Source of the DNA: Minutocellus sp. GHC0000111
Taxonomy: Eukaryota
NCBI GenBank assembly: GCA_977018835.1
Contig: OZ361256.1
Span: forward strand, 7,068,001-7,132,000
Length of the DNA: 64,000 nucleotides
Direction: 5' to 3'
In this document: positions 1 to 64,000 of the stretch, piece after piece
How positions within the stretch are numbered: position 1 is the stretch's first letter
Layout of the letters: each line of letters opens with the position of its first letter
The notes under the pieces: generated by a model
Database searches by the model: none
What the model was told of the DNA's origin: nothing
Seen by the model: only the letters and a program-made list of their open reading frames with translations
Translations under genes and position numbers: made by a program

Positions 1-492
1 GGCGCAGAGGAAGGCCTCGTATCCGTCCCGCAGGTGCATGCTCTGATGGGCCGAGGTGTGCGTTCGGAGGAGGGTTTCGTCGCAGATGTAATACGTGTCG
101 GAGGGGGAGCGACCGGGATGGTCGGGATCGATGCGAAGATCATCGAAACACTGCTTGGTCGTGACGATGGGATCCTCGGCGTCGAAGATTTTGTAATCGT
201 CAGGGAGGGAGGCAAAGTACTCCTGGATCTTGGCCCGGATGATGCCGATGGGATGGTCGGGCTTGGTGTGGAGACCGCGGCCGACGAGGGCGGCGATGTG
301 AGGGGGGACATTGTTGTTGGGATGGTCGCTCAGGTAACGCTCGGCGTTGGCGTAGTCCACCTCCTCAGCTACACTGGCCATTGCAAGGGCCGACGATGGC
401 CGAGTCGCCGTCCTCGGCAAAGAGGAGAGCGGGGCCCATGCCATGGCGGCATCAAGAAGCACGGCGGATACACAAAGGGTGAGGAACTTCAT
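1..492 (-). CDS. FARS2: Organellar (monomeric) phenylalanyl-tRNA synthetase, 5' part; runs off the window edge
   Basis: Not in ORF track; manual translation from ATG at 492: MKFLTLCVSAVLLDAAMAWAP...LHTKPDHPIGII...QCFDDLRIDPDHPGRSPSDTYY...LLRTHTSAHQ, diagnostic of mito/plastid PheRS; signal peptide followed by AW-AP (ASAFAP-like). Confidence 0.93.
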   Translation of the reverse strand, partial: MKFLTLCVSAVLLDAAMAWAPLSSLPRTATRPSSALAMASVAEEVDYANAERYLSDHPNNNVPPHIAALVGRGLHTKPDHPIGIIRAKIQEYFASLPDDYKIFDAEDPIVTTKQCFDDLRIDPDHPGRSPSDTYYICDETLLRTHTSAHQSMHLRDGYEAFLCA

Positions 493-924
493 CGCTTCTT
501 CTGCTACGATCTACGTTCGAGACGAACTAAAAATGAGCACATGGTCTGGAGCGATCTCACTGGGCTGACTCACTCGCAGAGCAAAACGAGTCAGGCGGGC
601 ACTCGAAAGGATTTGAAAGTGACGTGATGATGACGTATTAGAAACACGACCACACCAGACCAAAAATCCAAGCTCACGGCCAAGATGGAAGTCGGGGCAA
701 GAACCAAGCCATGGTCACCAACTTCTACATATAGTCGAGAGATATTGTGCACCAGAACCAATAAATGTACATTATGTGATGATTTTTTTCGACATTTGCA
801 TTCCTCACCCCGGGAAAAAATACATTTTTGGAAGCACCAAATCAAAATGTAATGAACAGAAATGGACATGCTGCTGTGATAAGTTGTAGCAAATCAATGA
901 CTCCATCGTCTTCATCATTTTCAT

Positions 925-3730
925 CTATGTCGTCCTCAATGTCATCATCTTCGCCGGGAGCATCAATTGGCCAGAGTGGTTCACCATCCTCTTCAGCTTC
1001 TTCCTCGGCAATTTTTGCGAGAGACCAGCCTTTCCCCGTCTGGTCTCCACAAGATTGTTGCCACCGCCACGACTTCTCTTGATGTTGTTATGTGTCACTG
1101 GAAGTTTTCCAAATACATTGAGAAAGGCCTCTTTTGATGCGACATTGGCCCATGCTTTCATCACAGTCTTGTCAAGAGCATTCGCATCATTCTTCTGACC
1201 GCGATGCTCCTTTTCGACGGCCGACTGCAAAGACATCCAGATGCCGAGATCAAGAACATTTGTCTCGGGCGACCGAGGAACCTGCTGGATTATCTCAATC
1301 TTATGTTTGTTTTTGAGGTCCTCGGTGTGCTTCTCAACTGCTTCATTGGACCCATGACCGCCGGCATTGTCCATCACAAGACATGTAACATCAGACTCCT
1401 GAACATTTTGTGGATCCCACTTCACCCAATGATGTGCGTCTCGAATCGCCTTCCCGACCTCATTCATGGTCTCTAACATCCATTTGGAGTCGCAGCTACA
1501 GTCCTTGGTAACCTTATCGCCCCGTTGATACCGCACCCCGAGCTCAAGGTCGTCGATCTCAACCTTCACCTTCTCTCCATTGCCATCAGGAGTGTGTCGC
1601 TTGAGACTCGAGATCTTTTGATTGCAGCCAACAGCGCGGCATGCTTGCGACATTTTGCCTGACCGTCGGATTTATAGTCCTCGCATTGAAGTTCCAATCG
1701 CTCTGTAACAAACTCAGAAAGGCCGTAGATTTCGGCAACGTGGTCGCAAAGATGGCCGGCGGTCATGTCAGCATTCTCGTCGTAAATGTCGCGCCAATCT
1801 TTGTCATTTTTTAGCGCATCGGAGCATCTGGAGAGAAATTCTGATTACGCGTAAGCTTTTCCACCTTCTGCTCCCTGGCGACTCTCTTGATCATGATGCG
1901 CCCATTGAAATCAACGTCTTTGGTTTCATCCTTCATTGGTCGGCCAACAACTCCAAGATGCATAACTTTGACAGGGTGTCTTCTGGAGATCGAATTTTCG
2001 GGCTTGCCTCGGAAGCATGGACAGACACGAGGTAGTTCTTCGTCAGAGAGTGGCAACATCTTGATCTTTCGTCGCCGAGCAGCAGTGTAAAACCACTTTT
2101 CATCAAGACACGCTACAGGAATGTTGGGATCGGTCGTAATGTCCTCCCACTTTTCGATCCAATCAAGTCGCTTCCTGCAATGTTCGGGGGTGAGCCTCGG
2201 CTTCTCGATCGACGACTTCTCCTTGCCGCCTTGCTTTTTCCACCAGCGAAAAAGCTGAAGACGATGGAGACTGCTAATTGTCAGCCTGTCTTCATCTGGA
2301 GTAGCTGATTTTGCGCTCATGCAGTCAGCTAGCTCCTTAAAGGTTGCCATCGCACCCTTCATCCGAGCAGCATGCCGACACAGCTCGCGGAGACATCCTG
2401 GCTCCTTCTCCTCGATCATGTCCGTGTGTGCCTTCCTTCCACGAACCTCCTTTCTGCCGATGGGATTGCTGATGCCATCAGTAAGGCTTTTGTAGAGCTG
2501 GTCTCTCCACTTGTAAAGCTGAGAACCACCGGTTGACTTGGCATGGCCGTGATCGTGCGCAACTTGCTTGCCGACACGCGGCAGTTGCAATTTGTTGCCG
2601 GTCTTCATGCGTGCGAGTTGGGTCGCCGCATCCCCACCAATCCGCGAGAGCCACGGCGCTGAACCGCATTCTTTCATTCGCCTGCTTTTCTTTTCTGATT
2701 GGTGTTGGTTCGGTGACGGTTGCATTGGGACGAGGAGGACGGAGCATGTCATCGTTGGCCATCCGAACAACAAAGTCGAGGCCGAGAGCGACCTTTGCCT
2801 GTTCATCAATGTCACTGGAGGTGGCACAGACAACGGAAGTGTCGGCTCCTCCTAAACCTTCATCATTGGGGGAGGCTGCAGCTGCTTCAGTGGCGGAAGC
2901 ATCACCAGTTCCCTTCAGCATGCTGAGGAGACTTGCTGGCATCCAACCCAGTTTCTTGGCCTCGTCGACTAGTGATTTTGCTCTTGCTTCGCAATGCGCT
3001 GACTGCACCTCCTTTCTGTGAGCTGACAACCTCTCACCTAGCTTAGCAGCTACTAAGACAGTCGAGCGCCCAGAGAACAGAACTTCATCGGGATTTCTTT
3101 TCTCGTGCACCTTCTGTCCCTCCGGTCCAGAGAATTTCGGGTGGTTGTCCTCCTTCTTTTTACGCAACCTGTGAGCACAAACACAAAGCGCCCTGCGTCT
3201 TGTCTTCCCTCTCGGCCGACACGTCGACAAGTGCAACAACTTCAAACTGCAATGCTCCTTGAGATGTTGCTGCACATCCTTCCATTTTTCCTCGTTGTAC
3301 TGTAGCTCATACTTTCCTCCACCGACGGACTTGGAACGCAACAAGTCGGCCTCGATGAAAGCAGCAGGGAGGACGTCTTCCCATTTCTGCCGAGAACCAA
3401 CACAAATGTCATCTTTGCCGCAGCAGGAATCGGGGGTTACTCTCCACCACAGATCCTTACCAGCCCTTCGAATGACATCTGCTGCAAGGAGAAAGGCCAT
3501 GGGGATAGGAGGAGGGGCCGTCCTCTTCTTCGCCGACGACGGTGACGGTTTGGCGGGCGAATTTGACCGTGGCCGCTTCTTCGACGTGTGTTTGCGCTCG
3601 GCGATGGTGTTTTCGGCTCAGCTGCCGCCTTCCTGGATGCCTTGGTGTTGCCTCTCTTGCTCCCTGAGAACGAAGTTCTGCTGCGTTTGTATTTTTTGGG
3701 CGTGGTCTGGTTGGTCGTCGTCATCGTCAC
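925..3730 (-). mobile_element. Decayed Tc1/mariner DNA transposon, DD39D type, frameshifted transposase
   Basis: Fragments 2478-3500, 1811-2833, 925-1653 carry KPRLT, LDEKWFY, MDNAGGHG...PRSPETNVLDLG; 39 residues counted between 2nd and 3rd Asp; termini not identified. Confidence 0.88.
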
Positions 3731-4309
3731 AAAATTTGCGGGTTGCGGTGTGAGAGAGAGGGTGTGCGGGGGACCAAAAAATACATGTGTTCCTGCCAGA
3801 ATCTACTGGACCTGCGAATTCAGTGGATGCTACTGGTCGGTGGCAACCTACTGAATGAGCAGGTCCAGTAGATATCCACGAGTTGAGGAGTATTTGCGTT
3901 CCTCCCGAAGAGAATATCGACTAACAAAACACGTGGGGTGGGAAATGAGAAATGGGTGCAAGAATGACCTTTTTTAGGGGTTATTGGTATACCCTCTACA
4001 AATCCTCTGAAACCGAAAGGTACCTAGGTAAGTGTACGTGCGGTGTGTTTCTTTATCGTCATCGTGACATTATGTGTGGAGAGGCGCCCGCCGGCCGGCC
4101 TCGGGCCAGGCGGCAGCAGCAGCAGCACGCTTGACATGTCAGGCAGTCCCACCAGCGGAGCGTCGTACTTGTAGATTACACACACACACACCTGTCCTGC
4201 ATGTACATTGTATGATGGTTAACGGCGCCGTAATTAGAACCTACATCTACATGTATATACAGTAAGTAAGTAGACCTACTACCGGTATCTTCTACATGTA
4301 GATCTAGAT

Positions 4310-7300
4310 CTAGATATCATACTGCTGCAGTGTGTCATCGAAATCATCCAATTCATGAATGAATTCATGCAATTCATCGTCCACTCGGCCGTCTTTCTTC
4401 TCCTTCGCCCAAGATGCCCTCAGGTTTCTGTCGCGTCGGAGGTAGCAATGGTCCAGACTCAATTGATTTGCCCTTGAAAGTCCATCATGGATCACATCAA
4501 TGCACTCCTCCTTGAGCTTAGTCGCCTGCTGTTCTTCGATCATGTTAGACGTAGTCGGAAACTTCTGACAGAGCCAAAGGAACAGTTCCAGCCGGTGAAA
4601 TTGGGCACAGAGAATGGAGAGTTCCTCGAGTGATCCGGGCTGCCGGGCAAAGAATTCTCGTCGATTTACACCCGTGGTTGCATTGTATGCTAGCTTGGAA
4701 GCAAATTGTTTGAGCAACTTCATTGATCTGTCATCGGTCTCATTCACAGGCGCCATGCAAAAGGAGTACTTGTCCGGTAGAGTCAGCTCAAGATCATCAA
4801 CCCATCGTGCAATGAGGCGCATTTGCGTCATTCGACAAAGTCTGTAATCGCGTCGAAGCCTTGCCATATCGTTAAACTGCAAAAGAATCTTGTGCAGCAC
4901 ATTCTCATCAAAGGTTTCACCATCGTCCATTGTCCCATATTTCTTCATAGAATCGGCAAACAGTTGAAAGTGGGATGCAGTTGGTAAAAGCCCAGCCTTT
5001 GCTATGGGCCTAATTTCCGTGCTCATGCACTGTCGCAAATGCTTCAAATCTGCAGGATCGCGCACAGTAACTTCTCCGTTGGGATATGGTGAGTTTCGTC
5101 GACCTGCTCGACCACTTATTTGCTTCACACTCGAATGGTCTAACTGGATAATCCTCTCGCCATTCGATTTGAACATGCTATTGAAGATAATCCGACGGAT
5201 GGAAAGATTTAACCCCATTCCAATTGCATCAGATGCAACCAAAATATCATATCCAGAGTTAGGGTCATTGAATTGGCGTGCCTGCTGAGTTCTGATCTGT
5301 GGTGGCAAGGATCCGTAAATCACGCAGCATTTGAAAGGTGTTGTTCGCTCGATTTCCCGTTTGATTGCAAATATATCGTTACGAGAGAAGGCTACAATAG
5401 CATCTCCTGGTTGCACAGCTTTGTAGGATCCCTTTTCATTGGAAGCTTTTGCTAGGCTCTCTTCTGAAATGATGAGATCACTGAAACGATCATATTCGTT
5501 GAGCTCAAACTCATCTCCACACGCCGCCGCGAGTCTTTCGACCAGTTCTCTCGCTTCGAGGCCTCCTGCAACGTGTATCTCCTTACAGCGTAGCCCCAAA
5601 AGTGCACGAGTCCATGCCCAACCTCGAAACTCATCCGATATCATCTGAATTTCATCTATAACCACCACATCAAAATCTCGATCGAGCGGGGCGAGTTCTA
5701 CGGTCGCCGCAGAGTGAGTTGCGAATGGGATTTCTTTCTTTTCCTGCCCTGTAAAAAGATTACAGTATACACCCTCTGATGTTAATTGCTCATAAATTTC
5801 GGCAGCAAGGAGACGCAAGGGCCCGACATAAAGGCCTTTATCAGCTTGTTTGAGACGCTGCAGAGCCGTATAGGTCTTACCGCTATTGGTTGGTCCCCCG
5901 TGATAAATAATCTTTCGCCTATCCAAACGAGACCTTGGGTACCAGTCCTGCGGTTTAGTCAGGTCGGTCTGGGCGTCGAGGATTCGATATCGTTCAATTA
6001 GCTGCTCGTGGCGGCCGTGCAAATGGCGAGCAAATGCAGGACGAAATTGTTTCATAATTTCACCGGCAAGTGTAGCGGCAGCTTGATACTGTTCATCGGT
6101 CAATACCGGCTGATATTTCTCTCGCTCTTTCCTGAGCTTCTCCAGCTGACGCTCTGCTCCCTCGACAGCTTGCTTGCCTTGCTTCACGCTTTTTTCATGC
6201 TTTTCAAGGCGGCGATAAAGCTTACGCAATCGGCGGTGGACACGAATTCGTGCTGGGGATAACGCATTCCCGTCTGCGTCGATTGGGGACGATTCGAGTC
6301 CTCTTTCTTCATTGCTAGCACCGCCATCAACGTTTGGGTCTTCCACTGCTGACGATGCTGGCTCTAAACCGAGCAATTTTGTTAGACCATTCTTGACAGA
6401 AAGAAGAGGAGATATCTCAACCGACACTTCCTCTTCTTTGGGGGTCTCTTTTTGCTCCAAGATCGCCTTTGCAGATTCTTCTTTTTCCTTCCGTACAACT
6501 TCTCTCAATTCCTCTTCAACTTCTTCCACCTCTTTCTCCACAGATCTGAAATTATTCTCAAACAGCTTTAGCTTTTGCTTTCGGCTCTCAAAATCTACAA
6601 TCTTGCTTTTTACTCTTTGAAGGTATCGGGCGTAGTCGGATTTTGTCTTTCGATTTTGTCTGTGATGCTTGGTAAATTGGGGGTCAGCAAACCCTGCATC
6701 GCCCAGTCTGTCCAGCAAAATATTTGCAGGGCAAGTATCGGGGGATCCGTCTGTGTCCCTATTCTCAGCGCTCAGCGGAATGGACAACGTTTCGGGAGCA
6801 TCGAGCAATTGCTGCACAAAAGTTGGAATGGAGTCAACGTAGATACCCTTGTATTGTGCTGCTGGACTTCCATCGTCTTTGGAAGACGTAGGATCGACAA
6901 GATGGCCATCGGCATCGGCAGATGATGAAAAATTCAACTCTGCCATTGCCGCCGCAAACAAATCACTCCGTGTGCTGAGAAGATACGGGACGGCATATTT
7001 CGCCACGTTCATCCGGCTTGCAGCCACTGCCCGTTCGGCTCTACGCCGCCTCGCTTCCTCTATTTGCTGGGCCTGCATTTTCTCGTGCAACCGGGCCCGC
7101 TCCTCCGCTTTGATCTGTGTAAGACGCCGTTCGTGGGCCTGCCGAGCCTCATGGACCTGTTGCAGCGTCATTTGCGGATCAGGTGTGAACTTCTCGGGTA
7201 TCACATTATCTTTAGTGTGTTTCGGCGAAGTCAAAGGTGAGGTTACCGACGACGACGACGACGACGACGAAAGGGGGCGTCGTCCGATACGAGTTGCGGG

Positions 7301-7426
7301 TGCAGACTCGATCAGTAGTGTGAGCTGCCTGCGCCGAATGGCATTCGAAGTGATTTCAATGCAATCGAGACACACGGGTGCCGGCCTTTGCCGTAAACGG
7401 GTGCGGATGATAGCAGCAGAAAGCAT
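4310..7426 (-). CDS. SUV3: Mitochondrial ATP-dependent RNA helicase SUV3
   Basis: GPTNSGKT, PLRLLA, DEIQ, YGSLPP, ASDAIGMGLNL, QISGRAGR; Arg/Ser-rich presequence. Confidence 0.95.
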   Translation of the reverse strand: MLSAAIIRTRLRQRPAPVCLDCIEITSNAIRRRQLTLLIESAPATRIGRRPLSSSSSSSSVTSPLTSPKHTKDNVIPEKFTPDPQMTLQQVHEARQAHERRLTQIKAEERARLHEKMQAQQIEEARRRRAERAVAASRMNVAKYAVPYLLSTRSDLFAAAMAELNFSSSADADGHLVDPTSSKDDGSPAAQYKGIYVDSIPTFVQQLLDAPETLSIPLSAENRDTDGSPDTCPANILLDRLGDAGFADPQFTKHHRQNRKTKSDYARYLQRVKSKIVDFESRKQKLKLFENNFRSVEKEVEEVEEELREVVRKEKEESAKAILEQKETPKEEEVSVEISPLLSVKNGLTKLLGLEPASSAVEDPNVDGGASNEERGLESSPIDADGNALSPARIRVHRRLRKLYRRLEKHEKSVKQGKQAVEGAERQLEKLRKEREKYQPVLTDEQYQAAATLAGEIMKQFRPAFARHLHGRHEQLIERYRILDAQTDLTKPQDWYPRSRLDRRKIIYHGGPTNSGKTYTALQRLKQADKGLYVGPLRLLAAEIYEQLTSEGVYCNLFTGQEKKEIPFATHSAATVELAPLDRDFDVVVIDEIQMISDEFRGWAWTRALLGLRCKEIHVAGGLEARELVERLAAACGDEFELNEYDRFSDLIISEESLAKASNEKGSYKAVQPGDAIVAFSRNDIFAIKREIERTTPFKCCVIYGSLPPQIRTQQARQFNDPNSGYDILVASDAIGMGLNLSIRRIIFNSMFKSNGERIIQLDHSSVKQISGRAGRRNSPYPNGEVTVRDPADLKHLRQCMSTEIRPIAKAGLLPTASHFQLFADSMKKYGTMDDGETFDENVLHKILLQFNDMARLRRDYRLCRMTQMRLIARWVDDLELTLPDKYSFCMAPVNETDDRSMKLLKQFASKLAYNATTGVNRREFFARQPGSLEELSILCAQFHRLELFLWLCQKFPTTSNMIEEQQATKLKEECIDVIHDGLSRANQLSLDHCYLRRDRNLRASWAKEKKDGRVDDELHEFIHELDDFDDTLQQYDI

Positions 7427-8045
7427 CGTTCTCGGGGAAGGCGGTGCCTCTCTGGTACTACTATTCTTCTAGTAGGTAGCTGCGTAGCATGAGGAGTTGA
7501 GGGTTGAGTGGGGAGGCAGGGCAAGAGGCAAGTCAACCAGCGCAGTGCAGGAGTGCAGGGCTGCTTCTGCTGCTGCTGCTGCTACTCTACACGTAACTGC
7601 CTGCTGTCGGTGGTGGCGTGGCGTGGGACGGACGGTGGATGGGATCGGATGATCGGCATGATCGGATGTGGGATGCAGCTTCTTACCAATTTGCCAACGT
7701 GCTCGAAAAAGACATTGGCCAAAGGGTGATGATGATGATGAACATGAGCGAGGATGGCAGGTTCGTGATCAACACATGAGAGAAAACATAGATTTAGGAT
7801 TTTCATTTCAATATGTAATTTTGACTTACTATTTTAAGTCCAATCTTGATAAGCAGTTTTACAAACTGTGCCTATCAAAAGGCTTCCGACATCCAAAAAG
7901 TTTGGTGAAGGGTTCGGATGGTTTGCTCGAAATGGCGCCTGGTCAAGTTTGAGGCATCAACAATCAACTGGTCACTGAAGCAGTTGTCCTTCAATAATAT
8001 CCTCCCCTACCCTCCATCATAAGCACTTACGCCAAATATCTTTCC

Positions 8046-8835
8046 ATGCAATCAGATCGATCTCGCCATCATGTACCTCCAAATCAAGCGGTCGCGAAAC
8101 GTCGGGGTGTTTTTGCATTCATCACCATATCCTTTTTCCTTCCCGTGGTGACGGATGCGAATAAAACGTATGTATCACGCTTTTCGGATCATAACTACTC
8201 TCTACATACACCATCGTGTGCTTATCCTCGTGATACCCAGGGCATCACGAGCTCCGAGATCATTCATCGTCGTCAAGTTGAGGGGGGAGAAGAAGAATCA
8301 AAGATCAAGGAAAAAGCAAAGGACGAACAGCAAGATGATGCTCACGAAGAAGCAACGACAGGATTGTTGAATTTTCGTGCAGCTTCGCTTCCCGAGGAGA
8401 TCAAAAGGGCCATGAATGAGGTCACCGATGACTACATGCTTTCCCTCGACATCCTCCTACCGCAGATCCCCTCCTCATACGACTTGCAGGTCAACCAACA
8501 GCTTCAATTCCAATTATAATTCTCAGACCAAGACTTCCGTCGTCAAGGAAACAGACATCGGCCTTCAATTCAGTACCCGATCGCTTCGCACGATTGAGAT
8601 TAAAATCACATTCGAGGATGATGGGCGAGATGCCGTCGTGGTGGAAGAACCCATTATCAAGGAACCTACGATGACACATGCCTCTCCGGTCATGTCGCAA
8701 ACCATCGTTCCTGAAGAAAGTTGTTCTCCTCCTACTTCTTTCTACCGTGAGGAGATAGAGCTCGAGCCAATCCTGGTTAGAGATGTGTCACCTGATGGCG
8801 TTGCGTCAAGCCTCTTTCGTCACATGAGCAAGTAG
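8046..8835 (+). CDS. Hypothetical protein, split over two overlapping frames
   Basis: ORFs 8046-8519 (N-terminal hydrophobic stretch) and 8416-8835 overlap; no recognisable domain. Confidence 0.35.
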
Positions 8836-9133
8836 GTCGACAATTTCAATGTGCATGTTCCAAAGGGAAAGGAGATTGATTACATGAAGAAAGGAGGGAC
8901 GACCGATACGGCCTCCAAAGATAGCACTGCACCGAACTTGGTGGAGTCCATACTAGTAGCCAAAAATGTACGGTACGTTCATAATAGTGGGTTGATAACA
9001 CCCTCATACTTACCGGTAGTGCCGGTAATAATTCATAATAACAACACAACATGACCTAGATCTAACTCCGCATGCATGTATGCGATGCATGTTTTCGATT
9101 TTTGTTTAGATAGATCTACATGTACACATGTAA

Positions 9134-9350
9134 AGTCGAGAACATGGTTACTACGAGCAGTTTAGAGGATTTAGAAGTGGACCTGAACGGCATACATGTT
9201 CTACGTAGACGTTTATAGGATCGACATAATCAGAAGATGAGAAGCGAAGAAAGTAGGATAAGCAAAGCCAGCCGCAAATAATTACTCATAGTGCCGTTCA
9301 GGTCCACTTCTAAATCCTCTAAACTGCTCGTAGTAACCATATTCTCGACT
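9134..9350. repeat. 59-bp inverted repeat (arms 9134-9192 and 9292-9350)
   Basis: agtcgagaa(c/t)atggttactacgagcag...cctgaacggca present on both strands, one mismatch. Confidence 0.9.
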
Positions 9351-9996
9351 CGAATGACGAGCCGAGAATCCGTCACTATCAGAGCATCTACATGTACCAG
9401 TCTCAAAATGATTCTTTGTCTCATATATACATGTACAGGACTGTATGATCTGCAGTGCAATGGAAGAGCCAGTACAGGACAATCGAGGAAGCGACACCCG
9501 TTTACATACAATAGATGTACACATGAGAGAGTCTGCCGTAGATATGTTAAAGGATTAGATCTCGAGATCTATCCTTCTTGCTTGGGGGCCGATCTATCAT
9601 TTCTGTGAGATGATGATGGATGGAGAGAGGCCGATCCTCCCCATATGCATGTCAATGTACCGGTAGATCTTGAGCCTCTAGCTAGCTGCGTCCATATATA
9701 CTGGTACAATTACTGTCAAAACGAGTCGACATGCGTGTTGTAATTCGCTTCTTCGAAGCATGGGTTTGTCTCAAATCGCTTGCTACATGTACCGGTACAT
9801 GTATGTTGCAATGTGTCTCCGGCTGATGATTTTCGTGTGGCCTGTTGCTACTGTTGCTGTGGTTGACGGCCATCTTGCCGGTTTTTGTCTTCTTCGCGAG
9901 AAAAACGGTTTTTTCCCTGCGGCCGCTATCTGCTTGCTATCCATATTGCTCCACGGCTGCCCTCTGGGCCAATCCCATTGCATTATATAGCCAGCC

Positions 9997-12228
9997 ATGC
10001 TGCCTGACGTTGCTGGCGTGGCAGGGGAGGAGGTCCCACCGGGCCTTCGACCGATCGAAACACCGACCAGCACATATTCCAATGACTCTGCCTCGGATAT
10101 TGGGCATGGTCAAACGGCATCTTCCGATAAGAATGGTACAGCAGGCGGATACTTCTTTGCATCCTCTCCAACCTCACCTCCTGGGGCCGCCGTCATCTCT
10201 CCCTCCTCTTCTTCGTACGGCTCGCCCAGGGAGTACGTCCTCCCTCATCACTCTGGCTTGAGCAACAACGCTCATCATCAGAACGGAACTGTCTTCCGAA
10301 GGATCCGCACGTCTCTGCTGTCCTCTCCGGCCTTCCAATCACCGTTGGCCAAGCGCGTTATCAGGACCAATGCCAGCGACGAGGAGAACATACTGGTCCA
10401 AACCAAGGCCGGGGTTGGAGGCGGAAAGCGTGGGCGGAAAAGCGGGACGCCGGGAGGATCCCATCGGAACAGCGCTGGACTGGCCGCAGTGTGCATCATT
10501 GGAGCCGGTGTGTGGTTCCTTTCGAAGGCAGGTGGGGGTACTAGTAGCAATGGTGGTGGTGGTGCTCTCACTAGTAGTAAGAGCAATGCGGGCGTTTCGT
10601 CTCCTCAAGAATCAACCTTTACGTTCCGACCAGATCCTGTCGAGGGAACTCCGTCGGCCGATGCCATAGATCTGTACCGGCAGGCGTACCTCACAACCGG
10701 TGACGATGACACGGACCTGCCCTACATTGGTATCGACGATCCCATGAATCCTGGTTCCATCTTTGTTGTGTTGGATCTCGTTGAAGACATTGTCGACGAT
10801 GAGACTGGAGAAAGGAATGCCAGGAACACCCTCATCCATCGTGACAGCTCTCTGTTTGGTAGAATGGACGATTTCGACAAGGAACTGAGACAGCATCTGG
10901 TGGAGAAGTTCCCCATCACTGGTACTCCTGACGAAGAGGATGATGGTCCTGCCCAAATGGTTGAGGTTACGTCGTACTATTCCGTCCTTGCCGATGGTCT
11001 GCCGCACATTGCCGGGTCGCAATATGCAACTCCCGACGGATACACTGTCCTGATGGACATCAAGTTTGCCATTCCCGGGGAGGATGCACAATCCCACGAC
11101 GGAATCGATGCCTACAGCCGTCACGTCGTCCGGACCATCGAGTCGTTCGTTCACGAGAAACTACCGAGACAGGTGGAGGCCCAGTTCACGGGCCTACCTC
11201 TGTTCCGAATGGACCTTCGTTCGGCCAATGGCCAGTCCGGATCCGGCACACCATCCCTCGTGGGTGCCTCCCTCGACGATCTCCTCCCTTCCACGTCGCC
11301 ATCACTCGATGCCTACCACCATCTCGCGAACCGATTTGGATACGGCATCATCAGCCCGTACAAGATTGTGTTCGATCACAGCGACGACCAAAAGTCTATC
11401 GATACCGATCCTGGATTCCGTCTGATGCACAAGGTGATGGCAGAATTCGCGCTGGTCGATCTGGAGAACGAAACTCGGGAGGAGGAGGTCGAGGAGGAGA
11501 TGGAAACCATCGCCGGCCTCGCCGCGGTCAACCTGGACAGCATCCCTCAGCGCATCGAGGACGGCCACATGGCCGAACACCTGTCGGAGGTGATGGATGA
11601 ACTTTACGGGCCCTCACCTGTTGCCGATATGGCAGACCACGGAGAAGGAAGTGAAGGCGGTCGTCGCGACTCCAAACCCCTGGCTCGGACCGTCTACAAT
11701 GGCATTCCGATCCTCCGCAACAATCAGGTCCCCTATCCCCTCTACCTCGGTGCCCGAATCTGTCGCGAGAAGCAGCATCATCACTGCAACCTGGAGCTTC
11801 TCCACTACTTCACGGCCATGAGAGATGTCATGACCTCCAAGGATCGGATGACAACGTACGTGTCAGCCAACCTCGGCGTCGATCCCTTCTCCAAGTATGG
11901 TCTGGCTTGGCTCATGGCAGCGCGGATGAAGATCCGTGAGATGGAGCGGAATGGTGACCTGGATGGCTACCGGGTCAATATTGTTGGCGGTGCAGCGCTG
12001 GAGTTTGATGCCTGGTTCTCGTCTCAGCAGAAGGCCAAAAATCCCCGGAATGGGGGTGGTGGTGAGGAACCGCCATCCAACATCAACGGAGATGATTATT
12101 CGGACGCTTCATCATCGTTCAAGTCCGTTTATGTCCTGACAGTATTCTTTGTGATCGTCGCACTTGGCATTCGAACTGTCCTAGCTGCTAGATCCAAACA
12201 CCGCTCATACGGCCACAAAAAGTTTTGA
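9997..12228 (+). CDS. Membrane-anchored protein resembling MMPL/RND extracytoplasmic domains
   Basis: 743 aa, one N-proximal and one C-terminal hydrophobic helix; segments FTGLPLFRMDL, LPSTSPSLDAYHHLANRFGYG, VDPFSKYGLAWL, VGGAALEFD recall MMPL-family loops. Confidence 0.6.
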   Translation: MLPDVAGVAGEEVPPGLRPIETPTSTYSNDSASDIGHGQTASSDKNGTAGGYFFASSPTSPPGAAVISPSSSSYGSPREYVLPHHSGLSNNAHHQNGTVFRRIRTSLLSSPAFQSPLAKRVIRTNASDEENILVQTKAGVGGGKRGRKSGTPGGSHRNSAGLAAVCIIGAGVWFLSKAGGGTSSNGGGGALTSSKSNAGVSSPQESTFTFRPDPVEGTPSADAIDLYRQAYLTTGDDDTDLPYIGIDDPMNPGSIFVVLDLVEDIVDDETGERNARNTLIHRDSSLFGRMDDFDKELRQHLVEKFPITGTPDEEDDGPAQMVEVTSYYSVLADGLPHIAGSQYATPDGYTVLMDIKFAIPGEDAQSHDGIDAYSRHVVRTIESFVHEKLPRQVEAQFTGLPLFRMDLRSANGQSGSGTPSLVGASLDDLLPSTSPSLDAYHHLANRFGYGIISPYKIVFDHSDDQKSIDTDPGFRLMHKVMAEFALVDLENETREEEVEEEMETIAGLAAVNLDSIPQRIEDGHMAEHLSEVMDELYGPSPVADMADHGEGSEGGRRDSKPLARTVYNGIPILRNNQVPYPLYLGARICREKQHHHCNLELLHYFTAMRDVMTSKDRMTTYVSANLGVDPFSKYGLAWLMAARMKIREMERNGDLDGYRVNIVGGAALEFDAWFSSQQKAKNPRNGGGGEEPPSNINGDDYSDASSSFKSVYVLTVFFVIVALGIRTVLAARSKHRSYGHKKF

Positions 12229-12539
12229 TTGGTTTGTTGTGTGCTGCAGCTGGAGGGGGAAGAAGATAAATCTGTTTGCTTTTGAGCGCAGTGATGCTGT
12301 TCACACACGCGTGCTTGCTCAGCAAACACAAATAAAATATATATGTAGCAAATCTGATAGTTGAATACCGGTATTATACTGCGATCTAATGTATCTACAT
12401 GTACGGTGCACCAACCGACCGGCGACCGACCGACGGCGACCGCGGGGCAGCAGGGTAGTGCGAACCTGTAGTTATCACCCCCTCTGGTAATGATGTTGAC
12501 TACAGTACCAAAGACCCCCGTCATGGTATTACCAAGAGC

Positions 12540-14260
12540 ACTTTCAAATCTCCAAGTCTCAAAATCCGGCCGCTACAATGGCCGGCTTTGCGGCGCCTTC
12601 TGACAGGCCGCCGGTGCGTCAACCAGAACAAACACACACAAAAAGGAAGCAAGCAGATCTCTGACCACGATATATGCTAAGTTTGCTGCAAGATTCGTGC
12701 GCAGCGCTTGCCATACGGCGAAGGTTCGCCGCCTCGACTCGTGACTAAACACGAAGTAGCTCCTTCCTCGTCCTCCTCGGCTACTCACAACAGGCGGGTC
12801 ATCTGCCGCGCGCGATTCTCGTTCGGGAGCCGTCGAAGCGAGCAAAATGCACTGCTGAGGTGCGGAAACGATCGAAGGCGAATGCACATGTCACTGGCGC
12901 TGCCAACGTGGAGTGGGCGATCCACACACATCGTCGGCCGCCGCCGTGGAACGCCTACTTTTATGTGCATCATTTGATTTTGATATGCAGCGGCGCAAAG
13001 CACAAGTGTCGGCAAGAGTCTCGCGCTCGACAAAAATGGATTTGTGTCTGCGGCTGTGGCAGATTGTCTTGCGCATATTCGAGGTTGATAGCCGAGGACG
13101 AATGCACCAGCAACAGCAAATGTAGCGTCGTCGCTTTGTGCCTGTTTGCGTGGTTCGGTAGACCGCATCTTGAGGATGACTTGCATGATGGTCTACCGTA
13201 TTCCATCCGACCAAGCATGTTGTACAGCTGAATATCTATTTGTTAATGTGCTTTTTTACATGCTATGTACAGTAGAATAATAAATAATAACAATACATGT
13301 AATAACAGATTCAAAGCAAGTACCAGTAGATCTAGATCTAATATATTTTTACATGCATTCATGAATTCAAATATGCATCTTTATGTATTTACATATCTAA
13401 TCCAATCAAATACTGCGTGCATGGCCATCATGTTTCTCAATTAGTCACTCAGGTACATGTTGAAGGTGCGATCGTTTCTCCATGCTCCGTGTGTCGTTAT
13501 TGCTTCAGCCAGAATTCCAGCAGATCCAGCATCCGTGATGCCACCTTCAGCCTCCTGGAGGATTCCGGCCGCTTCATCGTCGTTCCACTTATCCCCTGTA
13601 GCTCGGCAGAGGCAATTCGAACACAGCATCATCGCCGGCACGTCGTCGATGTTCATGTCGTGCTCCATCTGAGCCTGGCACACAGGATGCAGATTGCTGC
13701 GGCACAAACCGCCACGGCTCTGGCATGTGACGAAGAAAATTACGCGGGGTGATGCAGCGGCCCATGCGGTGGCACGAGCAACTACATGTTCATTTTGAAT
13801 CAAGATGTCTGTTGCGGCGGCGAGCGCAAGATGCCATCCATCGATGTGGGTGTCGAATGAAGGCATCATCGCATCCGCGTCAAAGATCGCTCGACTCGTA
13901 CTCGCGGTTCCAGAGAGTTCTCTATGCATTTTTCAACAGGCTGGGCCGGCGCGATGCGAACTCTGACACCCCGTAAGATGCGTGCCAAAGCAAGCCAAAA
14001 ATGCTAGCAGCTTCCTCGGGTTCGTATCTTGTCCGTTCATGTCCGGCCGGCTTATATATGTTTTCATTTTCAAACATTTTTATGTTCAAAATGGATCGGC
14101 TGACTCGCAGATGCGAACTTGCGAACTGGGTTTGTTGTTGTAATGATGTTGGGCTGTTCCCGGCCAAGTTCGCTGCTCGGCGAAGTTTGTACAAAACCGA
14201 AAAACCGAAGCCGCAATCGCGGCAATCCCGAGTGTGGCGAGTTCCTTGCTTGCGATTGGG
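12540..14260. other. Possible degenerate transposon-derived sequence
   Basis: No clean gene; minus ORF 13441-13929 has a Cys/His cluster (C..C..HPVC...CSNC) in TpA-poor sequence; boundaries approximate. Confidence 0.3.
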
Positions 14261-14280
14261 AAATATAATTCAATGTACCA

Positions 14281-16455
14281 ATGGTAGGAATTCCTAGTAT
14301 GAATGCCCTACCAGATGAGTCCCAAACGACGTCGAAGCGTCGGCGTAAACGTTTCATCAATCAAACAGCCATGTCTTTAGTCGATAGAAGCGACCAAGAG
14401 ACCGACCCGGAGGACCTTCTTCATCACATGCAGCAAGCGTTTGATGCTTCTGCTGCAGCGCCCCAAACAATTGCCGCGGGCCCTACCGGTAGTGGTCCAA
14501 CCGGCACAATGTCCAATGTGGCCCTGAGCGACGACATGGCAGGAGCATCATCATGTCCCTGTCTTGGAGCAATCGACCCCGTAGATGATGCCGATCTGTC
14601 TTCCAACTTCGCATCAGATGCTACAATTGATTTCGATCGACATGGGATAGGATGCTTTGCTCATGATGTTGAAACGTCTCGATGCCAATCCAGCGAAGAA
14701 GCAAAGGAAACGCCGTGCTCGTCATTTTATCCCATGCCAGCTGATTGCGACACGTCGTGGTGTTCTAGACGGTGGTGCTACGTCGACCCAGCCTCTTGCT
14801 CGTTGCTTTTGAGAAGGTCCGTCGAACTACCGAACTCGAATAGGTATTACTCTTATGCCACATGCAACGACATGGACTCCTACACGAAAAGCAATCGTCT
14901 ATCTTCTTTGAAGGGCAAAACGATCCGAGCAGGCTACAATTCAAACACGGGAGGGTGGATGGGAGCATATTCTGTCGATAGGAGCCATTTTTCTGGCCCT
15001 GCATCTCGATGGTCTGGGCCCGTTGTCGACTACATTCACCAGTCCAGTCGTCTTGGCGAATTCCAGATCCAAATACAAGAGCCCCCGGATTTTCTTGTCA
15101 ACAAGTCAATCGAGTTTTTCAACTCTAATTCAAAGTTTGATCTCTGCGCGTATGCTACAGCCCTTGGCTATCTTGATCTGTGCATAGCTCAGTACTCGGT
15201 AACCGATGAGCGTGCACTATCCTCACACTGGTTCCTCCTGGGAAGTGACCCTCTCTTTCTCATAACTATTCAAGACGATACCAGTGCCGAAAATTCATGG
15301 TCAGAATTCGTTCATCAGGAAAATCTTCCAGCCATTTCACACCTCTACTTGGCCATTCCTCATCTTCCTTGTCGTACCAGCCCTATCGTTGCTGGTATTA
15401 TTGAACGAGTATGGGAGGTCAGGTTCCGAATACCCACGTGAGGAACGAAGAAATGATGAAAGAAGAAGATCATCAAACACCTCGCCAGTTCATTACAAGT
15501 CTTTCTGGAGATATGTGCCTAGAGCACTTTACGTTGGTTATGTCTCTGTCTTACAGCAATCATACACTCATGATGTGGTCTCCGTCGGCGGGCGTATAAC
15601 CTTGGTTGGCGTGATGTTTTTCATCCTCACGATTGTTTCAGTGTATATTGGCAATTTAGCAGCAATGCTTACTTCACAAGCCCATGTAAGTCAGGTGAAC
15701 AGTATTGACGATGCCATAAATGCCGGTTATCGTTTCTGTGGAGAAAGGAAAACAGTGTCAACTGTCATGGAAGTTATGGGAATTGAAGATCGATTCGTCG
15801 TAGATCCAATAGAACTCGGAGGTGATGGAAAGGCCGGCTTTAATTGCCCAAATTGTCAGAGCAGAACACGTGTATTCGATGCCATGCTAAGTGAAATTGA
15901 CGCCGATGATAAAACTCATTGTCATGCAGCTATTGCGCCGATGGAAGATCTTGAGGTGCTTCAGCAGACGGCCATACATTGTAACAAAACAGCTGTAGGA
16001 ATGCCTGTGGGATTTGTAGCTTCTGGGATTCCAATATTCGATGGTATTTTTGAAGAAATGTCTTCCCTCCTGCTCCGAATGCGCAACGACGGATCCTATG
16101 AAAAGGCTCTCAAGGCATCGCGACCCTCCAACACTTGCCCATCAACCTTGTTAGATGATTGGGCAGGGCCAGACATTGCTCTGAGCATCTCTCGGCTCAT
16201 GGGGATCTGGGTCGTTTCGTTTGGATTGGCTGCAACTGGTCTTCTTGTGACATTTGGCCGGCCTTGTTGGAAGCCAATTTTTATAGATGCGGCAAAAAGA
16301 CCGGCCAAAGAGATGCGGCCCAAGAAAGGAGCAGGCATGATCAGATTATGGAGAAGGAATCATTCATGGATGTTGCTCCGCCATCAGGCCGTCGGCCGTC
16401 ACAGCGAGCGCGTGATCCCCATCGCCGCATGAGCTTTGGAGCTACAATGGCATGA
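14281..16455 (+). CDS. Ionotropic glutamate receptor-like channel (frameshift near 15315, possibly another near 16280)
   Basis: Cys-rich N-domain (WCSRRWCYVDPASC), IFQPF pre-M1, GGR..FFILTIVSVYIGNLAAMLT (SYTANLAAF-type M3), C-terminal M4 helix. Confidence 0.8.
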
Positions 16456-16565
16456 TTGCTTGCAGTATGCTGATTAGTTGCGGTAATCATAATTATTTTG
16501 AATATGCACATACATAAAGTCGGTAGAAAGTAACAAAGGCAAAATGGCATCGTCGCAGTGCTCAG

Positions 16566-17551
16566 TCAAAAGAAGTCGGCGTCGAGATCTTCAGGAGCAG
16601 TTGTGTGGGGAACTGCTGTTGATGAAAGAGCCAGAGACCCAGCACTTTCAGATCGAAAAAGTGCCGCTGATTCAACCCGTGCGATTGCACCAAATTGGTT
16701 TGTAACCTCTTGGACCGGCGCACGCTTGGCCTCGTCAGTTGAAGGATTGGCGCCAGTATGCGCATCATCCACCATTACGCTTAGCTCGTTAACAGACCCA
16801 AGGGACGATCCAAGCTGGATCCTCCCCCAAGATTGACAAGAGAGGAAAGAGAAGTGGCGCTCCCATTTCCTCCTCGGAACAACTTGTATGACGTCCTTCT
16901 CGTAACTTCGCCAAATTGGTTGAGATATCGACCCCTTGGTGCTTCACCCTTCATTCTGCTTTCATCCTCTCCAAAATTTACGGCCACCTGGTCCTTGACG
17001 GCGCCCCCGATACTGGTTGCATGGTTCTTGGTACCATCCCCTTCCGCTTCGTCGTCTTTGTCCAGATCTATGTCAGCAACAGCTTTCACTACCTCATCCT
17101 CCACGCCAAATAATACGCAAGATTCTACTCTCTGAACACATCCAAATTGATTCACAACATCATGCTTGGTGGGCTCGGCAACGGCGCTATCGGTCTCTTT
17201 CTTTTCGTCCTGTTCCTCCGTCACATGTGCTGCCATCTGCCCCAAGGATGCGAGTGAGTTCACACTTCCAGCATTACTTCCACGGAACAATTTGGATGAT
17301 GTCGACCTTGCCATCTGACCAAACTGATTTATGTACTGCTTCGTTCCGGCAGTAGCGGTGTCGGGGTCAGTGGCTGTTGTATTTTTGCTTTCTCCGCCTC
17401 CAAAATCGCCCGCCATGTTTGTCTCGGCCATCATTGCCCCCGCAAATGGCTCTTCCTCATTCTGCCCTTTTGCCTGCTGCGGCACCAGAAAACGGTATGA
17501 ATCTAGTCCAGGTTTGTCTGGTACCGGTTCGGCTCCTCTTTTTGCAGTCAT
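16566..17551 (-). CDS. Hypothetical low-complexity protein with four NQFG-x3-R-x2-S-x2-LF repeats (frameshift near 16810)
   Basis: ORFs 16781-17551 and 16566-16775 share the motif; adding one G near 16811 joins them. Confidence 0.65.
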
Positions 17552-17857
17552 GTTGGGTGCTTGCAGTCAAAACCGTCGTTGCGCTCGGCATACTCTATGT
17601 ATTCCCCAGTAAAACCATGCAATTCTTCGCTCTTGGTTCTTTCAAGAGTTCAAGAAAGTGACGTCAGAGGCCTGATCGGAGGAAAAAGACTTTTGCTTGA
17701 TGTGGTTTTTGTGTGCTGCTGATTGAAAACAGCAAAACTGCAGGGCTACAACCCTGGCTCACAATCCAAGTACAATCACAGATCAAGTCCATACGAGTAC
17801 TGATACTCAATACTCGCAATTCAACAACCTCTTCATCGCAGAAACAACTCTAACACC

Positions 17858-18769
17858 ATGGTCATCAAGAACGACATTGATAACGCATCTACATCCCCCG
17901 CTTACATCAACGTCTCCTCATCCATCAAACTCGACAAAGATTCGGACGCAGCAGGAACGTCAATTGATGAGCAGACCAGAGCGAAAGAAATAACTGAATA
18001 CCTTGTCACCTTGGACGGAAGTCCAGATGCCTTTGAACGCTATGAACCCCAGGCACGCCGTCTTCTCCATCCCAATCTTGCAGTGCTCAGTGACGAAAAA
18101 GAAATTCAACTAGAAGACTTTATCGCCCTCGTTCGAGACAACTACATTGCCAATGGTTGTATCGCCAAACTGCAAGCCATCCAACACAATAAAGATGGCA
18201 CCGTCACCGTCACTATCAAGAACTACCTCCCAGGAGAGGAAGGAGATGTCACTCGTCAGCTCATCCACTTTGCCGATGATGGGCGCATTGAGCGCGTCGA
18301 GGGTGAGAATGAGACTAACCAGCATAAATTTGGCTCCGTGCTTGATCGAGTGGCCGCCCTCCCAACTGAAGTTGAGGTTGTTGCCAGTAAATTCAAAGCC
18401 TTTCTTGATTATGTTAGCAAAGACGCAACCATCGACAAGGACAAACTGCAATCTATCATCGACGGCTTATATGCTTCTGAAGCCGTCATTATTGCAGATG
18501 GCAGGAATGAGAACTTGGACTACTTCAAAGTTACCATCGGCGCTGTCGTGGCTGCAGGCAGCTACACTCGTGATGTAAAGGTCGAGGTGATTGGCCCGAA
18601 TACTATATTGATTGATTTTTACGTTGAGGGTCCTAGCTTGGATGGACCGGTTCCGGTCCGACGAATTATCACAGAACGGAATGGAAAAGTGATTTCCAGC
18701 CGAGTTGCCAAAAACACGAAGGATTCCTTCCCAGTGTATGCAAAGAAGATCATTGGCAAGAACAATTGA
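17858..18769 (+). CDS. Hypothetical protein, probably two tandem NTF2/SnoaL-like domains
   Basis: 303-aa ORF; two ~120-aa halves each with LL(H/Y)x(N/E)xV early and DGRIER / NGKVIS terminal strands. Confidence 0.6.
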   Translation: MVIKNDIDNASTSPAYINVSSSIKLDKDSDAAGTSIDEQTRAKEITEYLVTLDGSPDAFERYEPQARRLLHPNLAVLSDEKEIQLEDFIALVRDNYIANGCIAKLQAIQHNKDGTVTVTIKNYLPGEEGDVTRQLIHFADDGRIERVEGENETNQHKFGSVLDRVAALPTEVEVVASKFKAFLDYVSKDATIDKDKLQSIIDGLYASEAVIIADGRNENLDYFKVTIGAVVAAGSYTRDVKVEVIGPNTILIDFYVEGPSLDGPVPVRRIITERNGKVISSRVAKNTKDSFPVYAKKIIGKNN

Positions 18770-19005
18770 ATTAGATACAAAAAATTTACAATAAATAGAT
18801 GCATGTCGTAGAATAGTCTTATATTGGACACATTAAGAATCAATGACAATACAACGTACCGGTACATTATGGATACTTCTACAGCACGTAGCTTGATAGA
18901 CTCTGGGAATAATTCCAGAATTATTTATTTCTGGCTCCTTCCTACTACTCTCTGCCGCAAATGAAAATTCGACTACTAGTAGTAAATAGAAGATGAATCG
19001 TTTTC

Positions 19006-19980
19006 CTAATCCGTCCCGTTGCTTAGCCGCCGAAGAACGCGCCTTCTATTTCTGCAAAGGCGACGGCGACGTTGCCTCGCACCTTGAGCAGCAGAATATG
19101 AGGATGCTTCATTTCCGCCCAGCAGAAACGACGATCCATCTCGGTCCCTGTCGCCATCGACGTTGCTGCCAAATTTTTTTACATCACCACCGATTTCGGT
19201 AGGCGTATTCTGCGCATACGATAATGACACACTAAAATCTTGATTGATATCTTCATTCCCTTCGTTTGATTCATGGGATGCACCATATGACATCTGGTCT
19301 GTTGCGACATTCGTAGTTTCCTCTGTCGTACCTTCGCTTGCTTCTGTTGACGCGGCACTTGTGCTTTTTTCTGTAGCTCCCATCGACGGTTCGAGTGTAG
19401 GTAGACCAAAGTGGGCGTCATCCCAAGTAGGTTCTCCAGTCGGCTTATCGGTTCGATGTTCAGATTAAGGGGAGAGTTGAGTTCATGATATCTTGCAAAC
19501 AAATAAATTGAAGATACAGGTGTAATAAATTCACGTTCTTGTGCGGTTGTTTCTCACCTCGTATGTTGGTTCATAAGTGGGGAAATATGTTGGTTCCTCA
19601 GTGGAAATATGATCAACATTGTACGATCCACCATCGTCGGCGCTCCTGTACGAAAGGCTATCTATGACGCCACCGACGCTGCCATAATCAAAGTCAAAAC
19701 CCCCTTCATCCTTGGAAAGCAAATCAGCTTCGTTCGCTGCCGAGCTGCTGTCTCGTATGGAATCCTCGTCGACACTAGGATAAGTTGAATTGACTATTGC
19801 CAGACTGAAGGCTACAATCACGATGACGATGAGAAGCCCTGCTATTGACCATATCGCAATTCTGATTGTTCGCTTTCTTCTTCCCACTGTCGATGCGTTG
19901 TATGGCTTACGTCGCTCCGGTTCTGGAAGCGAATGCTGCTGAACAGGATCCTCCTCGTTGAAACTTGTGGCATCCATCAT
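19006..19980 (-). CDS. Single-pass membrane protein with PT-rich stalk; intron about 19444-19557
   Basis: Hydrophobic helix IAIWSIAGLLIVIVIVAFSLAIV; splicing GTGAGA..ATAAG joins EPTYE to PTGEPTW in frame. Confidence 0.65.
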
Positions 19981-20420
19981 GTTGGTCTCAGGGTGATCAG
20001 ATTTCTCGAACAGAAGGGAGGATGATTTGATATGATTCGATTCTGTCAGTCTTTGTGATCGGTCGCCAGATCTTTTTTACTTTGGCAAGGTATGATCGAA
20101 TTGATTTAGTTGAAAATCACAAAGTCAAAATCTCGCTTACACGATGCTTGCTTCTCCAATAGAATTGCATCCGTGGACGTCGAGGTGCATTCGAGCCTTC
20201 TCTCGTGGCTCCTGCCGGCTTGTCGTGGTGTGGCATCGGCACGCGGGCGAGAGGCCGGGGGAGGATCGAAGGAGTCGAGTCGAGTGAGTCGAGTCGAGTA
20301 GCAGGCCGGCGAGACGTCGTCATCTCGAAACGATTACCGGTACCCAGAGCCAAAAGCTGCCAAGATAAGAAGAGCTACCGGTAGATGTACAGTTCGTTTC
20401 TATTGGATGTTAGTCTGTCT

Positions 20421-22529
20421 TTAGTCCTGGCTATGCCCACTGTGACGTCTCTCTTCCTCCCATTCTTCAATATCTACAGTCATGTACTGGATTTCCGTGA
20501 AATGCGGAATGAACGCCAGGACCATGGTGAATATGCCAAACAAGATGAGGCCGGCAAGGAGCAAGCACATCGGTATTCTGATCCTTCCTTCTGCCCTCAT
20601 GGCTGCGAAATATAAAATTGGGGGAAGAATGAATCCGGCAAAAGATAACAGTACTCCGCGAGTAAAAGAAATGAGACCATACGAATACTGCTCAAGAGCT
20701 CCGATGATACAAATGGCGATTGCGAGGCACAGACGCGGATAGAAGTGGGCTGACAACTTATCCGCAGGGTTGTGGGTTCTTGGGTTCAGGAGTGTTGGCG
20801 TCAGCTCTGCTGATTGTGATGATTCGGGGCTATTGTTTTCCTCCTTTGAGTCTTTTGTCGGATAACGATAGCCAGGTGCGTCCATATCCACATAATCTGC
20901 CTCATCCAAACATGTACCGGTACCCGAACAGGCTCCTTGAGATGATGGTATCCCTTTTTTCTCAAGGAAAAGTTTCACACGTCGAGCATACGAGGGAATA
21001 CAGGTACAGAAATTCACCGAGTTCCACCAAGAAAAATGCGCTTTGGGGGGCGTACTTTGCCCCGGCTCGTTGTCGCCGCCAGCTTCTCTGTCTGCGTATC
21101 GTTGCTCAACCCATAGCTCCATGAGCTCGGTAGATGGATAAAGGATGACTGGCAGCGTGAATAGCGCGGCGCTCAAAGATACCTCGTGGACAACCGTGAG
21201 AAAATTTTATGAAAGGCACATGGAGAGATAGTTGCATCCATTAACTCCATGAATAGTACCCTCGCCTCCTCCTAAACCACCCAAATAGCCAACCCACGCG
21301 ATTGCAATTGTCAAGAGGCCATAGAAAATTACGGCGCCGCTCACGATAGGAACTGTCTTGTGGGGATCTGCAATGTTGTTTGCTGTTGGCAGGGCTAATT
21401 GGATCCCCTCAATGGCATAAACTGTACTTGCAACATATGCTGGAACACCTGCCCATTTCCATTTCCAAATGTCATCAGGGGCATCGTATCCTCCCTCCCA
21501 CTCTGAATACTGCATGGCTGAGTAAATCATACTGCCAACACACCCAACAAAGTACGCGATGAGGCCTAGCGCACTAACGAAGAACATCCCAGCAAGATTT
21601 CGAATAAGCAAGAGCTTAAGAACGATAGGGAATATCAAACACGTCAAAGCCAAATGACTTAACCCTCCTGATATACTATTCACTTCTTGCGCATCCATAT
21701 CATCATCACTCCCATCGTTGCTTGCATCGCTAAGTCTTCGCCCTGGATCAGGCTCATACTCGTACTCGATGTATTCATCATTGTCAAAAGAGGGATGCCA
21801 GCCAGCCAATACCAACAAATTTCTCGTAGCGGAATTCACCATTCCAGATGCGAATAGGACATGGAGCACAAAAACGACGGTAGTAATGACAGCTGCCGCC
21901 TTTCTACCCAATAGTTGACGAACAAGATCACTGTATGTGACAAACCTGTCTTTCATCCCATATAGTGGACCGTCCGATTTATTCGAGAGGTTCATCTTGA
22001 CACTTTCGCCTGTATTCAGTGACCTTGATCGATCTGCCGATGATTCTTCTTCTAATAATATTCGCTCCCTGCGTTCGATTGCCTTTGATCTTGCCATGAG
22101 CAGCAAGTAGCACGAAAGACCACAACAGGATATGATCACGACATGAACAACCGTGCCCAAAACGAGACCTGTTTCTCCCAATATCCTCGGTTGAAATAAG
22201 AGCGATACTCCAAACAAGGCTTTGAGGAAGGTGATGAAAGCTGATGCTGTTGTGGCAGATTTCACTCTTTCATGCGGGTCTTCCTCTCCCTCATCTTCCG
22301 CCATTCCTGGTGAAGAATAGCACATCATCGACGGTAAAGCAACATCGCCGCCGCCGCCGCCATATCTGCTTTCACTGCCGGTAGCAGCCGAAATGCCAGT
22401 TTCGAAGGTGCCCATGACCCTTCGATCTCGAAATCTCCTTGTCCCATTTTCACTTGCGTCGGCCGACAAAGACGGAAAAATTGAGACAGCTAGCTGCGGG
22501 ACGAAGTACCTATCTTGCTCCGTGGTCAT
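20421..22529 (-). CDS. Amino-acid transporter (Aa_trans / SLC36-AVT type) with one in-frame TAA at 21207-21209
   Basis: FLKALFGVSLLFQP, TYSDLV, STVYAIEGIQLALP, TLPVILYP, AGFILPPILY; the two ORFs are in the same frame. Confidence 0.82.
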
Positions 22530-22931
22530 GCTTTCCTACTAACTAGCTAGCAGAGTGATCCGCGGGTTGAAGCCTGGTGCCTGGCACCGATCGGTGGCGG
22601 TGGCGTGGTTGTGGCCGTGGTTGTGGCCGTTTCATTCTTGTGAAGCTTCGGCGCAAAGGGAGTTTTTGAGGTTCAGTTGCCGCGTCACACCGCGATGGTC
22701 GGCAGAGTGAGCTGGTGCACTGGACACCGACCGGACTGAAAAGATTACATGTAGGAATTCCTATGACAATTTTCTGCATAAACGTTTAAACATGTATTAG
22801 TAAAATCTACGTAAACGTTCATCGAGTTATTATCTTTCTTGAAGAGATGGGATCCAGAAAGTCTGTGGCAAGTCACCGGTAGAGTCTACATGTAACGCTG
22901 GTAGGTAGGTAGCAGCTAACTGTCTGAGCTG

Positions 22932-23000
22932 ATGTTCAGGGCCACTTCTGTAACCTCGGAATTGCTCGCAGTATCCATATTCCCTGCTCGAATGACGGGC
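22932..23000. repeat. Diverged third copy of the 9292-9363 repeat unit
   Basis: gttcagggccacttctg...ccatattccctgctcgaatgacg aligns without gaps to the 9.3-kb copy. Confidence 0.8.
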
Positions 23001-23183
23001 TATACATGTATGACAATTTTCTACATAGACATGTACATGCATTCAATTCATTCAGCCTTACATGTAGCGTCAGTCACCGTCACTGCCCATGCCATTCTGC
23101 ATGCAAGGCAGTGCGCAGAATACGAATGAATCCTCTCTCTCTCTCTCTCTAACAAACTAAAAATAAAAATGTTTCCTACACAT

Positions 23184-24221
23184 CTAATATGACGAATAGG
23201 GAACGCGCATAACATGCTGCATAGATACAGCCTTGTCATGGGTAATGCCGTGCTCATCGCCGTCGTCTTTGAAGTGTACCATAACGAAGGAATCTCCTCC
23301 TCCGACCTTCTTGGGTGGCTGGACAACCGTGGCTTGATAAAAGGATGTTGTGTCGGGATAGACGGCATGGATAATATCGCCGCGCGAAAGGCGGTCCACT
23401 CCTCCAAGGACCACCACTTGAGATTCGGGGAGATTGAATACTTTATTGCTCTCCGCGTCTTCGTCGGCCAACTGGTACATTCCAGTGTCTGGATCTTGCG
23501 AAATCACCGTCGCCAGGATCCAATCCGTACTGTTGGGGTTGACCTGTATCGCCGCCAAGTCATTTGGCTTGGCTCCACCAGCCACTTCAAAGGCACCGCT
23601 ACTCTTGAGGAGACTGAGAAGACAAAGTGAAATAAAAATGCCGTATCCGAAACCAACAATAGTACCAATAGGGATGAGTGAGTAAAGGCATCGAATATAC
23701 TTCTTTCCCATTTCTGCTTGGTTGAAGCGGACATAAAATGCCATTACTTACGCTTCAAACTTTGACAAGTCGGAATCGAGACGCCTTACCACCTCATCGA
23801 CCAAGGAATATGTCTGTTCGGCGACCACCACCTTCTCTTCCGACTGTTGGATGGCTTCCCGACGCAACCTGGCAATCATTTCCAGTTCCGCCGGATTCAT
23901 GATCCGCCCTCTCAATTCCTCTGTTGTTGGAACGATGACATTATCGTCATCCTGGTCATCATCACTATTATCGCCGCCTTTGCCGACCGCAGAACTACTG
24001 ACATCCCGCTTCCTTTTTCGGGTTGCCAGCGGCAGTTCCAGGATGGTCTGCTCGGCACGTTGCACGTAGGCTTCCTCAGCCTCCCTCAATTGTCCGACAA
24101 TTTGCGAGCATGACTTGTCCAAATCCTTGACCAGGTCAAGATTTCTCAGCACCTCATTAGGGAGGTTGGTAATGTGCTCGACAAAGGACTCGAGGAAGGT
24201 GCTCTCTTCTCCCGATGCCAT
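23184..24221 (-). CDS. SGF29: ING N-terminal coiled-coil fused to SGF29 tandem Tudor; intron 23614-23751
   Basis: Exon 1 FLESFVEHITNLPNEVLRNL...EEKVVVAEQTYSLVD...RLDSDL (ING); exon 2 WILATV, AVYPDTTSFYQATV, FKDD (SGF29); GTAAGT..CAG restores frame. Confidence 0.85.
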
Positions 24222-24514
24222 TATTGTTGTTGCTCTAGCTACTAGTAGCTGTTGCTCTGCTTTACTTGTGCCAATTAATTGACCAATTGAAACCGTGATC
24301 GTGAGCATGGGTCGCCGCACAGACGCACAGACCGTCTCGTCGTCTCGTCCCGATCGACGCTCGGCTCATTGCAATGCAATCAAAGTTGCAAAGCAATGTG
24401 CAAAGTGCTCGAAGAGTCTCAAACTGCAAAACTGCTAAACCCTAACTGGCGGTAACTATTACGACTGGCTGGCACTGGGATGGGCCTCCGACTAGCTCAT
24501 TCTTCAATTCTATC

Positions 24515-25453
24515 ATGCCCGAATTGGTAGAGGTCGAACATTTTCGGCAGCTGCTGCTGCCTTTGGTTGGCGCCAGAAGTGGAGAGCTCCTCATTGAAAC
24601 CCCCTCGCCTACCCCTCCAAAGGGGTTTCCGAGCGAGGCAGAGTGGGACGATGTGAGGGAGTGTTCCGTGAAGAATGTACTCCGGAAAGGTAAATTGCTT
24701 CGCATCGAACTAAAGTGCAAGGACCGTGAGGAGAAGCATCTTTATTTGCATATGGGCATGACAGGGAGAATCTCTTGTCCAGGACGGGTGTTGAAACTGG
24801 AAAGTCTCAAAGGTGATGATGTGTACCCTCCCCCACACACTCACCTCATCTTGAAGTCGAATAAGCACGAGGTTGCGTTTTCAGATCCTCGTCGATTTGG
24901 TAAGGTTGTGCTGCGTACTGCGACAGATGATGAGTTTGCAGAGCTTGCCCCGGATGCATTGACCGAGAAGACTGATTTCGATGGGATTGTCGAAAATACT
25001 ACAGCGATCAAAAAGCTGCTACTGGATCAGAGAGCGATTGTGAGTGGTGTAGGAAATTGGATATGTGATGAGGCATTGTATCAGGCCGAGATACATCCCG
25101 ACCAGACAATGTTGACTTCGTCGGAGCGCGATGTCATCGTTGAAAAATTGAATTTTATCATCAAAACTGCAGTTTCTCGGATGGAAGATGAATTGCCTGC
25201 AGATTGGTTGTTTCACAGGCGGTGGGATAAAAGAAAGGGCAGCGGGGTCAAGGATGCCAAAGGGCGATCAGTGAAATGGATAACATCAGCAGGACGAACC
25301 TCGGCAATATGCCCAAGCATACAAAAGCTTCAGCCAAGGAAGCAAGCGGCGAAGAGAAAGGCGCCAGCAAAAAGTCGCACTAGTGGTGACGAATCAACAG
25401 AAAAGACAGAGAAGACAGGAAATCAACGGAAGAAGCGATCAAAGACAAAATAG
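24515..25453 (+). CDS. FPG: Formamidopyrimidine-DNA glycosylase (Fpg/MutM, plant/fungal type lacking Zn finger)
   Basis: MPELVEVE, RKGK, HMGMTG, DPRRFG, LLDQ..VSGVGNWICDE. Confidence 0.95.
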   Translation: MPELVEVEHFRQLLLPLVGARSGELLIETPSPTPPKGFPSEAEWDDVRECSVKNVLRKGKLLRIELKCKDREEKHLYLHMGMTGRISCPGRVLKLESLKGDDVYPPPHTHLILKSNKHEVAFSDPRRFGKVVLRTATDDEFAELAPDALTEKTDFDGIVENTTAIKKLLLDQRAIVSGVGNWICDEALYQAEIHPDQTMLTSSERDVIVEKLNFIIKTAVSRMEDELPADWLFHRRWDKRKGSGVKDAKGRSVKWITSAGRTSAICPSIQKLQPRKQAAKRKAPAKSRTSGDESTEKTEKTGNQRKKRSKTK

Positions 25454-25556
25454 CTATAGCGAGACTAGTATATAGAAGTAGCACTAGGAATTCCTAGCTG
25501 GACTACATAAGAGGAAATTATAATCATAAAGAACAGTATCGCCCACGAATTTTTTA

Positions 25557-26828
25557 CTAATCAAAATTCATATCACCTAAATCATCTCCATCAAAGTTGA
25601 AGAGGTCATCAAAGTCTCCGAGCAGATCATCGCCATCTTGAGTGCTTGCCATTTGGCTGGCAATGAAATCAACCTCATCAAGCTCACTGGCCGCCGACGC
25701 AGCCTGAGCTGGTTGTGCCTCCCTCGTCTTGAGTGATGGTATCCCCTTCTTGACATGCTTCTCCTCAACCGCTGGCGCCTCGTCCTTGGGCTTCTTTTTC
25801 TTCTTCTTTTTCGTCCCATCCTTGGCTTTCTTGGATTTCTTGTCCGCAGTGGATTTCTTGTCCGCAGTAGACGCAGCTGCTGCAGCTGCCGCTTCAGCCG
25901 CCGCCGCCGCTGCTGCAACTGCCTCCTTCCCTTCTATGACTTCCTTGATCTCCTTGGGATCAAGCCAAATCTCGGGGTGCTTGGTGGCCACAATATCCTT
26001 CTCATCGAACGTGATTCCATACGGTTGCGCTCCGTTCTCGTCCATCCATGGTTCGTAGTCCACGATTTCGTCAACGACCTCCTCAATGGCCTTGCCCTGG
26101 ACGCTGCCCGATCCCTTCCCCCGGCCTTTGCCCTTGCCTTTGCCCTTGCCCGCGCCCTTCTCTGTCTGATCGATCAAGCTCTTGAGTTCCTTCTCCACTT
26201 CGGATATCTCCGACCGCGGCGGTGCGACGCTCTTGTGCTCCCGGGCCGCGAATCTCCGCTCAACAACCCTCTTGAGCGGTGGAGTAATGCCGGAGTGATA
26301 ATAACTGGGATAACCCTCCACCTTGTAGGCTGGTACGCTTTCGGATTCTTCCAGATGGGTCATGTCTTCGTACACAATCAGTATCTGTCCAACATCGCTG
26401 CATTTGTAGTACGAGGCATGATCATGCATCTTGTGAATTTCGACCGGGCAGGGTAGGTTGCACAATCGGGCGGGGTACGTCATGCCATCGCACCGGAAGG
26501 ACCACAGCGTCGACTCGTTCGCAAGGGGGGCGCAGCTCACCCCCTCCAGGTCAAGGATGGTGGCCGCCGACGGCCCACCCCTGCCGTCCTCCCCGACCGG
26601 CGGCGGCATGACCGACAGGGCGGTCCCCAACGACGCCTGCGCCTGCTGGGCCTGCACTCGTGCCTTGGCCCTGTCGGCCTCGTGCTCGGCCGCCACCTTC
26701 TGGTCCAGGGCGGCCATCTTATCTCGCAGAGCCGTTCGGAGGGACGGCACCAGAATGCGCAGGACCAGTGTCCGGTCTTTTGCATGGGTGCTGTGGTGGT
26801 GGTGATGCCCGTGTCCGTGTCGGGCCAT
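25557..26828 (-). CDS. TAF7: TFIID subunit TAF7
   Basis: YPARLCNLPCPVEIHK, YYKCSDVGQIL, SGITPPL..V..RRF. Confidence 0.9.
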   Translation of the reverse strand: MARHGHGHHHHHSTHAKDRTLVLRILVPSLRTALRDKMAALDQKVAAEHEADRAKARVQAQQAQASLGTALSVMPPPVGEDGRGGPSAATILDLEGVSCAPLANESTLWSFRCDGMTYPARLCNLPCPVEIHKMHDHASYYKCSDVGQILIVYEDMTHLEESESVPAYKVEGYPSYYHSGITPPLKRVVERRFAAREHKSVAPPRSEISEVEKELKSLIDQTEKGAGKGKGKGKGRGKGSGSVQGKAIEEVVDEIVDYEPWMDENGAQPYGITFDEKDIVATKHPEIWLDPKEIKEVIEGKEAVAAAAAAAEAAAAAAASTADKKSTADKKSKKAKDGTKKKKKKKPKDEAPAVEEKHVKKGIPSLKTREAQPAQAASAASELDEVDFIASQMASTQDGDDLLGDFDDLFNFDGDDLGDMNFD

Positions 26829-27500
26829 GGTGCACGAACTCTCGATAGGTTGCAAGGTGATAGTGGGTCGGTGCCGCCGCGCGGTGGGCGGCTGCGCCGC
26901 TTTGCCCGGCACTTTCGGCCGATGACTCCCGTTTATTTGAGTTCGGTCCCGGCAACGACAACGGCACACCCACATGTTCTAAACATAAATTCAATTGATG
27001 ACAAGGGGGGCCTGGGCCTTTACTAGGCCCCACCGCCCCCAAAACCTGAACTTTCTGGTGAAGGAAAGCCCAAGTGGAGGGAGGGTGGGTTTAATGAAAA
27101 CTATCTAACAACACGGCGTAGACAGCGGTGCTCGCCGTCGATGCTGCCGTGTCGATCGTCTCCAAAAAGATGCCGTTCAAGGCAAGGACATGGTTGCGCT
27201 GCTCCTCTTCTCCTAAGCAGTCGAAAGAGAGAGCACCGCAAGAGCCATCGGTCTCTAGTCGGTCAATCAGTCACTTCTAAGCACTCGGCATAACATCTGC
27301 CACACCGGAAAAAGACCTTTTTAGAGCACCGATCTACATTCTATTCTATTCTATTCTATTAGACTACCAAAGTTTATACGGGCATGGGAAAGAAGACGAG
27401 TCTGGCTTATCTTCGTGTGATCTGCTAGGCAGTGATGAGCACCGATCTACATGTACCGTTATGTAGACTACCCTGCCCTTATTTTAGCCAGACACTAGAT

Positions 27501-28505
27501 CTACTTCTTCTTGATTGTGATGGAGGCAACGTGCTTGTTATTTTTCTTCTTCTTTGCCAAGGCCATGAAGTTGTTCCTTTGTTGTTGGGGCACTTCTGCC
27601 GCCACCGAAACCAGCTTCGAAAAGTCTGGACACCACAAGTTAGTCTCTCTTCGCAAAGCAGTCATATAGTCTTCCCCATTCTTGCTCGTAGTTTGGGGAT
27701 GGCACCGTGGATTGGACCTCGTGCCCTGATACTTGTTGCCACAGGCCCAGTAAAAAGCGCTTGCAAGATGACCCACAACCCGATAGCACCCGTTCGATCG
27801 AGATCCGGATGAGTAGTCCAACTGGTACTGATAATTGATCTGCGGCAAGATATGTACCGCGTTGCCTTCCTCAGAACGCAAAAAGGTTGAAAACACAGAA
27901 CCGTACTTTGAAAGCGACGAACCTCTTGGTACTGGAATGGAGAAATCGGAGGCAATCTTTTCCACCGCCTGCGAGACCAGTTCAACTATTTCATCTTCTG
28001 ATCGAATTGCTTTGACAGTGGAAGGGTATATTCCAGCAAGATGGCGATTGGCGGCCACCAAATGTTCCTCCCAAAACCCGTCCTCGTGCCCAACATTTAT
28101 TACGACCGAGGTATCTGGTAAAATGTACTGGAGTGTCAATGCTGTCCCAACGGAACTCACGTAGATGTCCACATCACGGAGCACCTCAAGTTGTGTTTGC
28201 ATTGTATTGAACTCTGACCAATCAAAGACCTGCGCCATCACCCAAAAAAGTGTGCCACTACTGGTAGAAGGATGATATGATGCGAGCCTGCTGTTGATTG
28301 CTTTTACCATAGCTCCGAGATCACCCCACTCTCGCTTGTTTGGCAGCAATAATGCCTTCAGATGAATAGCACCGTCATCTCCCCTGACGCGATGCTCCCC
28401 TGAGCTGGTCCGTTCCTGCGGTCGCTGGATAGAATAAGAATCATACATACGCGATCGAAAGCGACGAGGTAGGTACATGATGTCCTCGGCATATGGATCA
28501 TACAT
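27501..28505 (-). CDS. Glycosyltransferase family 61-like C-terminal region, possibly 5'-truncated
   Basis: QLEVLRDVDIYVSSVGTALT..LP..SVVINV pattern; upstream frame is not open. Confidence 0.5.
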   Translation of the reverse strand: MYDPYAEDIMYLPRRFRSRMYDSYSIQRPQERTSSGEHRVRGDDGAIHLKALLLPNKREWGDLGAMVKAINSRLASYHPSTSSGTLFWVMAQVFDWSEFNTMQTQLEVLRDVDIYVSSVGTALTLQYILPDTSVVINVGHEDGFWEEHLVAANRHLAGIYPSTVKAIRSEDEIVELVSQAVEKIASDFSIPVPRGSSLSKYGSVFSTFLRSEEGNAVHILPQINYQYQLDYSSGSRSNGCYRVVGHLASAFYWACGNKYQGTRSNPRCHPQTTSKNGEDYMTALRRETNLWCPDFSKLVSVAAEVPQQQRNNFMALAKKKKNNKHVASITIKKK

Positions 28506-29440
28506 GGACGCTTCTCGGCCAGAAGCAAGCGGCCAGCACTCAGCAACTCACCTCTCAGACCAATGCAGCGAACTCTGTGCTACCAGACCTGCTCGCCCAA
28601 CCGGAGTAACACCACCGGCGGGGTAGCCGTCAAGTGGCATGGATTTCGGAGGTGGGCCATCTCAAGCTTACTGCGATCGCCAAAGGGATCTAGTAAGGAG
28701 GTGGAGTGAGAAATCGAATATCACATTATAATCGAAATTCGATTCAAGACTTCGAGGGCAAGCAGAAGCTGCTCAGCGCCTCGACTCTTGGCAACCACAT
28801 GCATGTGCAAGTGCATGCTAAAGTCCCGTAGATCGATCTATAGACGTAGATCAGACTTGTCTACGATTGCTAACGGTGTGTTAGAACCTCCAAGTCGACA
28901 GAGCAAACACTACAGAAGTGAAGAAAGACAAGCAGAGGTGTAGAGCGGGTTATGGGAACCACAATAGAGAAAATCAGCCGGGGTTTTCGTCCGTCTGCCG
29001 TACGTAAGTAGACACGTCAGTGGCAATGGCTCGAATGGCTCATCTTGTGAAGCATCGTTGCAACGGCATCCTCTGAGGACCGTTAGCTAAGTCATAGGGC
29101 TAGTTAGCCAAGTACAATTGCATATGTCGATAGATCTATCAGCTCCGACTGACAGCATTGCGCCGCCGGCGAAGTTTCTGTAGTTCATCAGCCCATGGTC
29201 TCTCTACCAGAGCATGGAATGCAATGATGTGATGGAAACGAGCAATTATGGGTGAGATGCAAACGACATCCGTCTGGGACGGCCATTCCTGACACACATG
29301 CTCCACCGCAATGTGTTGAGCTGCCAACAGCTCTTCGGCACGTCAGCATCACTCATGTGATCCGATCGACACCAGGGGGGCGATCAACTCCTCCCTCTCA
29401 CTCATGTCGCAGCAGTGTCCACTTGCCCGAGCGCCGATCA

Positions 29441-29932
29441 ACATCAGCTCGCACTCGTTTGATAGCAGTGGTCCTTCCTGCCTGCTTTGCCGAGCGCACG
29501 CCCTGCGGCGCACTCCAACTCGGCCTCGAGCCCACGCCCTGCGGCGCAGTCAAACTCGCAGAGTTGCGCCACCAAAGCGCATCACAAACTCGCGAGGAGT
29601 AGATTTACGTGCTCCCCAGCACGGTGATCGACATGGCCTATCTCCCGCCCTGTAGCGGTCGGTCGGAGTTCCATTGCGGCATCTCAACGACACGGTAATG
29701 CGGTGCATCAAAGTGCCAATAAAAGACATCGGAACGAACACACAAAAGATGCGCAAAAGATGTGCTCACACAAGATGCGATGGGTCGGATGAACTAATTC
29801 GAATCAGCCGGGACCAACCAGTGACGTACCAGTCGACATGCACCAGCCAAAGCAAGATGTAATCCGTTCCAACACATCCAATCACCGGCACAAAGCAAAG
29901 ATATCGCACTACTCTCTCTAATTCGATAACTA
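29441..29932. repeat. Direct repeat copy 1 (about 0.49 kb), LTR-like; may extend left to about 29125
   Basis: Near-identical to 34300-34792 (two short indels, five substitutions). Confidence 0.95.
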
Positions 29933-29935
29933 ATC

Positions 29936-32900
29936 TGTTGATACCGTGGGATACGTACGTACGTATACATACGTACGGTACGTACGGTGATCAGACCACT
30001 GACTCAGTGCCCTCTCCTGACCGTTGATCCATGGGCCAACGACATCTCCGATGGCCCATTTTTCATCTACGTAGGTCCTATTAACCTCTACTAGCTATAT
30101 CTATCTAGCTTAGCTTTAGGACCTCTTAGCAGACCTATGTGACACATCTTTTCCACCCGTGCTCGCCCCATTTCGGTTCGCACCTCACCGGTTTGTCTTG
30201 GTTGGGTTCTCACTCGTCACGCAAGAAAAACCGACACATCTTCAATCGGCCAAAACTACCGTTTCTTTCGACAATATTGGAACGACGATCCAATCCCTTC
30301 CCCGAAAGTCCTGACCAGATCGACCCATCCAATCGATCACACTTCTCTGGATCGAACCTTCTGTCGATCACACGTCTCGCAGCAACACCGCCGTGCTGCC
30401 TGTCTTCGCTGACTGAAACACCAGCATGAATCCCGACGCAGTTTTTGGCCAACCTCTCGGCGCAGCGCCGATTCTCCCCACCAAGTTAATCACACGTGTG
30501 AATGACCCAGGACAACCTCCCCAACGCGAGCGTGTTGCCAAAGCGCTCAAGGAACTTCAACAAGCGGCGGTCAGCATTCCAGCAGGGGGTGCAACATGTG
30601 ACCACAACCTCGGCCATTTGGGCCTCGTCGTCAGCGATGCCGAATGCACCACCAAAAGCAACGGCCGACCACATGTGCCTCCGGCAAATCCTGGCCCCAG
30701 CCCCACCATTCCCGCCGTGGCCAATCTAGACCAACGCGATCGTGCAATCCGGGGACATCACATCGAAAAGGGCCACTGCAACTTGTGCGAGCAAGTCAAC
30801 ACGGCGCTCAAGAGTCTCCTCGACTCGATCGACGCCGTCTACATCAATCATCTCGAAGATGACATGCTCGGTTTCCAGCCAGTCACCATCCGCCAAATCA
30901 TCGACAGCGTTACCGATCGCTACTTGAAATTCAACGAGACTCAGAAGGAGGAGTTAGAGAAGCAGCTCGAGAAGCAGCACGACGGGGGACCCATCGACAC
31001 CCATATCGCCACATTCAACAAAGTCTTCAAGGCGTTTGAAACGGCCGGCGAACCCTTCACCAACAAGCAAAAGGTCTCCAAGTTCTGCCGCTCCGTGCGC
31101 AGGTTCTCATTGGCAAAGAAGGCATGCGAGGACTGGGACGACAGACCGGAGGCCGAACGCACGTGGGCCAACGTGCAGTCGGACTTCCGCGATTGGCATG
31201 ACAAGAAGATGGCCAACACCACCACCGAAGCGGCAGGATGTCATGGCGCGAATTTGGCCTCATCGGCCTCGGACGATCCATTTCTTTCTCGAGCCGATCT
31301 CCTTTTGGCTGATGCCACCGAAGCCCTCAAGACCAACCAAGCCATGATGGCGAACCTCGCCAAAAAGAGCAACGAGAAGGACGACACCATTGCCAAACTT
31401 CGCCAAGAAACAGCTTCACTCAAGGCCGAGAACCGCGTTCTGCGTGAGGGACGCAACCACACTGGTGGCAGTGGAGGCTACCGCGGCGGTGGCCAGCAGA
31501 ACGGCGCCGGCCACTTCCCAGGCCAAGGTCCTAACCTCAACCGCCAGGAGAAGAGGGAACTGCAGTCGATCCTCCCCAGAGGCCATTGTTGCCACACGTG
31601 CGGCTATTCGTCCAACCACCCCAGCTTTGAATGCACTTGCAAAGGGCCCAACCACGTTGATGACGCCACCAAGCACAATCCTTGCGGTGGCAGCTCGCGT
31701 CGTAACTGAGCGGGAGGGACGGTGGATGTTAATCAGCACAAAATAGAGGACAGCATGTCTGAATCCACCTCCTCCCCGCCTTCGTTAGCTTTCTTACGTC
31801 AAAAAGCAAACCTCCAACTCAAGAGCCAATCGTCCTCGCAGCAGATGCTGGAACGACGGGACATTTTGTCCAGAAGCCCCAACACCTGTCGTGCGATGGC
31901 CCTGTTTTCAACGTCCAACAGACAGCAATTCCTATCAGCGTCACCCTTCCGGACAATGGCACAATGACGAACACCCACGAGGCCACGCTTCGCCTCCCTG
32001 GGGTTTCCCCATCGGCTAGCAAGGCCTGTGTTTTCAATGACATGGCATCATCGCTCCTATCGATTGGGCAGCTGTGTGACGATGGATGCATTGCCACTTT
32101 CGACAAGGATTCGGTAGTCATCGCCAAGGACAATGCCGTCATTTTGCAAGGTAAACGAGACCCCTCAACGAAATTGTGGATGGCAGATCTTAATTGCTCG
32201 CCCACCATGTCGCCGCTCCCCGGCCCCAACGTCATCCAACATGCTGCCAACGCCGCAATTGCCCAGGAGACGGTTCCGGAACGTGTAGCCTTTTTGCATT
32301 GGTGCGCTGGCAGTCCTCAGCTATCTACCTGGTGCAAAGCAATCGATGCGGGATTTTATAGATCTTGGCCAGGCCTCACATCAAAGCTTGTACGTAAGCA
32401 CATGCCACAGTCGACACCGATGATTAAAGGTCACTTAGACCAGCAGCGCAAGAACATCAGGTCGACCAAGCCCAAACGGTCGATGGCTACGCCAAAATCT
32501 CTCCCTGGGGTGGACGAAACCGAGCAGGATCTCCACCCGGCACAACACCAACAGCGCACCAACTGTGTCTTTGCTGATTGTCATGACATAACGGGCCAGA
32601 TCTTCTCAGATCAGCCCGGCCGTTTCTTGGCATCGTCTATTTCTGGCCACCAGTGCACAATGGTCGTCTGTGACTGTGACTCCAACAGCATCTTGGCCGA
32701 ACCAATGAAAAGCCGATCGGGAACGGAAATGCGCCGAGCGTGCCAAACTATTTTCGAACACCTCTCCAAGCGAGGATTTCGCCCAAAATTGCAACGATTG
32801 GATGATGAAGTGAGTCGAGAGCTGAAGGAGTTCATGGAAGAAAAGGATGTAGATTTTCAATTGACCCCAACGCACTCCCACCGCCGAAATGCGGCCGAAC

Positions 32901-34299
32901 GAGCCATTCGAACCTTTAAGAATCATTTCATTGCGATTCTCTGTGGTGCCGATCCAGACTTTCCCCTCATCTTGTGGGACAAATTGCTGGAGCAGGCGGT
33001 AGTGACCCTCAATTTCCTGAGAGCGTCCCGAGTCAACCCTCGACTTTCAGCGCACGAGCAACTCAATGGCGGCTTTGATTTCAATCGCACGCCTCTGGGC
33101 CCCCTCGGATGCAAGGTCATCTTTCACGAGATGCCCTCGGCACGCGGCTCTTGGTCCCCGCATGGCGTTGATGGGCACTGTGTCGGTCCAGCCATGGAGC
33201 ACTGCCGGTGTTACAAGGTTTGGATTGAGGAAACTCGGGCGGAACGCACTGGTAACACACTCGTCTGGCTCCCCAAAATGATTCCGGTGCCCAAAACGTC
33301 GTCGGCCGATGCAGCAACAGTCGCAGCTCATGAACTCCTGCACGCTCTACAGAATCCACATCCAGCGGCACCCCTTGCTCCCCTTCGAGACGAGCATCGT
33401 CAAGCTTTAGAAAAGCTCTCCGAGATTTTCAACAGCGTGACCCCAGCAGAATCTGCCACCTCCGCCTCTGATGAGACGATGCAGACAACCGCAGCTCCGA
33501 GGGTGCTGGAGAACGATGACGACTCCCAACGATTCCGCCTCGGTGCCATCGTCGCCAAAGTGTTTGGAGATCGCAATTGCAAGGGAAGAGTCGTTGCATT
33601 TGACAAGAAGCATGAGTGCTGCAAAATCAAACACGAGGACGACGACGTAGAAGAGATGAACGAGACTGAAGCAGGCCGTCACCTTGTCTCCAACCCCAAC
33701 GCTCCGTTACCTCAGCCCCAGCAACCTCCGAGGGTGGCAAAATCCTCCACACATGATGCAGCCACCACTAAAAGCCGTGGATCACGTCGATCCAACGCGC
33801 CACCTCGCTCGTCAGTTTCTTCCAACTGCTGCAATCCTTTGGCTGCAGCAGACGAGCCCAACGGCGACGATGATGATAATCATGACGACGATGCAACCGT
33901 CGTAACATCCAATCAAAGTTCCAATGCCCCCACCTCCCGTCGGCAACGTAAACGCAAGTCTCCAACGATCGACACCACTCCAACATTGCCAGCTCCAGCA
34001 AAATCGACAAGCAAGTCCAAACCATCGACCGCCAAACCACCTCGACGACGATCATGCCGTCAGCGAGGGCACATTCCACATCGGAACCCTCCCCCACGGC
34101 CATCATCTCGTCGTAGTGCCCACCACGTGGCCAACATGGCAGCTTTCTCGCCTTTACCAAACCTCCAACACTTTGCTAACGCCGTCGTCCATCCCGACAC
34201 TGGTGCAATGCTTGAATGCCGCGACCTCCTCAAAACGAACATGAGGGACCAATTCATTCAAGCAAACATCGATGAAATTGGACGGCTAACAGACGGCCG
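29936..34299 (+). mobile_element. Ty1/copia (CoDi-like) LTR retrotransposon, truncated before RT
   Basis: TGTTGATACC LTR-like start; gag 30426-31709 (GHLGLV, C-terminal C..C...H....C); protease ADAGTTGHF about 31841; integrase SDQPGRF, RLDDE, HRRNAAERAIRTFKNH; ends at ANAVVHPDTG..EIGRL; no RT/RNase H. Confidence 0.92.
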
Positions 34300-34792
34300 A
34301 CATCAGCTCGCACTCGTTTGATAGCAGTGGTCCTTCCTGCCTGCTTTGCCGAGCGCACGCCCTGCGGCGCACTCCAACTCGGCCTCGAGCCCACGCCCTG
34401 CGGCGCAGTCAAACTCGGCATTTATTACTCGCAGAGTTGCGCCACCAAAGCGCATCACAAACTCGCGAGGAGTAGATTTACGTGCTCCCCAGCACGGTGA
34501 TCGACATGGCCTATCTCCCGCCCTGTAGCGGTCGGTCGGAGTTCCATTGCGGCATCTCAACGACACGGTGATGCGGTGCATCAAAGTGCCAATAAAAGAC
34601 ATCGGAACGAACACAAAAGATGTGCTCACACAAGATGCGATGGGTCGGATGAACTAATTCGAATCAGCCGGGACCAACCAGTGACGTACCAGTCGACATG
34701 CACCAGCCAAAGCAAGATGTAATCCGTTCCAACACATCCAATCACCGGCACAAAGCAAAGATGTCGTGCTGCTCTCTCTAATTCGATAACTA
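34300..34792. repeat. Direct repeat copy 2
   Basis: Matches 29441-29932. Confidence 0.95.
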
Positions 34793-36231
34793 TTAACGAG
34801 ACTTCGGGAAGATTCCTGACGGACGTGACAAGACAGCATTCTCGGAGGAGCAACTGGAGCCTCATACAGATTCTCTGCTGGGGTACTTTCAATTACTCGG
34901 GGAACAAAGACATTGTTGGGGTTGGTGGCATCAGCAGGAGCTGCTTTAGCCGTCATCGCAGCGGTAGTCTTGGTCTTTTTCCTCACGATATGTTCCTCCC
35001 TATCCTCCTTTTCAGCACGACTGTCATTGTATGCTGATAGACTGCCACTGCTGCGCTTGCCCTGCAGCTTCTTCGCTGCCTCTCTCTGCTCTCTTCTCTT
35101 CTCTCTCAACTCTTGCTTCAGTATCATCTTCCTCATCTCGCATGAAGTTATGGCATACGACACCATCTGCGTCTTGGCGACGGGGGCCTCCACATCGTTG
35201 TTCTCATCTTGATCATCATAAGACATAGCCTGAATAATCATGGTCCGGGCAGTTTCGAAGGATTCAGTGCCAAGGTCCATGGCAAGCTGGGCTGATTCCT
35301 TGCCAAGCTCGAGGGCGGCGTGGGCGCCCTTCTTGGCGATCGGTGCCGCTACTTTGGCAGATTCCTTGCCAAGCTCGAGGGCGGCGTGGGCGCCCTTCTT
35401 GGCGATCGGTGCCGCTACTTTGGCAGATTCCTTGCCAAGCTCGAGGGCGGCGTGGGCGCCCTTCTTGGCGATCGGTGCCGCTACTTTGGCAGATTCCTTG
35501 CCAAGCTCGAGGGCGGCGTGGGCGCCCTTCTTGGCGATCGGCACGGAAAATGCTACGGCCTTCTCACTTGCTTTGTAGGTGGCGTGGGCGCCCTTCTTGG
35601 CAAGGGGGACAGCTACTTTGGCCGATTCCTTTCCAAGTTCAATTGCGACATGTGCGCCTTTTTCGCCGGCCTTCATAGCGACTTGCGCGCCCTTCTTGGC
35701 GATAGGGACGGAAAACGCCACAGCCTTTTCGGTGGCCTTGATGGTGACATCCTTGGTCTTTTGGACGGGTTCGCTCTGGGCCAGAGGGATGAAGACATTG
35801 TCGTTCGCGGCCGTTATCGGCATCATGGCAGCATCCGCCACGCATTTGGCTGCCGGAGCAACTGCCTTCTTGGTCTTTTTGACGGTATCGAAGCTGCCGA
35901 TGTGATTGGCGACGGGTCGGACGAAATTGGTGTTGCCAGCCCGCATGACATTTTCCTTGTCGAGTGCATTCTCGAAACGGTGAGCGGCAGCACCAACGTG
36001 GTCGGACGCAACCTTGAGGACGGCCCGGGTCTTCTGAATCCCGGTATCGGCATTTTTGGCGACGCCACCGAATTTTTGTGTCGATGGGGCCATGTAGACA
36101 TTGGCGCTGGCCGACGAGAGGCCACAAGGCATCGGCTTCGTGTCGGTATAGGCCGAGGCAGATGAGCGACGTGCCTTGTGCGGCCGGATGTTGGACTTCT
36201 TGGCGGTCGGTACCTCGTGGAGCAGCGTCAT
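34654..36231 (-). CDS. Ala/Lys-rich protein with 22-aa tandem repeats; C-terminus runs into the direct repeat
   Basis: Likely ATG 36231 (MTLLHEV); repeats KESAKVAAPIAKKGAHAALELG; last ~46 codons lie within 34654-34792. Confidence 0.7.
   Translation of the reverse strand: MTLLHEVPTAKKSNIRPHKARRSSASAYTDTKPMPCGLSSASANVYMAPSTQKFGGVAKNADTGIQKTRAVLKVASDHVGAAAHRFENALDKENVMRAGNTNFVRPVANHIGSFDTVKKTKKAVAPAAKCVADAAMMPITAANDNVFIPLAQSEPVQKTKDVTIKATEKAVAFSVPIAKKGAQVAMKAGEKGAHVAIELGKESAKVAVPLAKKGAHATYKASEKAVAFSVPIAKKGAHAALELGKESAKVAAPIAKKGAHAALELGKESAKVAAPIAKKGAHAALELGKESAKVAAPIAKKGAHAALELGKESAQLAMDLGTESFETARTMIIQAMSYDDQDENNDVEAPVAKTQMVSYAITSCEMRKMILKQELREKRREQREAAKKLQGKRSSGSLSAYNDSRAEKEDREEHIVRKKTKTTAAMTAKAAPADATNPNNVFVPRVIESTPAENLYEAPVAPPRMLSCHVRQESSRSLVNSYRIRESSTTSLLCAGDWMCWNGLHLALAGACRLVRHWLVPADSN
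35294..35541. repeat. 66-bp coding tandem repeat, about 3.8 near-perfect copies plus degenerate copies to about 35730
   Basis: gattccttgccaagctcgagggcggcgtggg... recurs at 35294, 35360, 35426, 35492. Confidence 0.95.
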
Positions 36232-36536
36232 GGTTGGCTTTGGCTGGATGGGTTGGTTTTGATTGTGAAAGTAGTGATGGCGCGAGGTCAAAAAATGAAA
36301 AAATGCATGTGCATTACTTTTTCTTAATCGAGCGAGTCGAGTGAGTCGAGTCGAGTCGAGTAAATCGAGCATAGAAAGCGAGGGCCGGGTTGTTTTGAGA
36401 ATATGCAAATACGAGTTCGTAATTCATGTTGCACTGTTGCACTGTCTCTAGAAGATCTACTACCGGTTACCATGGTAGATCTACCGGTACCTACATACAT
36501 GAAAAGAAAAGTACATGTAAAGCAGTCGCTAGCTAC

Positions 36537-36956
36537 TAGAGGAGCTGCCAAAATAAGGCGGTGCACTTTATAAGGCGGAGCTACTTGTCATCCGCCAACC
36601 CTGACTGCAGCCACTAGGGAATTTTCTAGTAGAAGCTAGCGCTACTAGTAGGTAACCACTACCAAAACGCTCATCTGCCCCCCTTCGAGGGAGGCGGGAC
36701 CAATATATTTTTGACGGGACCAAACCCATTTACTAGTAGTTTGTTAGCCGCCTTATTTCGTCACTCGGTCAGAGCTCGAGGCGGAGCCTCGAAATTTCTT
36801 TTCCCTCTGCTTGGCACCTTCTCGTCAAAACGATTTTTGGAGGCAGTTACCACACCTAGTACTTCAATTTACAAGAGTATTAGCTGGTTTCATTTACTTT
36901 TAGTCATCGAAAACCAACATCACCTCAACTTCCGCCTTATTTTGGCAACTCCTCTA
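36537..36956. mobile_element. MITE, about 420 bp, with 23-bp TIRs flanked by TA
   Basis: ta-gaggagctgccaaaataaggcgg (36537-36561) and ccgccttattttggcaactcctc-ta (36932-36956), one mismatch; internal taaggcgg/ccgcctta sub-repeats. Confidence 0.85.
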
Positions 36957-37050
36957 TAGATCTAGACTACTAGCTACCGGTAGGAATACGTACGTGTACT
37001 AGGATTCCTACCGGTACCACCGGTATATCAATCTCACATGGTGAGACCAT

Positions 37051-39060
37051 TCAATCGATCTCCATGTCATTGATGGCTCTGTTGAGGTCATATGGCAGAT
37101 TCTCGTCATTCGCCTCGTCGGTTTTGCTGCCGCCGTTTCCATTACTAGTACCGGTATTTTTCTCCAATCCCTCCTTCTTGAGCCTCCAAATCCTTCCACA
37201 CTCCTTCATGACCTCGGGCTGAGTTACGAACGAACCACGCTCTGCCACGAGCCTTTCTCGAACTGCCTTGGAATTTTGTTGAACAAACAGACTGAATCCA
37301 GTTGGAGCGCGTTTCTTCTTTGGCGTGTGACCAACAGTCTCGGTATCATTCTTGCTGCCCGGAACCTCAATCTCCATAAGTCTACCCTTGCAAGATCCAC
37401 AGCAGTGCTTGTTCGGATCGACACTACGGCTGTGTCTTTTGATGATGGATCCACACTCGGTATTTTGGCACTTCCAGGCAAACTTGAAGCGAATGACATA
37501 GTCGTGAGTCGTCGTTACCTCCACATCTCGAATCCTTCGCATGGAAAGGTTGGCCCATTTCTTAAACACCTTGCCATGCGGTGGTTTGTGCACACCGTCG
37601 ACCAGCCAACCTGCCGCGTGGCACATTTCGTGCAAGAGTGATGCCCTCAGTCTCTCGAGGTTGTCCAAAATCTTGGTACTAAGCTCAATTGTCGCGATGC
37701 GACGCATACTATCCGATGTGCCGATGCGTTTCAGTCGGGTGAGGCCGGCGGTCGTTTTCAACCGTTTTGACCACACCACTTCCACCGAAGAAAGTGATCC
37801 ATTGAACACCTTGGTATTGAACTCGGCAAAAGTCGATCTTGTATACTGCTCTCGCTTTCTAGCAAAGGTGGTGCGAGAAACGTCTTGGTACGATGTGACC
37901 GACTTTTTGTTCGTAGATTGCTTAGGCTTCGGCTTGGTCTTTTGTGTCTTTGGAGGTTGCGTCGGGGTTTTTTTCCTGCCCTTTGGAGCGGCATCGGCTG
38001 TATTAGCCTTGCTAATCTTCTTCTTTGTTGGACTGACAATCTCAACATCGTCATCACTGCTGCTACTGCCGTCACTACTGCTAGCGATACCATCCGAGAC
38101 CACAAAAGAATCCTCGAGATGCTCTGATGAGAAATCATCACCGCCAATGCTCTCACTTGTGGCGGAATTGATGTCTTCCTCTTCGTCGTCATCGCTGAGG
38201 ATAATGGCATCATCATCATCATCCTGTTCCTCCTCTTCCTTCGGCTTTGTGGCCTTGGACGTAGTACTTGTGGTAGGTGTAGCGAAGCTGCCAGCTGGCC
38301 CACTCCTCGCCTTATTGTCATAATCGGTATCACCATCCCCGTCACCATCGATCCACTCCTCCTCGATTGTGGTATCATTGTTGAATGAATCATCGTCGGA
38401 GGATGACAGGATGCTGTCGGAACGACGGCGCCAACCTGACGCTGACGCTATGTTCCGTCGAGCATTGCGACGCGGACGACGTGGCATGGCCACGGAAGAC
38501 GAGGAGGAAGCGGACGACACCGACACCGACACCGATGTTGATTTGTTGTCGTCGTTTAGATCGTCCGCGGGCTCGCCGTCATCATTGCTGCGAGTACTCG
38601 GCGAGAAAGATGTGTCCACAACCACCACATCGTCGTCGTCATCTTGATCGTCGTCGGGGTCGTCCGTCCGTTTGTTGTCGTTGGCTGTATCGTTGGTGAT
38701 GGTGCCAGTTTCGTCCTCGAATATCGGCTCGGCACACTCACCGACGCATCCCAGCACGGCACAACTTTCGTCGTGGTTCTGCGGCACTCGGAGTGAAATG
38801 GCCTTGCCACCGAGGATGGCCGGAAGCAGCGAGGGTATATTGGACGGCAACGTCTGTGATGGACCTGGGCTACAATTGCCGTTGCTCTTCTCCTCCTGGT
38901 TCGTCGCTGAAGGAGCTGCTGAGGAAGGAGCCGTACCTGCTGCTGCCGACCCGGCCTTCTTCTTATCGGCGGCCGCCAGAGCCCTCCATAACGTCCCGTA
39001 CTCGGAGAGATGGCCCTCGAAGCGCTCTCGAACGCTGCTGCCACTTGCTTGGTTCGTCAT
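37051..39060 (-). CDS. GCNA: GCNA/ACRC: acidic disordered region + SprT metalloprotease + Zn finger + HMG box
   Basis: WSKRLKTTAG, IELSTKI, LLHEMCH, PHGKVFKKW, C..C..RHSRS..C..C, FSLFVQQN...VMKECGRIW. Confidence 0.9.
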   Translation of the reverse strand: MTNQASGSSVRERFEGHLSEYGTLWRALAAADKKKAGSAAAGTAPSSAAPSATNQEEKSNGNCSPGPSQTLPSNIPSLLPAILGGKAISLRVPQNHDESCAVLGCVGECAEPIFEDETGTITNDTANDNKRTDDPDDDQDDDDDVVVVDTSFSPSTRSNDDGEPADDLNDDNKSTSVSVSVSSASSSSSVAMPRRPRRNARRNIASASGWRRRSDSILSSSDDDSFNNDTTIEEEWIDGDGDGDTDYDNKARSGPAGSFATPTTSTTSKATKPKEEEEQDDDDDAIILSDDDEEEDINSATSESIGGDDFSSEHLEDSFVVSDGIASSSDGSSSSDDDVEIVSPTKKKISKANTADAAPKGRKKTPTQPPKTQKTKPKPKQSTNKKSVTSYQDVSRTTFARKREQYTRSTFAEFNTKVFNGSLSSVEVVWSKRLKTTAGLTRLKRIGTSDSMRRIATIELSTKILDNLERLRASLLHEMCHAAGWLVDGVHKPPHGKVFKKWANLSMRRIRDVEVTTTHDYVIRFKFAWKCQNTECGSIIKRHSRSVDPNKHCCGSCKGRLMEIEVPGSKNDTETVGHTPKKKRAPTGFSLFVQQNSKAVRERLVAERGSFVTQPEVMKECGRIWRLKKEGLEKNTGTSNGNGGSKTDEANDENLPYDLNRAINDMEID

Positions 39061-39499
39061 GGTGGCAGCCGCCGAAAATAAAACGATCGAAAATAAAAAA
39101 TGATGCCGATGCGATGCGCGATGGATCTGGGCCGTCCGTCCGTCGTCACCGCGCCGCATCGCATCGCCGCATCGCTCGCTTGTGTCGCTCATATTTTCCG
39201 TTCAAAATTTCATCCGACCGTTTTAGCCCCGCGCCCGCCAAGGATTCACGGATGCATGAGATGTATGTTCTGCGAATGAACCAAGCATTTGCACCATTTG
39301 TTGCCTTCTATTAATAGTCGAACGCTGAGCCGTCTAGTCTAGCTAGCAACGTCTGGAAATTTGAGAGTCATCAACTGAATCAATCGACTCTTGGAAGTGG
39401 CGTCGCATCGGGTCACAAAGCAGACGCTTCAAACGCCGTGTGGAGAAGTGAAAATAAGTGAAAGTAGCCACAAGCAAGCGAAATAAGCCAAGTCCATCA

Positions 39500-40690
39500 A
39501 TGAGAATGCTATTCAGATCGGCCATCTTGATGGCCACTGGTGCTATAAGTTCGGTCGGTGGTGACGATATCGATCCACCACTACTAGCACTTGGTGCTGC
39601 TGATAAAGATGCCGCTAATGGCGCGATGAATCACCAAACTCACACCCTGACCGGCTTTCGTCTGAGTGATTTGGATGCCGAGTTCAAATCTCGTGGTATG
39701 GGCCGTCGACTCTTGCTGCCCGATCAAGATGGCAAAAACGTGGGCGATGATCAGTACATATCGACGATCGACGCCTTGGAGGGCGTCGACGATCTTCAGA
39801 CTGACTTCTTTGCTGCATTTGGGCGCAACTTCACTGAGGAGGAACTGAACGATGCCCTCGACGATGCCTATGTCCGTGCCACGGAAAACGACGGGGCCAA
39901 TCTTCGATTTGAATTCGACGAAGATCTTCTCCTGGAATTGGAGCGTCGACGAGCGTTGAAAGAGCAGGGTGGTGACGAAAACGCCATCGTCTTGGATCTG
40001 AATCCTACTACTTCTACTTTTGCATCTGATTCCCCAAGGAAAAGAAGTACCGGTAGGAGGCTGCAATCAGCGATCATTCGAGGTGGGACGGGAATGCTGG
40101 TGACACTGCAATCGCCTGGCTTTCCGGGAAATCCTGGACGTCGATCGGGCATCCATGGGCTGTTCTGGTGCGCCTCTCTTCGTGAAACGCGTCGAGCCGA
40201 CATTGAAACTCCCCTCAATCAGCGACTGACTCTCAAGAATTGCAAGACTGCCGACATACGTCAGATCGAGTGGACATACACGACGGATCTGGAACTGCTG
40301 GTATCACGCGTGGGAACATTTTTTCATTCCTTCTGCGCACGGACCAAGGATGGGCGGCAGGGACGTCTTCGTGAAAAGATTCGGATGAATCAGTGCGGTA
40401 CCAACATCAATAATACGCAGTCTTGGGAGCTCAATACCAACTACCAGTGGATATCATCTGCCGATGCTGGACTTTGTGTGACAACCAATCGTGGACAGAA
40501 GGGCCGGGGCAATCTCAAGCTTCGAACGTGTGTGGAATCGGACGATGTGGTGGAGAAATTCGATGCCGGACAGTTGTGGACTCTGTGTCGGACGGAGGGT
40601 ACCTGTGCTGTTGGGACTGGTTCCTTCGATAGAAGATTGCCGCTGCAATGCGACATCACGCAGAACTGCCGGCCGAGTGGGCGGAGATAG
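39500..40690 (+). CDS. Secreted protein with ricin-B (beta-trefoil) lectin-like C-terminus
   Basis: Signal peptide, RRL processing-like motifs, repeated Cys pairs with QSW/QLW motifs. Confidence 0.6.
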   Translation: MRMLFRSAILMATGAISSVGGDDIDPPLLALGAADKDAANGAMNHQTHTLTGFRLSDLDAEFKSRGMGRRLLLPDQDGKNVGDDQYISTIDALEGVDDLQTDFFAAFGRNFTEEELNDALDDAYVRATENDGANLRFEFDEDLLLELERRRALKEQGGDENAIVLDLNPTTSTFASDSPRKRSTGRRLQSAIIRGGTGMLVTLQSPGFPGNPGRRSGIHGLFWCASLRETRRADIETPLNQRLTLKNCKTADIRQIEWTYTTDLELLVSRVGTFFHSFCARTKDGRQGRLREKIRMNQCGTNINNTQSWELNTNYQWISSADAGLCVTTNRGQKGRGNLKLRTCVESDDVVEKFDAGQLWTLCRTEGTCAVGTGSFDRRLPLQCDITQNCRPSGRR

Positions 40691-41020
40691 GATGGCATAC
40701 GTGTACATGGGTGGTGTGAATCTTTCTGTGCTGGCAGATAGAGATCTCTAGCTTTCTAGCTCTACATGTAGCTAGGCTGCAAGACGCACGGCCCAGTAGA
40801 TCTAGCGCAGGTACCGGTAATAGATCTACGTAGCTAGTCTACGTAGATCTCATCTACAACGTAAATAATTTTCCCGCTTACATGTACCTAGGCACACCTA
40901 CACGTTGGGTACCGGTACCGGTAGATCTAAATCTACACCACCAACAAAAACACCGTAATACCAAGGTCCATCTCTCTCCCACACACGCCGACACCGCGCG
41001 AGAGGACCAAAAAGCAAAAT

Positions 41021-41100
41021 TGACATCTGCAGGATTCGAACCTGCGCCAATTAAGACCACGGCCTTAACGTGGCTCCTTAGACCGCTCGGACAAGATGTC
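41021..41100 (-). tRNA. tRNA-Leu(AAG)
   Basis: GACATCT/AGATGTC acceptor stem, CCACG-TTAAGGC-CGTGG anticodon arm, GCAGG-TTCGAAT-CCTGC T arm, extended variable region. Confidence 0.95.
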
Positions 41101-41274
41101 GTTGTTCAGCTATATGGTTATCACGCAAAAATATGTCTGCTTTTTATGGAAAAACTCCTGCGCGCGTTTCACCGTGCGACCATATCGAACTTGCAAACTT
41201 GACACTACTTGTGTGAGTAGCCATCTCTTTTCTCCGCCGCATCAATAATCGTCCCCCCCCCCCCAATCTCTCTC

Positions 41275-42274
41275 ATGTCATTCACGGAAATCACTGAAAG
41301 TACTCGCACTCCCAATAGGAGGAAGAGGAGTGCTCACGCCGATGCCCAACATTCGCCGGCCAAGTCTTCTTCGAACAAGAAATCGGCCCTGCCGACAACT
41401 TCATCACACGTACGTTGAAGCTCAAGCGCTTTGCTTCGTTTGTTCTCGATGGATTACTCCGACTTATCTTGTTCTCACCATCCCCTCTTCAGCAATTTAA
41501 CTTCGACCCTCATCCCCCACTGTCACACTCACTATTATCGTAGGTCTTCACAAGCTAATGGAGAAATCTAGCACAGAACATCCACAAGTTGCATCGTGGG
41601 GGACAGATGGCAGTGCCATCGTCATCCACGACCAGGTCCGATTCGTTGCCTTATTCGCCGAACCAGAGTACTTTCGGCCCTGCACGGCGACGTGGGGTGC
41701 CATTCATAAGCAGTTGAATCAGTATGGTTTCGAGGAAGTGCGCACTCCCCGAGCCATTGCCGATCTGATTGCTTTTCCCGGCGATGCCCATACCGACACT
41801 CGTCCACGCAATGCAGATGATATTCCAGATACTGATGATGGAGAGAAGCCAAATGCACCAAACGATGATGTAGATACCAACAGCATACTCAATCTTCCCC
41901 CTGGAATCCGAGTCTTTCGATTCTATCGCGGTGCATTCCGGAAGGGCGATGAAAAGTCAGCCAGGGACATACTTCGATGGCCAGGAGCGGATGGGAGCAC
42001 TCGCGTCAATGATCAGAACGAAGTGAACAAGGCGGCGCTAGAAACGCTCAAGGCGAAGAACGATGAGCTGCAGAACAAGGTGGATCGATTGGAGGGTGTG
42101 GTCAACGAGCTTCGTACGGAAATGTCCAGCAACTTTGATGAATTGAAGAAGATGCTTGGTGGTGCCGCTGGCGGAAGAGTGAATGATGATGCTCTTGGTA
42201 GATCTACTACTCTTCCTCTGCCATCCCATATTGATGATCATGGCTTTTCTTCCCTGGATGATTTGTTAGCTTAG
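41275..42274 (+). CDS. Heat-shock-factor-type transcription factor (divergent); intron 41410-41543
   Basis: Spliced NFITRLHKLME, VASWGTDGSAIVIHD, KQLNQYGF, coiled coil; exon 1 needs one extra base near 41388 to link to ATG 41275. Confidence 0.8.
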
Positions 42275-42815
42275 AAGCTTCTAGCTAGGCACTGATGATT
42301 TTGTAGTAAATGTGTAATGTTGTTGAATGAGAATGAAATGCCGAGGTGACTGATGAGACCGACCTTGCCAAGCAAACAAACAAAAGAAGCTGTCAAAAAA
42401 CAAACAGTCAACTGGCTTTTAAAATGTATTTAGGTATCCTATAGGATTCCTACCGTCCCTACATAACATATTCTTGTAGAGGAAATCCCACGCTCGGGCG
42501 ATTTTAAGTAGAATCAGAATTCATGAATCGAATCAGTTTTTGCAACCGGAAATCGCGCAAAAGCTTCGCTTCAATCAGGATTGATTGTGCTTCCGGATTC
42601 CGGCGTTCCGGCCATACACCCCGTAACCAACGTAAAGGAACTTCCACCAAACCGTGCCGCTCACGATCACATGCAAGAAGATTTTGAGGCAAAGCGCCCA
42701 CAAGAGAAGACGAGAAAGAATAATAACACGGAATCGAATCAATCAAAAGCAATAACCCTTTCACCTTGACCGCCCGGGTGGTTCAGTTTGCACCGAGAGA
42801 GACGTGTGGGACCGA

Positions 42816-45800
42816 ATGGAGGAGGACACCGGTGGCCGGCACGAGCCCCCCGGGGACACCGGTGCCGATGCCGATGCCGCAGAGGTGAACGTCGGCAGAT
42901 CGGGGCCACCGGGCGGAACCGAAGCCGCCACCGCCAGAGGTTTCGGTGCGGGAGGAGGTGGAAGTGGAGGGGGTGGGTCTGGACGTACTCGTGGAGCGCC
43001 TACGGATGATGACCGGCCTCCTCCGCAGGACGCCCCGGCTGGAGAGATCGGTAGAGTGGACGGTGGCGGTCATCCACGATCAGCGCCGCCGCATGATCTG
43101 CCAACCGACGCGGACGGAGGCGGCGGCGGCAAGATTCAGTCCGTCTTGAATGCCGCCGCGGTAGTGGACTTCAACGAGGAATCGCCGGAGCATCGGCAAC
43201 GGGCTGTGTCTGGTCCTGACGACGCGGCGGGAGGTGTCGCTGGCGCCGATGAGGGTCGACTGGGGGCGGAACTAAGTACCGGCAGCAACAACCATGTGGC
43301 TGCTGTAGATCGGCCACGGGACGCCCAACCCCCATCGGTTCACGATTACAGTGTGACCGATGATAGGCCTACTTCATCAACGGCCTCAGCATCCGAGCCA
43401 GCGTTGCGTGCCAAGAAATCACCCAGACCAAATCCCAGCGACGTTGGTCCTACGGAGGGTGATTACTACAACTACGAGGATGAAGAGGGCGAGGAGGACG
43501 AGATGGAGCATCAGCAGCAGCACGACACGGACGACGACAACGAAGTACAGATTGTCAATACGAACGCTGCCTGTGATTGTGACAAACGCAAGACTAGGAA
43601 GGGAAAGAAGAAGAAGAGTGGTGCAACAAGTGGCGGTGGTGCTACTCGTAATAGTGGTAGTGGTGCCACCGGCTCCATCCGATCCACCCGCAGATCCGAT
43701 CTAAATAATCGTCTACAGCAGGTAGGGGTCGGATCAAGAGTTGGTATCTTTTGGCCGCTGGACAATTTGCACTATCCCGCCACGATCATTGCGACGCACG
43801 GGCGATGGCCCTATACATATACCTTCCTATATGATGATGGGGAGCAAGAATCTTTCGATTTGAGCAAGCATCAACAGTTCCAGATCCTCCACGATGAAGT
43901 GCCCAAGGCCGCCCTTGATGCCATTGCTACCGCTAGCCTTCGCGAAGGTGGCGATCAGAATGGCGGTGACAATTCTCCCATCGCCGCTCAACGTACAAGA
44001 AGAAGGACAACAAGAGCAAGTGGTGAAGATGATACCGCCGAGGTTGAAGAGCAGGGGAAAGACTGGGTCTGCCCCACGTGCAAGAAGACCAATCCGTACC
44101 AGAAGAAGCTTTGTCAGTGCCCGTCGACACGCAAGAAGGGAAATGGAAAGATAAAGAAGCTGTGTGCGATTCCTGATTGTTCGAAACAGTCGCAAGGACC
44201 AACATCTAATTCAATGTGTCAGCGCCACTTTTCCCTCTCTAACGATCGAAGGGATGGGGACGGAGATGCTGGTGTCCCCGCTGCAGAAAAGGAGTCGTCA
44301 AAGAAGAGAGCTCAGAAGGCCCCTGATCGCTTCGATGGGCAGGAAATCAGCAAGTCCGCCAGTTTTGACGGCGGTGATCACAAGTCCGAAGCCGAGAAGT
44401 CCAAACGATCCAAATCTGCCTTTCGAAGCAACAATAAGAACGAGCTCTCTGTTGACGAGATCTCGAATTTGAGGTCGCGGCAGCCCAAGAAGAAGTCTTC
44501 CAGTACGAGGGCGAGTATTAGTCGAGGTGCGCGAGAAGACGAAAGTAGCGGGACTGATAGCGACACTGAGAAAAAAGAATATGATGAAGCTTGGATTTGT
44601 CTTGGTTGTGGTACTGAAAATGCTCCAGAAAGGAAGAGGTGCTCTCCGCCGTGTGGGAGATGGAGAGGCGGTAGCAGAAATGTAGCGACAAGCCCCGCAA
44701 AGAAGAAGGATCCTTACGCCGGCCTGAAGCGACGAGATTCACCACGTAATCCATCAAAGAATCAGTGTGGTAAATGTGATGCTTGTATGGTCGACGACTG
44801 TGGCGAATGCAGGCATTGCCTTGATATGAAGAAGTTTGGCGGTCCATGGAAAATCCGGGAAAAATGCATGAATCGCCCACCCTGCAAAAATCCTCCCTCC
44901 ATGTCCTCTGTCAAGAAGTCAAAGTCGAGGGCACCGGTATCTCCCTTTGAGCGTACTTCGAGAGCTGGTCGTCCCCCAAGGGCCAAGCCGGTTCCTCTCG
45001 CTCCGCCAGCTGGAAGTATTGCGTTGGATCCATTGAAGCTGGCAGATGCTGTTGATGTCCCGAGGTCCACTGAGAGCTGCGACTGGTCCTTTGATGAAAA
45101 CTCTCGCGTACTTCTCGCCAAGTTCAATCTCGGGAGTAGTTCCAGTATCGATCCTGTGCACAAGGAAACACTCCTCAAAATGATGGAGAGGGATGATATT
45201 ACCGTTGTAAGCGAGGGGCTAGTCGGCGACCTGAATCGAACGCTCTGGGATATGCATTATGTCTCAAATCTGGTCGGCGACAAGCCCTATCACAAGGTCC
45301 GTCGCTTCGAACGCGAGCTGGTAGAATTATCCTCCGATAAGCCAGAGAGCGAAAAGGATCAGGCCGAGGAAAAGATTGCGGGCGGCGACAGTACTGATTC
45401 CGCTGCAGCAGCGGCGACGCCAGCAGAATCCGTTCAAGTCGAAGATGCTGCCAAATCAAGGGGGGCTTCAGCGTCTGCGGCAGAGGAATCGTCATCAGTG
45501 GACCCAAGACAGCAGTTCCATGTCCGGCATAAGGAGGTGGACAAGAATCTGTCTATGAAGATATCGGATTATTGCAAATACCTGGACAAGCGTTCCACTG
45601 CGCTGCAATCTATTGCTGAAAAGAGATCGAAGAAAGGAGTCGATCTAGTGAATCCAGCTTCCAGGGAAGATTATCTCATCGGCCGTCCGACCGATGTGGA
45701 AGGGCAGAACTCAGAATCCTTTACCTTTCTTACCCATGATGGCAAGGAGGAGACCATCAACGTCGTCGACGAAGTCCTGTACTTGATCGACTATGATATG

Positions 45801-48800
45801 GTGAAGTTGCTGCCCCCACTGTACGAGGACTTTGTGAATAAATTCAAGCTCCCCGATTGCCTACCCGGAGGTCAGCATTGCATGATGAATGCAGTCAACG
45901 TCAACGGTAGACCTTTCATGGGGCCAAATTTCTGTGAGTACTACTACGTTCTAATGTCACTTTCGTTGCACTAAATATGTATGAACTTTATCGGGTATGT
46001 TGTGCTGCCCTGAAATGCCTAATCGTCTCTAATCTATCGTTTCTTCTTGCCATTTACTGTTCCTTGATCGGTAGACGTAACTCCACCAGGTTAGTATTGA
46101 GATCATCAAATTACTTTGCTGGGAATTTGCTTTATTACTTTGCAGTTGTCGTTTCGCCCCCGCTAACTAATGCCCACTTCATTTTCTGTACCTACATCCA
46201 TTCATCTACAGCCTCGTTCACCCACTTCCATCAAGATGGCCATGGTACGGTGGACAGTGGCCACCAGTGTCTTTCTGGTTACAACGAAGTCGTCATGCTC
46301 CGACGAATGCCCGAGGAACACAAGCAGCGAGCTCTGTACATCCTCAACGATCAGGCCAAGAAGAAGAAACGATCCAAGTACGACGGTCTGTACGGTTTGC
46401 CCCATGGTGATGGCCTCGGTGCTAAGCCAGATTGGCCAACTACAGACGCTATCGAGGAGTGCCGAAGAATGAACTACTGCCCATCGGTATTCGTCCTCAA
46501 GCCCGGTCAGTTTGTTCACATCAACAAAGGTCGACTCCATGCCTTTCGAAAGTTGTCGCCGACGGCCCTCCCACCCAATGACTGTCATAGACAGCTACGT
46601 CTCGATACTATTGCGAGCGATAACCTTGGTTCCATGGAACGTCTTTGCGTCTCTGTTGCTTGGGATTGGATGGTAAGTTCTGTCTTTTTTATTGTTTGTA
46701 GGTGCATTTCATCTTGTTCTCGCTCGCCTTGGATCGTACTTGGATGGAACACAAACTCTCGATGGGAATTTCTAATCTGTTGTTTGTTCTCTCGTTGCAC
46801 TCTGTTCTTATTTTAAACAGTACAAGGGATGTACCGAGAAAGGCATCAGTGAAGAGATATTCTCCACCCTCCACTGTGCTCGTCTACTTCGTGGTCATCA
46901 ATTGCAATCTCTTGCGATTCCCGAATTATCAGTTCTGCACACAGCGATCCAGCTTGTTGCTGAATATGAGCAGAACAATGCTTCTCCTGACACCAAACGC
47001 GGAATCTTGCCTTTCCTAGTAGACAGCAATGGATCTCAACCCGATTCCGAGGTGGTAAAAGAGAAGCTAAAGGGTATTGCGCCCGCAATGGAATACATTA
47101 TCGATCGGCATGAGCGTGCCTTCAAGACTGCGAAGCAGGAGCTTGAGCTCCAGGCGTCTGAGGAAGGTTGTCGAATCACCTTGGATATTGCTGGCCTGCC
47201 AGATGCATCGGAAAACCCCGAAAGTTATGCTTTGGACCCGTAAGTTTTGTGTGCCTTTTACAGCCTTTGGTTTGTCTGAGCTCTGCATAATCGAGGTGTA
47301 TTTTCACCTCTAATTTTCTTTTGTTTCCTCATTTATTCGCATTCATGTCTCTTTTCCCCTTCGTGTAGCTACGGGAATGGCGACTTCCATTGCCGCTTGT
47401 GCCACGAAGAGCTATCGAATATCTACATGCATTGCGATGGTTGCGAAAATATCCTCAACAAGGATTGCAACATCTGCGTCAGCTGCCACGGAGACGGCAA
47501 GTACAAAGAATATGCCCAGATGCATCCCACGAAGCCCACAAAAAACAGCAGCGTAAACCACATGGGCGAAAACCAGAGAGATGTTCGAGGTAACTTTTGC
47601 CCTTGCAAAAAGGGCAAAGCATGCGCTCGATGCGGCTACTGCTCGGGCTGTTCGTGCAAATGCCATCAATGTTTCACTATGCATATGCGCTTCTCCAGCA
47701 TGGATGAAATGATTGCCTTGAGAGAGCGCGTCCGCAATGTAGTCGGAACCTGTTCCATACCTGATATCCTTTTGGGTTCACCTGATGCTGCTGCGTCGAA
47801 GAAAGCGGTGTCGGATTCATTTTCAGCGCCGGCCCCGGCTGCGGCTTCCGCTCTACCTTCATTGAAGGAGCATGAGGTATCCACCATTGATCAGTCAAAC
47901 GTGCAAGTTATCTCTGGTGATCAGATATGGAGCAGAGAGAAGCGTGCCAAGAAGAGGAATCGCGATAGGCAATCATCCTCTAGCATCGACGAAGAGAAGA
48001 AGGAAGATTCAGTCTTTGGCGACGATACCTTCGATGCCTCAGAAGAAAAGGAACTGAATGTGCGAGGCCGACAGAAACGGAGCAAATCGGAATCGAGCGA
48101 GGAATCCTTGTATGATCCGGCCTCTGATGCCGCCGGTGTCCTCAAGGTAGATGAAGATGCAATGGAGCTGGGCGAGGGGATAAAGCCACGCAGGCTTCGA
48201 GCGATAAGAAAGCGCAGTCGCAAAGACGAAGATTTAGACATTGGCAACGACAAAGCAATTGCCGAAGTTGTGCAAGAGTCTGAGTATGCTGCTGGTCGCA
48301 ATAGAGTGGCCAAGTCTGCAAGGAAAGCTTCGGCAATGAAGCTGGAGGACGAAGATGAAAGCGATGGGCGGAAAATCATCGATGTTGAGGATGGAAACTC
48401 GGCGACGCTCCATCGTGCGATCGGCTCTCGGCACGCTGATGAGGAGACAGGTATGTCACCCTCACCACGCAAGAAAAAGAAGACAGCGCGGAGCAAGAAA
48501 GACAATATGGGAGATGCTAGTGACGGAGATTGGGTCTGTCATCTTTGCAGCACCTCGAATGATTCCGAAAGAAAGAGATGCACGGAATGCAGAGGGTGGA
48601 AAGGAGGCAAAAGACCTTTATACGCTGGTTCTCCGGAAGCCTCAATAAAGCGAGACAAGAAGCAATCTTCTATTTCTACTGGTAAGAAGAAGTCATCAGC
48701 TCCAAAGAAATCATCGCCATCACGCAAATCATCAAGCCCGAGCAAAAGCAAAAGCACGACGAGACACGACAAAGCAGAAAGATCTTGTTCTGTATTGCGG

Positions 48801-49985
48801 TGCAATGAATCCTCTGGTGGCCCCCGAAGGAACTATTTTTGCAAGAAACATTATGAGAATTCGCAGGTGATGGAATCAGAAAGAAGGAGCAAGCGGTTAT
48901 GTTCGGTTGCAGGCTGTCCGAGGGTCGATGATGGGGCAAGAAGCAATTTCATGTGTGTTTCTCACTTCAGGAAATCAAACAAGGAAACGGAAGACGCACT
49001 GAATGCTGACGAAAGTGGCGACGATGACAATGACGAGGATATCGACGAGGGACTAGAGGAAAATCAAAGCAACGTATCTGATGGCTCTCAAGATGAAGAA
49101 GATGCTAATCCGGATAGAGCCGAACCAATCGAGGATGGCCCTGAGAGCAAGGCAGTGGATGATGCAGCAAACATTGAAGAAGAAGACACCAAGCCAACTG
49201 CATCTTCTGAAACGTCCGATGCCGACGTTAGCGAGATACCGCAGGCATTACCCGAACATCAAGAAGTGGATCAGACTGCCGATGATAACGTTGACGAGGT
49301 TGAAATCCTCAGGAGCACTGCAGCAGCAGCTGCTGCTGCCCCCAATCATCTGGGTCGTCGTTCGAGCAGCCGTGCAAGCAGTCGAGCCAGCAGGAGTCGG
49401 GCTACCTCGGCTTCCAATATTCCTACCGGTGAGCCCAAAGACAAGGACGACCTGATCAAGAAGGGTGTTCAATCCTTCATTGCGCCGTATGCCAGCGGAA
49501 AAGTTCTCAGGAAATATTATCCGGCCCACAATGGCCTCACAGCCACCGTTGTGGGTCAACTTCTTGAGGACCACGAAGATTCTGACCCTTCTATTGGGAT
49601 GCTAATCAACGCCCTACCGAAAGAATGTGGCCTGGTGCGAGATGACCCGAATCATAGGAACCTGGCCCGCCATCTTTATCGCAACTTTCAAGGAGAAAAG
49701 GATCTCCTCAAGAGTAAGGATGGCGATACATTGCCGATGTCCGCGCGCGAGAGAGATATTTGTGTTTACGCTGTTGCACTCGAAAAACATTTCTCTTTCT
49801 TGCAGCACTTTATTCCTTACCGCTCAAGGGAGGATGTCGTCGCTATCTATCGCCTTGTATTCAACAAAGGCCTCGCCCACAACGAAGAACATACAGCTCA
49901 TGTCAAGCGTACTATCGGCTTGATTGAGCGCCTCGAGGGCCCTATTGGAATTGAAGAGGGTGTTCCTCAACAATTGAAAGTGTAA
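42816..49985 (+). CDS. Large chromatin protein: Tudor, RanBP2-type Zn fingers, CXXC, JmjC, Cys-rich domains; introns about 45934-46074, 46090-46211, 46673-46820, 47240-47368
   Basis: VGIFWPLD..YDDG (Tudor); CGKCDAC..DCGEC..C.DMKKFGG (CXXC); THFHQDG...GRLHAF (JmjC HxD..H); GT-AG junctions keep frame. Confidence 0.85.
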
Positions 49986-50384
49986 AGAGTTATTGCAAGA
50001 GAGTGCCAATTATAACACGTGCCGAGCCTTGGTGATATAGCATGCACCGGTTCACATACGATGAGAATGAAACAATAGGTAGAGACGCAGCTGCCAACCG
50101 GTGGAATCAATTAATTGAGGGATATTTGCCTTTACTTGATACAATAAGGCCGTTCAAGCGAATCAACACCAGTGTATATTGCCCAGATTGGAGATGTGCC
50201 AATAAGTTCTATTGTAAAGCCCTGACTACTCGGCCCTAGTTAGTCTAGCTAGTAACTCTTTGTGGCTTTAGAGCTCAATCAATGAAGTTGCTGTTAGCGA
50301 ATCCACTCTTCTGAAATCACACCCAATTTACCTAGCTAGTAGATATCGAGTTAGTTGTTTCAGCTACATCGTATTCTTAACTAT

Positions 50385-51494
50385 TTAGAGCTTACTTGCA
50401 TCTCTTGACGAATCTATCCCTATACCGAAGTATTCACAACGCACGGCTTTTGCGATTTTTTCCAAATATCGGGCTTCTTCCATCGTCGGTAATGGCATTG
50501 GGTCGTCACTGGGTGGCTGCATAACTCTAGCATCACTCCAAAGATGTTCGATATTTGAAGCTCCATCACCATATTCAGGCCCACATCCAAAGAGTGCCCA
50601 ATGCAGAACACACCCCTGCAGGAAAGTGCCATGCGGACTTGGGTGGAAATCATCAACATGAAAGAGACGTTCCCACATTGTTGGATTTTCTCTTCGTATT
50701 TTCAGAAATGCCAAACCAACAGGAGCCACTCGGCACTTCTGAGTATCGGGTAAGAACTCATTCAAAGCCGTGGCATAAGCCTCACATCCCTGCTTTGTTC
50801 TCAATGTGAATTCTTCCGGGCCGCCCAAATCTGTCGAATTGTTGACTGGTTTGCGATATGCTGGCGTGATTATGAACACGGGCGTTGCTCCACATTTTTG
50901 TATGAGAGATAGATAATCAGATTGTAGCGATGCCATGGTCTTTTGTCTTCTTTCCATCCTTGCAGGGGCTTGCGTGTAGTCATTCATGACCAAAAAGTCG
51001 TATTGTTTGGATGATAGCATTTCCGATACAGTTGGTGATCCAATATCCACCTCGGACTTTCGGAGTGTCCGAAATTTGTTCCTCATTCCATTGCCTTCCA
51101 GGAACAGAGACGGCAATGAGGCTCCTCCGCGAAGGCACGAATCCTGCGAGGCCACACGATGTTTTGTCGCTAGATTGGTGAACATCCGAGGAGTGTCATG
51201 AAAGTAAATCATTGAATTGCCCGCATAGGCAATGTGAACTGGTTCGGATGGTGGTAGTATGCCTGCTGCTGCAGCAGCAGCAGAGGTGGTGTGGGTGGGG
51301 CCTGGCGATGGCATTTCGTAGGGACCAGCAGAAAACGTAAATGCAGATACAACCGCTGTAGCAGTACCGATACCAAAAGTAAATAGAACCCAAAAATGAA
51401 ATAAACTTAGACGACAAATGAAGTGCATGCTGTTATCCGCCTCTCGTGGTCGAGTTGCGTTGGACTGCACTGGATTGGATGGACGGCCGAGCAT
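50385..51494 (-). CDS. SGNH/GDSL-like hydrolase; true start uncertain
   Basis: AYAGNS, VAPVGLAF, LFHVDDFHPSPHGTFL. Confidence 0.7.
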   Translation of the reverse strand: MLGRPSNPVQSNATRPREADNSMHFICRLSLFHFWVLFTFGIGTATAVVSAFTFSAGPYEMPSPGPTHTTSAAAAAAGILPPSEPVHIAYAGNSMIYFHDTPRMFTNLATKHRVASQDSCLRGGASLPSLFLEGNGMRNKFRTLRKSEVDIGSPTVSEMLSSKQYDFLVMNDYTQAPARMERRQKTMASLQSDYLSLIQKCGATPVFIITPAYRKPVNNSTDLGGPEEFTLRTKQGCEAYATALNEFLPDTQKCRVAPVGLAFLKIRRENPTMWERLFHVDDFHPSPHGTFLQGCVLHWALFGCGPEYGDGASNIEHLWSDARVMQPPSDDPMPLPTMEEARYLEKIAKAVRCEYFGIGIDSSRDASKL

Positions 51495-51665
51495 ACCGCA
51501 CGGACGGATTGCGAACGCACTACGTACGTACTAGCTAGTACATGTAGTAGTACATGTGATGACGCTCTGTCCGTCGTTCGCTGCGCTGCAAGCCCATCCA
51601 CCCGAATTTCTCTCGCCTGCTGTTTCATTTCCAACCAAAGCAACCAATCAAACCAAATACCCACC

Positions 51666-53003
51666 ATGCCCAAGCGCGGACGCCGCCGTAAAAAGACACG
51701 CACCCATGTGGTGGAGAATGAAAATGCCGCCTCGGCGTTGGAGAGCGCCAAGGACCTGAAGATCCCCCGCAGTCTCGTCATCAGGAGGGGCAAAGTAGAA
51801 TCTGAGGTGATTGAACTTGTAGCCGATCTTCGAAAGATGATGCTCCCCTACACGGCGGCCAGCTTCAAGGAGGATGCCAAGAATCGCAAGATGACACTGT
51901 CGCGTTACGCCAAGGAGCTTACTGGTGCCATGGGAGTGACGCATCTGATGGCCATCTCCCAGAACAGCTCGCGTCTCAACCTTCGATTGGCCCGTACTCC
52001 CTCTGGACCAACTTTGACGTTCCGTTTAAAGCAATTCAGTCTCATCAAGCAGGTCCGATCGGTGCAGAGAAGCCCCTTTGACAGTCCTGCCGCGTACAAT
52101 CATGCACCCATTGTGGTGACCAACAACTTTGGCGATGCGACTGCAGCTCCTCACGTCAAACTCATGCGCATTACATTTCAGAATATGTTCCCAGCGGTAA
52201 ATGTTGCCACCGTCAAGCTTGCCGATTGTAGGAGGGTAGTATTGTTCAACTTTATGAGGAGAGATGTTGACGATCAAGACAAGAAGCAAAAGGCAGGAGG
52301 CGACAAGAACGATCCCGACTACGATGAAGAAGAAGACGAGGAGGTCGAAGTCAGGCACTACGCCATCAAGGCGACGCCCGTAGGTGTCAACCGCAAGGTT
52401 CGTCGTCTCATCCAGGCCAAGATTCCCAACCTGTCCAAGCTCGATGATGTTGCCGATTACATTAGCGGCCAGACGACCTCTGGCGCCCCAGCACCAGCTG
52501 CGACGTCGGGAGGCATGTCTGATTCTGAAGCCGAAGACGAAACGTCGCATGTTGTGCTGGCACAAAAGTATACCGGCAGGGGCAACGCTGCGTCTCAGAA
52601 ATCAGCCCTCAAGCTGGTCGAGCTCGGTCCCAGGCTCCGTCTCAAGCTGACCAAGGTGGAACGCGGTCTTGCTGCTGGTGATGTCATGTACCACGCCTAC
52701 ATTAAGAAGTCGGCATCGGAAGTGAAGAAGCAGCGGGCCAAGATCGAGAGGGAGGCTCTCGAGAAGAAGCGCAGGAGGGAAGAGCAAGAAGCCAATGTCG
52801 AGCGGAAGAAACGCGAGAAGGAAGAGAAACGCGAGGCCAAGAAGCAACGAAAAGAGGAAAGGGAAAAGGCCGCCATGGAGGAGCTGCGCAGAGGAGGAGG
52901 TGGAGATTTTGATGATGAGGACGATGAAAGTGAGAGCGAAAGTGGTGGCAGCGAAGGAGAGGAACAAGAAGATCAGAGCGATGGTTACTCCTCTGATGAG
53001 TAA
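51666..53003 (+). CDS. PPAN: Ribosome biogenesis Brix protein SSF1/Peter Pan
   Basis: RRKKTRTH, PRSLVIRRG, DLRKMMLPYTA, GPTLTF, LVELGPRLRLKL. Confidence 0.95.
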   Translation: MPKRGRRRKKTRTHVVENENAASALESAKDLKIPRSLVIRRGKVESEVIELVADLRKMMLPYTAASFKEDAKNRKMTLSRYAKELTGAMGVTHLMAISQNSSRLNLRLARTPSGPTLTFRLKQFSLIKQVRSVQRSPFDSPAAYNHAPIVVTNNFGDATAAPHVKLMRITFQNMFPAVNVATVKLADCRRVVLFNFMRRDVDDQDKKQKAGGDKNDPDYDEEEDEEVEVRHYAIKATPVGVNRKVRRLIQAKIPNLSKLDDVADYISGQTTSGAPAPAATSGGMSDSEAEDETSHVVLAQKYTGRGNAASQKSALKLVELGPRLRLKLTKVERGLAAGDVMYHAYIKKSASEVKKQRAKIEREALEKKRRREEQEANVERKKREKEEKREAKKQRKEEREKAAMEELRRGGGGDFDDEDDESESESGGSEGEEQEDQSDGYSSDE

Positions 53004-53338
53004 GATGTCTATAAGGTGTACTAGATCTACTACGAATAGAGTGTTCTTGACATTTCATCTAGCCTAGTAGGCCTACCGATAGATGGACGAGCTAGGTAGT
53101 CTAGGTACCGGTAGATCTAGGCCAGCCTCCCCTTTCCCTTCATCCAACACTGCTGACTGACAAACGACAACAAACTCCACTATCTTATGATGCACTAAAA
53201 GGCATCGCTAAGGCACTAACGCTTTTCCTTCGAGTTCGAAAACGCCACAGCAAATGCGCAAATTCAAATCAAATAAAAATGAGCACATCAGCACTTATGT
53301 GTTGTTGATGAAGTGAAATAAAGCAGTGCAAAACAAAA

Positions 53339-56300
53339 ATGGCAGATGATACACTGTTATCGCACTGGCAGCAACAAGAAGATGGTAATCTCTGGGATGG
53401 TGAGTATCCCGTGATTAAGTCAGGGTTGATTTGTTGCCCCCGCCTCATGATGCAGAATTCGGGTATCGTCATGCCATCATGTCACGTGCGTTTGAATTCT
53501 CATCACACGAATTCCTCTCTTACTCCTCCTCCTTCCGTACCATTGGCATTCGTAGAGCTGAGTCATCAGCAATCGAGAGAGCAATTGCAGTGGCAACAGA
53601 GTCAGGCATCGTCTCATGGTGGTGTGGCAGGTACCTCCGCGGCAGCCCTCCGAACCGCCGCCCAGCTGAGTGGTGCGGCCATATCAGCAGCAGGGTCGGC
53701 TGCAGCAGCTGCCGCTTTCGGAGCCAGGCAGGGATACCACCGCCTTGGCACACAGGGAACAGCCACAACCAATCGTTCACCAATTGCAGATACGACAGGA
53801 CTGGCAGAATTTGGGCTGGATTCGGCCTCACACCCAATCGATGGACTTGCTGGCTACGCGGTCGGTCCAGGTGCAGGCGTAGGCGTAGGCGGAGGCGGAG
53901 GCGATGCCGGTGTCTCGCTGCTTGCCAATGAATATGAGCAGGGCGGTATGCCAACGCATTCGAAACCGAATGCAATGGGAGTTGGTGCCAGCCCGACGGT
54001 AGGGGGCGGAGGAGACACATTGCACGGGGATGACACAAGTGGCATCGGGTTCGTATTCCTTCGCAACTTCCGATTACGACCAAGCGATGATGGATGGGGT
54101 GCCGTGGCGAACCTCGACCTATTCTTCAGTTCCATATACAATTATTATTACCAGGGTGGTTTGGCCCCCATAATTGGATCTGGCACAGTGGAGCTTGTCT
54201 CGCTTTTCTTTACGCTGTGGTTGTCAGTTTTCCTCTTTGCATATCTCGACTGGAACAAGCTCTTAACGTGCACAGATGAAACCAGCTGCGATCCAGATCT
54301 TCACAACTACATTATCGATCGACCGTTTGCAACGATTTCTCTTTGGAATTTCCTCGTAATTCTGTACTGCCTTCTCTTTCTCTGCTACGGTGCATTTGCC
54401 ACAATGAGTTTCCTTGGTTCGGTACGAGATGCCTTCCGCGCAAAGTTTTATTTTGAGAATCGCCTCGGCATCAGCGCACGAAACCTTGAGGGCGGGGCTG
54501 TGGAATGGGATGAGATTGTTTCGAAAATTTCCGCTCTGCAAGAGTCGGGCGAACACCGCATCGCCATACATGGGCAGGAAATCAATGCACTGACAATTGC
54601 CCAACGAATTATGAGGAAAGAAAATTTCTTGGTGGCGCTTTTCAACATGGGAGCTCTTGACCTTAGCGTTCCGTTGCCTCTTGCACGGTTTGCGAACAAG
54701 AACTTCTTTTCAAAGAGTCTGGAGTGGTCGATCTACTTTACAGTCCTTTCGTATATGTACAATCACAAGTACCAGATACGTCCTTCATTTTACATGGACC
54801 CATCATCGTTGAAAAGGCGACTCATGCTTTGTGGATTTGCACATGCAGTCTTCCTTCCATTTTTGCTCTTCTTCATGACGCTGCACTTTTCCATGCTGAA
54901 CTTATATGATTGGAGATCTACGAAGCAATATTTGGGCCCCCGAGAATGGTCATCTGTCGCCAAGTGGATATTTCGAGAGTTTAATGAACTGCCACATGCA
55001 TTTGATCGACGCCTTGGACCATCGTATCAGGCGTCCGAGGATTATCTTAAGCTATTCACCCAAAGTGCGGCGGTGACATCGCTTGGGCGGGGATTGGTCT
55101 TTGTCTCGGGCTCTCTGGGTGCTGTGCTTCTCGCTTTGGCAGCTGTCAATGATTCAATCCTCCTTCATGTCAAGCTTGGGCATTGGAATTTGTTGTGGTA
55201 CGTCGGCATCCTTGGCATCGTTTACTCACTCGGGAAGGCTCTACTTCCCGACGCCAAGTCCCAGCGACCGTCGACGCGGAATCTCTTTTCTGAGATGGAC
55301 ATGGCGCTGGAGAAAGTTGCAACGCATACTCATTACTTCCCAGACGTCTGGCAGAAGCGTGGATGGGATTCCAAGACATACTCTGCATTCTCGAAGCTGT
55401 TTCAATACAAGGCAAAGCTCTTTGCTGGCGAAATAATGTCCGTGATGCTCGCGCCAGTTGTTTTGTGCATGTCACTGCCCAAGTGCGCAGAACACATTTG
55501 TGCAATAGTACAAAAAGTCAAGACAGATATTCCTGGTGTCGGTGATGTCTGTGGACATTCTACTTTTGACTTTGATGCATTCGAAGATGAAAGCTGGGGT
55601 CGACCGCTGCGGAACGACGCACCTTTCTGCGGTGCTACATCGGAATCGTCGACCATCCCACCGACACGGAAACGCAGCCCTGAGGTACAGATGAGACTGG
55701 ATTCGAGGCCTAAAACTCGAATGGGAAAGATGGAGAAGAGTTTTTTTCAGTTTCAAGGCCAATCACCCATCCTGGAAATGTTCGTCTCAGTCGGGCCAGG
55801 ACTTGGTTGAAAGAGTCGAAACATATCAAAATCAGGTGGCCCTTGCGCTTGCAAGGGAACGACAAGCTCATATTGAAGCTGCTGCGCGGCAAATCGAAAC
55901 TCTCCGTCAGTTGGAGCAGATGCGGCATATACAGAACGAAAGTGATGGTGTTCCGCACCGCCAACCAGCTGGGCCCAATCAGCTGCAAGAGTCATACATA
56001 GGCCCGTCACAACCACGCTCAGGTGCTGGATCATCTCGCCCTAGTAGTAATAGCAGCGTGCCTCAGAATTCCGACTCTGGTGCTGACAGTGGCGGCGGGG
56101 GGAGTGCACCATTCCATTCTGAAAGTCACAGAGCAGTTCATGATGAACAAGGATCTACCCCTTCAAGCAGCATGCACGACACCGTCGGCGAGCTTCCTCC
56201 AACGTCGGCCCAAAACATGGGGCCTCGTTTTGGGAACACTAGCCTCCAGAATTCAGGTCTCAACAGCATACGAACGGTCCCGTCCAGCTCGTCTCTTCTC

Positions 56301-56594
56301 CCATCAGGCACTCTAGGTCCTGGACCAACCCAGAGTGTGATGGGAGGTACCGCTGCATCTGCAAGTGTCCTTCATTATGCCGATAACACACTCTCAACAG
56401 AGCTGGCACGAGTGCTAAATCGGTCAACTCTAGATCCCACTCTAAGCGTCCTCAATTCCGACTTATTTCCATCAGGTGGCGCAAGCATGATGAACTCTTC
56501 GTCACTAGCCGAGAATACTGAAGGGGACAATAACCGAAATGTTCAAATGTCATACATGGCACTGAACCGATACCACACAGGCAGAAATTCGTAA
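53339..56594 (+). CDS. ATG9: Autophagy protein ATG9; intron 53400-53555; frameshift at T-run 55741-55747
   Basis: NLDLFFSSIYNYY, IAQRIMRKENF, W.FREFNELPH, GVGDVC; removing one T gives KMEKSFFSFKANHPSW and joins ORF 55803-56594. Confidence 0.93.
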
Positions 56595-56823
56595 AATCGC
56601 GACAACGTCTGGTGTCTATGGCGAGCTACGTAGGTACTACGAAGTACTAGCTAGCAAGCTACATACTATCAAGTAGCCGCAGAAGAAAGTGTAGTAGAAT
56701 AGACTTAGATCTAATCTAGCTAATCTAGAGTCGGCTAATGGTTTATTGTATTCGTTTTGTTTGTACGAGCAAGCAAGGATCTCAGAGATGTGACGACCGC
56801 AGATTTTGGTTCCATCAGAAGCC

Positions 56824-58992
56824 TTACTCTTCATCCTCCAACATGTCCTCATCAATTGTTGCCTGCGTAGGTTGTGCAATAACTGAAGATCCAAGCCCGC
56901 TTGCATTTTTCTTCCATACCGATGTGCTTGACAAAAACCGAATATTGATCATGGCCGAACGTAGCTTCATTCGTGCATTGAAAGTCTTGATGCGCCTCTG
57001 CGACATCATGAGACTGTGCTGTCGGAGCAAGTCGCCACGGTCGCGCATCCATCGGCTGGCCATGGCCTGCTTCGCCGTCAACCGCTTCGAGGGGTCGGTT
57101 ACCAACAGGCCCTTGATCAGCTCCTTGGCATGTTCCGAAACGTCGCCCCACATCTCGTCCGGGAAGTCGTACTTTCCAACAACGATAGCTCGGGAGAGCT
57201 CACGCTGACTACGTCCCATGAAAGGTAGATCTCCACTGAGGAGCAAGTATATGATAACTCCAACACTCCACATATCGGCCTGTTGGTCATACGGCGATCG
57301 GAGTAGAATCTCAGGAGCTACGAAAAAGGGGGTTCCACACTGCTTGGTAAGGGACTTGGGACCATAAACCCTGGTAGCAAAGCCGAAGTCAGCCAATTTG
57401 ATAAAGGCGTCGTCGTTCTCATCTCTTAGGAGCAGATTTTTGGGCTTCATGTCGCAATGTGCGATGCTATGATCGTGGCAGTAGGCGATGGATTCCAACA
57501 TCTTCTTGCATAGATCACGGGCATCGGACTCATCATACGACTTTTTCTTGCCTATCCTATCGAAGAGATCACCACCGGACATAAGCTCCATCACTAGGAA
57601 GTAGCACTCCTTCTCTTCGAAGAAGTCGATCAGGGGGCAGATGTACCTGTGTTTGAGTGAGGCCAGAATGGAAACCTCATCGTAAATGGCGGCATCATCA
57701 CTGGGGGGCATGTCCTTACGAAGTACGCATTTGATTGCGACCTTCTTGCCCGTGGCTCTGTGAGTACCTCTGCAAACGGTAGCAAATGATCCCGACTTGA
57801 GCTCTTGTTGGCAAGTAATGGAGTGAAAGTGAGCAAACGAATGGAATGTCAGAACGTTGAGGGTGTGATGAGTAATATGAATATGAGTCAAGTGAATCAT
57901 GAAGCGGATAAATCTATGTAAATTGGCATTTCGAATGAATAATGACAAGGCATTTCGAATGAATGAATGGATGAATCCAACTTCGAACACATCAACCTTT
58001 TGCTGTTATCCTTCCATCCTTCGACAGCTATCAAAACTTACCCTGGCATTGAGCTGGTAAATTTCTCGGAAGGTCCGTCCCTTGCAGCCCTCGGGGAACT
58101 CGGGCATCTCGCACCGGACGATGGCCTTCTTCACGTCAAGGGCGACCTCGTCGAAGACCTTCTTGATGAGGGCCAGGCGGTCCTTGTCGCGGAAGCTGGC
58201 GGCCCGCTCCATCCGGCTGACGGGGCGTTTCCCCCCGAAGTCGACCATGAGCTCCGACCCGTCCCCGCCGCCGTAGTCCTCATCGGCCTCGGCGGGGTCG
58301 GGGAGCAGTTCCATGTCGATGACGTAGGCGAGCGAATCACCCCGCTCCCCGCCGTCGATGCCGGCCGTGGCCTCGTCGTCCATCTCGACGGCCTGGCACT
58401 TGACGCGGATCTGGAAGGTGGACGTCCCGGCCGCCTGGGCGGCGGCCAGGGTGTTGCGCTCCTCCTCCTTGTCGTCGCCCTCGACCATGGTGGGGACGAC
58501 GGTGGCCATCCAGGTGCAGCCCATCGGCTCGAAGCGGACGTCGGTGCAGTGGTGCCGGTAGGTGCCGGTGGTACCGTAGCCGGACGTTTCATCCTCAAGG
58601 GCGTAGCAGATGGAATCGACGACGCGCTGGAGGTTGTCCGTGCGGATCTGGAGGGACGACATGGAATCGTCCCCGTGGCCGATCTCCCCCGAGGGGAGGT
58701 TGCTGTAGTACTCGGCCAGCTCGGCGGTCGTCTTCTTGAAGGCGGCCGTCCCGAGGGCCGATCGGAAGGTCTTGCTCTCGAGGGCCCGCAGGTGCGGGCT
58801 GAGGAGGACGCTCGAGGGACGAGATCCGTCGAGCAGGATGGATTCTCCCCTGCTGGCCTCGTAGTTGTTGTCGGCATCCTCCTCCCCATCACCACCGGCA
58901 ATCGACACTTGCTTCATGAGCGGACACAGCATCGACCGGTCATACTCCAGCGTCGTTCGGCGTTCCAAGCGCGGCTTTTCTATGGATGCCAT
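56824..58992 (-). CDS. CaMK-family Ser/Thr kinase with N-terminal extension; intron about 57802-58041
   Basis: SGSFATV, VAIK, HCDMKPKN, DFG, CGTPFFVAPE, C-terminal FNARMKLRSA CaM-binding-like segment. Confidence 0.9.
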
Positions 58993-59838
58993 TGTTTATT
59001 TCAATGTCGCCAATCAAATCAATTTTCCTGCAAAGGTACAGTTATTCCGTGATGGTAGGTTCGGTGCCAGCAACAGAGAGCAATAGAATGCAAAGATATC
59101 GGCGGCTTCGGCTTCGGCTTTTCCAGTCACTGCTGATGGATGATGAGTTCTTCGCCGATCCTCAAGATACGCCACAAACGAGATTAATAGACGTGCGAGA
59201 AAACGCAGCAAATTGGACTGAACCGGCACCGCTACAAAGTTGAAGTCGAAGAATGCAAGCGATTGCCTCTCTCGTGGAGAAATTGGGAGAGCAATAACAA
59301 TCAGATGTGCTGCTGCTCTTGGCTCAAGCTCCAAAATAATGATTTGATGATAAATATGCCCTTCGCAAATTAAGAGGGCGCTGTCCATAACTTTTAGGAA
59401 GCCCCCAAAATGCGTGTTTTGTGCCGTTTTTTCTTCGCACCATCGCCAAAGTTAGCACTCCAACGTGACAATGGGCTCCTCATCGAAGGCCGCCGCTCTC
59501 CACAGTGGCGAAGAGTCATCGACGTTCCTTTCAGCATTAAGTCGGAAATCCCTCCAGGAACACTTGGTTCAGAGGAACTTCGATGAATCAACTCTCCCTC
59601 AGAAACATAGCAGTCGACGCACACGTCATCGTCGGATCGACCGAAATTAGTCTCGGCCGACGCATAACCAGCATTGGTGGTGCTGGTGGGAAGATATCTT
59701 GAAGTTTTGCTGTTGGGAGGTAAGGGGATATTTGTTTGGGGTATTTTTGCACGTCTCCCTCATTTGGGGTTCTTTTTGTAAGGTTCTCATCGAAAAGCGC
59801 ATCTTGCGCCAGAACCGACACAAAACAAAAAAAACAAC

Positions 59839-61434
59839 CATGGAAACGTCACGTGCTAACGCCAAGGAGGCAATCCTCTCACTCTTGCTCTCATTCCCAG
59901 ACGACGTCAGATGTACTTACTACACTATTGATGAGCTTGTCCGTATCTTGATGCGCGGTGGCGCATCGCCGAGCTTAGAGATCTCTCTTGTTCGATCATC
60001 TCTTCAACACGTCCCAACACGACACGAGGTCAACATCCAACGACGACGTCCAGAGAAAATGTCAGGCCTTGACGTTGCAAAGCCCTTCTACCGCTTCTCC
60101 AGAATAGCCGATAACGCCAGCCCACGCTCTCAACGCAATGGCAAGCGATCACTGCCGACCATGCCTGAAAATTGCTTCCAGGACGATGAAAAGCATGGGC
60201 CCCATCTCAACGCGACACTGAAATGTTGTTCCGACAAGAGTTCTTCGGGCGGTCGGTCATCTACTCCCACCGCCAACGCTACCGATCGTCCCAACATCAC
60301 CGGCGTGCAGCTCAACGGCAAAAGAATTGTGGTTGAGATGAAGCAGCTGCATGATTTTGTACAGAATCTCCACCGATCGTGCGGCAATCTGCATCTCTCG
60401 GCCGAGCCAGTTCGGCGTGGATTCGGCGTTACATTTGAATGGCGATGCGATAGATGCAACCAACCTTTTTCTTTTTGCACTTGGATCGGCCAGAGGTCAG
60501 AAGTTGTGTGCCCCGGCAGAAAGCATTCTAGAAGTCAGGCTGGAATGAACTTGGAGCTGATGGAGGCAGCGGAAGATGAGGCCATGTGCGCAAGTCGCTT
60601 CATGAATTTCTGCACGAAGGCCGACATCGTCCATCCGACCGAAAAGAATGCCTTGGAGTGATGGCAAGCTCGATGAGGAATGGAGCTCGGGGAATCAATT
60701 CGATGGCGACATATTGGAGATTAGTGACGACACGATTCGCAAGATGACGCTTGAAATAACCAAGAGAATCAACAAGAATACTGCCGACTCCAACTGCAAG
60801 AAGGAATCTACCACCGGCGTCGAACAGCTCAACGGGATGGTGACGAAAGTTCACGATGGGGAAAAGGCCGAATTTGACTGCTTCAGACGCCTACCCAAAT
60901 GCAACAAGTAGAGCCGCTGGCCACAAGTCACTGGGTACGGAATTCAATGAGCGAGTTCTTGGAAAGTTGGGATCGAGGGATTCTCCTACCCGAAAAGATG
61001 GATTCGATGCAATTGACCGGAAGCTCGAGGGCGACCTTGCGCGTAAGCGCACCGATGAGTACAAAAAGAGCAAGAGCGACAGCAAGCGCCTTCGAGCAGC
61101 CTTGCGAAACAGAAGCGAGAAAGACGACAAGGACTATGTGTACAAGAAGAACAGGGCCCTAGCTGCTGGTAAGGCGAAACCAGCAAAGCCTGGCCGCAAG
61201 AAGAAGATTGACCAGCAGTGTCAGAAATGCAAGCAGCTTGGCCACACTCGGGCTGAATGTCAATGCGACGATGCTGACGACGTTGTCGTTTACGCCGGAA
61301 AGAAGCGCAGAAGCCCAGGCAGCAACAAGAAATCTGCAAGAAATAATAAGAAAGCTAAGACAAACTTCGGTGTATCGGCAAATGATGTTAGCTCTTGGAT
61401 GCCGGCGATACTGAGAGAAAATGGCAGCTTGTAA
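59839..61434 (+). pseudogene. Kolobok transposase remnant
   Basis: GFGVTFEWRCDRC N-region, STTGVEQLNGMVTK..GKR (catalytic-E-like), C-terminal CQKCKQLGHTRAEC knuckle; three frames, first two catalytic Asp motifs not visible. Confidence 0.7.
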
Positions 61435-61538
61435 ACACGTGTAAAATATTTTATCACTGTAAATAAAAATGGATTTATTGTGTGCTGTTACTCACGTGCT
61501 ACGCACATTCTTGTTATCTACATGTGTTGAGGTAATGA

Positions 61539-62768
61539 TTATGCATTTTCCTCTTCTTCTTCCTCTTCATCTTGATGACCAGGGATGAATCCAACATATC
61601 GTTCACCTTTATCATTTGGATAAATGAACCTAATGCAAAAGACTAGACAGGTTGGCAAGGGCTTCCGATCAAGCCAACCTCTCACATGATACACCTCAGT
61701 TGCATAGTACCAATACAGCATGTTCCTCTTCAAATTATTTGCCATGGCTTCGACTGGCATGGTGGTTGCGTAGTATTTGTCAGCGATATCCTCCAGGTCC
61801 TCCTCCGTCGGCACCAGCATTTCTTCGCAGACGCATTTCTGAAAGAAGAGTGTGCCGTACATTGAGCAGCTTCGGTTGGCGGCAGTGCAGCAAGCAGGGG
61901 GTATTGGCGGCCTCTCTCTGGTCTCGTCCCAATTACCGAATGTGTCTGCCTCCGGCGCTGCCGTCGGATCATCGTCGGCTTCCTCACAAACGGCCGCAAC
62001 AAGAGCATCCGTGTCCGATCTGATCGCTGCTGATGGCCCACCATCTACCTGCAGAAGTTGGCCCATTCCAACAATATCAAAATCAACTAGTCCAATCCCA
62101 GCAGTAGAGTGTATGTCATCATATGGAGCCACATGCCATCGGTGGAACTTTGTCAATTTGATCACATGGCCCTGTTGTAGACTTCGGGCCTTTTCGGTAA
62201 TTGTCAGGGCAACACGAGCGACGATAAGCTTTCCGCTTCCATCAAGCAAAGTAAGCGATGTGGTGTTGAAAGGTCGGCCGTGCGCAGCAAGAGCCGATCC
62301 AATATCGATCCGTTTCCCATGAAGTTGAAATATAGGGAAGAATTCAGGTCCGGCGTCAAACATGGGATCTTGCAATTGATCGACGATGCCGACCGTCAGC
62401 CTCAACTTCACATCAGCCACGGACAGGTTGGTAACTACGAGGCCGGGCCGCTCAGCAGCGACATCAATATCATCCCGAACATGATACTTATCAGCGCGAG
62501 CCTCGACTGCTTTGACAAGATGTTGAAGTGCATGGCCGACGCCGGGATTGTTCCATAATTCTCGTCCTTGTCCGTTCGGGTCGTTCTCCAACGTGACGGC
62601 GAGGCCCTCCAGTATCTCGGTAACGGCGTCTTTCGCTTTGTCCTCCGCCTTCTCTTTCTTCTTGTCAACAGGCAAAATCGGGCGAGCGGAGTTATCTGTC
62701 TTGAGTTTCCTCAACCGCGTATCTGCGTTGTGGGCCGGGCCGGCACTATTATCAGCGCTGCGCTTCAT
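61539..62768 (-). CDS. KolX-like accessory protein
   Basis: C-terminal NNLKRNMLY...RKPLPTCLVFCIRFIYP...YVGF matches the KolX / P2X7 C-terminal pattern. Confidence 0.8.
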   Translation of the reverse strand: MKRSADNSAGPAHNADTRLRKLKTDNSARPILPVDKKKEKAEDKAKDAVTEILEGLAVTLENDPNGQGRELWNNPGVGHALQHLVKAVEARADKYHVRDDIDVAAERPGLVVTNLSVADVKLRLTVGIVDQLQDPMFDAGPEFFPIFQLHGKRIDIGSALAAHGRPFNTTSLTLLDGSGKLIVARVALTITEKARSLQQGHVIKLTKFHRWHVAPYDDIHSTAGIGLVDFDIVGMGQLLQVDGGPSAAIRSDTDALVAAVCEEADDDPTAAPEADTFGNWDETRERPPIPPACCTAANRSCSMYGTLFFQKCVCEEMLVPTEEDLEDIADKYYATTMPVEAMANNLKRNMLYWYYATEVYHVRGWLDRKPLPTCLVFCIRFIYPNDKGERYVGFIPGHQDEEEEEEENA

Positions 62769-62914
62769 CGTAATGAAGAGGGGGCAGAGCGGCGATTCTC
62801 ATGGTGGGGTCGAGTTTTTGTCATGCTTCGCTCGTCATAAGAAATAAGAATAAGGGGGATTAAAAACGGGGAAAATTATGGACAGCGCCCTCTTAATTTC
62901 CTTTCCACGAAACA

Positions 62915-63846
62915 ATGGGCCGCTTGCTCATCTCCGCCCCCATCCTTGCCGCACCAGTAGTGATAGTCGTAACAATGGCGATGACAGGATCAATGGCCGT
63001 CGCATGCCAAGCATTCGAGGTGGGCGCCATTGCAACATTGCGAGCATCGGCGAGAAGTGCCGGCGGCCGCGGCGGCATGCATTGGATGCGCATCCGTCCG
63101 TTTGGGCTTCCACGTCAGTGCAGCTCCCCACCGCCATTACACGCGTCATCCTCACCATTTGTACCCCTTGGCGCTGTTGCTGGACGTTCGCATCAGCGAG
63201 GTTTTGTACGGCCATTTCGGGAGGCAACACATTTTTTTCCAACAAGGCCATCTACGCAAATGCGGCCAACACTGATGGAGGGGGTTCGTCGTCCAATGAC
63301 GACAGTGATGATGCAAGTGACGACAATAATGGCGACCCTGTGACGCCCACATGGACATATGTGCCGTACCAACCGCCCAAGCCAGGACAGCAACGGCAAC
63401 AGCGACGACTATTTTCTTCCAACGGTGAATGGAAGGTTCCGAACAAGATTACTGTCCCAGAGGATCAGTTGGAGATCACATTCGTCCGGTCGTCTGGGGC
63501 AGGTGGGCAGAATGTCAACAAGGTCAACACCAAGGTGGAACTGCGTTTCTTGCTGGACGATGCCCGATGGATCCCGGCCGAAGTCCGATCCAGAATAAAG
63601 CAAAACGAGGCCAACCGAATAAACAAGGAGGGATATCTCACCGTGACTTCACAGGAATATCGAACTCAGGCTCAAAACCGCAAAGATGCCGTGAAGAAGG
63701 TAGAGGACATTGTTTTGAAGGCCTATCCCCGTCCCAAGGTACGGAAGATGCGAAAGGGCGTGTCCAAGGCTGCCAAGGAACGGAAGAAGCAGGACAAGAA
63801 GCACCGGAGCCAGACCAAGGCCAATCGAAAGAAGGTCGACTTTTGA
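62915..63846 (+). CDS. ICT1/ArfB-type peptidyl-tRNA hydrolase, organelle-targeted; probable frameshift at T-run 63232-63238
   Basis: FVRSSGAGGQNVNKVNTKV, RTQAQN, basic tail; ATG 62915 frame gives a signal-like peptide ending CQAF and joins if one T is added. Confidence 0.88.
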
Positions 63847-64000
63847 GTGTGAGATTTTGGATGATTGCTGATCATTGTGCTGCTGATTCTTGCTTGACAT
63901 TTTGTGTTGTGTGATGCATTCAGGGAACCGATACACTTGTGGTCTAAAGCTTGCTAGGAATTCCTATGTAGATTTATACAGCTATAGAGACACAAATATT

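What the first reader, a model, noticed from the sequence alone, without database searches (positions are those of the whole stretch)
925..3730. Same TpA signature in a DNA transposon argues against RNA editing
Seen: the DD39D mariner reads VACLDEKWFY, VKVMHLG, VTCLVMDNAG, IRDAHHWV, EKHTEDLKNKHKI, LRELCRHA, each giving plausible Tyr (or Ile ATA) on restoring TA. Known: cut-and-paste elements have no RNA intermediate. Inference: mutation happens on chromosomal DNA rather than through ADAR-like editing before reverse transcription.
Basis: partly seen in the sequence, partly recalled or inferred. Interest (0 to 1): 0.75.

Follow-up and report, generated by a model that had tools for sequence, protein, structure and literature searches.

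The report
TA-erasing mutation in diatom DNA transposon
A dead, many-copy jumping gene in a diatom-type genome has had its TA steps changed to TG or CA equally on both DNA strands while neighbouring host genes are spared, which points to a likely chromosome-level anti-transposon mutator, so far described in print only in one unrelated alga, rather than RNA editing.

Summary
Confirmed. The minus-strand DD39D transposase (884-3724) has lost TpA on both strands. Of 40 listed differences from public-run contigs (65 in all), 30 are TA lost in this copy (18 to TG, 12 to CA) and 5 are the opposite change at a TA in other copies; in host genes only 4 of 40 listed differences are of this type. In 15 sibling copies, ancestral Tyr became Cys 45 and His 43 times. 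The two directions are interleaved within one copy, which one edited RNA strand cannot give. The mutated A is followed by a pyrimidine in 27 of 30 cases and RTAY sites are hit most. A nearby copia shows the same. So mutation on chromosomal DNA is well supported; the enzyme is not identified. This matches the TpA hypermutation of Bigelowiella natans (bioRxiv 10.64898/2026.01.13.699255), and this scan has already noted it in other diatom genomes (74 notes), including DNA transposons and the TAY bias. Unexplained extra: 13 tandem duplications of 2-4 nt in this copy. Terminal repeats were not found.

The parts
884..3724 (-). Dead DD39D (IS630-Tc1-mariner group) transposase gene, broken by small indels; the former TAA stop now reads CAA
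   Evidence: Frameshift-aware alignment to P0040, P0053 and P0002; ATG at 3724 and CAA at 886-884; contigs of all four runs read A at 886
2087..2116 (-). First catalytic Asp motif VACLDEKWFY (Tyr to Cys)
1243..1389 (-). Second and third catalytic Asp (MDNAG ... NVLD), 39 residues apart; VTCLV from an inferred VIYLM
857..3829 (.). Span of 30 read-supported TA losses: 18 TA>TG and 12 TA>CA on the + strand, interleaved
869..3936 (.). 13 tandem micro-duplications of 2-4 nt (869, 1019, 1060, 1637, 1986, 2271, 2563, 3050, 3237, 3360, 3420, 3586, 3935) and three deletions (7, 9, 11 nt)
   Evidence: tables 4 and 8; the 9-nt deletion is inferred from contig gap counts
700..4000 (.). Multicopy extent covered by run contigs; true ends not defined
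   Evidence: Summed contig depth 4e4-4e5 in X1 here against 1e2-7e2 on host genes; no terminal inverted repeat above shuffles
3801..3873 (.). 24-bp inverted repeat (92%) upstream of the ATG; role not tested
30417..34299 (+). Comparison element: truncated copia gag-pol with the same signature
   Evidence: 25 of 26 Tyr sites changed, 16 Cys and 9 His; TA o/e 0.20 and 0.29
29441..29947 (+). About 506-bp direct repeat (second copy from 34300) flanking the copia; all 5 of 5 substitutions between the copies fit TA loss

Best explanation
This transposon copy has lost TA steps to TG or CA on both strands while host genes have not, most likely because a host mutator acts on inserted repeats in chromosomal DNA, likely by deaminating the A of TpA so that it is copied as G. 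Shown: the spectrum, strand symmetry, restriction to mobile elements, and a flank preference (mutated A followed by C or T; RTAY sites hit most). Inferred: that each copy is hit after insertion, one site at a time, on either strand. Not shown: the enzyme. I put about 0.9 on a DNA-level targeted process, and within that about 0.5 on an adenine deaminase (ADAT2/3-like, as the Bigelowiella preprint proposes). How repeats are recognised (silent chromatin or small RNA) is untested.
For: 30 TA losses among about 100 ancestral TA steps in 700-4000 (70 remain), against at most 26 other places of X1's 56 over about 3,100 bases: at least about 35-fold. Strands 18:12 (p 0.36), or 28:23 with 21 protein-inferred sites. 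Sibling copies Tyr>Cys 45, Tyr>His 43, no other Tyr change when polarised by outgroups. Host control: 4 of 40 listed rows TA-type against 35 of 40 (p 1e-12); transversions 35 of 104 against 3 of 56 in run X1. Context: 27 of 30 mutated A followed by a pyrimidine against 55 of 112 kept orientations (p 5e-5); purine-preceded Tyr sites changed in 88 of 156 cases against 10 of 80 (mariner), and 68 of 126 against 14 of 99 (copia); RTAY is 11 of 105 surviving TA in the two elements against 212 of 572 in eight host ORFs. Only 2 of 33 A>G-type rows are at AA, although 467 AA/TT steps exist. No strand clustering. De novo TpA>TpG/CpA on chromosomal DNA was seen in mutation-accumulation lines of B. natans.
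Against: No enzyme, lesion or de novo event was observed here. Sequence cannot tell a modified A from a modified T on the opposite strand. Sibling copies share descent, so their counts are not independent events. Against one reference (P0053) the raw tally is skewed, His 95 and Cys 50, because five His sites are fixed in the family; the symmetric figures exclude these. Only 40 of 65 and 40 of 240 rows were visible. The 13 micro-duplications are not explained by deamination. Element ends were not found. The laid runs are other strains or samples (104 host differences in 20 kb for X1), and library type is not on record for X1 and X2.
Confidence: 0.85

Rival explanations
1. The lesion is on the thymine: a modified T in 5'-RTA-3' (for example an oxidised thymine placed on silent repeats) pairs with G and gives T>C. 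Still DNA-level and repeat-targeted, but a different chemistry.
For: A followed by a pyrimidine on one strand is the same as T preceded by a purine on the other (27 of 30), so every count fits equally well. That some protists carry modified thymines is recalled, from no call.
Against: No direct evidence for such a base here; strict transition-only spectrum is typical of deamination (recalled).
Confidence: 0.2
2. Error-prone repair synthesis by a Y-family polymerase (Pol eta or iota type) rewrites patches of repeats, inserting G opposite T and slipping to give short duplications.
For: Pol eta gives A-to-G at WA and T-to-C at TW on either strand (PMC2213188, passages). This copy has 16 small indels against at most 19 non-TA places, whereas host rows are 53 against 216 (p 0.002).
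Against: AA is nearly untouched (2 of 33, with 467 AA/TT steps); transversions are 3 of 56; no same-strand clusters. Host indels are mostly tandem duplications too and are thinned by selection in coding DNA. The window's copia has heavier TA loss but no private in-frame insertion in 759 aligned residues.
Confidence: 0.15
3. ADAR-like A-to-I editing of element RNA, written back by reverse transcription or RNA-templated repair.
For: ADARs prefer a 5' U or A neighbour (PMC3113232, passages). Terminal repeats were not found, so the route of copying is not proven. Contigs of RNA runs cover the element.
Against: Both strands are interleaved in one copy and in non-coding flanks; 44:44 symmetry; ADAR also edits after A and hADAR2 favours a 3' G, whereas here AA is spared and TAG is 3 of 30. 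All five listed T>C rows seen in the RNA contigs also occur in run X2, guessed to be DNA. Two copies of a chromosomal direct repeat differ only at TA.
Confidence: 0.03
4. Assembly or base-calling artefact in high-copy repeats.
For: The element is high-copy and the assembly method is unknown; two duplications hold both alleles side by side (1060, 2271), as a consensus error might.
Against: TA, TG and CA forms of the same site all stand in deep contigs of independent runs (1384/1385, 1959/1960, 2427/2428), including Illumina RNA runs; sibling proteins on other contigs carry their own Cys/His patterns and duplications; host ORFs over 1,000 aa are open.
Confidence: 0.03
5. Selection or ordinary drift against TpA, or fungal-type RIP read backwards.
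For: TpA is low across the window (0.58).
Against: Changes destroy Tyr conserved down to about 40% identity homologues and the stop codon; outgroups fix the direction as TA lost; host polymorphism is not TA-biased.
Confidence: 0.02

Closest known systems
TpA hypermutation of integrated NCLDV and virophage DNA in Bigelowiella natans (Mettrop et al., bioRxiv 10.64898/2026.01.13.699255; main text parts 1-3 of 5 read, plus a term search)
   Same: A>G and T>C transitions on TpA, both strands, nuclear DNA, confined to foreign sequence; that paper also finds DDE endonuclease and RT domains enriched among TpA-poor genes.
   Different: Different supergroup (diatom-type stramenopile; the words diatom and stramenopile do not occur in that text). 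Here the target is a multicopy DNA transposon and a copia, not single-copy viral inserts. The RTAY/TAY flank preference is not mentioned in its main text (pyrimidine, flanking, trinucleotide: 0 hits); its supplement was not available. Here the evidence is comparative, not de novo.
Repeat-induced point mutation (RIP) of ascomycetes (abstract seen in listing, PMC2621366)
   Same: Dinucleotide-specific transitions on both strands of repeats that inactivate them.
   Different: Opposite direction: RIP is C:G>T:A mainly at CpA and creates TpA; here TpA is removed, stops are lost and GC rises. Link to a sexual stage or homology sensing not tested.
Pol eta A:T phase of antibody somatic hypermutation (PMC2213188, passages)
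   Same: A>G after T, mirrored on both strands.
   Different: Pol eta targets WA (AA as well as TA); here AA is nearly spared and C:G mutation is absent.
PlantMar / DD39D family of Tc1/mariner (PMC7325037, passages)
   Same: DD39D catalytic spacing; length within 2-6 kb; stramenopile members (oomycetes) are known.
   Different: No short terminal inverted repeats found; about 950-aa protein with relatives mostly from unnamed marine records and one Chaetoceros protein; no tree was built.

Membership tests
TpA hypermutation (Bigelowiella type) | Nearly all changes are A>G or T>C at TpA | tested here: met
   35 of 40 listed rows at TA; transversions 3 of 56 in X1
TpA hypermutation (Bigelowiella type) | Both strands affected | tested here: met
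   18:12; 45:43; 44:44
TpA hypermutation (Bigelowiella type) | Confined to foreign or mobile DNA | tested here: met
   Host region 4 of 40 listed rows of 240; TA o/e and RTAY share
TpA hypermutation (Bigelowiella type) | De novo rate about 1000-fold above background, active in only some lines | not testable with these tools
   Only a comparative lower bound of about 35-fold
TpA hypermutation (Bigelowiella type) | Same enzyme (ADAT2/3 proposed, unproven) | not testable with these tools
   No genome held; no enzyme is established in B. natans either
Fungal RIP | C:G>T:A transitions at CpA that create TpA | tested here: not met
   Outgroups show TA as ancestral and lost
ADAR-edited retroelements | A>G on one (sense) strand per copy | tested here: not met
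   Interleaved both-strand changes
PlantMar / DD39D | DD39D catalytic spacing | tested here: met
   39 residues; weak Pfam DDE_3 hit, E 0.009, below cut-off
PlantMar / DD39D | Short terminal inverted repeats and TA target duplication | tested here: inconclusive
   No inverted match above shuffled controls in 500-900 against 3740-4320; ends undefined
PlantMar / DD39D | Falls in the PlantMar clade in a transposase tree | not tested
   No reference PlantMar sequences were fetched

The most novel reading that the evidence does not exclude
Diatoms run a mirror-image RIP: a chromatin-guided DNA editor that recognises the palindromic RTAY step in any inserted element, DNA transposon or retroelement, and whose repair also leaves 2-4 nt tandem duplications, so that one pathway both recodes and frameshifts mobile DNA. 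It would be shared with Rhizaria and so be ancient in SAR or twice evolved.
Probability: 0.2. Interest if true: 0.85.

Novelty: new member of a known kind. Interest (0 to 1): 0.55.

Why it matters
A natural, targeted A:T>G:C mutator of double-stranded chromosomal DNA is described in only one preprint that I found, with no enzyme. This element is a good test substrate: hundreds of partly mutated copies (275 cluster members) let rates be read per site and strand, exclude an RNA route, and give a flank fingerprint (RTAY) that candidate enzymes must match. If general in diatoms, it affects how their transposons are dated and annotated (stops vanish and Tyr becomes Cys/His, so dead elements look like open genes), and the enzyme would be of interest as a natural adenine base editor. 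Within this scan the result is confirmatory rather than first.

Tried and rejected
No whole genome was available, so copies were studied as proteins and run contigs. A metagenome scan for relatives gave 1 locus of 388 candidates, covering only the C-terminal end; it was not used for counts. Terminal inverted repeats: none above shuffles. LTR-pair test: the 506-bp repeat round the copia lacks clear TG...CA ends, so I call it a direct repeat, not an LTR pair. Strand-coordinated clusters: not seen. Link of duplications to TA: by eye 4-5 of 13 touch an ancestral TA, not convincing; the 'both alleles side by side' pattern can come from duplication followed by ordinary TA loss. An ApT (6mA-type) target: 16 of 30 have a 3' T but 11 have C, so not ApT-specific. 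Transcription: RNA-run contigs cover the element, but DNA carry-over of a high-copy element cannot be excluded, so no claim is made. Literature searches for a diatom or stramenopile report listed only the Bigelowiella preprint and fungal RIP papers; subscription journals are mostly absent from the library. A recalled report in bdelloid rotifers was not found. Rows dropped before counts: 25 of 65 and 200 of 240 substitution rows and 32 of 44 and 41 of 53 indel rows were not shown; 15 of 275 and 15 of 113 cluster members were listed; frameshifted protein ends were masked by an identity filter; five family-fixed His sites were excluded from the 44:44 figure.

Full report
Setting. The window is eukaryotic and intron-containing (GT..AG joints in RNA contigs). 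Named homologues of a host Fpg glycosylase gene are diatoms, as are the named relatives of the two mobile elements, so I treat the host as a diatom; the species was not sought. No whole genome is held.

The element. A transposase gene runs on the minus strand from ATG 3724 to a former stop at 886-884 that now reads CAA. The second and third Asp are 39 residues apart. The closest cluster has 275 members, the 15 listed mostly on megabase contigs, and summed contig depth is hundreds of times that of host genes: a young, high-copy family. Whether those contigs are the window's own assembly is not known. Terminal inverted repeats were not found.

Observation. All six motifs are present, and homologues have Tyr at those columns in most rows (counts in the observation check; one column has His in 5 of 13). 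Laying contigs of four public runs on 700-4000 gave 65 differing places, of which 40 were listed. Thirty are TA in the runs and TG (18) or CA (12) in the window, five are the opposite change at a TA in other copies, five are something else. Background contexts make this far beyond chance (p 1.7e-7 and 2.1e-6). With 70 TA left, at least 30 of about 100 TA steps were lost, against at most 26 other places in about 3,100 bases.

Strand test. In this copy the ratio is 18:12, or 28:23 with protein-inferred sites, and the two kinds are interleaved at random (14 runs against 15.4). In 15 sibling proteins, outgroup-polarised Tyr changes are 45 to Cys and 43 to His and none to anything else. Against a single reference the raw tally is His 95, Cys 50, because five sites are His in every copy; without these, purine-preceded sites give 44:44. 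The five fixed His sites suggest that the founder of the burst had already been hit and stayed active (inference). Copies share descent, so these are not independent events.

Control. On 37001-57000, which is mostly host genes, the same runs give a balanced spectrum: in X1 A>G 19, T>C 17, G>A 19, C>T 14 and 35 transversions of 104. Four of the 40 listed rows (of 240) are TA-type, against 35 of 40 in the element (p 1e-12). TA o/e is 0.31 in the element, 0.20-0.29 in the copia and 0.48-0.67 in eight host ORFs.

Same signature next door. The truncated copia at 30417-34299 has 25 of 26 Tyr sites changed (16 Cys, 9 His); its 15 siblings give 36:32 at purine-preceded sites. The two copies of a 506-bp direct repeat around it differ by five substitutions, all fitting TA loss.

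Flank preference. The mutated A is followed by a pyrimidine in 27 of 30 read-supported cases (one of the other three has an uncertain flank), against 55 of 112 kept orientations. Site-wise, RTAY is 17 of 30 mutated and 9 of 56 kept, and YTAR 0 of 30 and 10 of 56. In the window's copia, pyrimidine-preceded Tyr went to Cys 10 times and His never, purine-preceded 6 and 9 (p 0.003), as the rule predicts; mariner siblings give only 6:4 at such sites, which is not significant. I found this before consulting the scan's notes, which record a similar TAY bias in other genomes.

Mechanism. One edited RNA strand yields A>G on that strand only, so interleaved two-strand changes, opposite outcomes at one site in different copies, and changes in flanks point to DNA. 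ADARs accept a 5' A about as well as U and hADAR2 favours a 3' G (PMC3113232, abstract and passages); here AA is nearly spared and TAG is rare. The best reading is a repeat-targeted DNA mutator that hits single TpA steps on either strand after insertion. Adenine deamination is the likeliest chemistry, as proposed without proof for B. natans, but a modified thymine fits the counts equally, and a Pol eta-like polymerase (PMC2213188, passages) fits less well because AA and transversions are missing.

Unexplained. This copy has 13 tandem duplications of 2-4 nt and three deletions of 7-11 nt; the gap totals of five long RNA-run contigs match them exactly (table 8). Sibling proteins carry private in-frame insertions too, 10 in 7,144 residues for the mariner and 5 in 11,412 for the copia. 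Host polymorphic indels are also mostly tandem duplications, so this may be the genome's ordinary slippage, unpurged in dead DNA; the ratio to non-TA changes is higher in the element (16:19 or more against 53:216), but coding constraint confounds that.

What is known. The pattern matches the TpA hypermutation seen de novo in B. natans (bioRxiv 10.64898/2026.01.13.699255; parts 1-3 of 5 read; supplements not available and may hold flank data). It is the reverse of fungal RIP. My searches listed no report for diatoms. This scan has already noted it on other DNA: 74 notes hold the search words, including a DNA transposon case; these are unchecked AI notes and are not counted as support. By spacing the element resembles PlantMar/DD39D (PMC7325037, passages); membership is not established.

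Verdict. Observation confirmed, interpretation supported. A new member of a recently described kind, with unusually clean strand and control data. Interest 0.55.

Noticed in passing
window 869-3936: 13 tandem duplications of 2-4 nt and three short deletions in one transposon copy; two deletions appear to start or end at an ancestral TA.
   Followed up: partly
window 3107, 2374, 1643, 1596, 1434 (minus strand): Five Tyr sites are His in every sibling copy that covers them and none is fixed as Cys, which suggests a once-hit but still active founder.
   Followed up: partly
P0001, P0053, P0057: Near-intact relatives (about 88% identical) are themselves polymorphic Tyr/His and Tyr/Cys at two sites, so the process likely also acts in a related lineage.
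   Followed up: no
window 29441-29947 and 34300-34806: A 506-bp direct repeat flanks a copia gag-pol that is cut off at the start of RT; no TG...CA ends seen; the copies also differ by 13- and 14-nt indels.
   Followed up: partly
window 33540-33680: The copia pol carries a Tudor-like domain (PF21743) between integrase and RT, also in its close relatives.
   Followed up: no
window 59651-60661: Mutator-like transposase remnant (weak PF20700 hit) with TA o/e 0.37: probably a third affected element.
   Followed up: no
window 13400-14000: Short TA-poor stretch (o/e 0.35) with no Pfam hit; possibly another relic.
   Followed up: no
window 9134-9350 and 22934-23000: MITE-like element with 59-bp inverted repeats (98%) and a related fragment elsewhere; its two arms differ at one TA/TG site.
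   Followed up: no
window 3801-3873: Hairpin with 24-bp arms just upstream of the transposase ATG.
   Followed up: no
runs: The element occurs in several sponge and marine metagenome and metatranscriptome runs as well as organism-labelled runs; only four were laid.
   Followed up: no

Follow-up and report, generated by a model that had tools for sequence, protein, structure and literature searches.

The window, a 64-kb stretch of DNA from the diatom Minutocellus sp., contains a truncated Copia retrotransposon lying between the two copies of a 490-bp direct repeat (Table 1). The element retains its 5' LTR and the part of pol that precedes the reverse transcriptase (RT), and is devoid of RT, RNase H and the 3' LTR; RT (RVT_2) was found only in sister copies and relatives. 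The pol fragment, whose domains we take, partly from general knowledge, to be protease, integrase and Tudor, shares 46-51% identity with proteins of Phaeodactylum and Fragilaria, and the gag-like ORF gave no Pfam gag match. This pol is homologous to that of the diatom Ty1/copia (CoDi) elements, from which, as these are described in the available text of PMC2806351, the window copy differs in being truncated. Where pol runs into the right repeat copy there is a 5-nt match to 29433-29437, offset from the register by 4 nt. The 490-bp repeat is a member of a small dispersed family, with paralog similarity starting near 29385, and was ruled out as an LTR pair because the ends of the element lie at 29936 and 30131 and because depth in X5 is ~8,000 or more in the element vs ~600-800 across most of the repeat. 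Placing an LTR start at 29405 was also rejected, this position being a contig end.

Table 1. Features of the repeat pair and the enclosed Copia element, in window positions (X1, X2, X5 and X8, other runs whose contigs carry related copies)
Feature	Position	Strand	Remarks
Left copy of 490-bp direct repeat, non-coding	29441..29932	+	15 TA kept
13 nt, left copy only	about 29741-29753	+	11-nt form in X2/X5; missing in one X8 contig
5' LTR, TG...CA, 196 bp	29936..30131	+	loose contig ends 29935/6 and 30131; one X5 contig record
gag-like ORF, 427 aa	30426..31709	+	position before pol, C-terminal Cys/His cluster; 8.6 TA/kb
pol fragment, protease-integrase-Tudor	31964..34299	+	ends just before RT; domain names partly from homologs
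pol/right-repeat junction	34296..34300	+	intact elements go on into RT here
Right repeat copy, joined to truncated pol	34300..34792	+	12 TA in aligned columns
14 nt, right copy only	about 34413-34426	+	also in X2 and X8
Site 1: TA (left), TG at 34569-70 (right)	29696..29697	.
Site 2: TA (left), TG at 34762-3 (right)	29902..29903	.	CA in X1 and X8 paralogs
Site 3: CA (left), TG at 34767-8 (right)	29907..29908	.	TA presumed ancestral, in none of the contig rows listed
Site 4: TA (left), TG at 34770-1 (right)	29910..29911	.	no G in X8 tally (weak)

Pairwise alignment of the repeat copies over 479 columns, with the bases read from assembled contigs, gave exactly the five substitutions listed in the original prediction (29697A/34570G, 29903A/34763G, 29907C/34767T, 29908A/34768G and 29911A/34771G), and the clustering of four of them within 9 bp holds as well. 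Two indels absent from that list also separate the copies; as the 14 nt of the right copy recur in other runs, the left copy has likely lost them. The five substitutions fall at four dinucleotide sites, three TA/TG and one CA/TG. Of the transitions that the repeat could undergo, 21.6% would give a TA-versus-TG/CA change in either direction, and the chance that every difference fits this pattern is P ~5e-4 for five differences or 2e-3 for four sites, with every change taken as a transition. When TA is assumed at 29907-8, TA-type sites differ in 4 of 16 cases vs 0 of the 447 remaining columns (Fisher p ~1e-6), and the location of three of the four sites within 9 bp has a post hoc P of 0.007. The right copy carries four A>G changes, all on the + strand, a 4/4 bias that is not significant (P = 0.125). 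No further repeat copy was detected in the 64-kb window or in 80 related metagenome loci.

Regarding the direction of change, contigs of the other runs with copies close to the window were used for polarisation, and the claim that the sites derive from TpA by TA>TG/CA is borne out. Position 29697 is A in close copies of X2 (depth 895) and X5 (598), as well as in an X8 contig bearing the 13-nt gap of the right copy (a right-type haplotype); therefore, TG at 34569-70 is derived, and the ancestral state at 29697 is TA, not TG or CG. TA, TG and CA all occur among copies at 29902-3 and likewise at 29583-4, and the Copia element between the repeats points the same way, as do its sister copies. Sites 29907-8 and 29911 are barely polarised; the 40 contig rows listed have no entry for 29903, 29907, 29908 or 29911. 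A RIP-like C>T change (CA/TG to TA) or CpG decay from CG can be regarded as practically negligible. Two copies alone give no direction and CA/TG is derivable from CG, as the original prediction had cautioned; RID-related DNMT4 genes are reported in diatoms (available text of PMC9998398), and one CG>TG change occurs at 30138. RIP is contradicted by the loss rather than gain of conserved tyrosines, by the consumption of TpA and by an outgroup polarity opposite to that expected. An origin from CG is likewise not borne out, as the outgroup polarity is TA>TG/CA, CpG is undepleted (rho 0.98), CG>TG/CA changes number 38 vs 56 reverse changes, and no C is present at 29902 in X2 or X5.

The same spectrum extends through the element. 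Compared with the relative L001, 105 TA dinucleotides have become 35 CA, 30 TG, 2 CG and 22 others, with 16 kept, and the reverse change to TA amounts to 8 in 404 CA/TG. Among 40 listed contig rows, with 65 more outside the listing, TA is restored in 27 of 31 C>T/G>A rows. In the window pol, 21 of 23 polarised tyrosines are now Cys or His, and tyrosine columns that are 99-100% conserved in an outgroup set of 118 proteins are occupied by Cys. Within the cluster, 15 of 113 members are affected (Y>C 103, Y>H 71 and Y>R 2 among 391 Tyr cells), and both Cys and His are seen at 28 of 49 Tyr sites among sister copies. No excess sharing of hits between copies was detected, the observed value being reached in 99 of 500 permutations; to judge from their sequences, the 15 sister copies were hit independently, in a star-like rather than tree-like pattern. 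Polarised changes that do not fit the pattern number 76 of 358, and the amino-acid classes T>A and I>V can also arise from non-TA transitions. The following base matters, with 53 of 101 TAY mutated vs 12 of 61 TAR (p = 3e-5). TG and CA products are intermixed within one copy, so both strands are hit, and strand runs in one copy are not significant (z = -1.1).

A sequencing or assembly artefact, in which modified TpA in repeats is miscalled, is very unlikely. The five differing bases of the repeat are known from contigs alone, and the runs matching the window share only 0.5-0.6 of sampled words. Nevertheless, if T and A were miscalled independently, ~66 CG would be expected, against 2 seen, and TA, TG and CA coexist at single sites (29583-4 and 30645-6) in contigs of other runs. 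Moreover, an Illumina RNA run from another study (X9) covers 4 of the 27 rows without a TA-restoring letter, and a host gene, ATG9, is clean. Against its closest homolog, ATG9, the one host gene polarised, keeps 26 of 27 tyrosines, with none changed to Cys or His. The 66-bp tandem repeat of a neighbouring gene, which is short, holds its one TA intact in 3 of 3 full copies. Mutator-like DNA transposon paralogs are affected, 10 of their 12 differences fitting the pattern and 4 being Cys/His swaps; every sequence found hit is multi-copy. These data also bear on editing at the RNA or cDNA stage of retrotransposition (ADAR/APOBEC-like), built up over cycles, which we consider a slim prospect. In its favour, the heaviest hits fall on a retrotransposon, and all 4 hits of the right repeat copy share a strand, three of them inside 9 bp; it is opposed by the intermixed strands within one copy, the star-like rather than tree-like copies and the involvement of a DNA transposon.

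The repeat differences were probably left by a mutator converting TpA to TpG/CpA in the transposons of this diatom; the likely candidate, and our best guess for the enzyme, is a DNA adenine deaminase that acts on chromosomal copies once they are inserted. Deamination of adenine would yield inosine, which replication would fix as G, and the first hit would abolish the palindromic TA, which may account for the rarity of CG. What guides the targeting would be the silenced or foreign state of the chromatin, not reverse transcription. Counting against this explanation, the TA-rich 5' LTR seems to be spared, although hits occur 29 bp upstream of it and 12 bp downstream: it keeps 23 TA, including 11 RTAY, and no TA-restoring row falls within it among the 40 rows listed. 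Sequence data do not separate modified A from modified T, and TpA is palindromic, so that TAY on one strand is RTA on the other. A modified T of TpA (e.g., TET/JBP-type oxidation, or another mark in silenced repeats), mispairing with G to give T>C in an R-T-A context, is nonetheless improbable. TadA adenosine deaminase has a 5' T/U preference. For the TpA hypermutation of Bigelowiella natans, the authors prefer a candidate ADAT2-like deaminase, and a 5' T/U preference also fits the adenosine deaminase ADAR (available text of Mettrop et al., bioRxiv 10.64898/2026.01.13.699255), whereas 5-hydroxymethyluracil has been linked to transposon silencing in dinoflagellates (available text of PMC11572971).

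The history of the repeat pair can be read in two ways. The original prediction held that each copy mutated independently after a local duplication, which the repeat pair does not establish. Four of the five events lie on the right copy; the sole left-copy event (29907 C) seems to be shared with X1 and X8 paralogs, a weak observation near contig ends. The end of the left copy resembles a paralog continuing past 29935, and the right end resembles an X5 copy joined to the right flank. Since the two ends match different paralog types, the copies may have diverged before joining, and sequence comparison suggests that they may be older paralogs brought together by rearrangement. We lean slightly towards a break in a resident repeat copy repaired from a paralog already carrying the Copia insertion, which would create the direct repeat; in that case the five differences would stem from the divergence of the paralogs and need not postdate the local juxtaposition. 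Products of TE-mediated recombination are known in diatoms (available text of PMC2806351). Local duplication followed by independent mutation of both copies is a possibility of some substance, if a doubtful one. In its favour, the pol-repeat junction is absent in X2 and X5, whose contigs run through 29441 unbroken. TG/CA is common to both window copies at 29837, 29841 and 29859, where other copies carry TA, and the haplotype bearing 34570G has TA in X8, implying hits both before and after the copies split. The two indels, the different paralogs matched by the ends and the single, seemingly shared left event speak against it. An empty allele in X1, with contigs stopping at 29405 and 34795, was rejected, as these positions are contig ends. 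As a post-duplication clock the pair is weak, given the four of five events on the right copy and two barely polarised sites, and by itself it adds little to what the copy family shows.

As for other genomes, none of 19 matches to peptide patterns from the window pol was a relative, the patterns themselves having carried the Cys/His changes. An intact relative as query retrieved the 80 related metagenome loci mentioned above, and none of them displays the window's pattern, with a maximum of 3 Cys at 45 Tyr columns vs 14 Cys and 9 His at 27 Tyr columns for the window in the same comparison; absence among these 80 loci is not evidence of absence because short-read contigs collapse copies. The effect was not seen in five named Phaeodactylum and Fragilaria proteins. 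Either it is not general in diatoms or it is hidden by collapsed assemblies.

If true, a natural mutator that removes TpA from transposons would add a second type of RIP-like genome defence, opposed in direction to the usual AT mutation bias. A process so far measured once, in a rhizarian alga, would then reach diatoms and transposons as well. Were the enzyme a DNA adenine deaminase, engineered adenine base editors would have an equivalent in nature. The TAY preference and the apparently spared LTR provide testable handles for finding it. LTR or repeat divergence is unusable as a clock in such genomes, and the recoding of Tyr to Cys/His will hide transposons from domain searches. A tentative and, taken jointly, rather unlikely reading is that this diatom lineage possesses a "reverse RIP" aimed at adenine: guided by chromatin, a DNA adenine deaminase with a T-A-pyrimidine preference might work in processive short patches on genomic double-stranded DNA, destroy transposon tyrosine codons copy by copy, skip LTR promoters, represent a natural DNA adenine base editor and be homologous to the B. 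natans system, which would make it an old SAR-wide genome defence.

Among known systems, RIP of ascomycetes similarly comprises dinucleotide-specific transitions on both strands that wreck transposons and spare neighbouring genes, and, in the sources available, is opposite in direction, TpA being made there from CpA/TpG and consumed here. RIP relies on cytosine chemistry and depends on duplication and the sexual cycle. APOBEC editing of LTR retrotransposons is likewise a deaminase-type hypermutation of retroelements; it converts C to U in a single cDNA strand as reverse transcription proceeds (available text of PMC4866542), whereas the diatom changes affect A:T pairs on either strand and extend to DNA transposons. 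No earlier diatom report of TpA hypermutation was found in the literature searched, which included 10.1101/2025.10.24.684338 and few subscription papers, and in that literature such a mutator is reported only in one unrelated alga. In that alga, B. natans, integrated NCLDV and virophage DNA undergoes TpA hypermutation, and de novo TpA>TpG/CpA changes arise in a subset of lines at a rate raised ~1000-fold (available text of 10.64898/2026.01.13.699255). Both systems share local A:T>G:C transitions at TpA, giving TpG and CpA at the level of genomic DNA, and in both foreign or mobile DNA is affected, here Copia and Mutator with the one polarised host gene, ATG9, spared. The host here is a stramenopile, in contrast to the rhizarian B. 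natans. The diatom targets are transposons present in several copies, each polarised on its own; the NCLDV region of B. natans exists as a single copy, and the case for transposon targeting there is based on dinucleotide counts. The TAY preference and the apparently spared LTR of the diatom have no mention in the available B. natans text, where "trinucleotide" and "diatom" each occur 0 times.

The five substitutions listed by the original prediction between the two copies of the direct repeat were exactly reproduced by pairwise alignment of the assembled sequence, which also revealed two indels absent from that list (+13 nt in the left copy; +14 nt in the right copy). These substitutions group into four dinucleotide sites. 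A pattern of TA versus TG or CA is fitted by 21.6% of the possible transitions in the repeat, and five such differences have P ~5e-4 even with every change a transition. Counting 29907-8 as a TA site, 4/16 TA sites differ between the copies vs 0/447 other columns (p ~1e-6), and three of the four lie inside 9 bp (P = 0.007, post hoc). For polarisation by further copies, as had been suggested, sequences were drawn from protein clusters, from metagenome loci and from sequencing-run contigs (X1, X2, X5 and X8), the polarity of repeat sites coming from the 40 listed of 65 variant rows. A stands at 29697 in X2 (depth 895) and X5 (depth 598), in both cases in close copies, and also in an X8 contig with the 13-nt gap of the right copy; 34570G is therefore the derived state. 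At 29902, C is seen at 0/3,244 depth in X2 and 0/3,006 in X5 and occurs in paralogs of X1 and X8; all three states, TA, TG and CA, exist at 29902-3, as they do across copies at 29583-4. At 29837, 29841 and 29859, other copies have TA and both window copies have CA or TG. Changes of TA thus arose both before and after the split of the two copies. The 40 rows include none for 29907-8 or 29911; because other rows account for every C>T counted in X1 and in X8 and for every A>G counted in X8, paralogs in these runs tentatively appear to match the left copy at those positions, which are near contig ends.

Regarding the origin of the repeat, depth steps and paralog contigs place it in a dispersed family. 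Repeat paralogs of X2 and X8 run on beyond the Copia LTR start of the window, and an X5 copy is joined to the right flank of the window. Contigs of X2 and X5 cross 29441 unbroken and are therefore without the pol-repeat junction. The simplest model starts from breakage of the resident repeat copy: the broken end would have been extended with a Copia-bearing paralog as template and closed again close to a short match at 34296-34300, which would make the two copies older paralogs. Recombination products linked to TEs have already been described in diatoms (PMC2806351). Alternatively, the repeat may be a local duplication that was mutated afterwards. Under either history the pair is a weak clock, because the right copy carries four of the five substitution events. 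The original interpretation is supported in part: derivation of the sites from TpA is upheld, and the two copies may already have diverged before they came to lie together. An 80-bp part of the repeat (29780-29860) has roughly tenfold higher depth than the remainder in X1, X2 and X5, and is therefore a separate motif of higher copy number.

The repeat copies enclose a gag-like ORF and a fragment of pol, with homologs including Phaeodactylum and Fragilaria proteins. Because sister copies of pol carry RVT_2, the element is assigned to the Copia type, cut ahead of RT; in contigs of four runs, intact copies run through 34300 into RT. The 490-bp repeat was rejected as an LTR pair; contigs of the four runs place the element ends at 29936 and 30131 instead, and 29936-30131 is for this reason taken as the true LTR. 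A Tudor domain (PF21743) lies at 33540-33670 (pol residues 527-569), after the integrase region, and also in relatives; chromatin-guided insertion is a guess. The 40 listed of 105 element variant rows hold 31 changes of the C>T or G>A type, 27 of which restore TA. Compared with a related metagenome locus (L001, 76% identical), the 105 TA of that locus correspond in the window to 35 CA, 30 TG, 2 CG, 16 kept and 22 other, with reverse changes (CA/TG to TA) in 8/404 and no CpG loss. Such changes could be an artefact of T and A being miscalled independently, and the five repeat substitutions are base calls of the assembled sequence; however, miscalls predict ~66 CG where 2 are observed, three-state sites are present in other sequencing runs, and an Illumina RNA run from a separate study lacks the TA-restoring letter at 4/27 covered rows. 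Eight columns are mostly Tyr in a set of 118 outgroup proteins; six of them are Cys in the window, including two that are 99-100% conserved. In the window pol, 21/23 polarised Tyr are lost (13 Cys, 8 His), and 32/33 changes agree with TA loss. At 30645-30646 the window reads TG, against CA in the majority of copies from four runs and apparently TA in an X2 minority; the dominant, amplified lineage seems to descend from a mutated copy.

Sister copies are a better internal control than the repeat pair. In 15 listed members of a 113-member protein cluster, which may span more than one assembly, 391 Tyr cells include 103 changes to Cys, 71 to His and 2 to Arg. With frameshifted stretches masked, 282/358 changes in these members agree with TA loss and 19 are reverse, amino-acid classes such as T>A not being specific to TA loss. 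Both Cys and His occur at 28/49 Tyr sites, and derived-state sharing between copy pairs is within site-level chance (99 of 500 permutations). The 15 copies were mutated independently of one another, pointing to mutation after insertion. Changes on the two strands are intermixed in the element (runs z = -1.1).

Scored on the strand bearing the changed A, sites with a 3' pyrimidine (TAY) are changed at 53/101 vs 12/61 with a purine (TAR; p = 3e-5). Where a site is asymmetric, the change falls on the TAY strand in 21/25 (L001) and 13/15 (listed contig-variant rows), two overlapping sets. The element body retains 3 RTAY (purine-TA-pyrimidine) in 4.2 kb vs 11-13 per kb in host DNA. The LTR, very TA-rich (117/kb, with GTAC repeats), keeps 23 TA, 11 of them RTAY, and the dominant X5 contig is identical to the window over 29984-30129 (13 TA). 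With 0/13 TA changed vs at least 27/81 in the element body (p = 0.017), the LTR is apparently unmutated while DNA directly outside it is affected.

Features of the window
Feature	Coordinates	Remarks
Fpg-type DNA glycosylase	24515-25453	host gene
Direct repeat, left copy	29441-29932	
Direct repeat, right copy	34300-34792	
SprT-like protein	37051-39192	host gene
Ricin-type lectin-domain protein	39458-40690	host gene
CXXC zinc-finger protein	42804-45974	host gene
Mutator-like DNA transposon	59367-62899	28-nt terminal inverted repeats; broken transposase; second ORF on minus strand

Paralogs of the Mutator-like element show 10/12 differences of the TA-loss type, four being Cys/His swaps, and two further relatives have Tyr at three swap positions each; as this DNA transposon is affected, reverse transcription is therefore not needed. 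Its transposase paralogs show Cys/His/Tyr swaps; its second ORF has TA at a host-like 34/kb and may be less affected. The region 925-3500 (weak DDE_3 match, E 0.008; two RTAY in 1001-3000; Tyr 1/242 aa) probably holds DDE transposase remains and is likely a third affected element. Short inverted-repeat (MITE-like) elements lie at 9134-9350, with 59-nt arms bearing a single mismatch (CA vs TA), and at 36537-36956. Two related Copia loci from metagenomes (L008, L012) are strongly CpG depleted (rho 0.24) with Tyr almost intact; in these other hosts, decay is of another kind. The host ATG9, whose top-ranked named homologs are diatom proteins, keeps 26/27 Tyr of its closest homolog, with Cys or His at none. 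A 584-codon ORF (34654-36408, minus strand) reaches into the right repeat copy by ~46 codons, contains a 66-bp tandem repeat (35224-35673) and gave no Pfam match.

A TpA-erasing process acts on the transposons of this diatom. The comparisons establish its signature, direction, two-strandedness, context, independence among copies and the sparing of one host gene. The best guess for the agent is a DNA adenine deaminase, which would convert A to inosine at T-A-Y; the main rival has the T of TpA modified instead, and sequence alone does not separate the two. RIP (CA/TG to TA being rare), CpG decay (CpG being without loss) and APOBEC were rejected. No published report of TpA hypermutation in diatoms was found in the literature searched, which included one diatom TE preprint. 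In Bigelowiella natans, measurements of de novo mutation gave the same TpA signature for integrated viral DNA, and an ADAT2-like protein was put forward as a putative candidate enzyme (10.64898/2026.01.13.699255). The case in this diatom's transposons is a variant of that kind of process, of which there is one earlier description.

Follow-up and report, generated by a model that had tools for sequence, protein, structure and literature searches.

TpA-specific A:T-to-G:C hypermutation of transposons in a centric diatom

A truncated copia element in a diatom genome

The window discussed here is a 64-kb stretch of DNA from a centric diatom, and it contains one copy of a copia retrotransposon family of more than 100 copies. 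All parts of this copy lie on the forward strand. It opens with a TG...CA 5′ LTR of 196 bp (29936..30131) that carries 23 TA steps, 11 of them in the context RTAY, and that is spared by the mutational process described below. The LTR bounds follow from loose contig ends at 29935/29936 and 30131, and the contigs show no difference across most of its length. The leader with the primer-binding region (30132..30425) separates the LTR from a gag ORF of 427 aa (30426..31709), which is followed by pol (31763..34299). The latter comprises a protease region, an integrase and a Tudor-like domain (PF21743) and is broken off at the start of the reverse transcriptase, although its open frame extends into the flanking DNA as far as 34321. 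The window holds no 3′ LTR of the element.

This architecture is that of the CoDi (Copia of diatoms) elements, with gag ahead of a protease-integrase-RT pol, an integrase that precedes a copia-type reverse transcriptase, a TG...CA LTR and a diatom host; the window copy differs from them in being truncated and hypermutated. Its integrase shares 58% identity with Phaeodactylum tricornutum proteins, and an intact relative, P0135, has an RVT_2 match (E 2.5e-5) that lies under the Pfam cut-off. RNA contigs matching the element are present, for which DNA carry-over is a possible source, and a search for relatives among viral contigs found none.

Loss of tyrosine codons and of TpA

An initial annotation of this DNA had pointed to motifs that read Cys or His where the family has Tyr. 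All five quoted motifs were located in the frame of pol, with Tyr at each of them in intact relatives. Aligned with P0135, the window pol keeps one of 27 Tyr residues, the others being Cys (16), His (9) or a further residue (1). Additional copies were drawn from protein clusters, which favors long ORFs: 18 for pol (from a cluster of 113 members) and 33 for gag (from one of at least 71). The pol copies hold 408 Tyr cells, of which 181 are changed, 179 to Cys (105) or His (74) and two by transversion, and 281 of 351 changed cells are of amino-acid types reachable by one TA>TG/CA change. Tyr>Arg and His>Arg (0/310) do not occur, and Asn>Ser (4/372) and Lys>Arg (1/431) are scarce. The pattern in gag is similar, with 159 of 290 Tyr cells changed across the copies. 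The window gag retains Tyr in four of 15 columns (6 Cys, 5 His; outgroup support is weak for one column), each survivor being preceded by C, and the 11 TA steps left in its 1284 bp agree with the earlier estimate of about ten.

Intact relatives do not carry Cys or His at these sites as well: of 2274 conserved cells, relatives P0002-P0120 have Tyr in 2167 and Cys/His in 25. The mutation patterns of the near-complete gag copies are mutually different in nine cases of nine, and the mutation load across copies ranges from 15% to 96%, a spread for which copy age could account. Among the best 80 of 276 metagenome loci, conserved Tyr was kept in all, with TA O/E values of 0.44-0.92; because copies are reduced to the majority sequence when short reads are assembled, this retention is uninformative on a mutator in those hosts.

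At the level of DNA, a related element (L001) has 104 TA steps, of which 16 are kept in the window, 36 read CA and 29 read TG (65/104 TG/CA). The kept share of 15% compares with 48-73% for the other 15 dinucleotides (62% for AA), which bears out the excess of TA change expected of a polarized spectrum. RTAY is kept at none of 40 sites, compared with 16 of 64 for other TA (p 2e-4). Within 30426..34299, 51 TA are seen where 188 are expected (O/E 0.27), and the lowest of the sliding 3874-bp windows over the 64 kb falls here (0.27), the median being 0.59. Since TpA is low all over the window, the bulk depletion in the element is just about 2-fold.

The initial annotation had also named Pol eta-type mutagenesis at WA motifs. 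In such a model, an error-prone polymerase would fill repair gaps in transposon chromatin. Pol eta favors A>G at TA, and short repair patches would fit site-by-site action on both strands. Its WA mutagenesis targets both AA and TA, however, and adds transversions. Here A after A is scarcely changed (Asn>Ser and Lys>Arg as above, against Tyr 181/408), AA is kept like other dinucleotides and transversions make up just 2/181 of the Tyr changes, so that this origin is quite improbable.

The same signature is found in other mobile DNA of the window. A broken DDE-type DNA transposon on the reverse strand (900..3650, ends approximate), recognized by a DDE_3 match under the Pfam cut-off, has a TA O/E of 0.29 and Cys/His in nine of 11 Tyr columns. 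A Mutator-like transposase relic on the forward strand (59651..60661), whose match is also under the cut-off, has a TA O/E of 0.37, which, unpolarized against relatives, suggests the signature. The earlier view that neighboring host genes keep normal Tyr motifs holds with qualifications: in this one window, RTAY O/E is 0.77 in 18 host ORFs, compared with 0.06 in the copia element and 0.11 in the DDE transposon, but TpA O/E in these ORFs is 0.53 and three of the 18 have less than 1% Tyr. Thus, the classes are not separable by Tyr content alone, while RTAY O/E separates them.

The low TpA across coding DNA, together with libraries that are without record for the window and for runs X1/X2, could be taken to indicate a sequencing or assembly artefact, compositional drift or selection against TpA. 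Any of these is highly improbable, as derived His/Cys alleles at 30645-46 and 30759-60 occur in Illumina RNA-Seq contigs from two other studies (X6, X9), the copies differ from one another, the neighboring LTR retains every TA, and the loss of conserved Tyr is one that selection would resist. Of the 40 differences covered, out of 138 between the window and the contigs, 31 were TA/TG/CA interchanges; one row, 30138, a CpG-type change, had been removed by hand from an original 32, and runs with a share below 0.2 (X17-X24) were left out.

Strand, context and placement of the changes

The two strands are affected evenly at RTAY, with Cys/His counts of 43/38 in pol (p 0.66) and 58/66 in gag (p 0.53), the flanking context of Tyr sites being taken from the window copy. 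Per-strand hazards at RTAY, YTAY and RTAR stand at 0.41 : 0.12 : 0.065 in pol and 0.77 : 0.32 : 0.066 in gag, and at YTAY sites it is mostly the strand reading TAY that is changed (Cys 48, His 10). Same-strand runs were sought among neighboring pairs at four distances, and none were seen (89/183 concordant, null 94-95); the same is true of lightly mutated copies (23/53 concordant, null 26). A-to-I editing of element RNA, followed by reverse transcription, would accord with the preference of ADAR-type editors for U 5′ of A and with the presence of element RNA contigs. It is largely refuted, and very unlikely, given that the strands are equally affected without one-strand polarity and that a DNA transposon and a duplicated flank are mutated as well.

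This flank is present in two copies on the forward strand, a left one of 492 bp (29441..29932), which belongs to a low-copy repeat (in run X2 its depth exceeds that of the unique flank), and a right one (34300..34792). Relative to their inferred common state, the left copy carries one TA>CA and the right copy four TA>TG changes. Three of the latter are neighbors, which the RTAY context explains partly, and no processivity is claimed. At each of the five differing positions, one copy has TA and the other TG/CA (transitions-only null, p about 1e-6). Because the copies differ in this way only, the change occurs in place. An A:T>G:C mutator therefore acts at TpA, on both strands, in place and limited to mobile DNA, and the even strand counts and the five flank changes uphold the double-stranded A-to-G process first proposed.

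The LTR keeps RTAY at 11 of 11 sites (with the rates of the family's coding regions, p 5e-8 to 1e-4), and as contig assemblies lose rare variants, its family-wide sparing holds for common alleles only. The first RTAY beyond it, at 30143, is CA in the window copy (C in the window, T at all contig depth in four runs).

The process resembles RIP, as in Neurospora and other ascomycetes, in its dinucleotide-specific transitions on both strands and in the accumulation of changes that inactivate chromosomal transposon copies. The chemistry is opposite, as the initial annotation had argued, because RIP changes C>T and makes TpA and stops, whereas the diatom element loses TA and has a CpG O/E of 0.99. 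Decay of 5mC, also said to run in the opposite direction, was ruled out as the origin of the TG/CA pairs because outgroups carry Tyr or Ile (TA), not Arg.

RIP is homology-dependent and premeiotic. Targeting by homologous repeat pairing, whatever the chemistry, could be read from the fact that all mutated regions in the window are transposon or duplication and from the size of the family, but it is unlikely. The LTR, at about 2.5x leader depth, is the most repeated and least mutated part of the element, which speaks against such targeting, and the duplicated flank has only five changes in total at about 16 TA per copy. Unlike RIP, the process spares the most repeated segment and has left no same-strand runs that could be seen. 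Moreover, a single-copy NCLDV insert is described as hypermutated in Bigelowiella natans (bioRxiv 10.64898/2026.01.13.699255). Accordingly, the term repeat-directed, used initially, is not supported in the RIP sense.

Candidate mechanisms and related systems

According to the main text of a 2026 preprint, TpA hypermutation affects integrated NCLDV and virophage DNA in the rhizarian B. natans, where the same change arises de novo in mutation-accumulation lines at a rate raised about 1000-fold in some lines only; low-TpA genes are enriched for RT and DDE Pfam families, and ADAT2/3 is put forward as the enzyme, though unproven (Mettrop et al., bioRxiv 10.64898/2026.01.13.699255). Both this signature and the proposal of an ADAT enzyme thus predate this analysis, and categorical novelty is not supported. 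Both systems show A:T>G:C transitions solely at TpA, giving TpG or CpA, in inserted foreign or mobile DNA only; in the one diatom window these are near-only A:T>G:C, restricted to TpA, on both strands, with host genes spared. They differ in host (a stramenopile here), in targets (LTR retrotransposons of one family and a DNA transposon rather than integrated viral DNA) and in evidence, which is historical in the diatom and a measured rate in B. natans. In the diatom, the preference for (R)TAY, the sparing of the LTR and the absence of strand runs were measured; the main text of the preprint defines no motif wider than TpA and mentions neither diatom, stramenopile nor LTR. A literature search outside subscription journals found no published report of TpA hypermutation in diatoms.

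The favored reading, at a probability of roughly 55%, is a TadA/ADAT-fold DNA adenine deaminase acting within silenced transposon chromatin. A host enzyme of this kind would convert the A of 5′-TAY to inosine, modifying each strand separately, at single sites and across many rounds, and unrepaired inosine would pair with C at replication and so fix A>G. Chromatin state, not sequence pairing, would guide targeting, and the promoter-like LTR would therefore escape. Because all Tyr codons start with TA, the outcome would be cumulative inactivation without new stop codons; by the genetic code, no sense codon can become a stop by TA>TG/CA.

Adenine base editors derived from TadA have TAY as their best motif (PMC10879117), and in Phaeodactylum, CG methylation and H3K9/H3K27 marks are reported on diatom copia elements (PMC9998398). 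Base editors and DNA-active ADAT2/3 have A>G in DNA in common with the diatom process (PMC10879117, PMC10354150). The former, however, are engineered and looser, editing CAT, GAC and GAT too, so that the diatom mutator is stricter (PMC10879117), and the natural DNA-active ADAT2 of amphioxus, unlike the diatom process, has GAA as its preferred context and acts on C as well, at TCG (PMC10354150). A TadA/ADAT-like enzyme, as initially suggested, is still the best candidate, although a Pfam scan of the 29 window ORFs found no deaminase. Single-stranded-DNA deaminases often leave same-strand runs behind; the absence of such runs in the copies counts against a deaminase.

Alternatively, a writer enzyme might set a modified TpA base in transposons that miscodes to A:T>G:C, with the mark either on A (N6-methylation, then deamination) or on T (TET/JBP-type oxidation). 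In both variants this is a possible but somewhat unlikely route. We know of no TpA mark of this type. From sequence alone, chemistry on A is indistinguishable from chemistry on the paired T. A writer would suit the palindromic nature of the fastest motif, RTAY, since symmetric marks on DNA commonly sit at palindromes, as well as the lack of same-strand runs and the purity of the transitions (179/181). RIP offers a parallel in needing a methyltransferase-like protein, and diatoms have a RID-like DNMT4 (PMC9998398). Against this, YTAY is altered mainly on the TAY strand, making a palindrome unnecessary, and DNMT4 was found in diatoms alone in that survey (PMC9998398), though B. natans shows the signature.

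Returning to the deaminase, diatoms and chlorarachniophytes may tentatively be seen as sharing an ancient SAR-wide defence, chromatin-guided, strict for 5′-TAY and editing silenced chromosomal DNA without a guide nuclease; such an enzyme could conceivably be an adenine equivalent of RIP/APOBEC and a base editor of natural origin. With these observations, a mutational defence for which the literature search yielded a single report, on a rhizarian alga, gains diatoms as hosts and ordinary retro- and DNA transposons as targets. Hypermutated copies keep their frames open over long stretches, with Cys/His in place of Tyr, and may thus be mis-annotated as genes. They can also escape profiles, as did the window pol and gag, for which a Pfam scan of window ORFs gave no integrase or gag match, and they can be mis-dated by LTR or divergence clocks. 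The combination of (R)TAY, both strands, no runs and a spared LTR provides a fingerprint for testing candidate enzymes, within a group where gene knock-outs already work. An enzyme that naturally edits adenine in DNA, if true, would be new biochemistry and useful to base editing.

Loss of TA and tyrosine in a truncated copia element

The window is eukaryotic, its host ORFs matching the Suv3, Fpg, TAF7, SprT, Brix, ATG9 and kinase families; the named relatives of its Brix/Ssf1 protein are centric diatoms, the nearest being Extubocellulus spinifer (88% identity). Positions 30426..34299 are the interior of a CoDi-type (diatom) copia element, with gag at 30426-31709 and pol from ~31763 to 34299, cut where the reverse transcriptase starts. 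A 196-bp LTR, its ends set from loose contig ends, lies at 29936-30131, and a 3' LTR is absent from the window copy. On either side of the insert lies one copy of a 492-bp direct repeat (29441-29932 and 34300-34792); this arrangement, around a one-LTR truncated element, may be a product of aberrant integration or repair, or a mis-join of alleles. One contig of the public sequencing run X1 begins exactly at 34300, which weakly suggests that this junction is genuine. Upstream of and inside the duplicated flank, positions 29190-29600 are TA-poor (3 TA in 400 bp) and are probably an older mutated repeat that received the copia insertion. After the integrase, pol also carries a Tudor-like domain (PF21743; 33540-33670, pol residues 594-636) missing from more distant aligned relatives. 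Chromodomains in some gypsy elements direct integration to marked chromatin, and the Tudor-like domain could steer integration in a similar manner.

The loss of TA from this element is real and strongly non-random. The copia interval, the lowest region of the window, contains 51 TA against 188 expected, and gag contains 11 TpA in 1284 bp, close to the ten or so estimated by eye in the initial annotation. Intact relatives have Tyr at all five of the motifs where that annotation had expected it. Compared with P0135, an intact pol relative of 1399 aa with 57 Tyr, the window pol retains 1 of 27 aligned Tyr residues, the remainder being 16 Cys, 9 His and 1 other. The window gag retains 4 of 15. Cys or His is rare among the distantly related proteins P0002-P0120, which have Tyr in 2167 of 2274 conserved cells (alignment column by copy) and Cys or His in 25. 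The observed/expected ratio (O/E) of TpA is also low in host ORFs (0.53), and 3 of 18 host ORFs contain <1% Tyr. Thus, the sharper contrast is in RTAY (purine-T-A-pyrimidine), for which O/E is 0.06 in the element and 0.77 in host ORFs.

A family-wide spectrum with a strict sequence context

The change of TA to TG or CA is a process across the whole copia family. From the closest pol cluster of 113 members (the 15 listed all lie on contigs of 0.6-3.3 Mb), 18 copies including that of the window were used, with changes polarised by two intact relatives. Tyr is altered in 181 of 408 cells (105 Cys, 74 His, 2 Asn), and every other residue is changed in ≤7%. Next in frequency come Thr>Ala (27), Val>Ala (27) and Ile>Val (18), which TA>TG/CA can give within or across codons, and types obtainable in this way account for 281 of 351 pol changes. 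Among 33 gag copies and the window, Tyr is altered in 159 of 290 cells, with no two patterns alike among the nine near-complete gag copies. The mutation load of individual pol copies varies between 15% and 96% (chi-square p 1e-10), the window copy being the most heavily altered. At the DNA level, of 104 TA in L001, a related locus 76% identical to the window element, 16 are kept, 36 are CA and 29 are TG, whereas other dinucleotides are kept at 48-73%, a spectrum specific to TA. Across the public runs, TA/TG/CA interchanges comprise 31 of the 40 differences shown (138 in all), and TG and CA occur as alternatives at one and the same site. Illumina RNA-Seq contigs from two studies also contain derived alleles, evidence against an artefact of long reads.

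Tyr codons preceded by a purine are altered in 124/158 (gag) and 81/144 (pol) cases, compared with 58/182 and 20/118 of those preceded by a pyrimidine (p 4e-18 and 4e-11, respectively). At the pyrimidine-preceded sites, the TAY-reading strand is altered most (48 vs 10 in gag). Per-strand hazards for RTAY, YTAY and RTAR are 0.77 : 0.32 : 0.07 in gag and 0.41 : 0.12 : 0.065 in pol, and relative to L001 RTAY is kept at 0/40 sites and other TA at 16/64. The 5' T is strict, with His>Arg at 0/310, Tyr>Arg at 0, Asn>Ser at 4/372 and Lys>Arg at 1/431.

Action on chromosomal DNA and sparing of the LTR

The mutator works on chromosomal DNA and on both strands. Between the 492-bp flank copies there are two indels and 5 substitutions; each substitution is TA vs TG or CA (p ~1e-6), and at one site the copies have diverged to CA and to TG. 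This spectrum would stand even if the copies were mis-joined alleles. A DDE-type DNA transposon at ~900-3650 has Cys or His in 9 of 11 Tyr columns. Cys and His are balanced at RTAY sites (43/38 and 58/66), bearing out the double-stranded action first proposed. That flank and DNA transposon are altered and the strands are equal rules out RNA editing with subsequent reverse transcription as the chief route. Elsewhere, a MITE-like element at 9134-9350 has 59-bp inverted arms with a lone mismatch, TA vs CA in ATAT (RTAY), in otherwise TA-rich surroundings.

The LTR is spared by the mutator. In the most mutated copy, every one of its 23 TA and 11 RTAY is unchanged, and the first RTAY beyond it, 12 bases out, is converted. 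Single contigs of runs X5 and X8 match 146 and 175 LTR bases with zero differences at nearly full depth, and just five TA sites in the LTR carry minor variants. Contigs lose rare variants, yet at the gag rate TA would not remain the majority LTR allele. This sparing, along with a hypermutated single-copy target in Bigelowiella natans (bioRxiv 10.64898/2026.01.13.699255) and the chromatin marks reported over Phaeodactylum transposons (PMC9998398), supports the proposed targeting by chromatin. A near-perfect 66-bp tandem repeat in a host ORF (35224-35673) keeps one non-RTAY TA per unit, a weak sign that repetition by itself does not draw the mutator. The large multi-exon host gene at 42756-49985 has a CXXC zinc finger and, by eye, a JmjC-looking stretch without a Pfam match; it is a candidate chromatin reader, with no link to TA loss shown.

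Candidate mechanism and relation to known systems

The favoured model, given as a whole a probability of roughly 0.55, is a host enzyme of the TadA/ADAT fold acting within silenced transposon chromatin. Such an enzyme would deaminate the A of TAY to inosine there, altering sites singly across many rounds, and replication would fix the inosine as A>G. The model is preferred because the changes are pure transitions, the 5' T is strict and TAY is the top motif of TadA-derived editors (PMC10879117), although the window mutator is stricter in context than these editors. Counting against it, strand concordance between neighbouring changes was tested and no same-strand runs were seen, and amphioxus ADAT2 prefers GAA (PMC10354150). 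No deaminase was seen among the 29 window ORFs scanned against Pfam. The main rival is a modified base, on A or on T, that miscodes; it would leave the same outcome in sequence as deamination and is a distinctly less probable explanation. Mutagenesis by Pol eta, offered initially beside a TadA/ADAT-like deaminase, fits poorly and is improbable. The first reading was sound in its observation and right only in part on mechanism.

The outcome in the element resembles that of RIP, but, as the initial annotation held, RIP's defining chemistry is not found. That annotation knew of no named pathway; however, Mettrop et al. (bioRxiv 10.64898/2026.01.13.699255) have already measured hypermutation of TpA to TpG or CpA in viruses integrated in B. 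natans; they also noted that low-TpA genes include RT and DDE domains, and they proposed ADAT2/3. The window process is classed with that of B. natans because four testable features match (transitions, TpA only, both strands and mobile DNA). The main text of the preprint makes no mention of diatoms or LTRs, and no report of such hypermutation in diatoms was found in the literature searched. In several conserved Tyr columns, distant copia and DDE relatives from other records (P0115; P0367, P0395, P0408 and P0411) also read Cys or His, a hint that this process may occur in hosts beyond the window's diatom. The metagenome copia loci L005 and L016 retain Tyr with a CpG O/E of 0.20 and 0.24, a methylation-decay regime distinct from that of the window element.

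All Tyr codons begin with TA, yet under the genetic code TA>TG/CA never turns a sense codon into a stop; frames therefore stay open while conserved residues vanish. Judged from this effect, the process would serve as a defence. The window's own contribution is data on 50 copies of one family, with rates for each strand, a test for runs of same-strand changes and a sharp boundary at the LTR.
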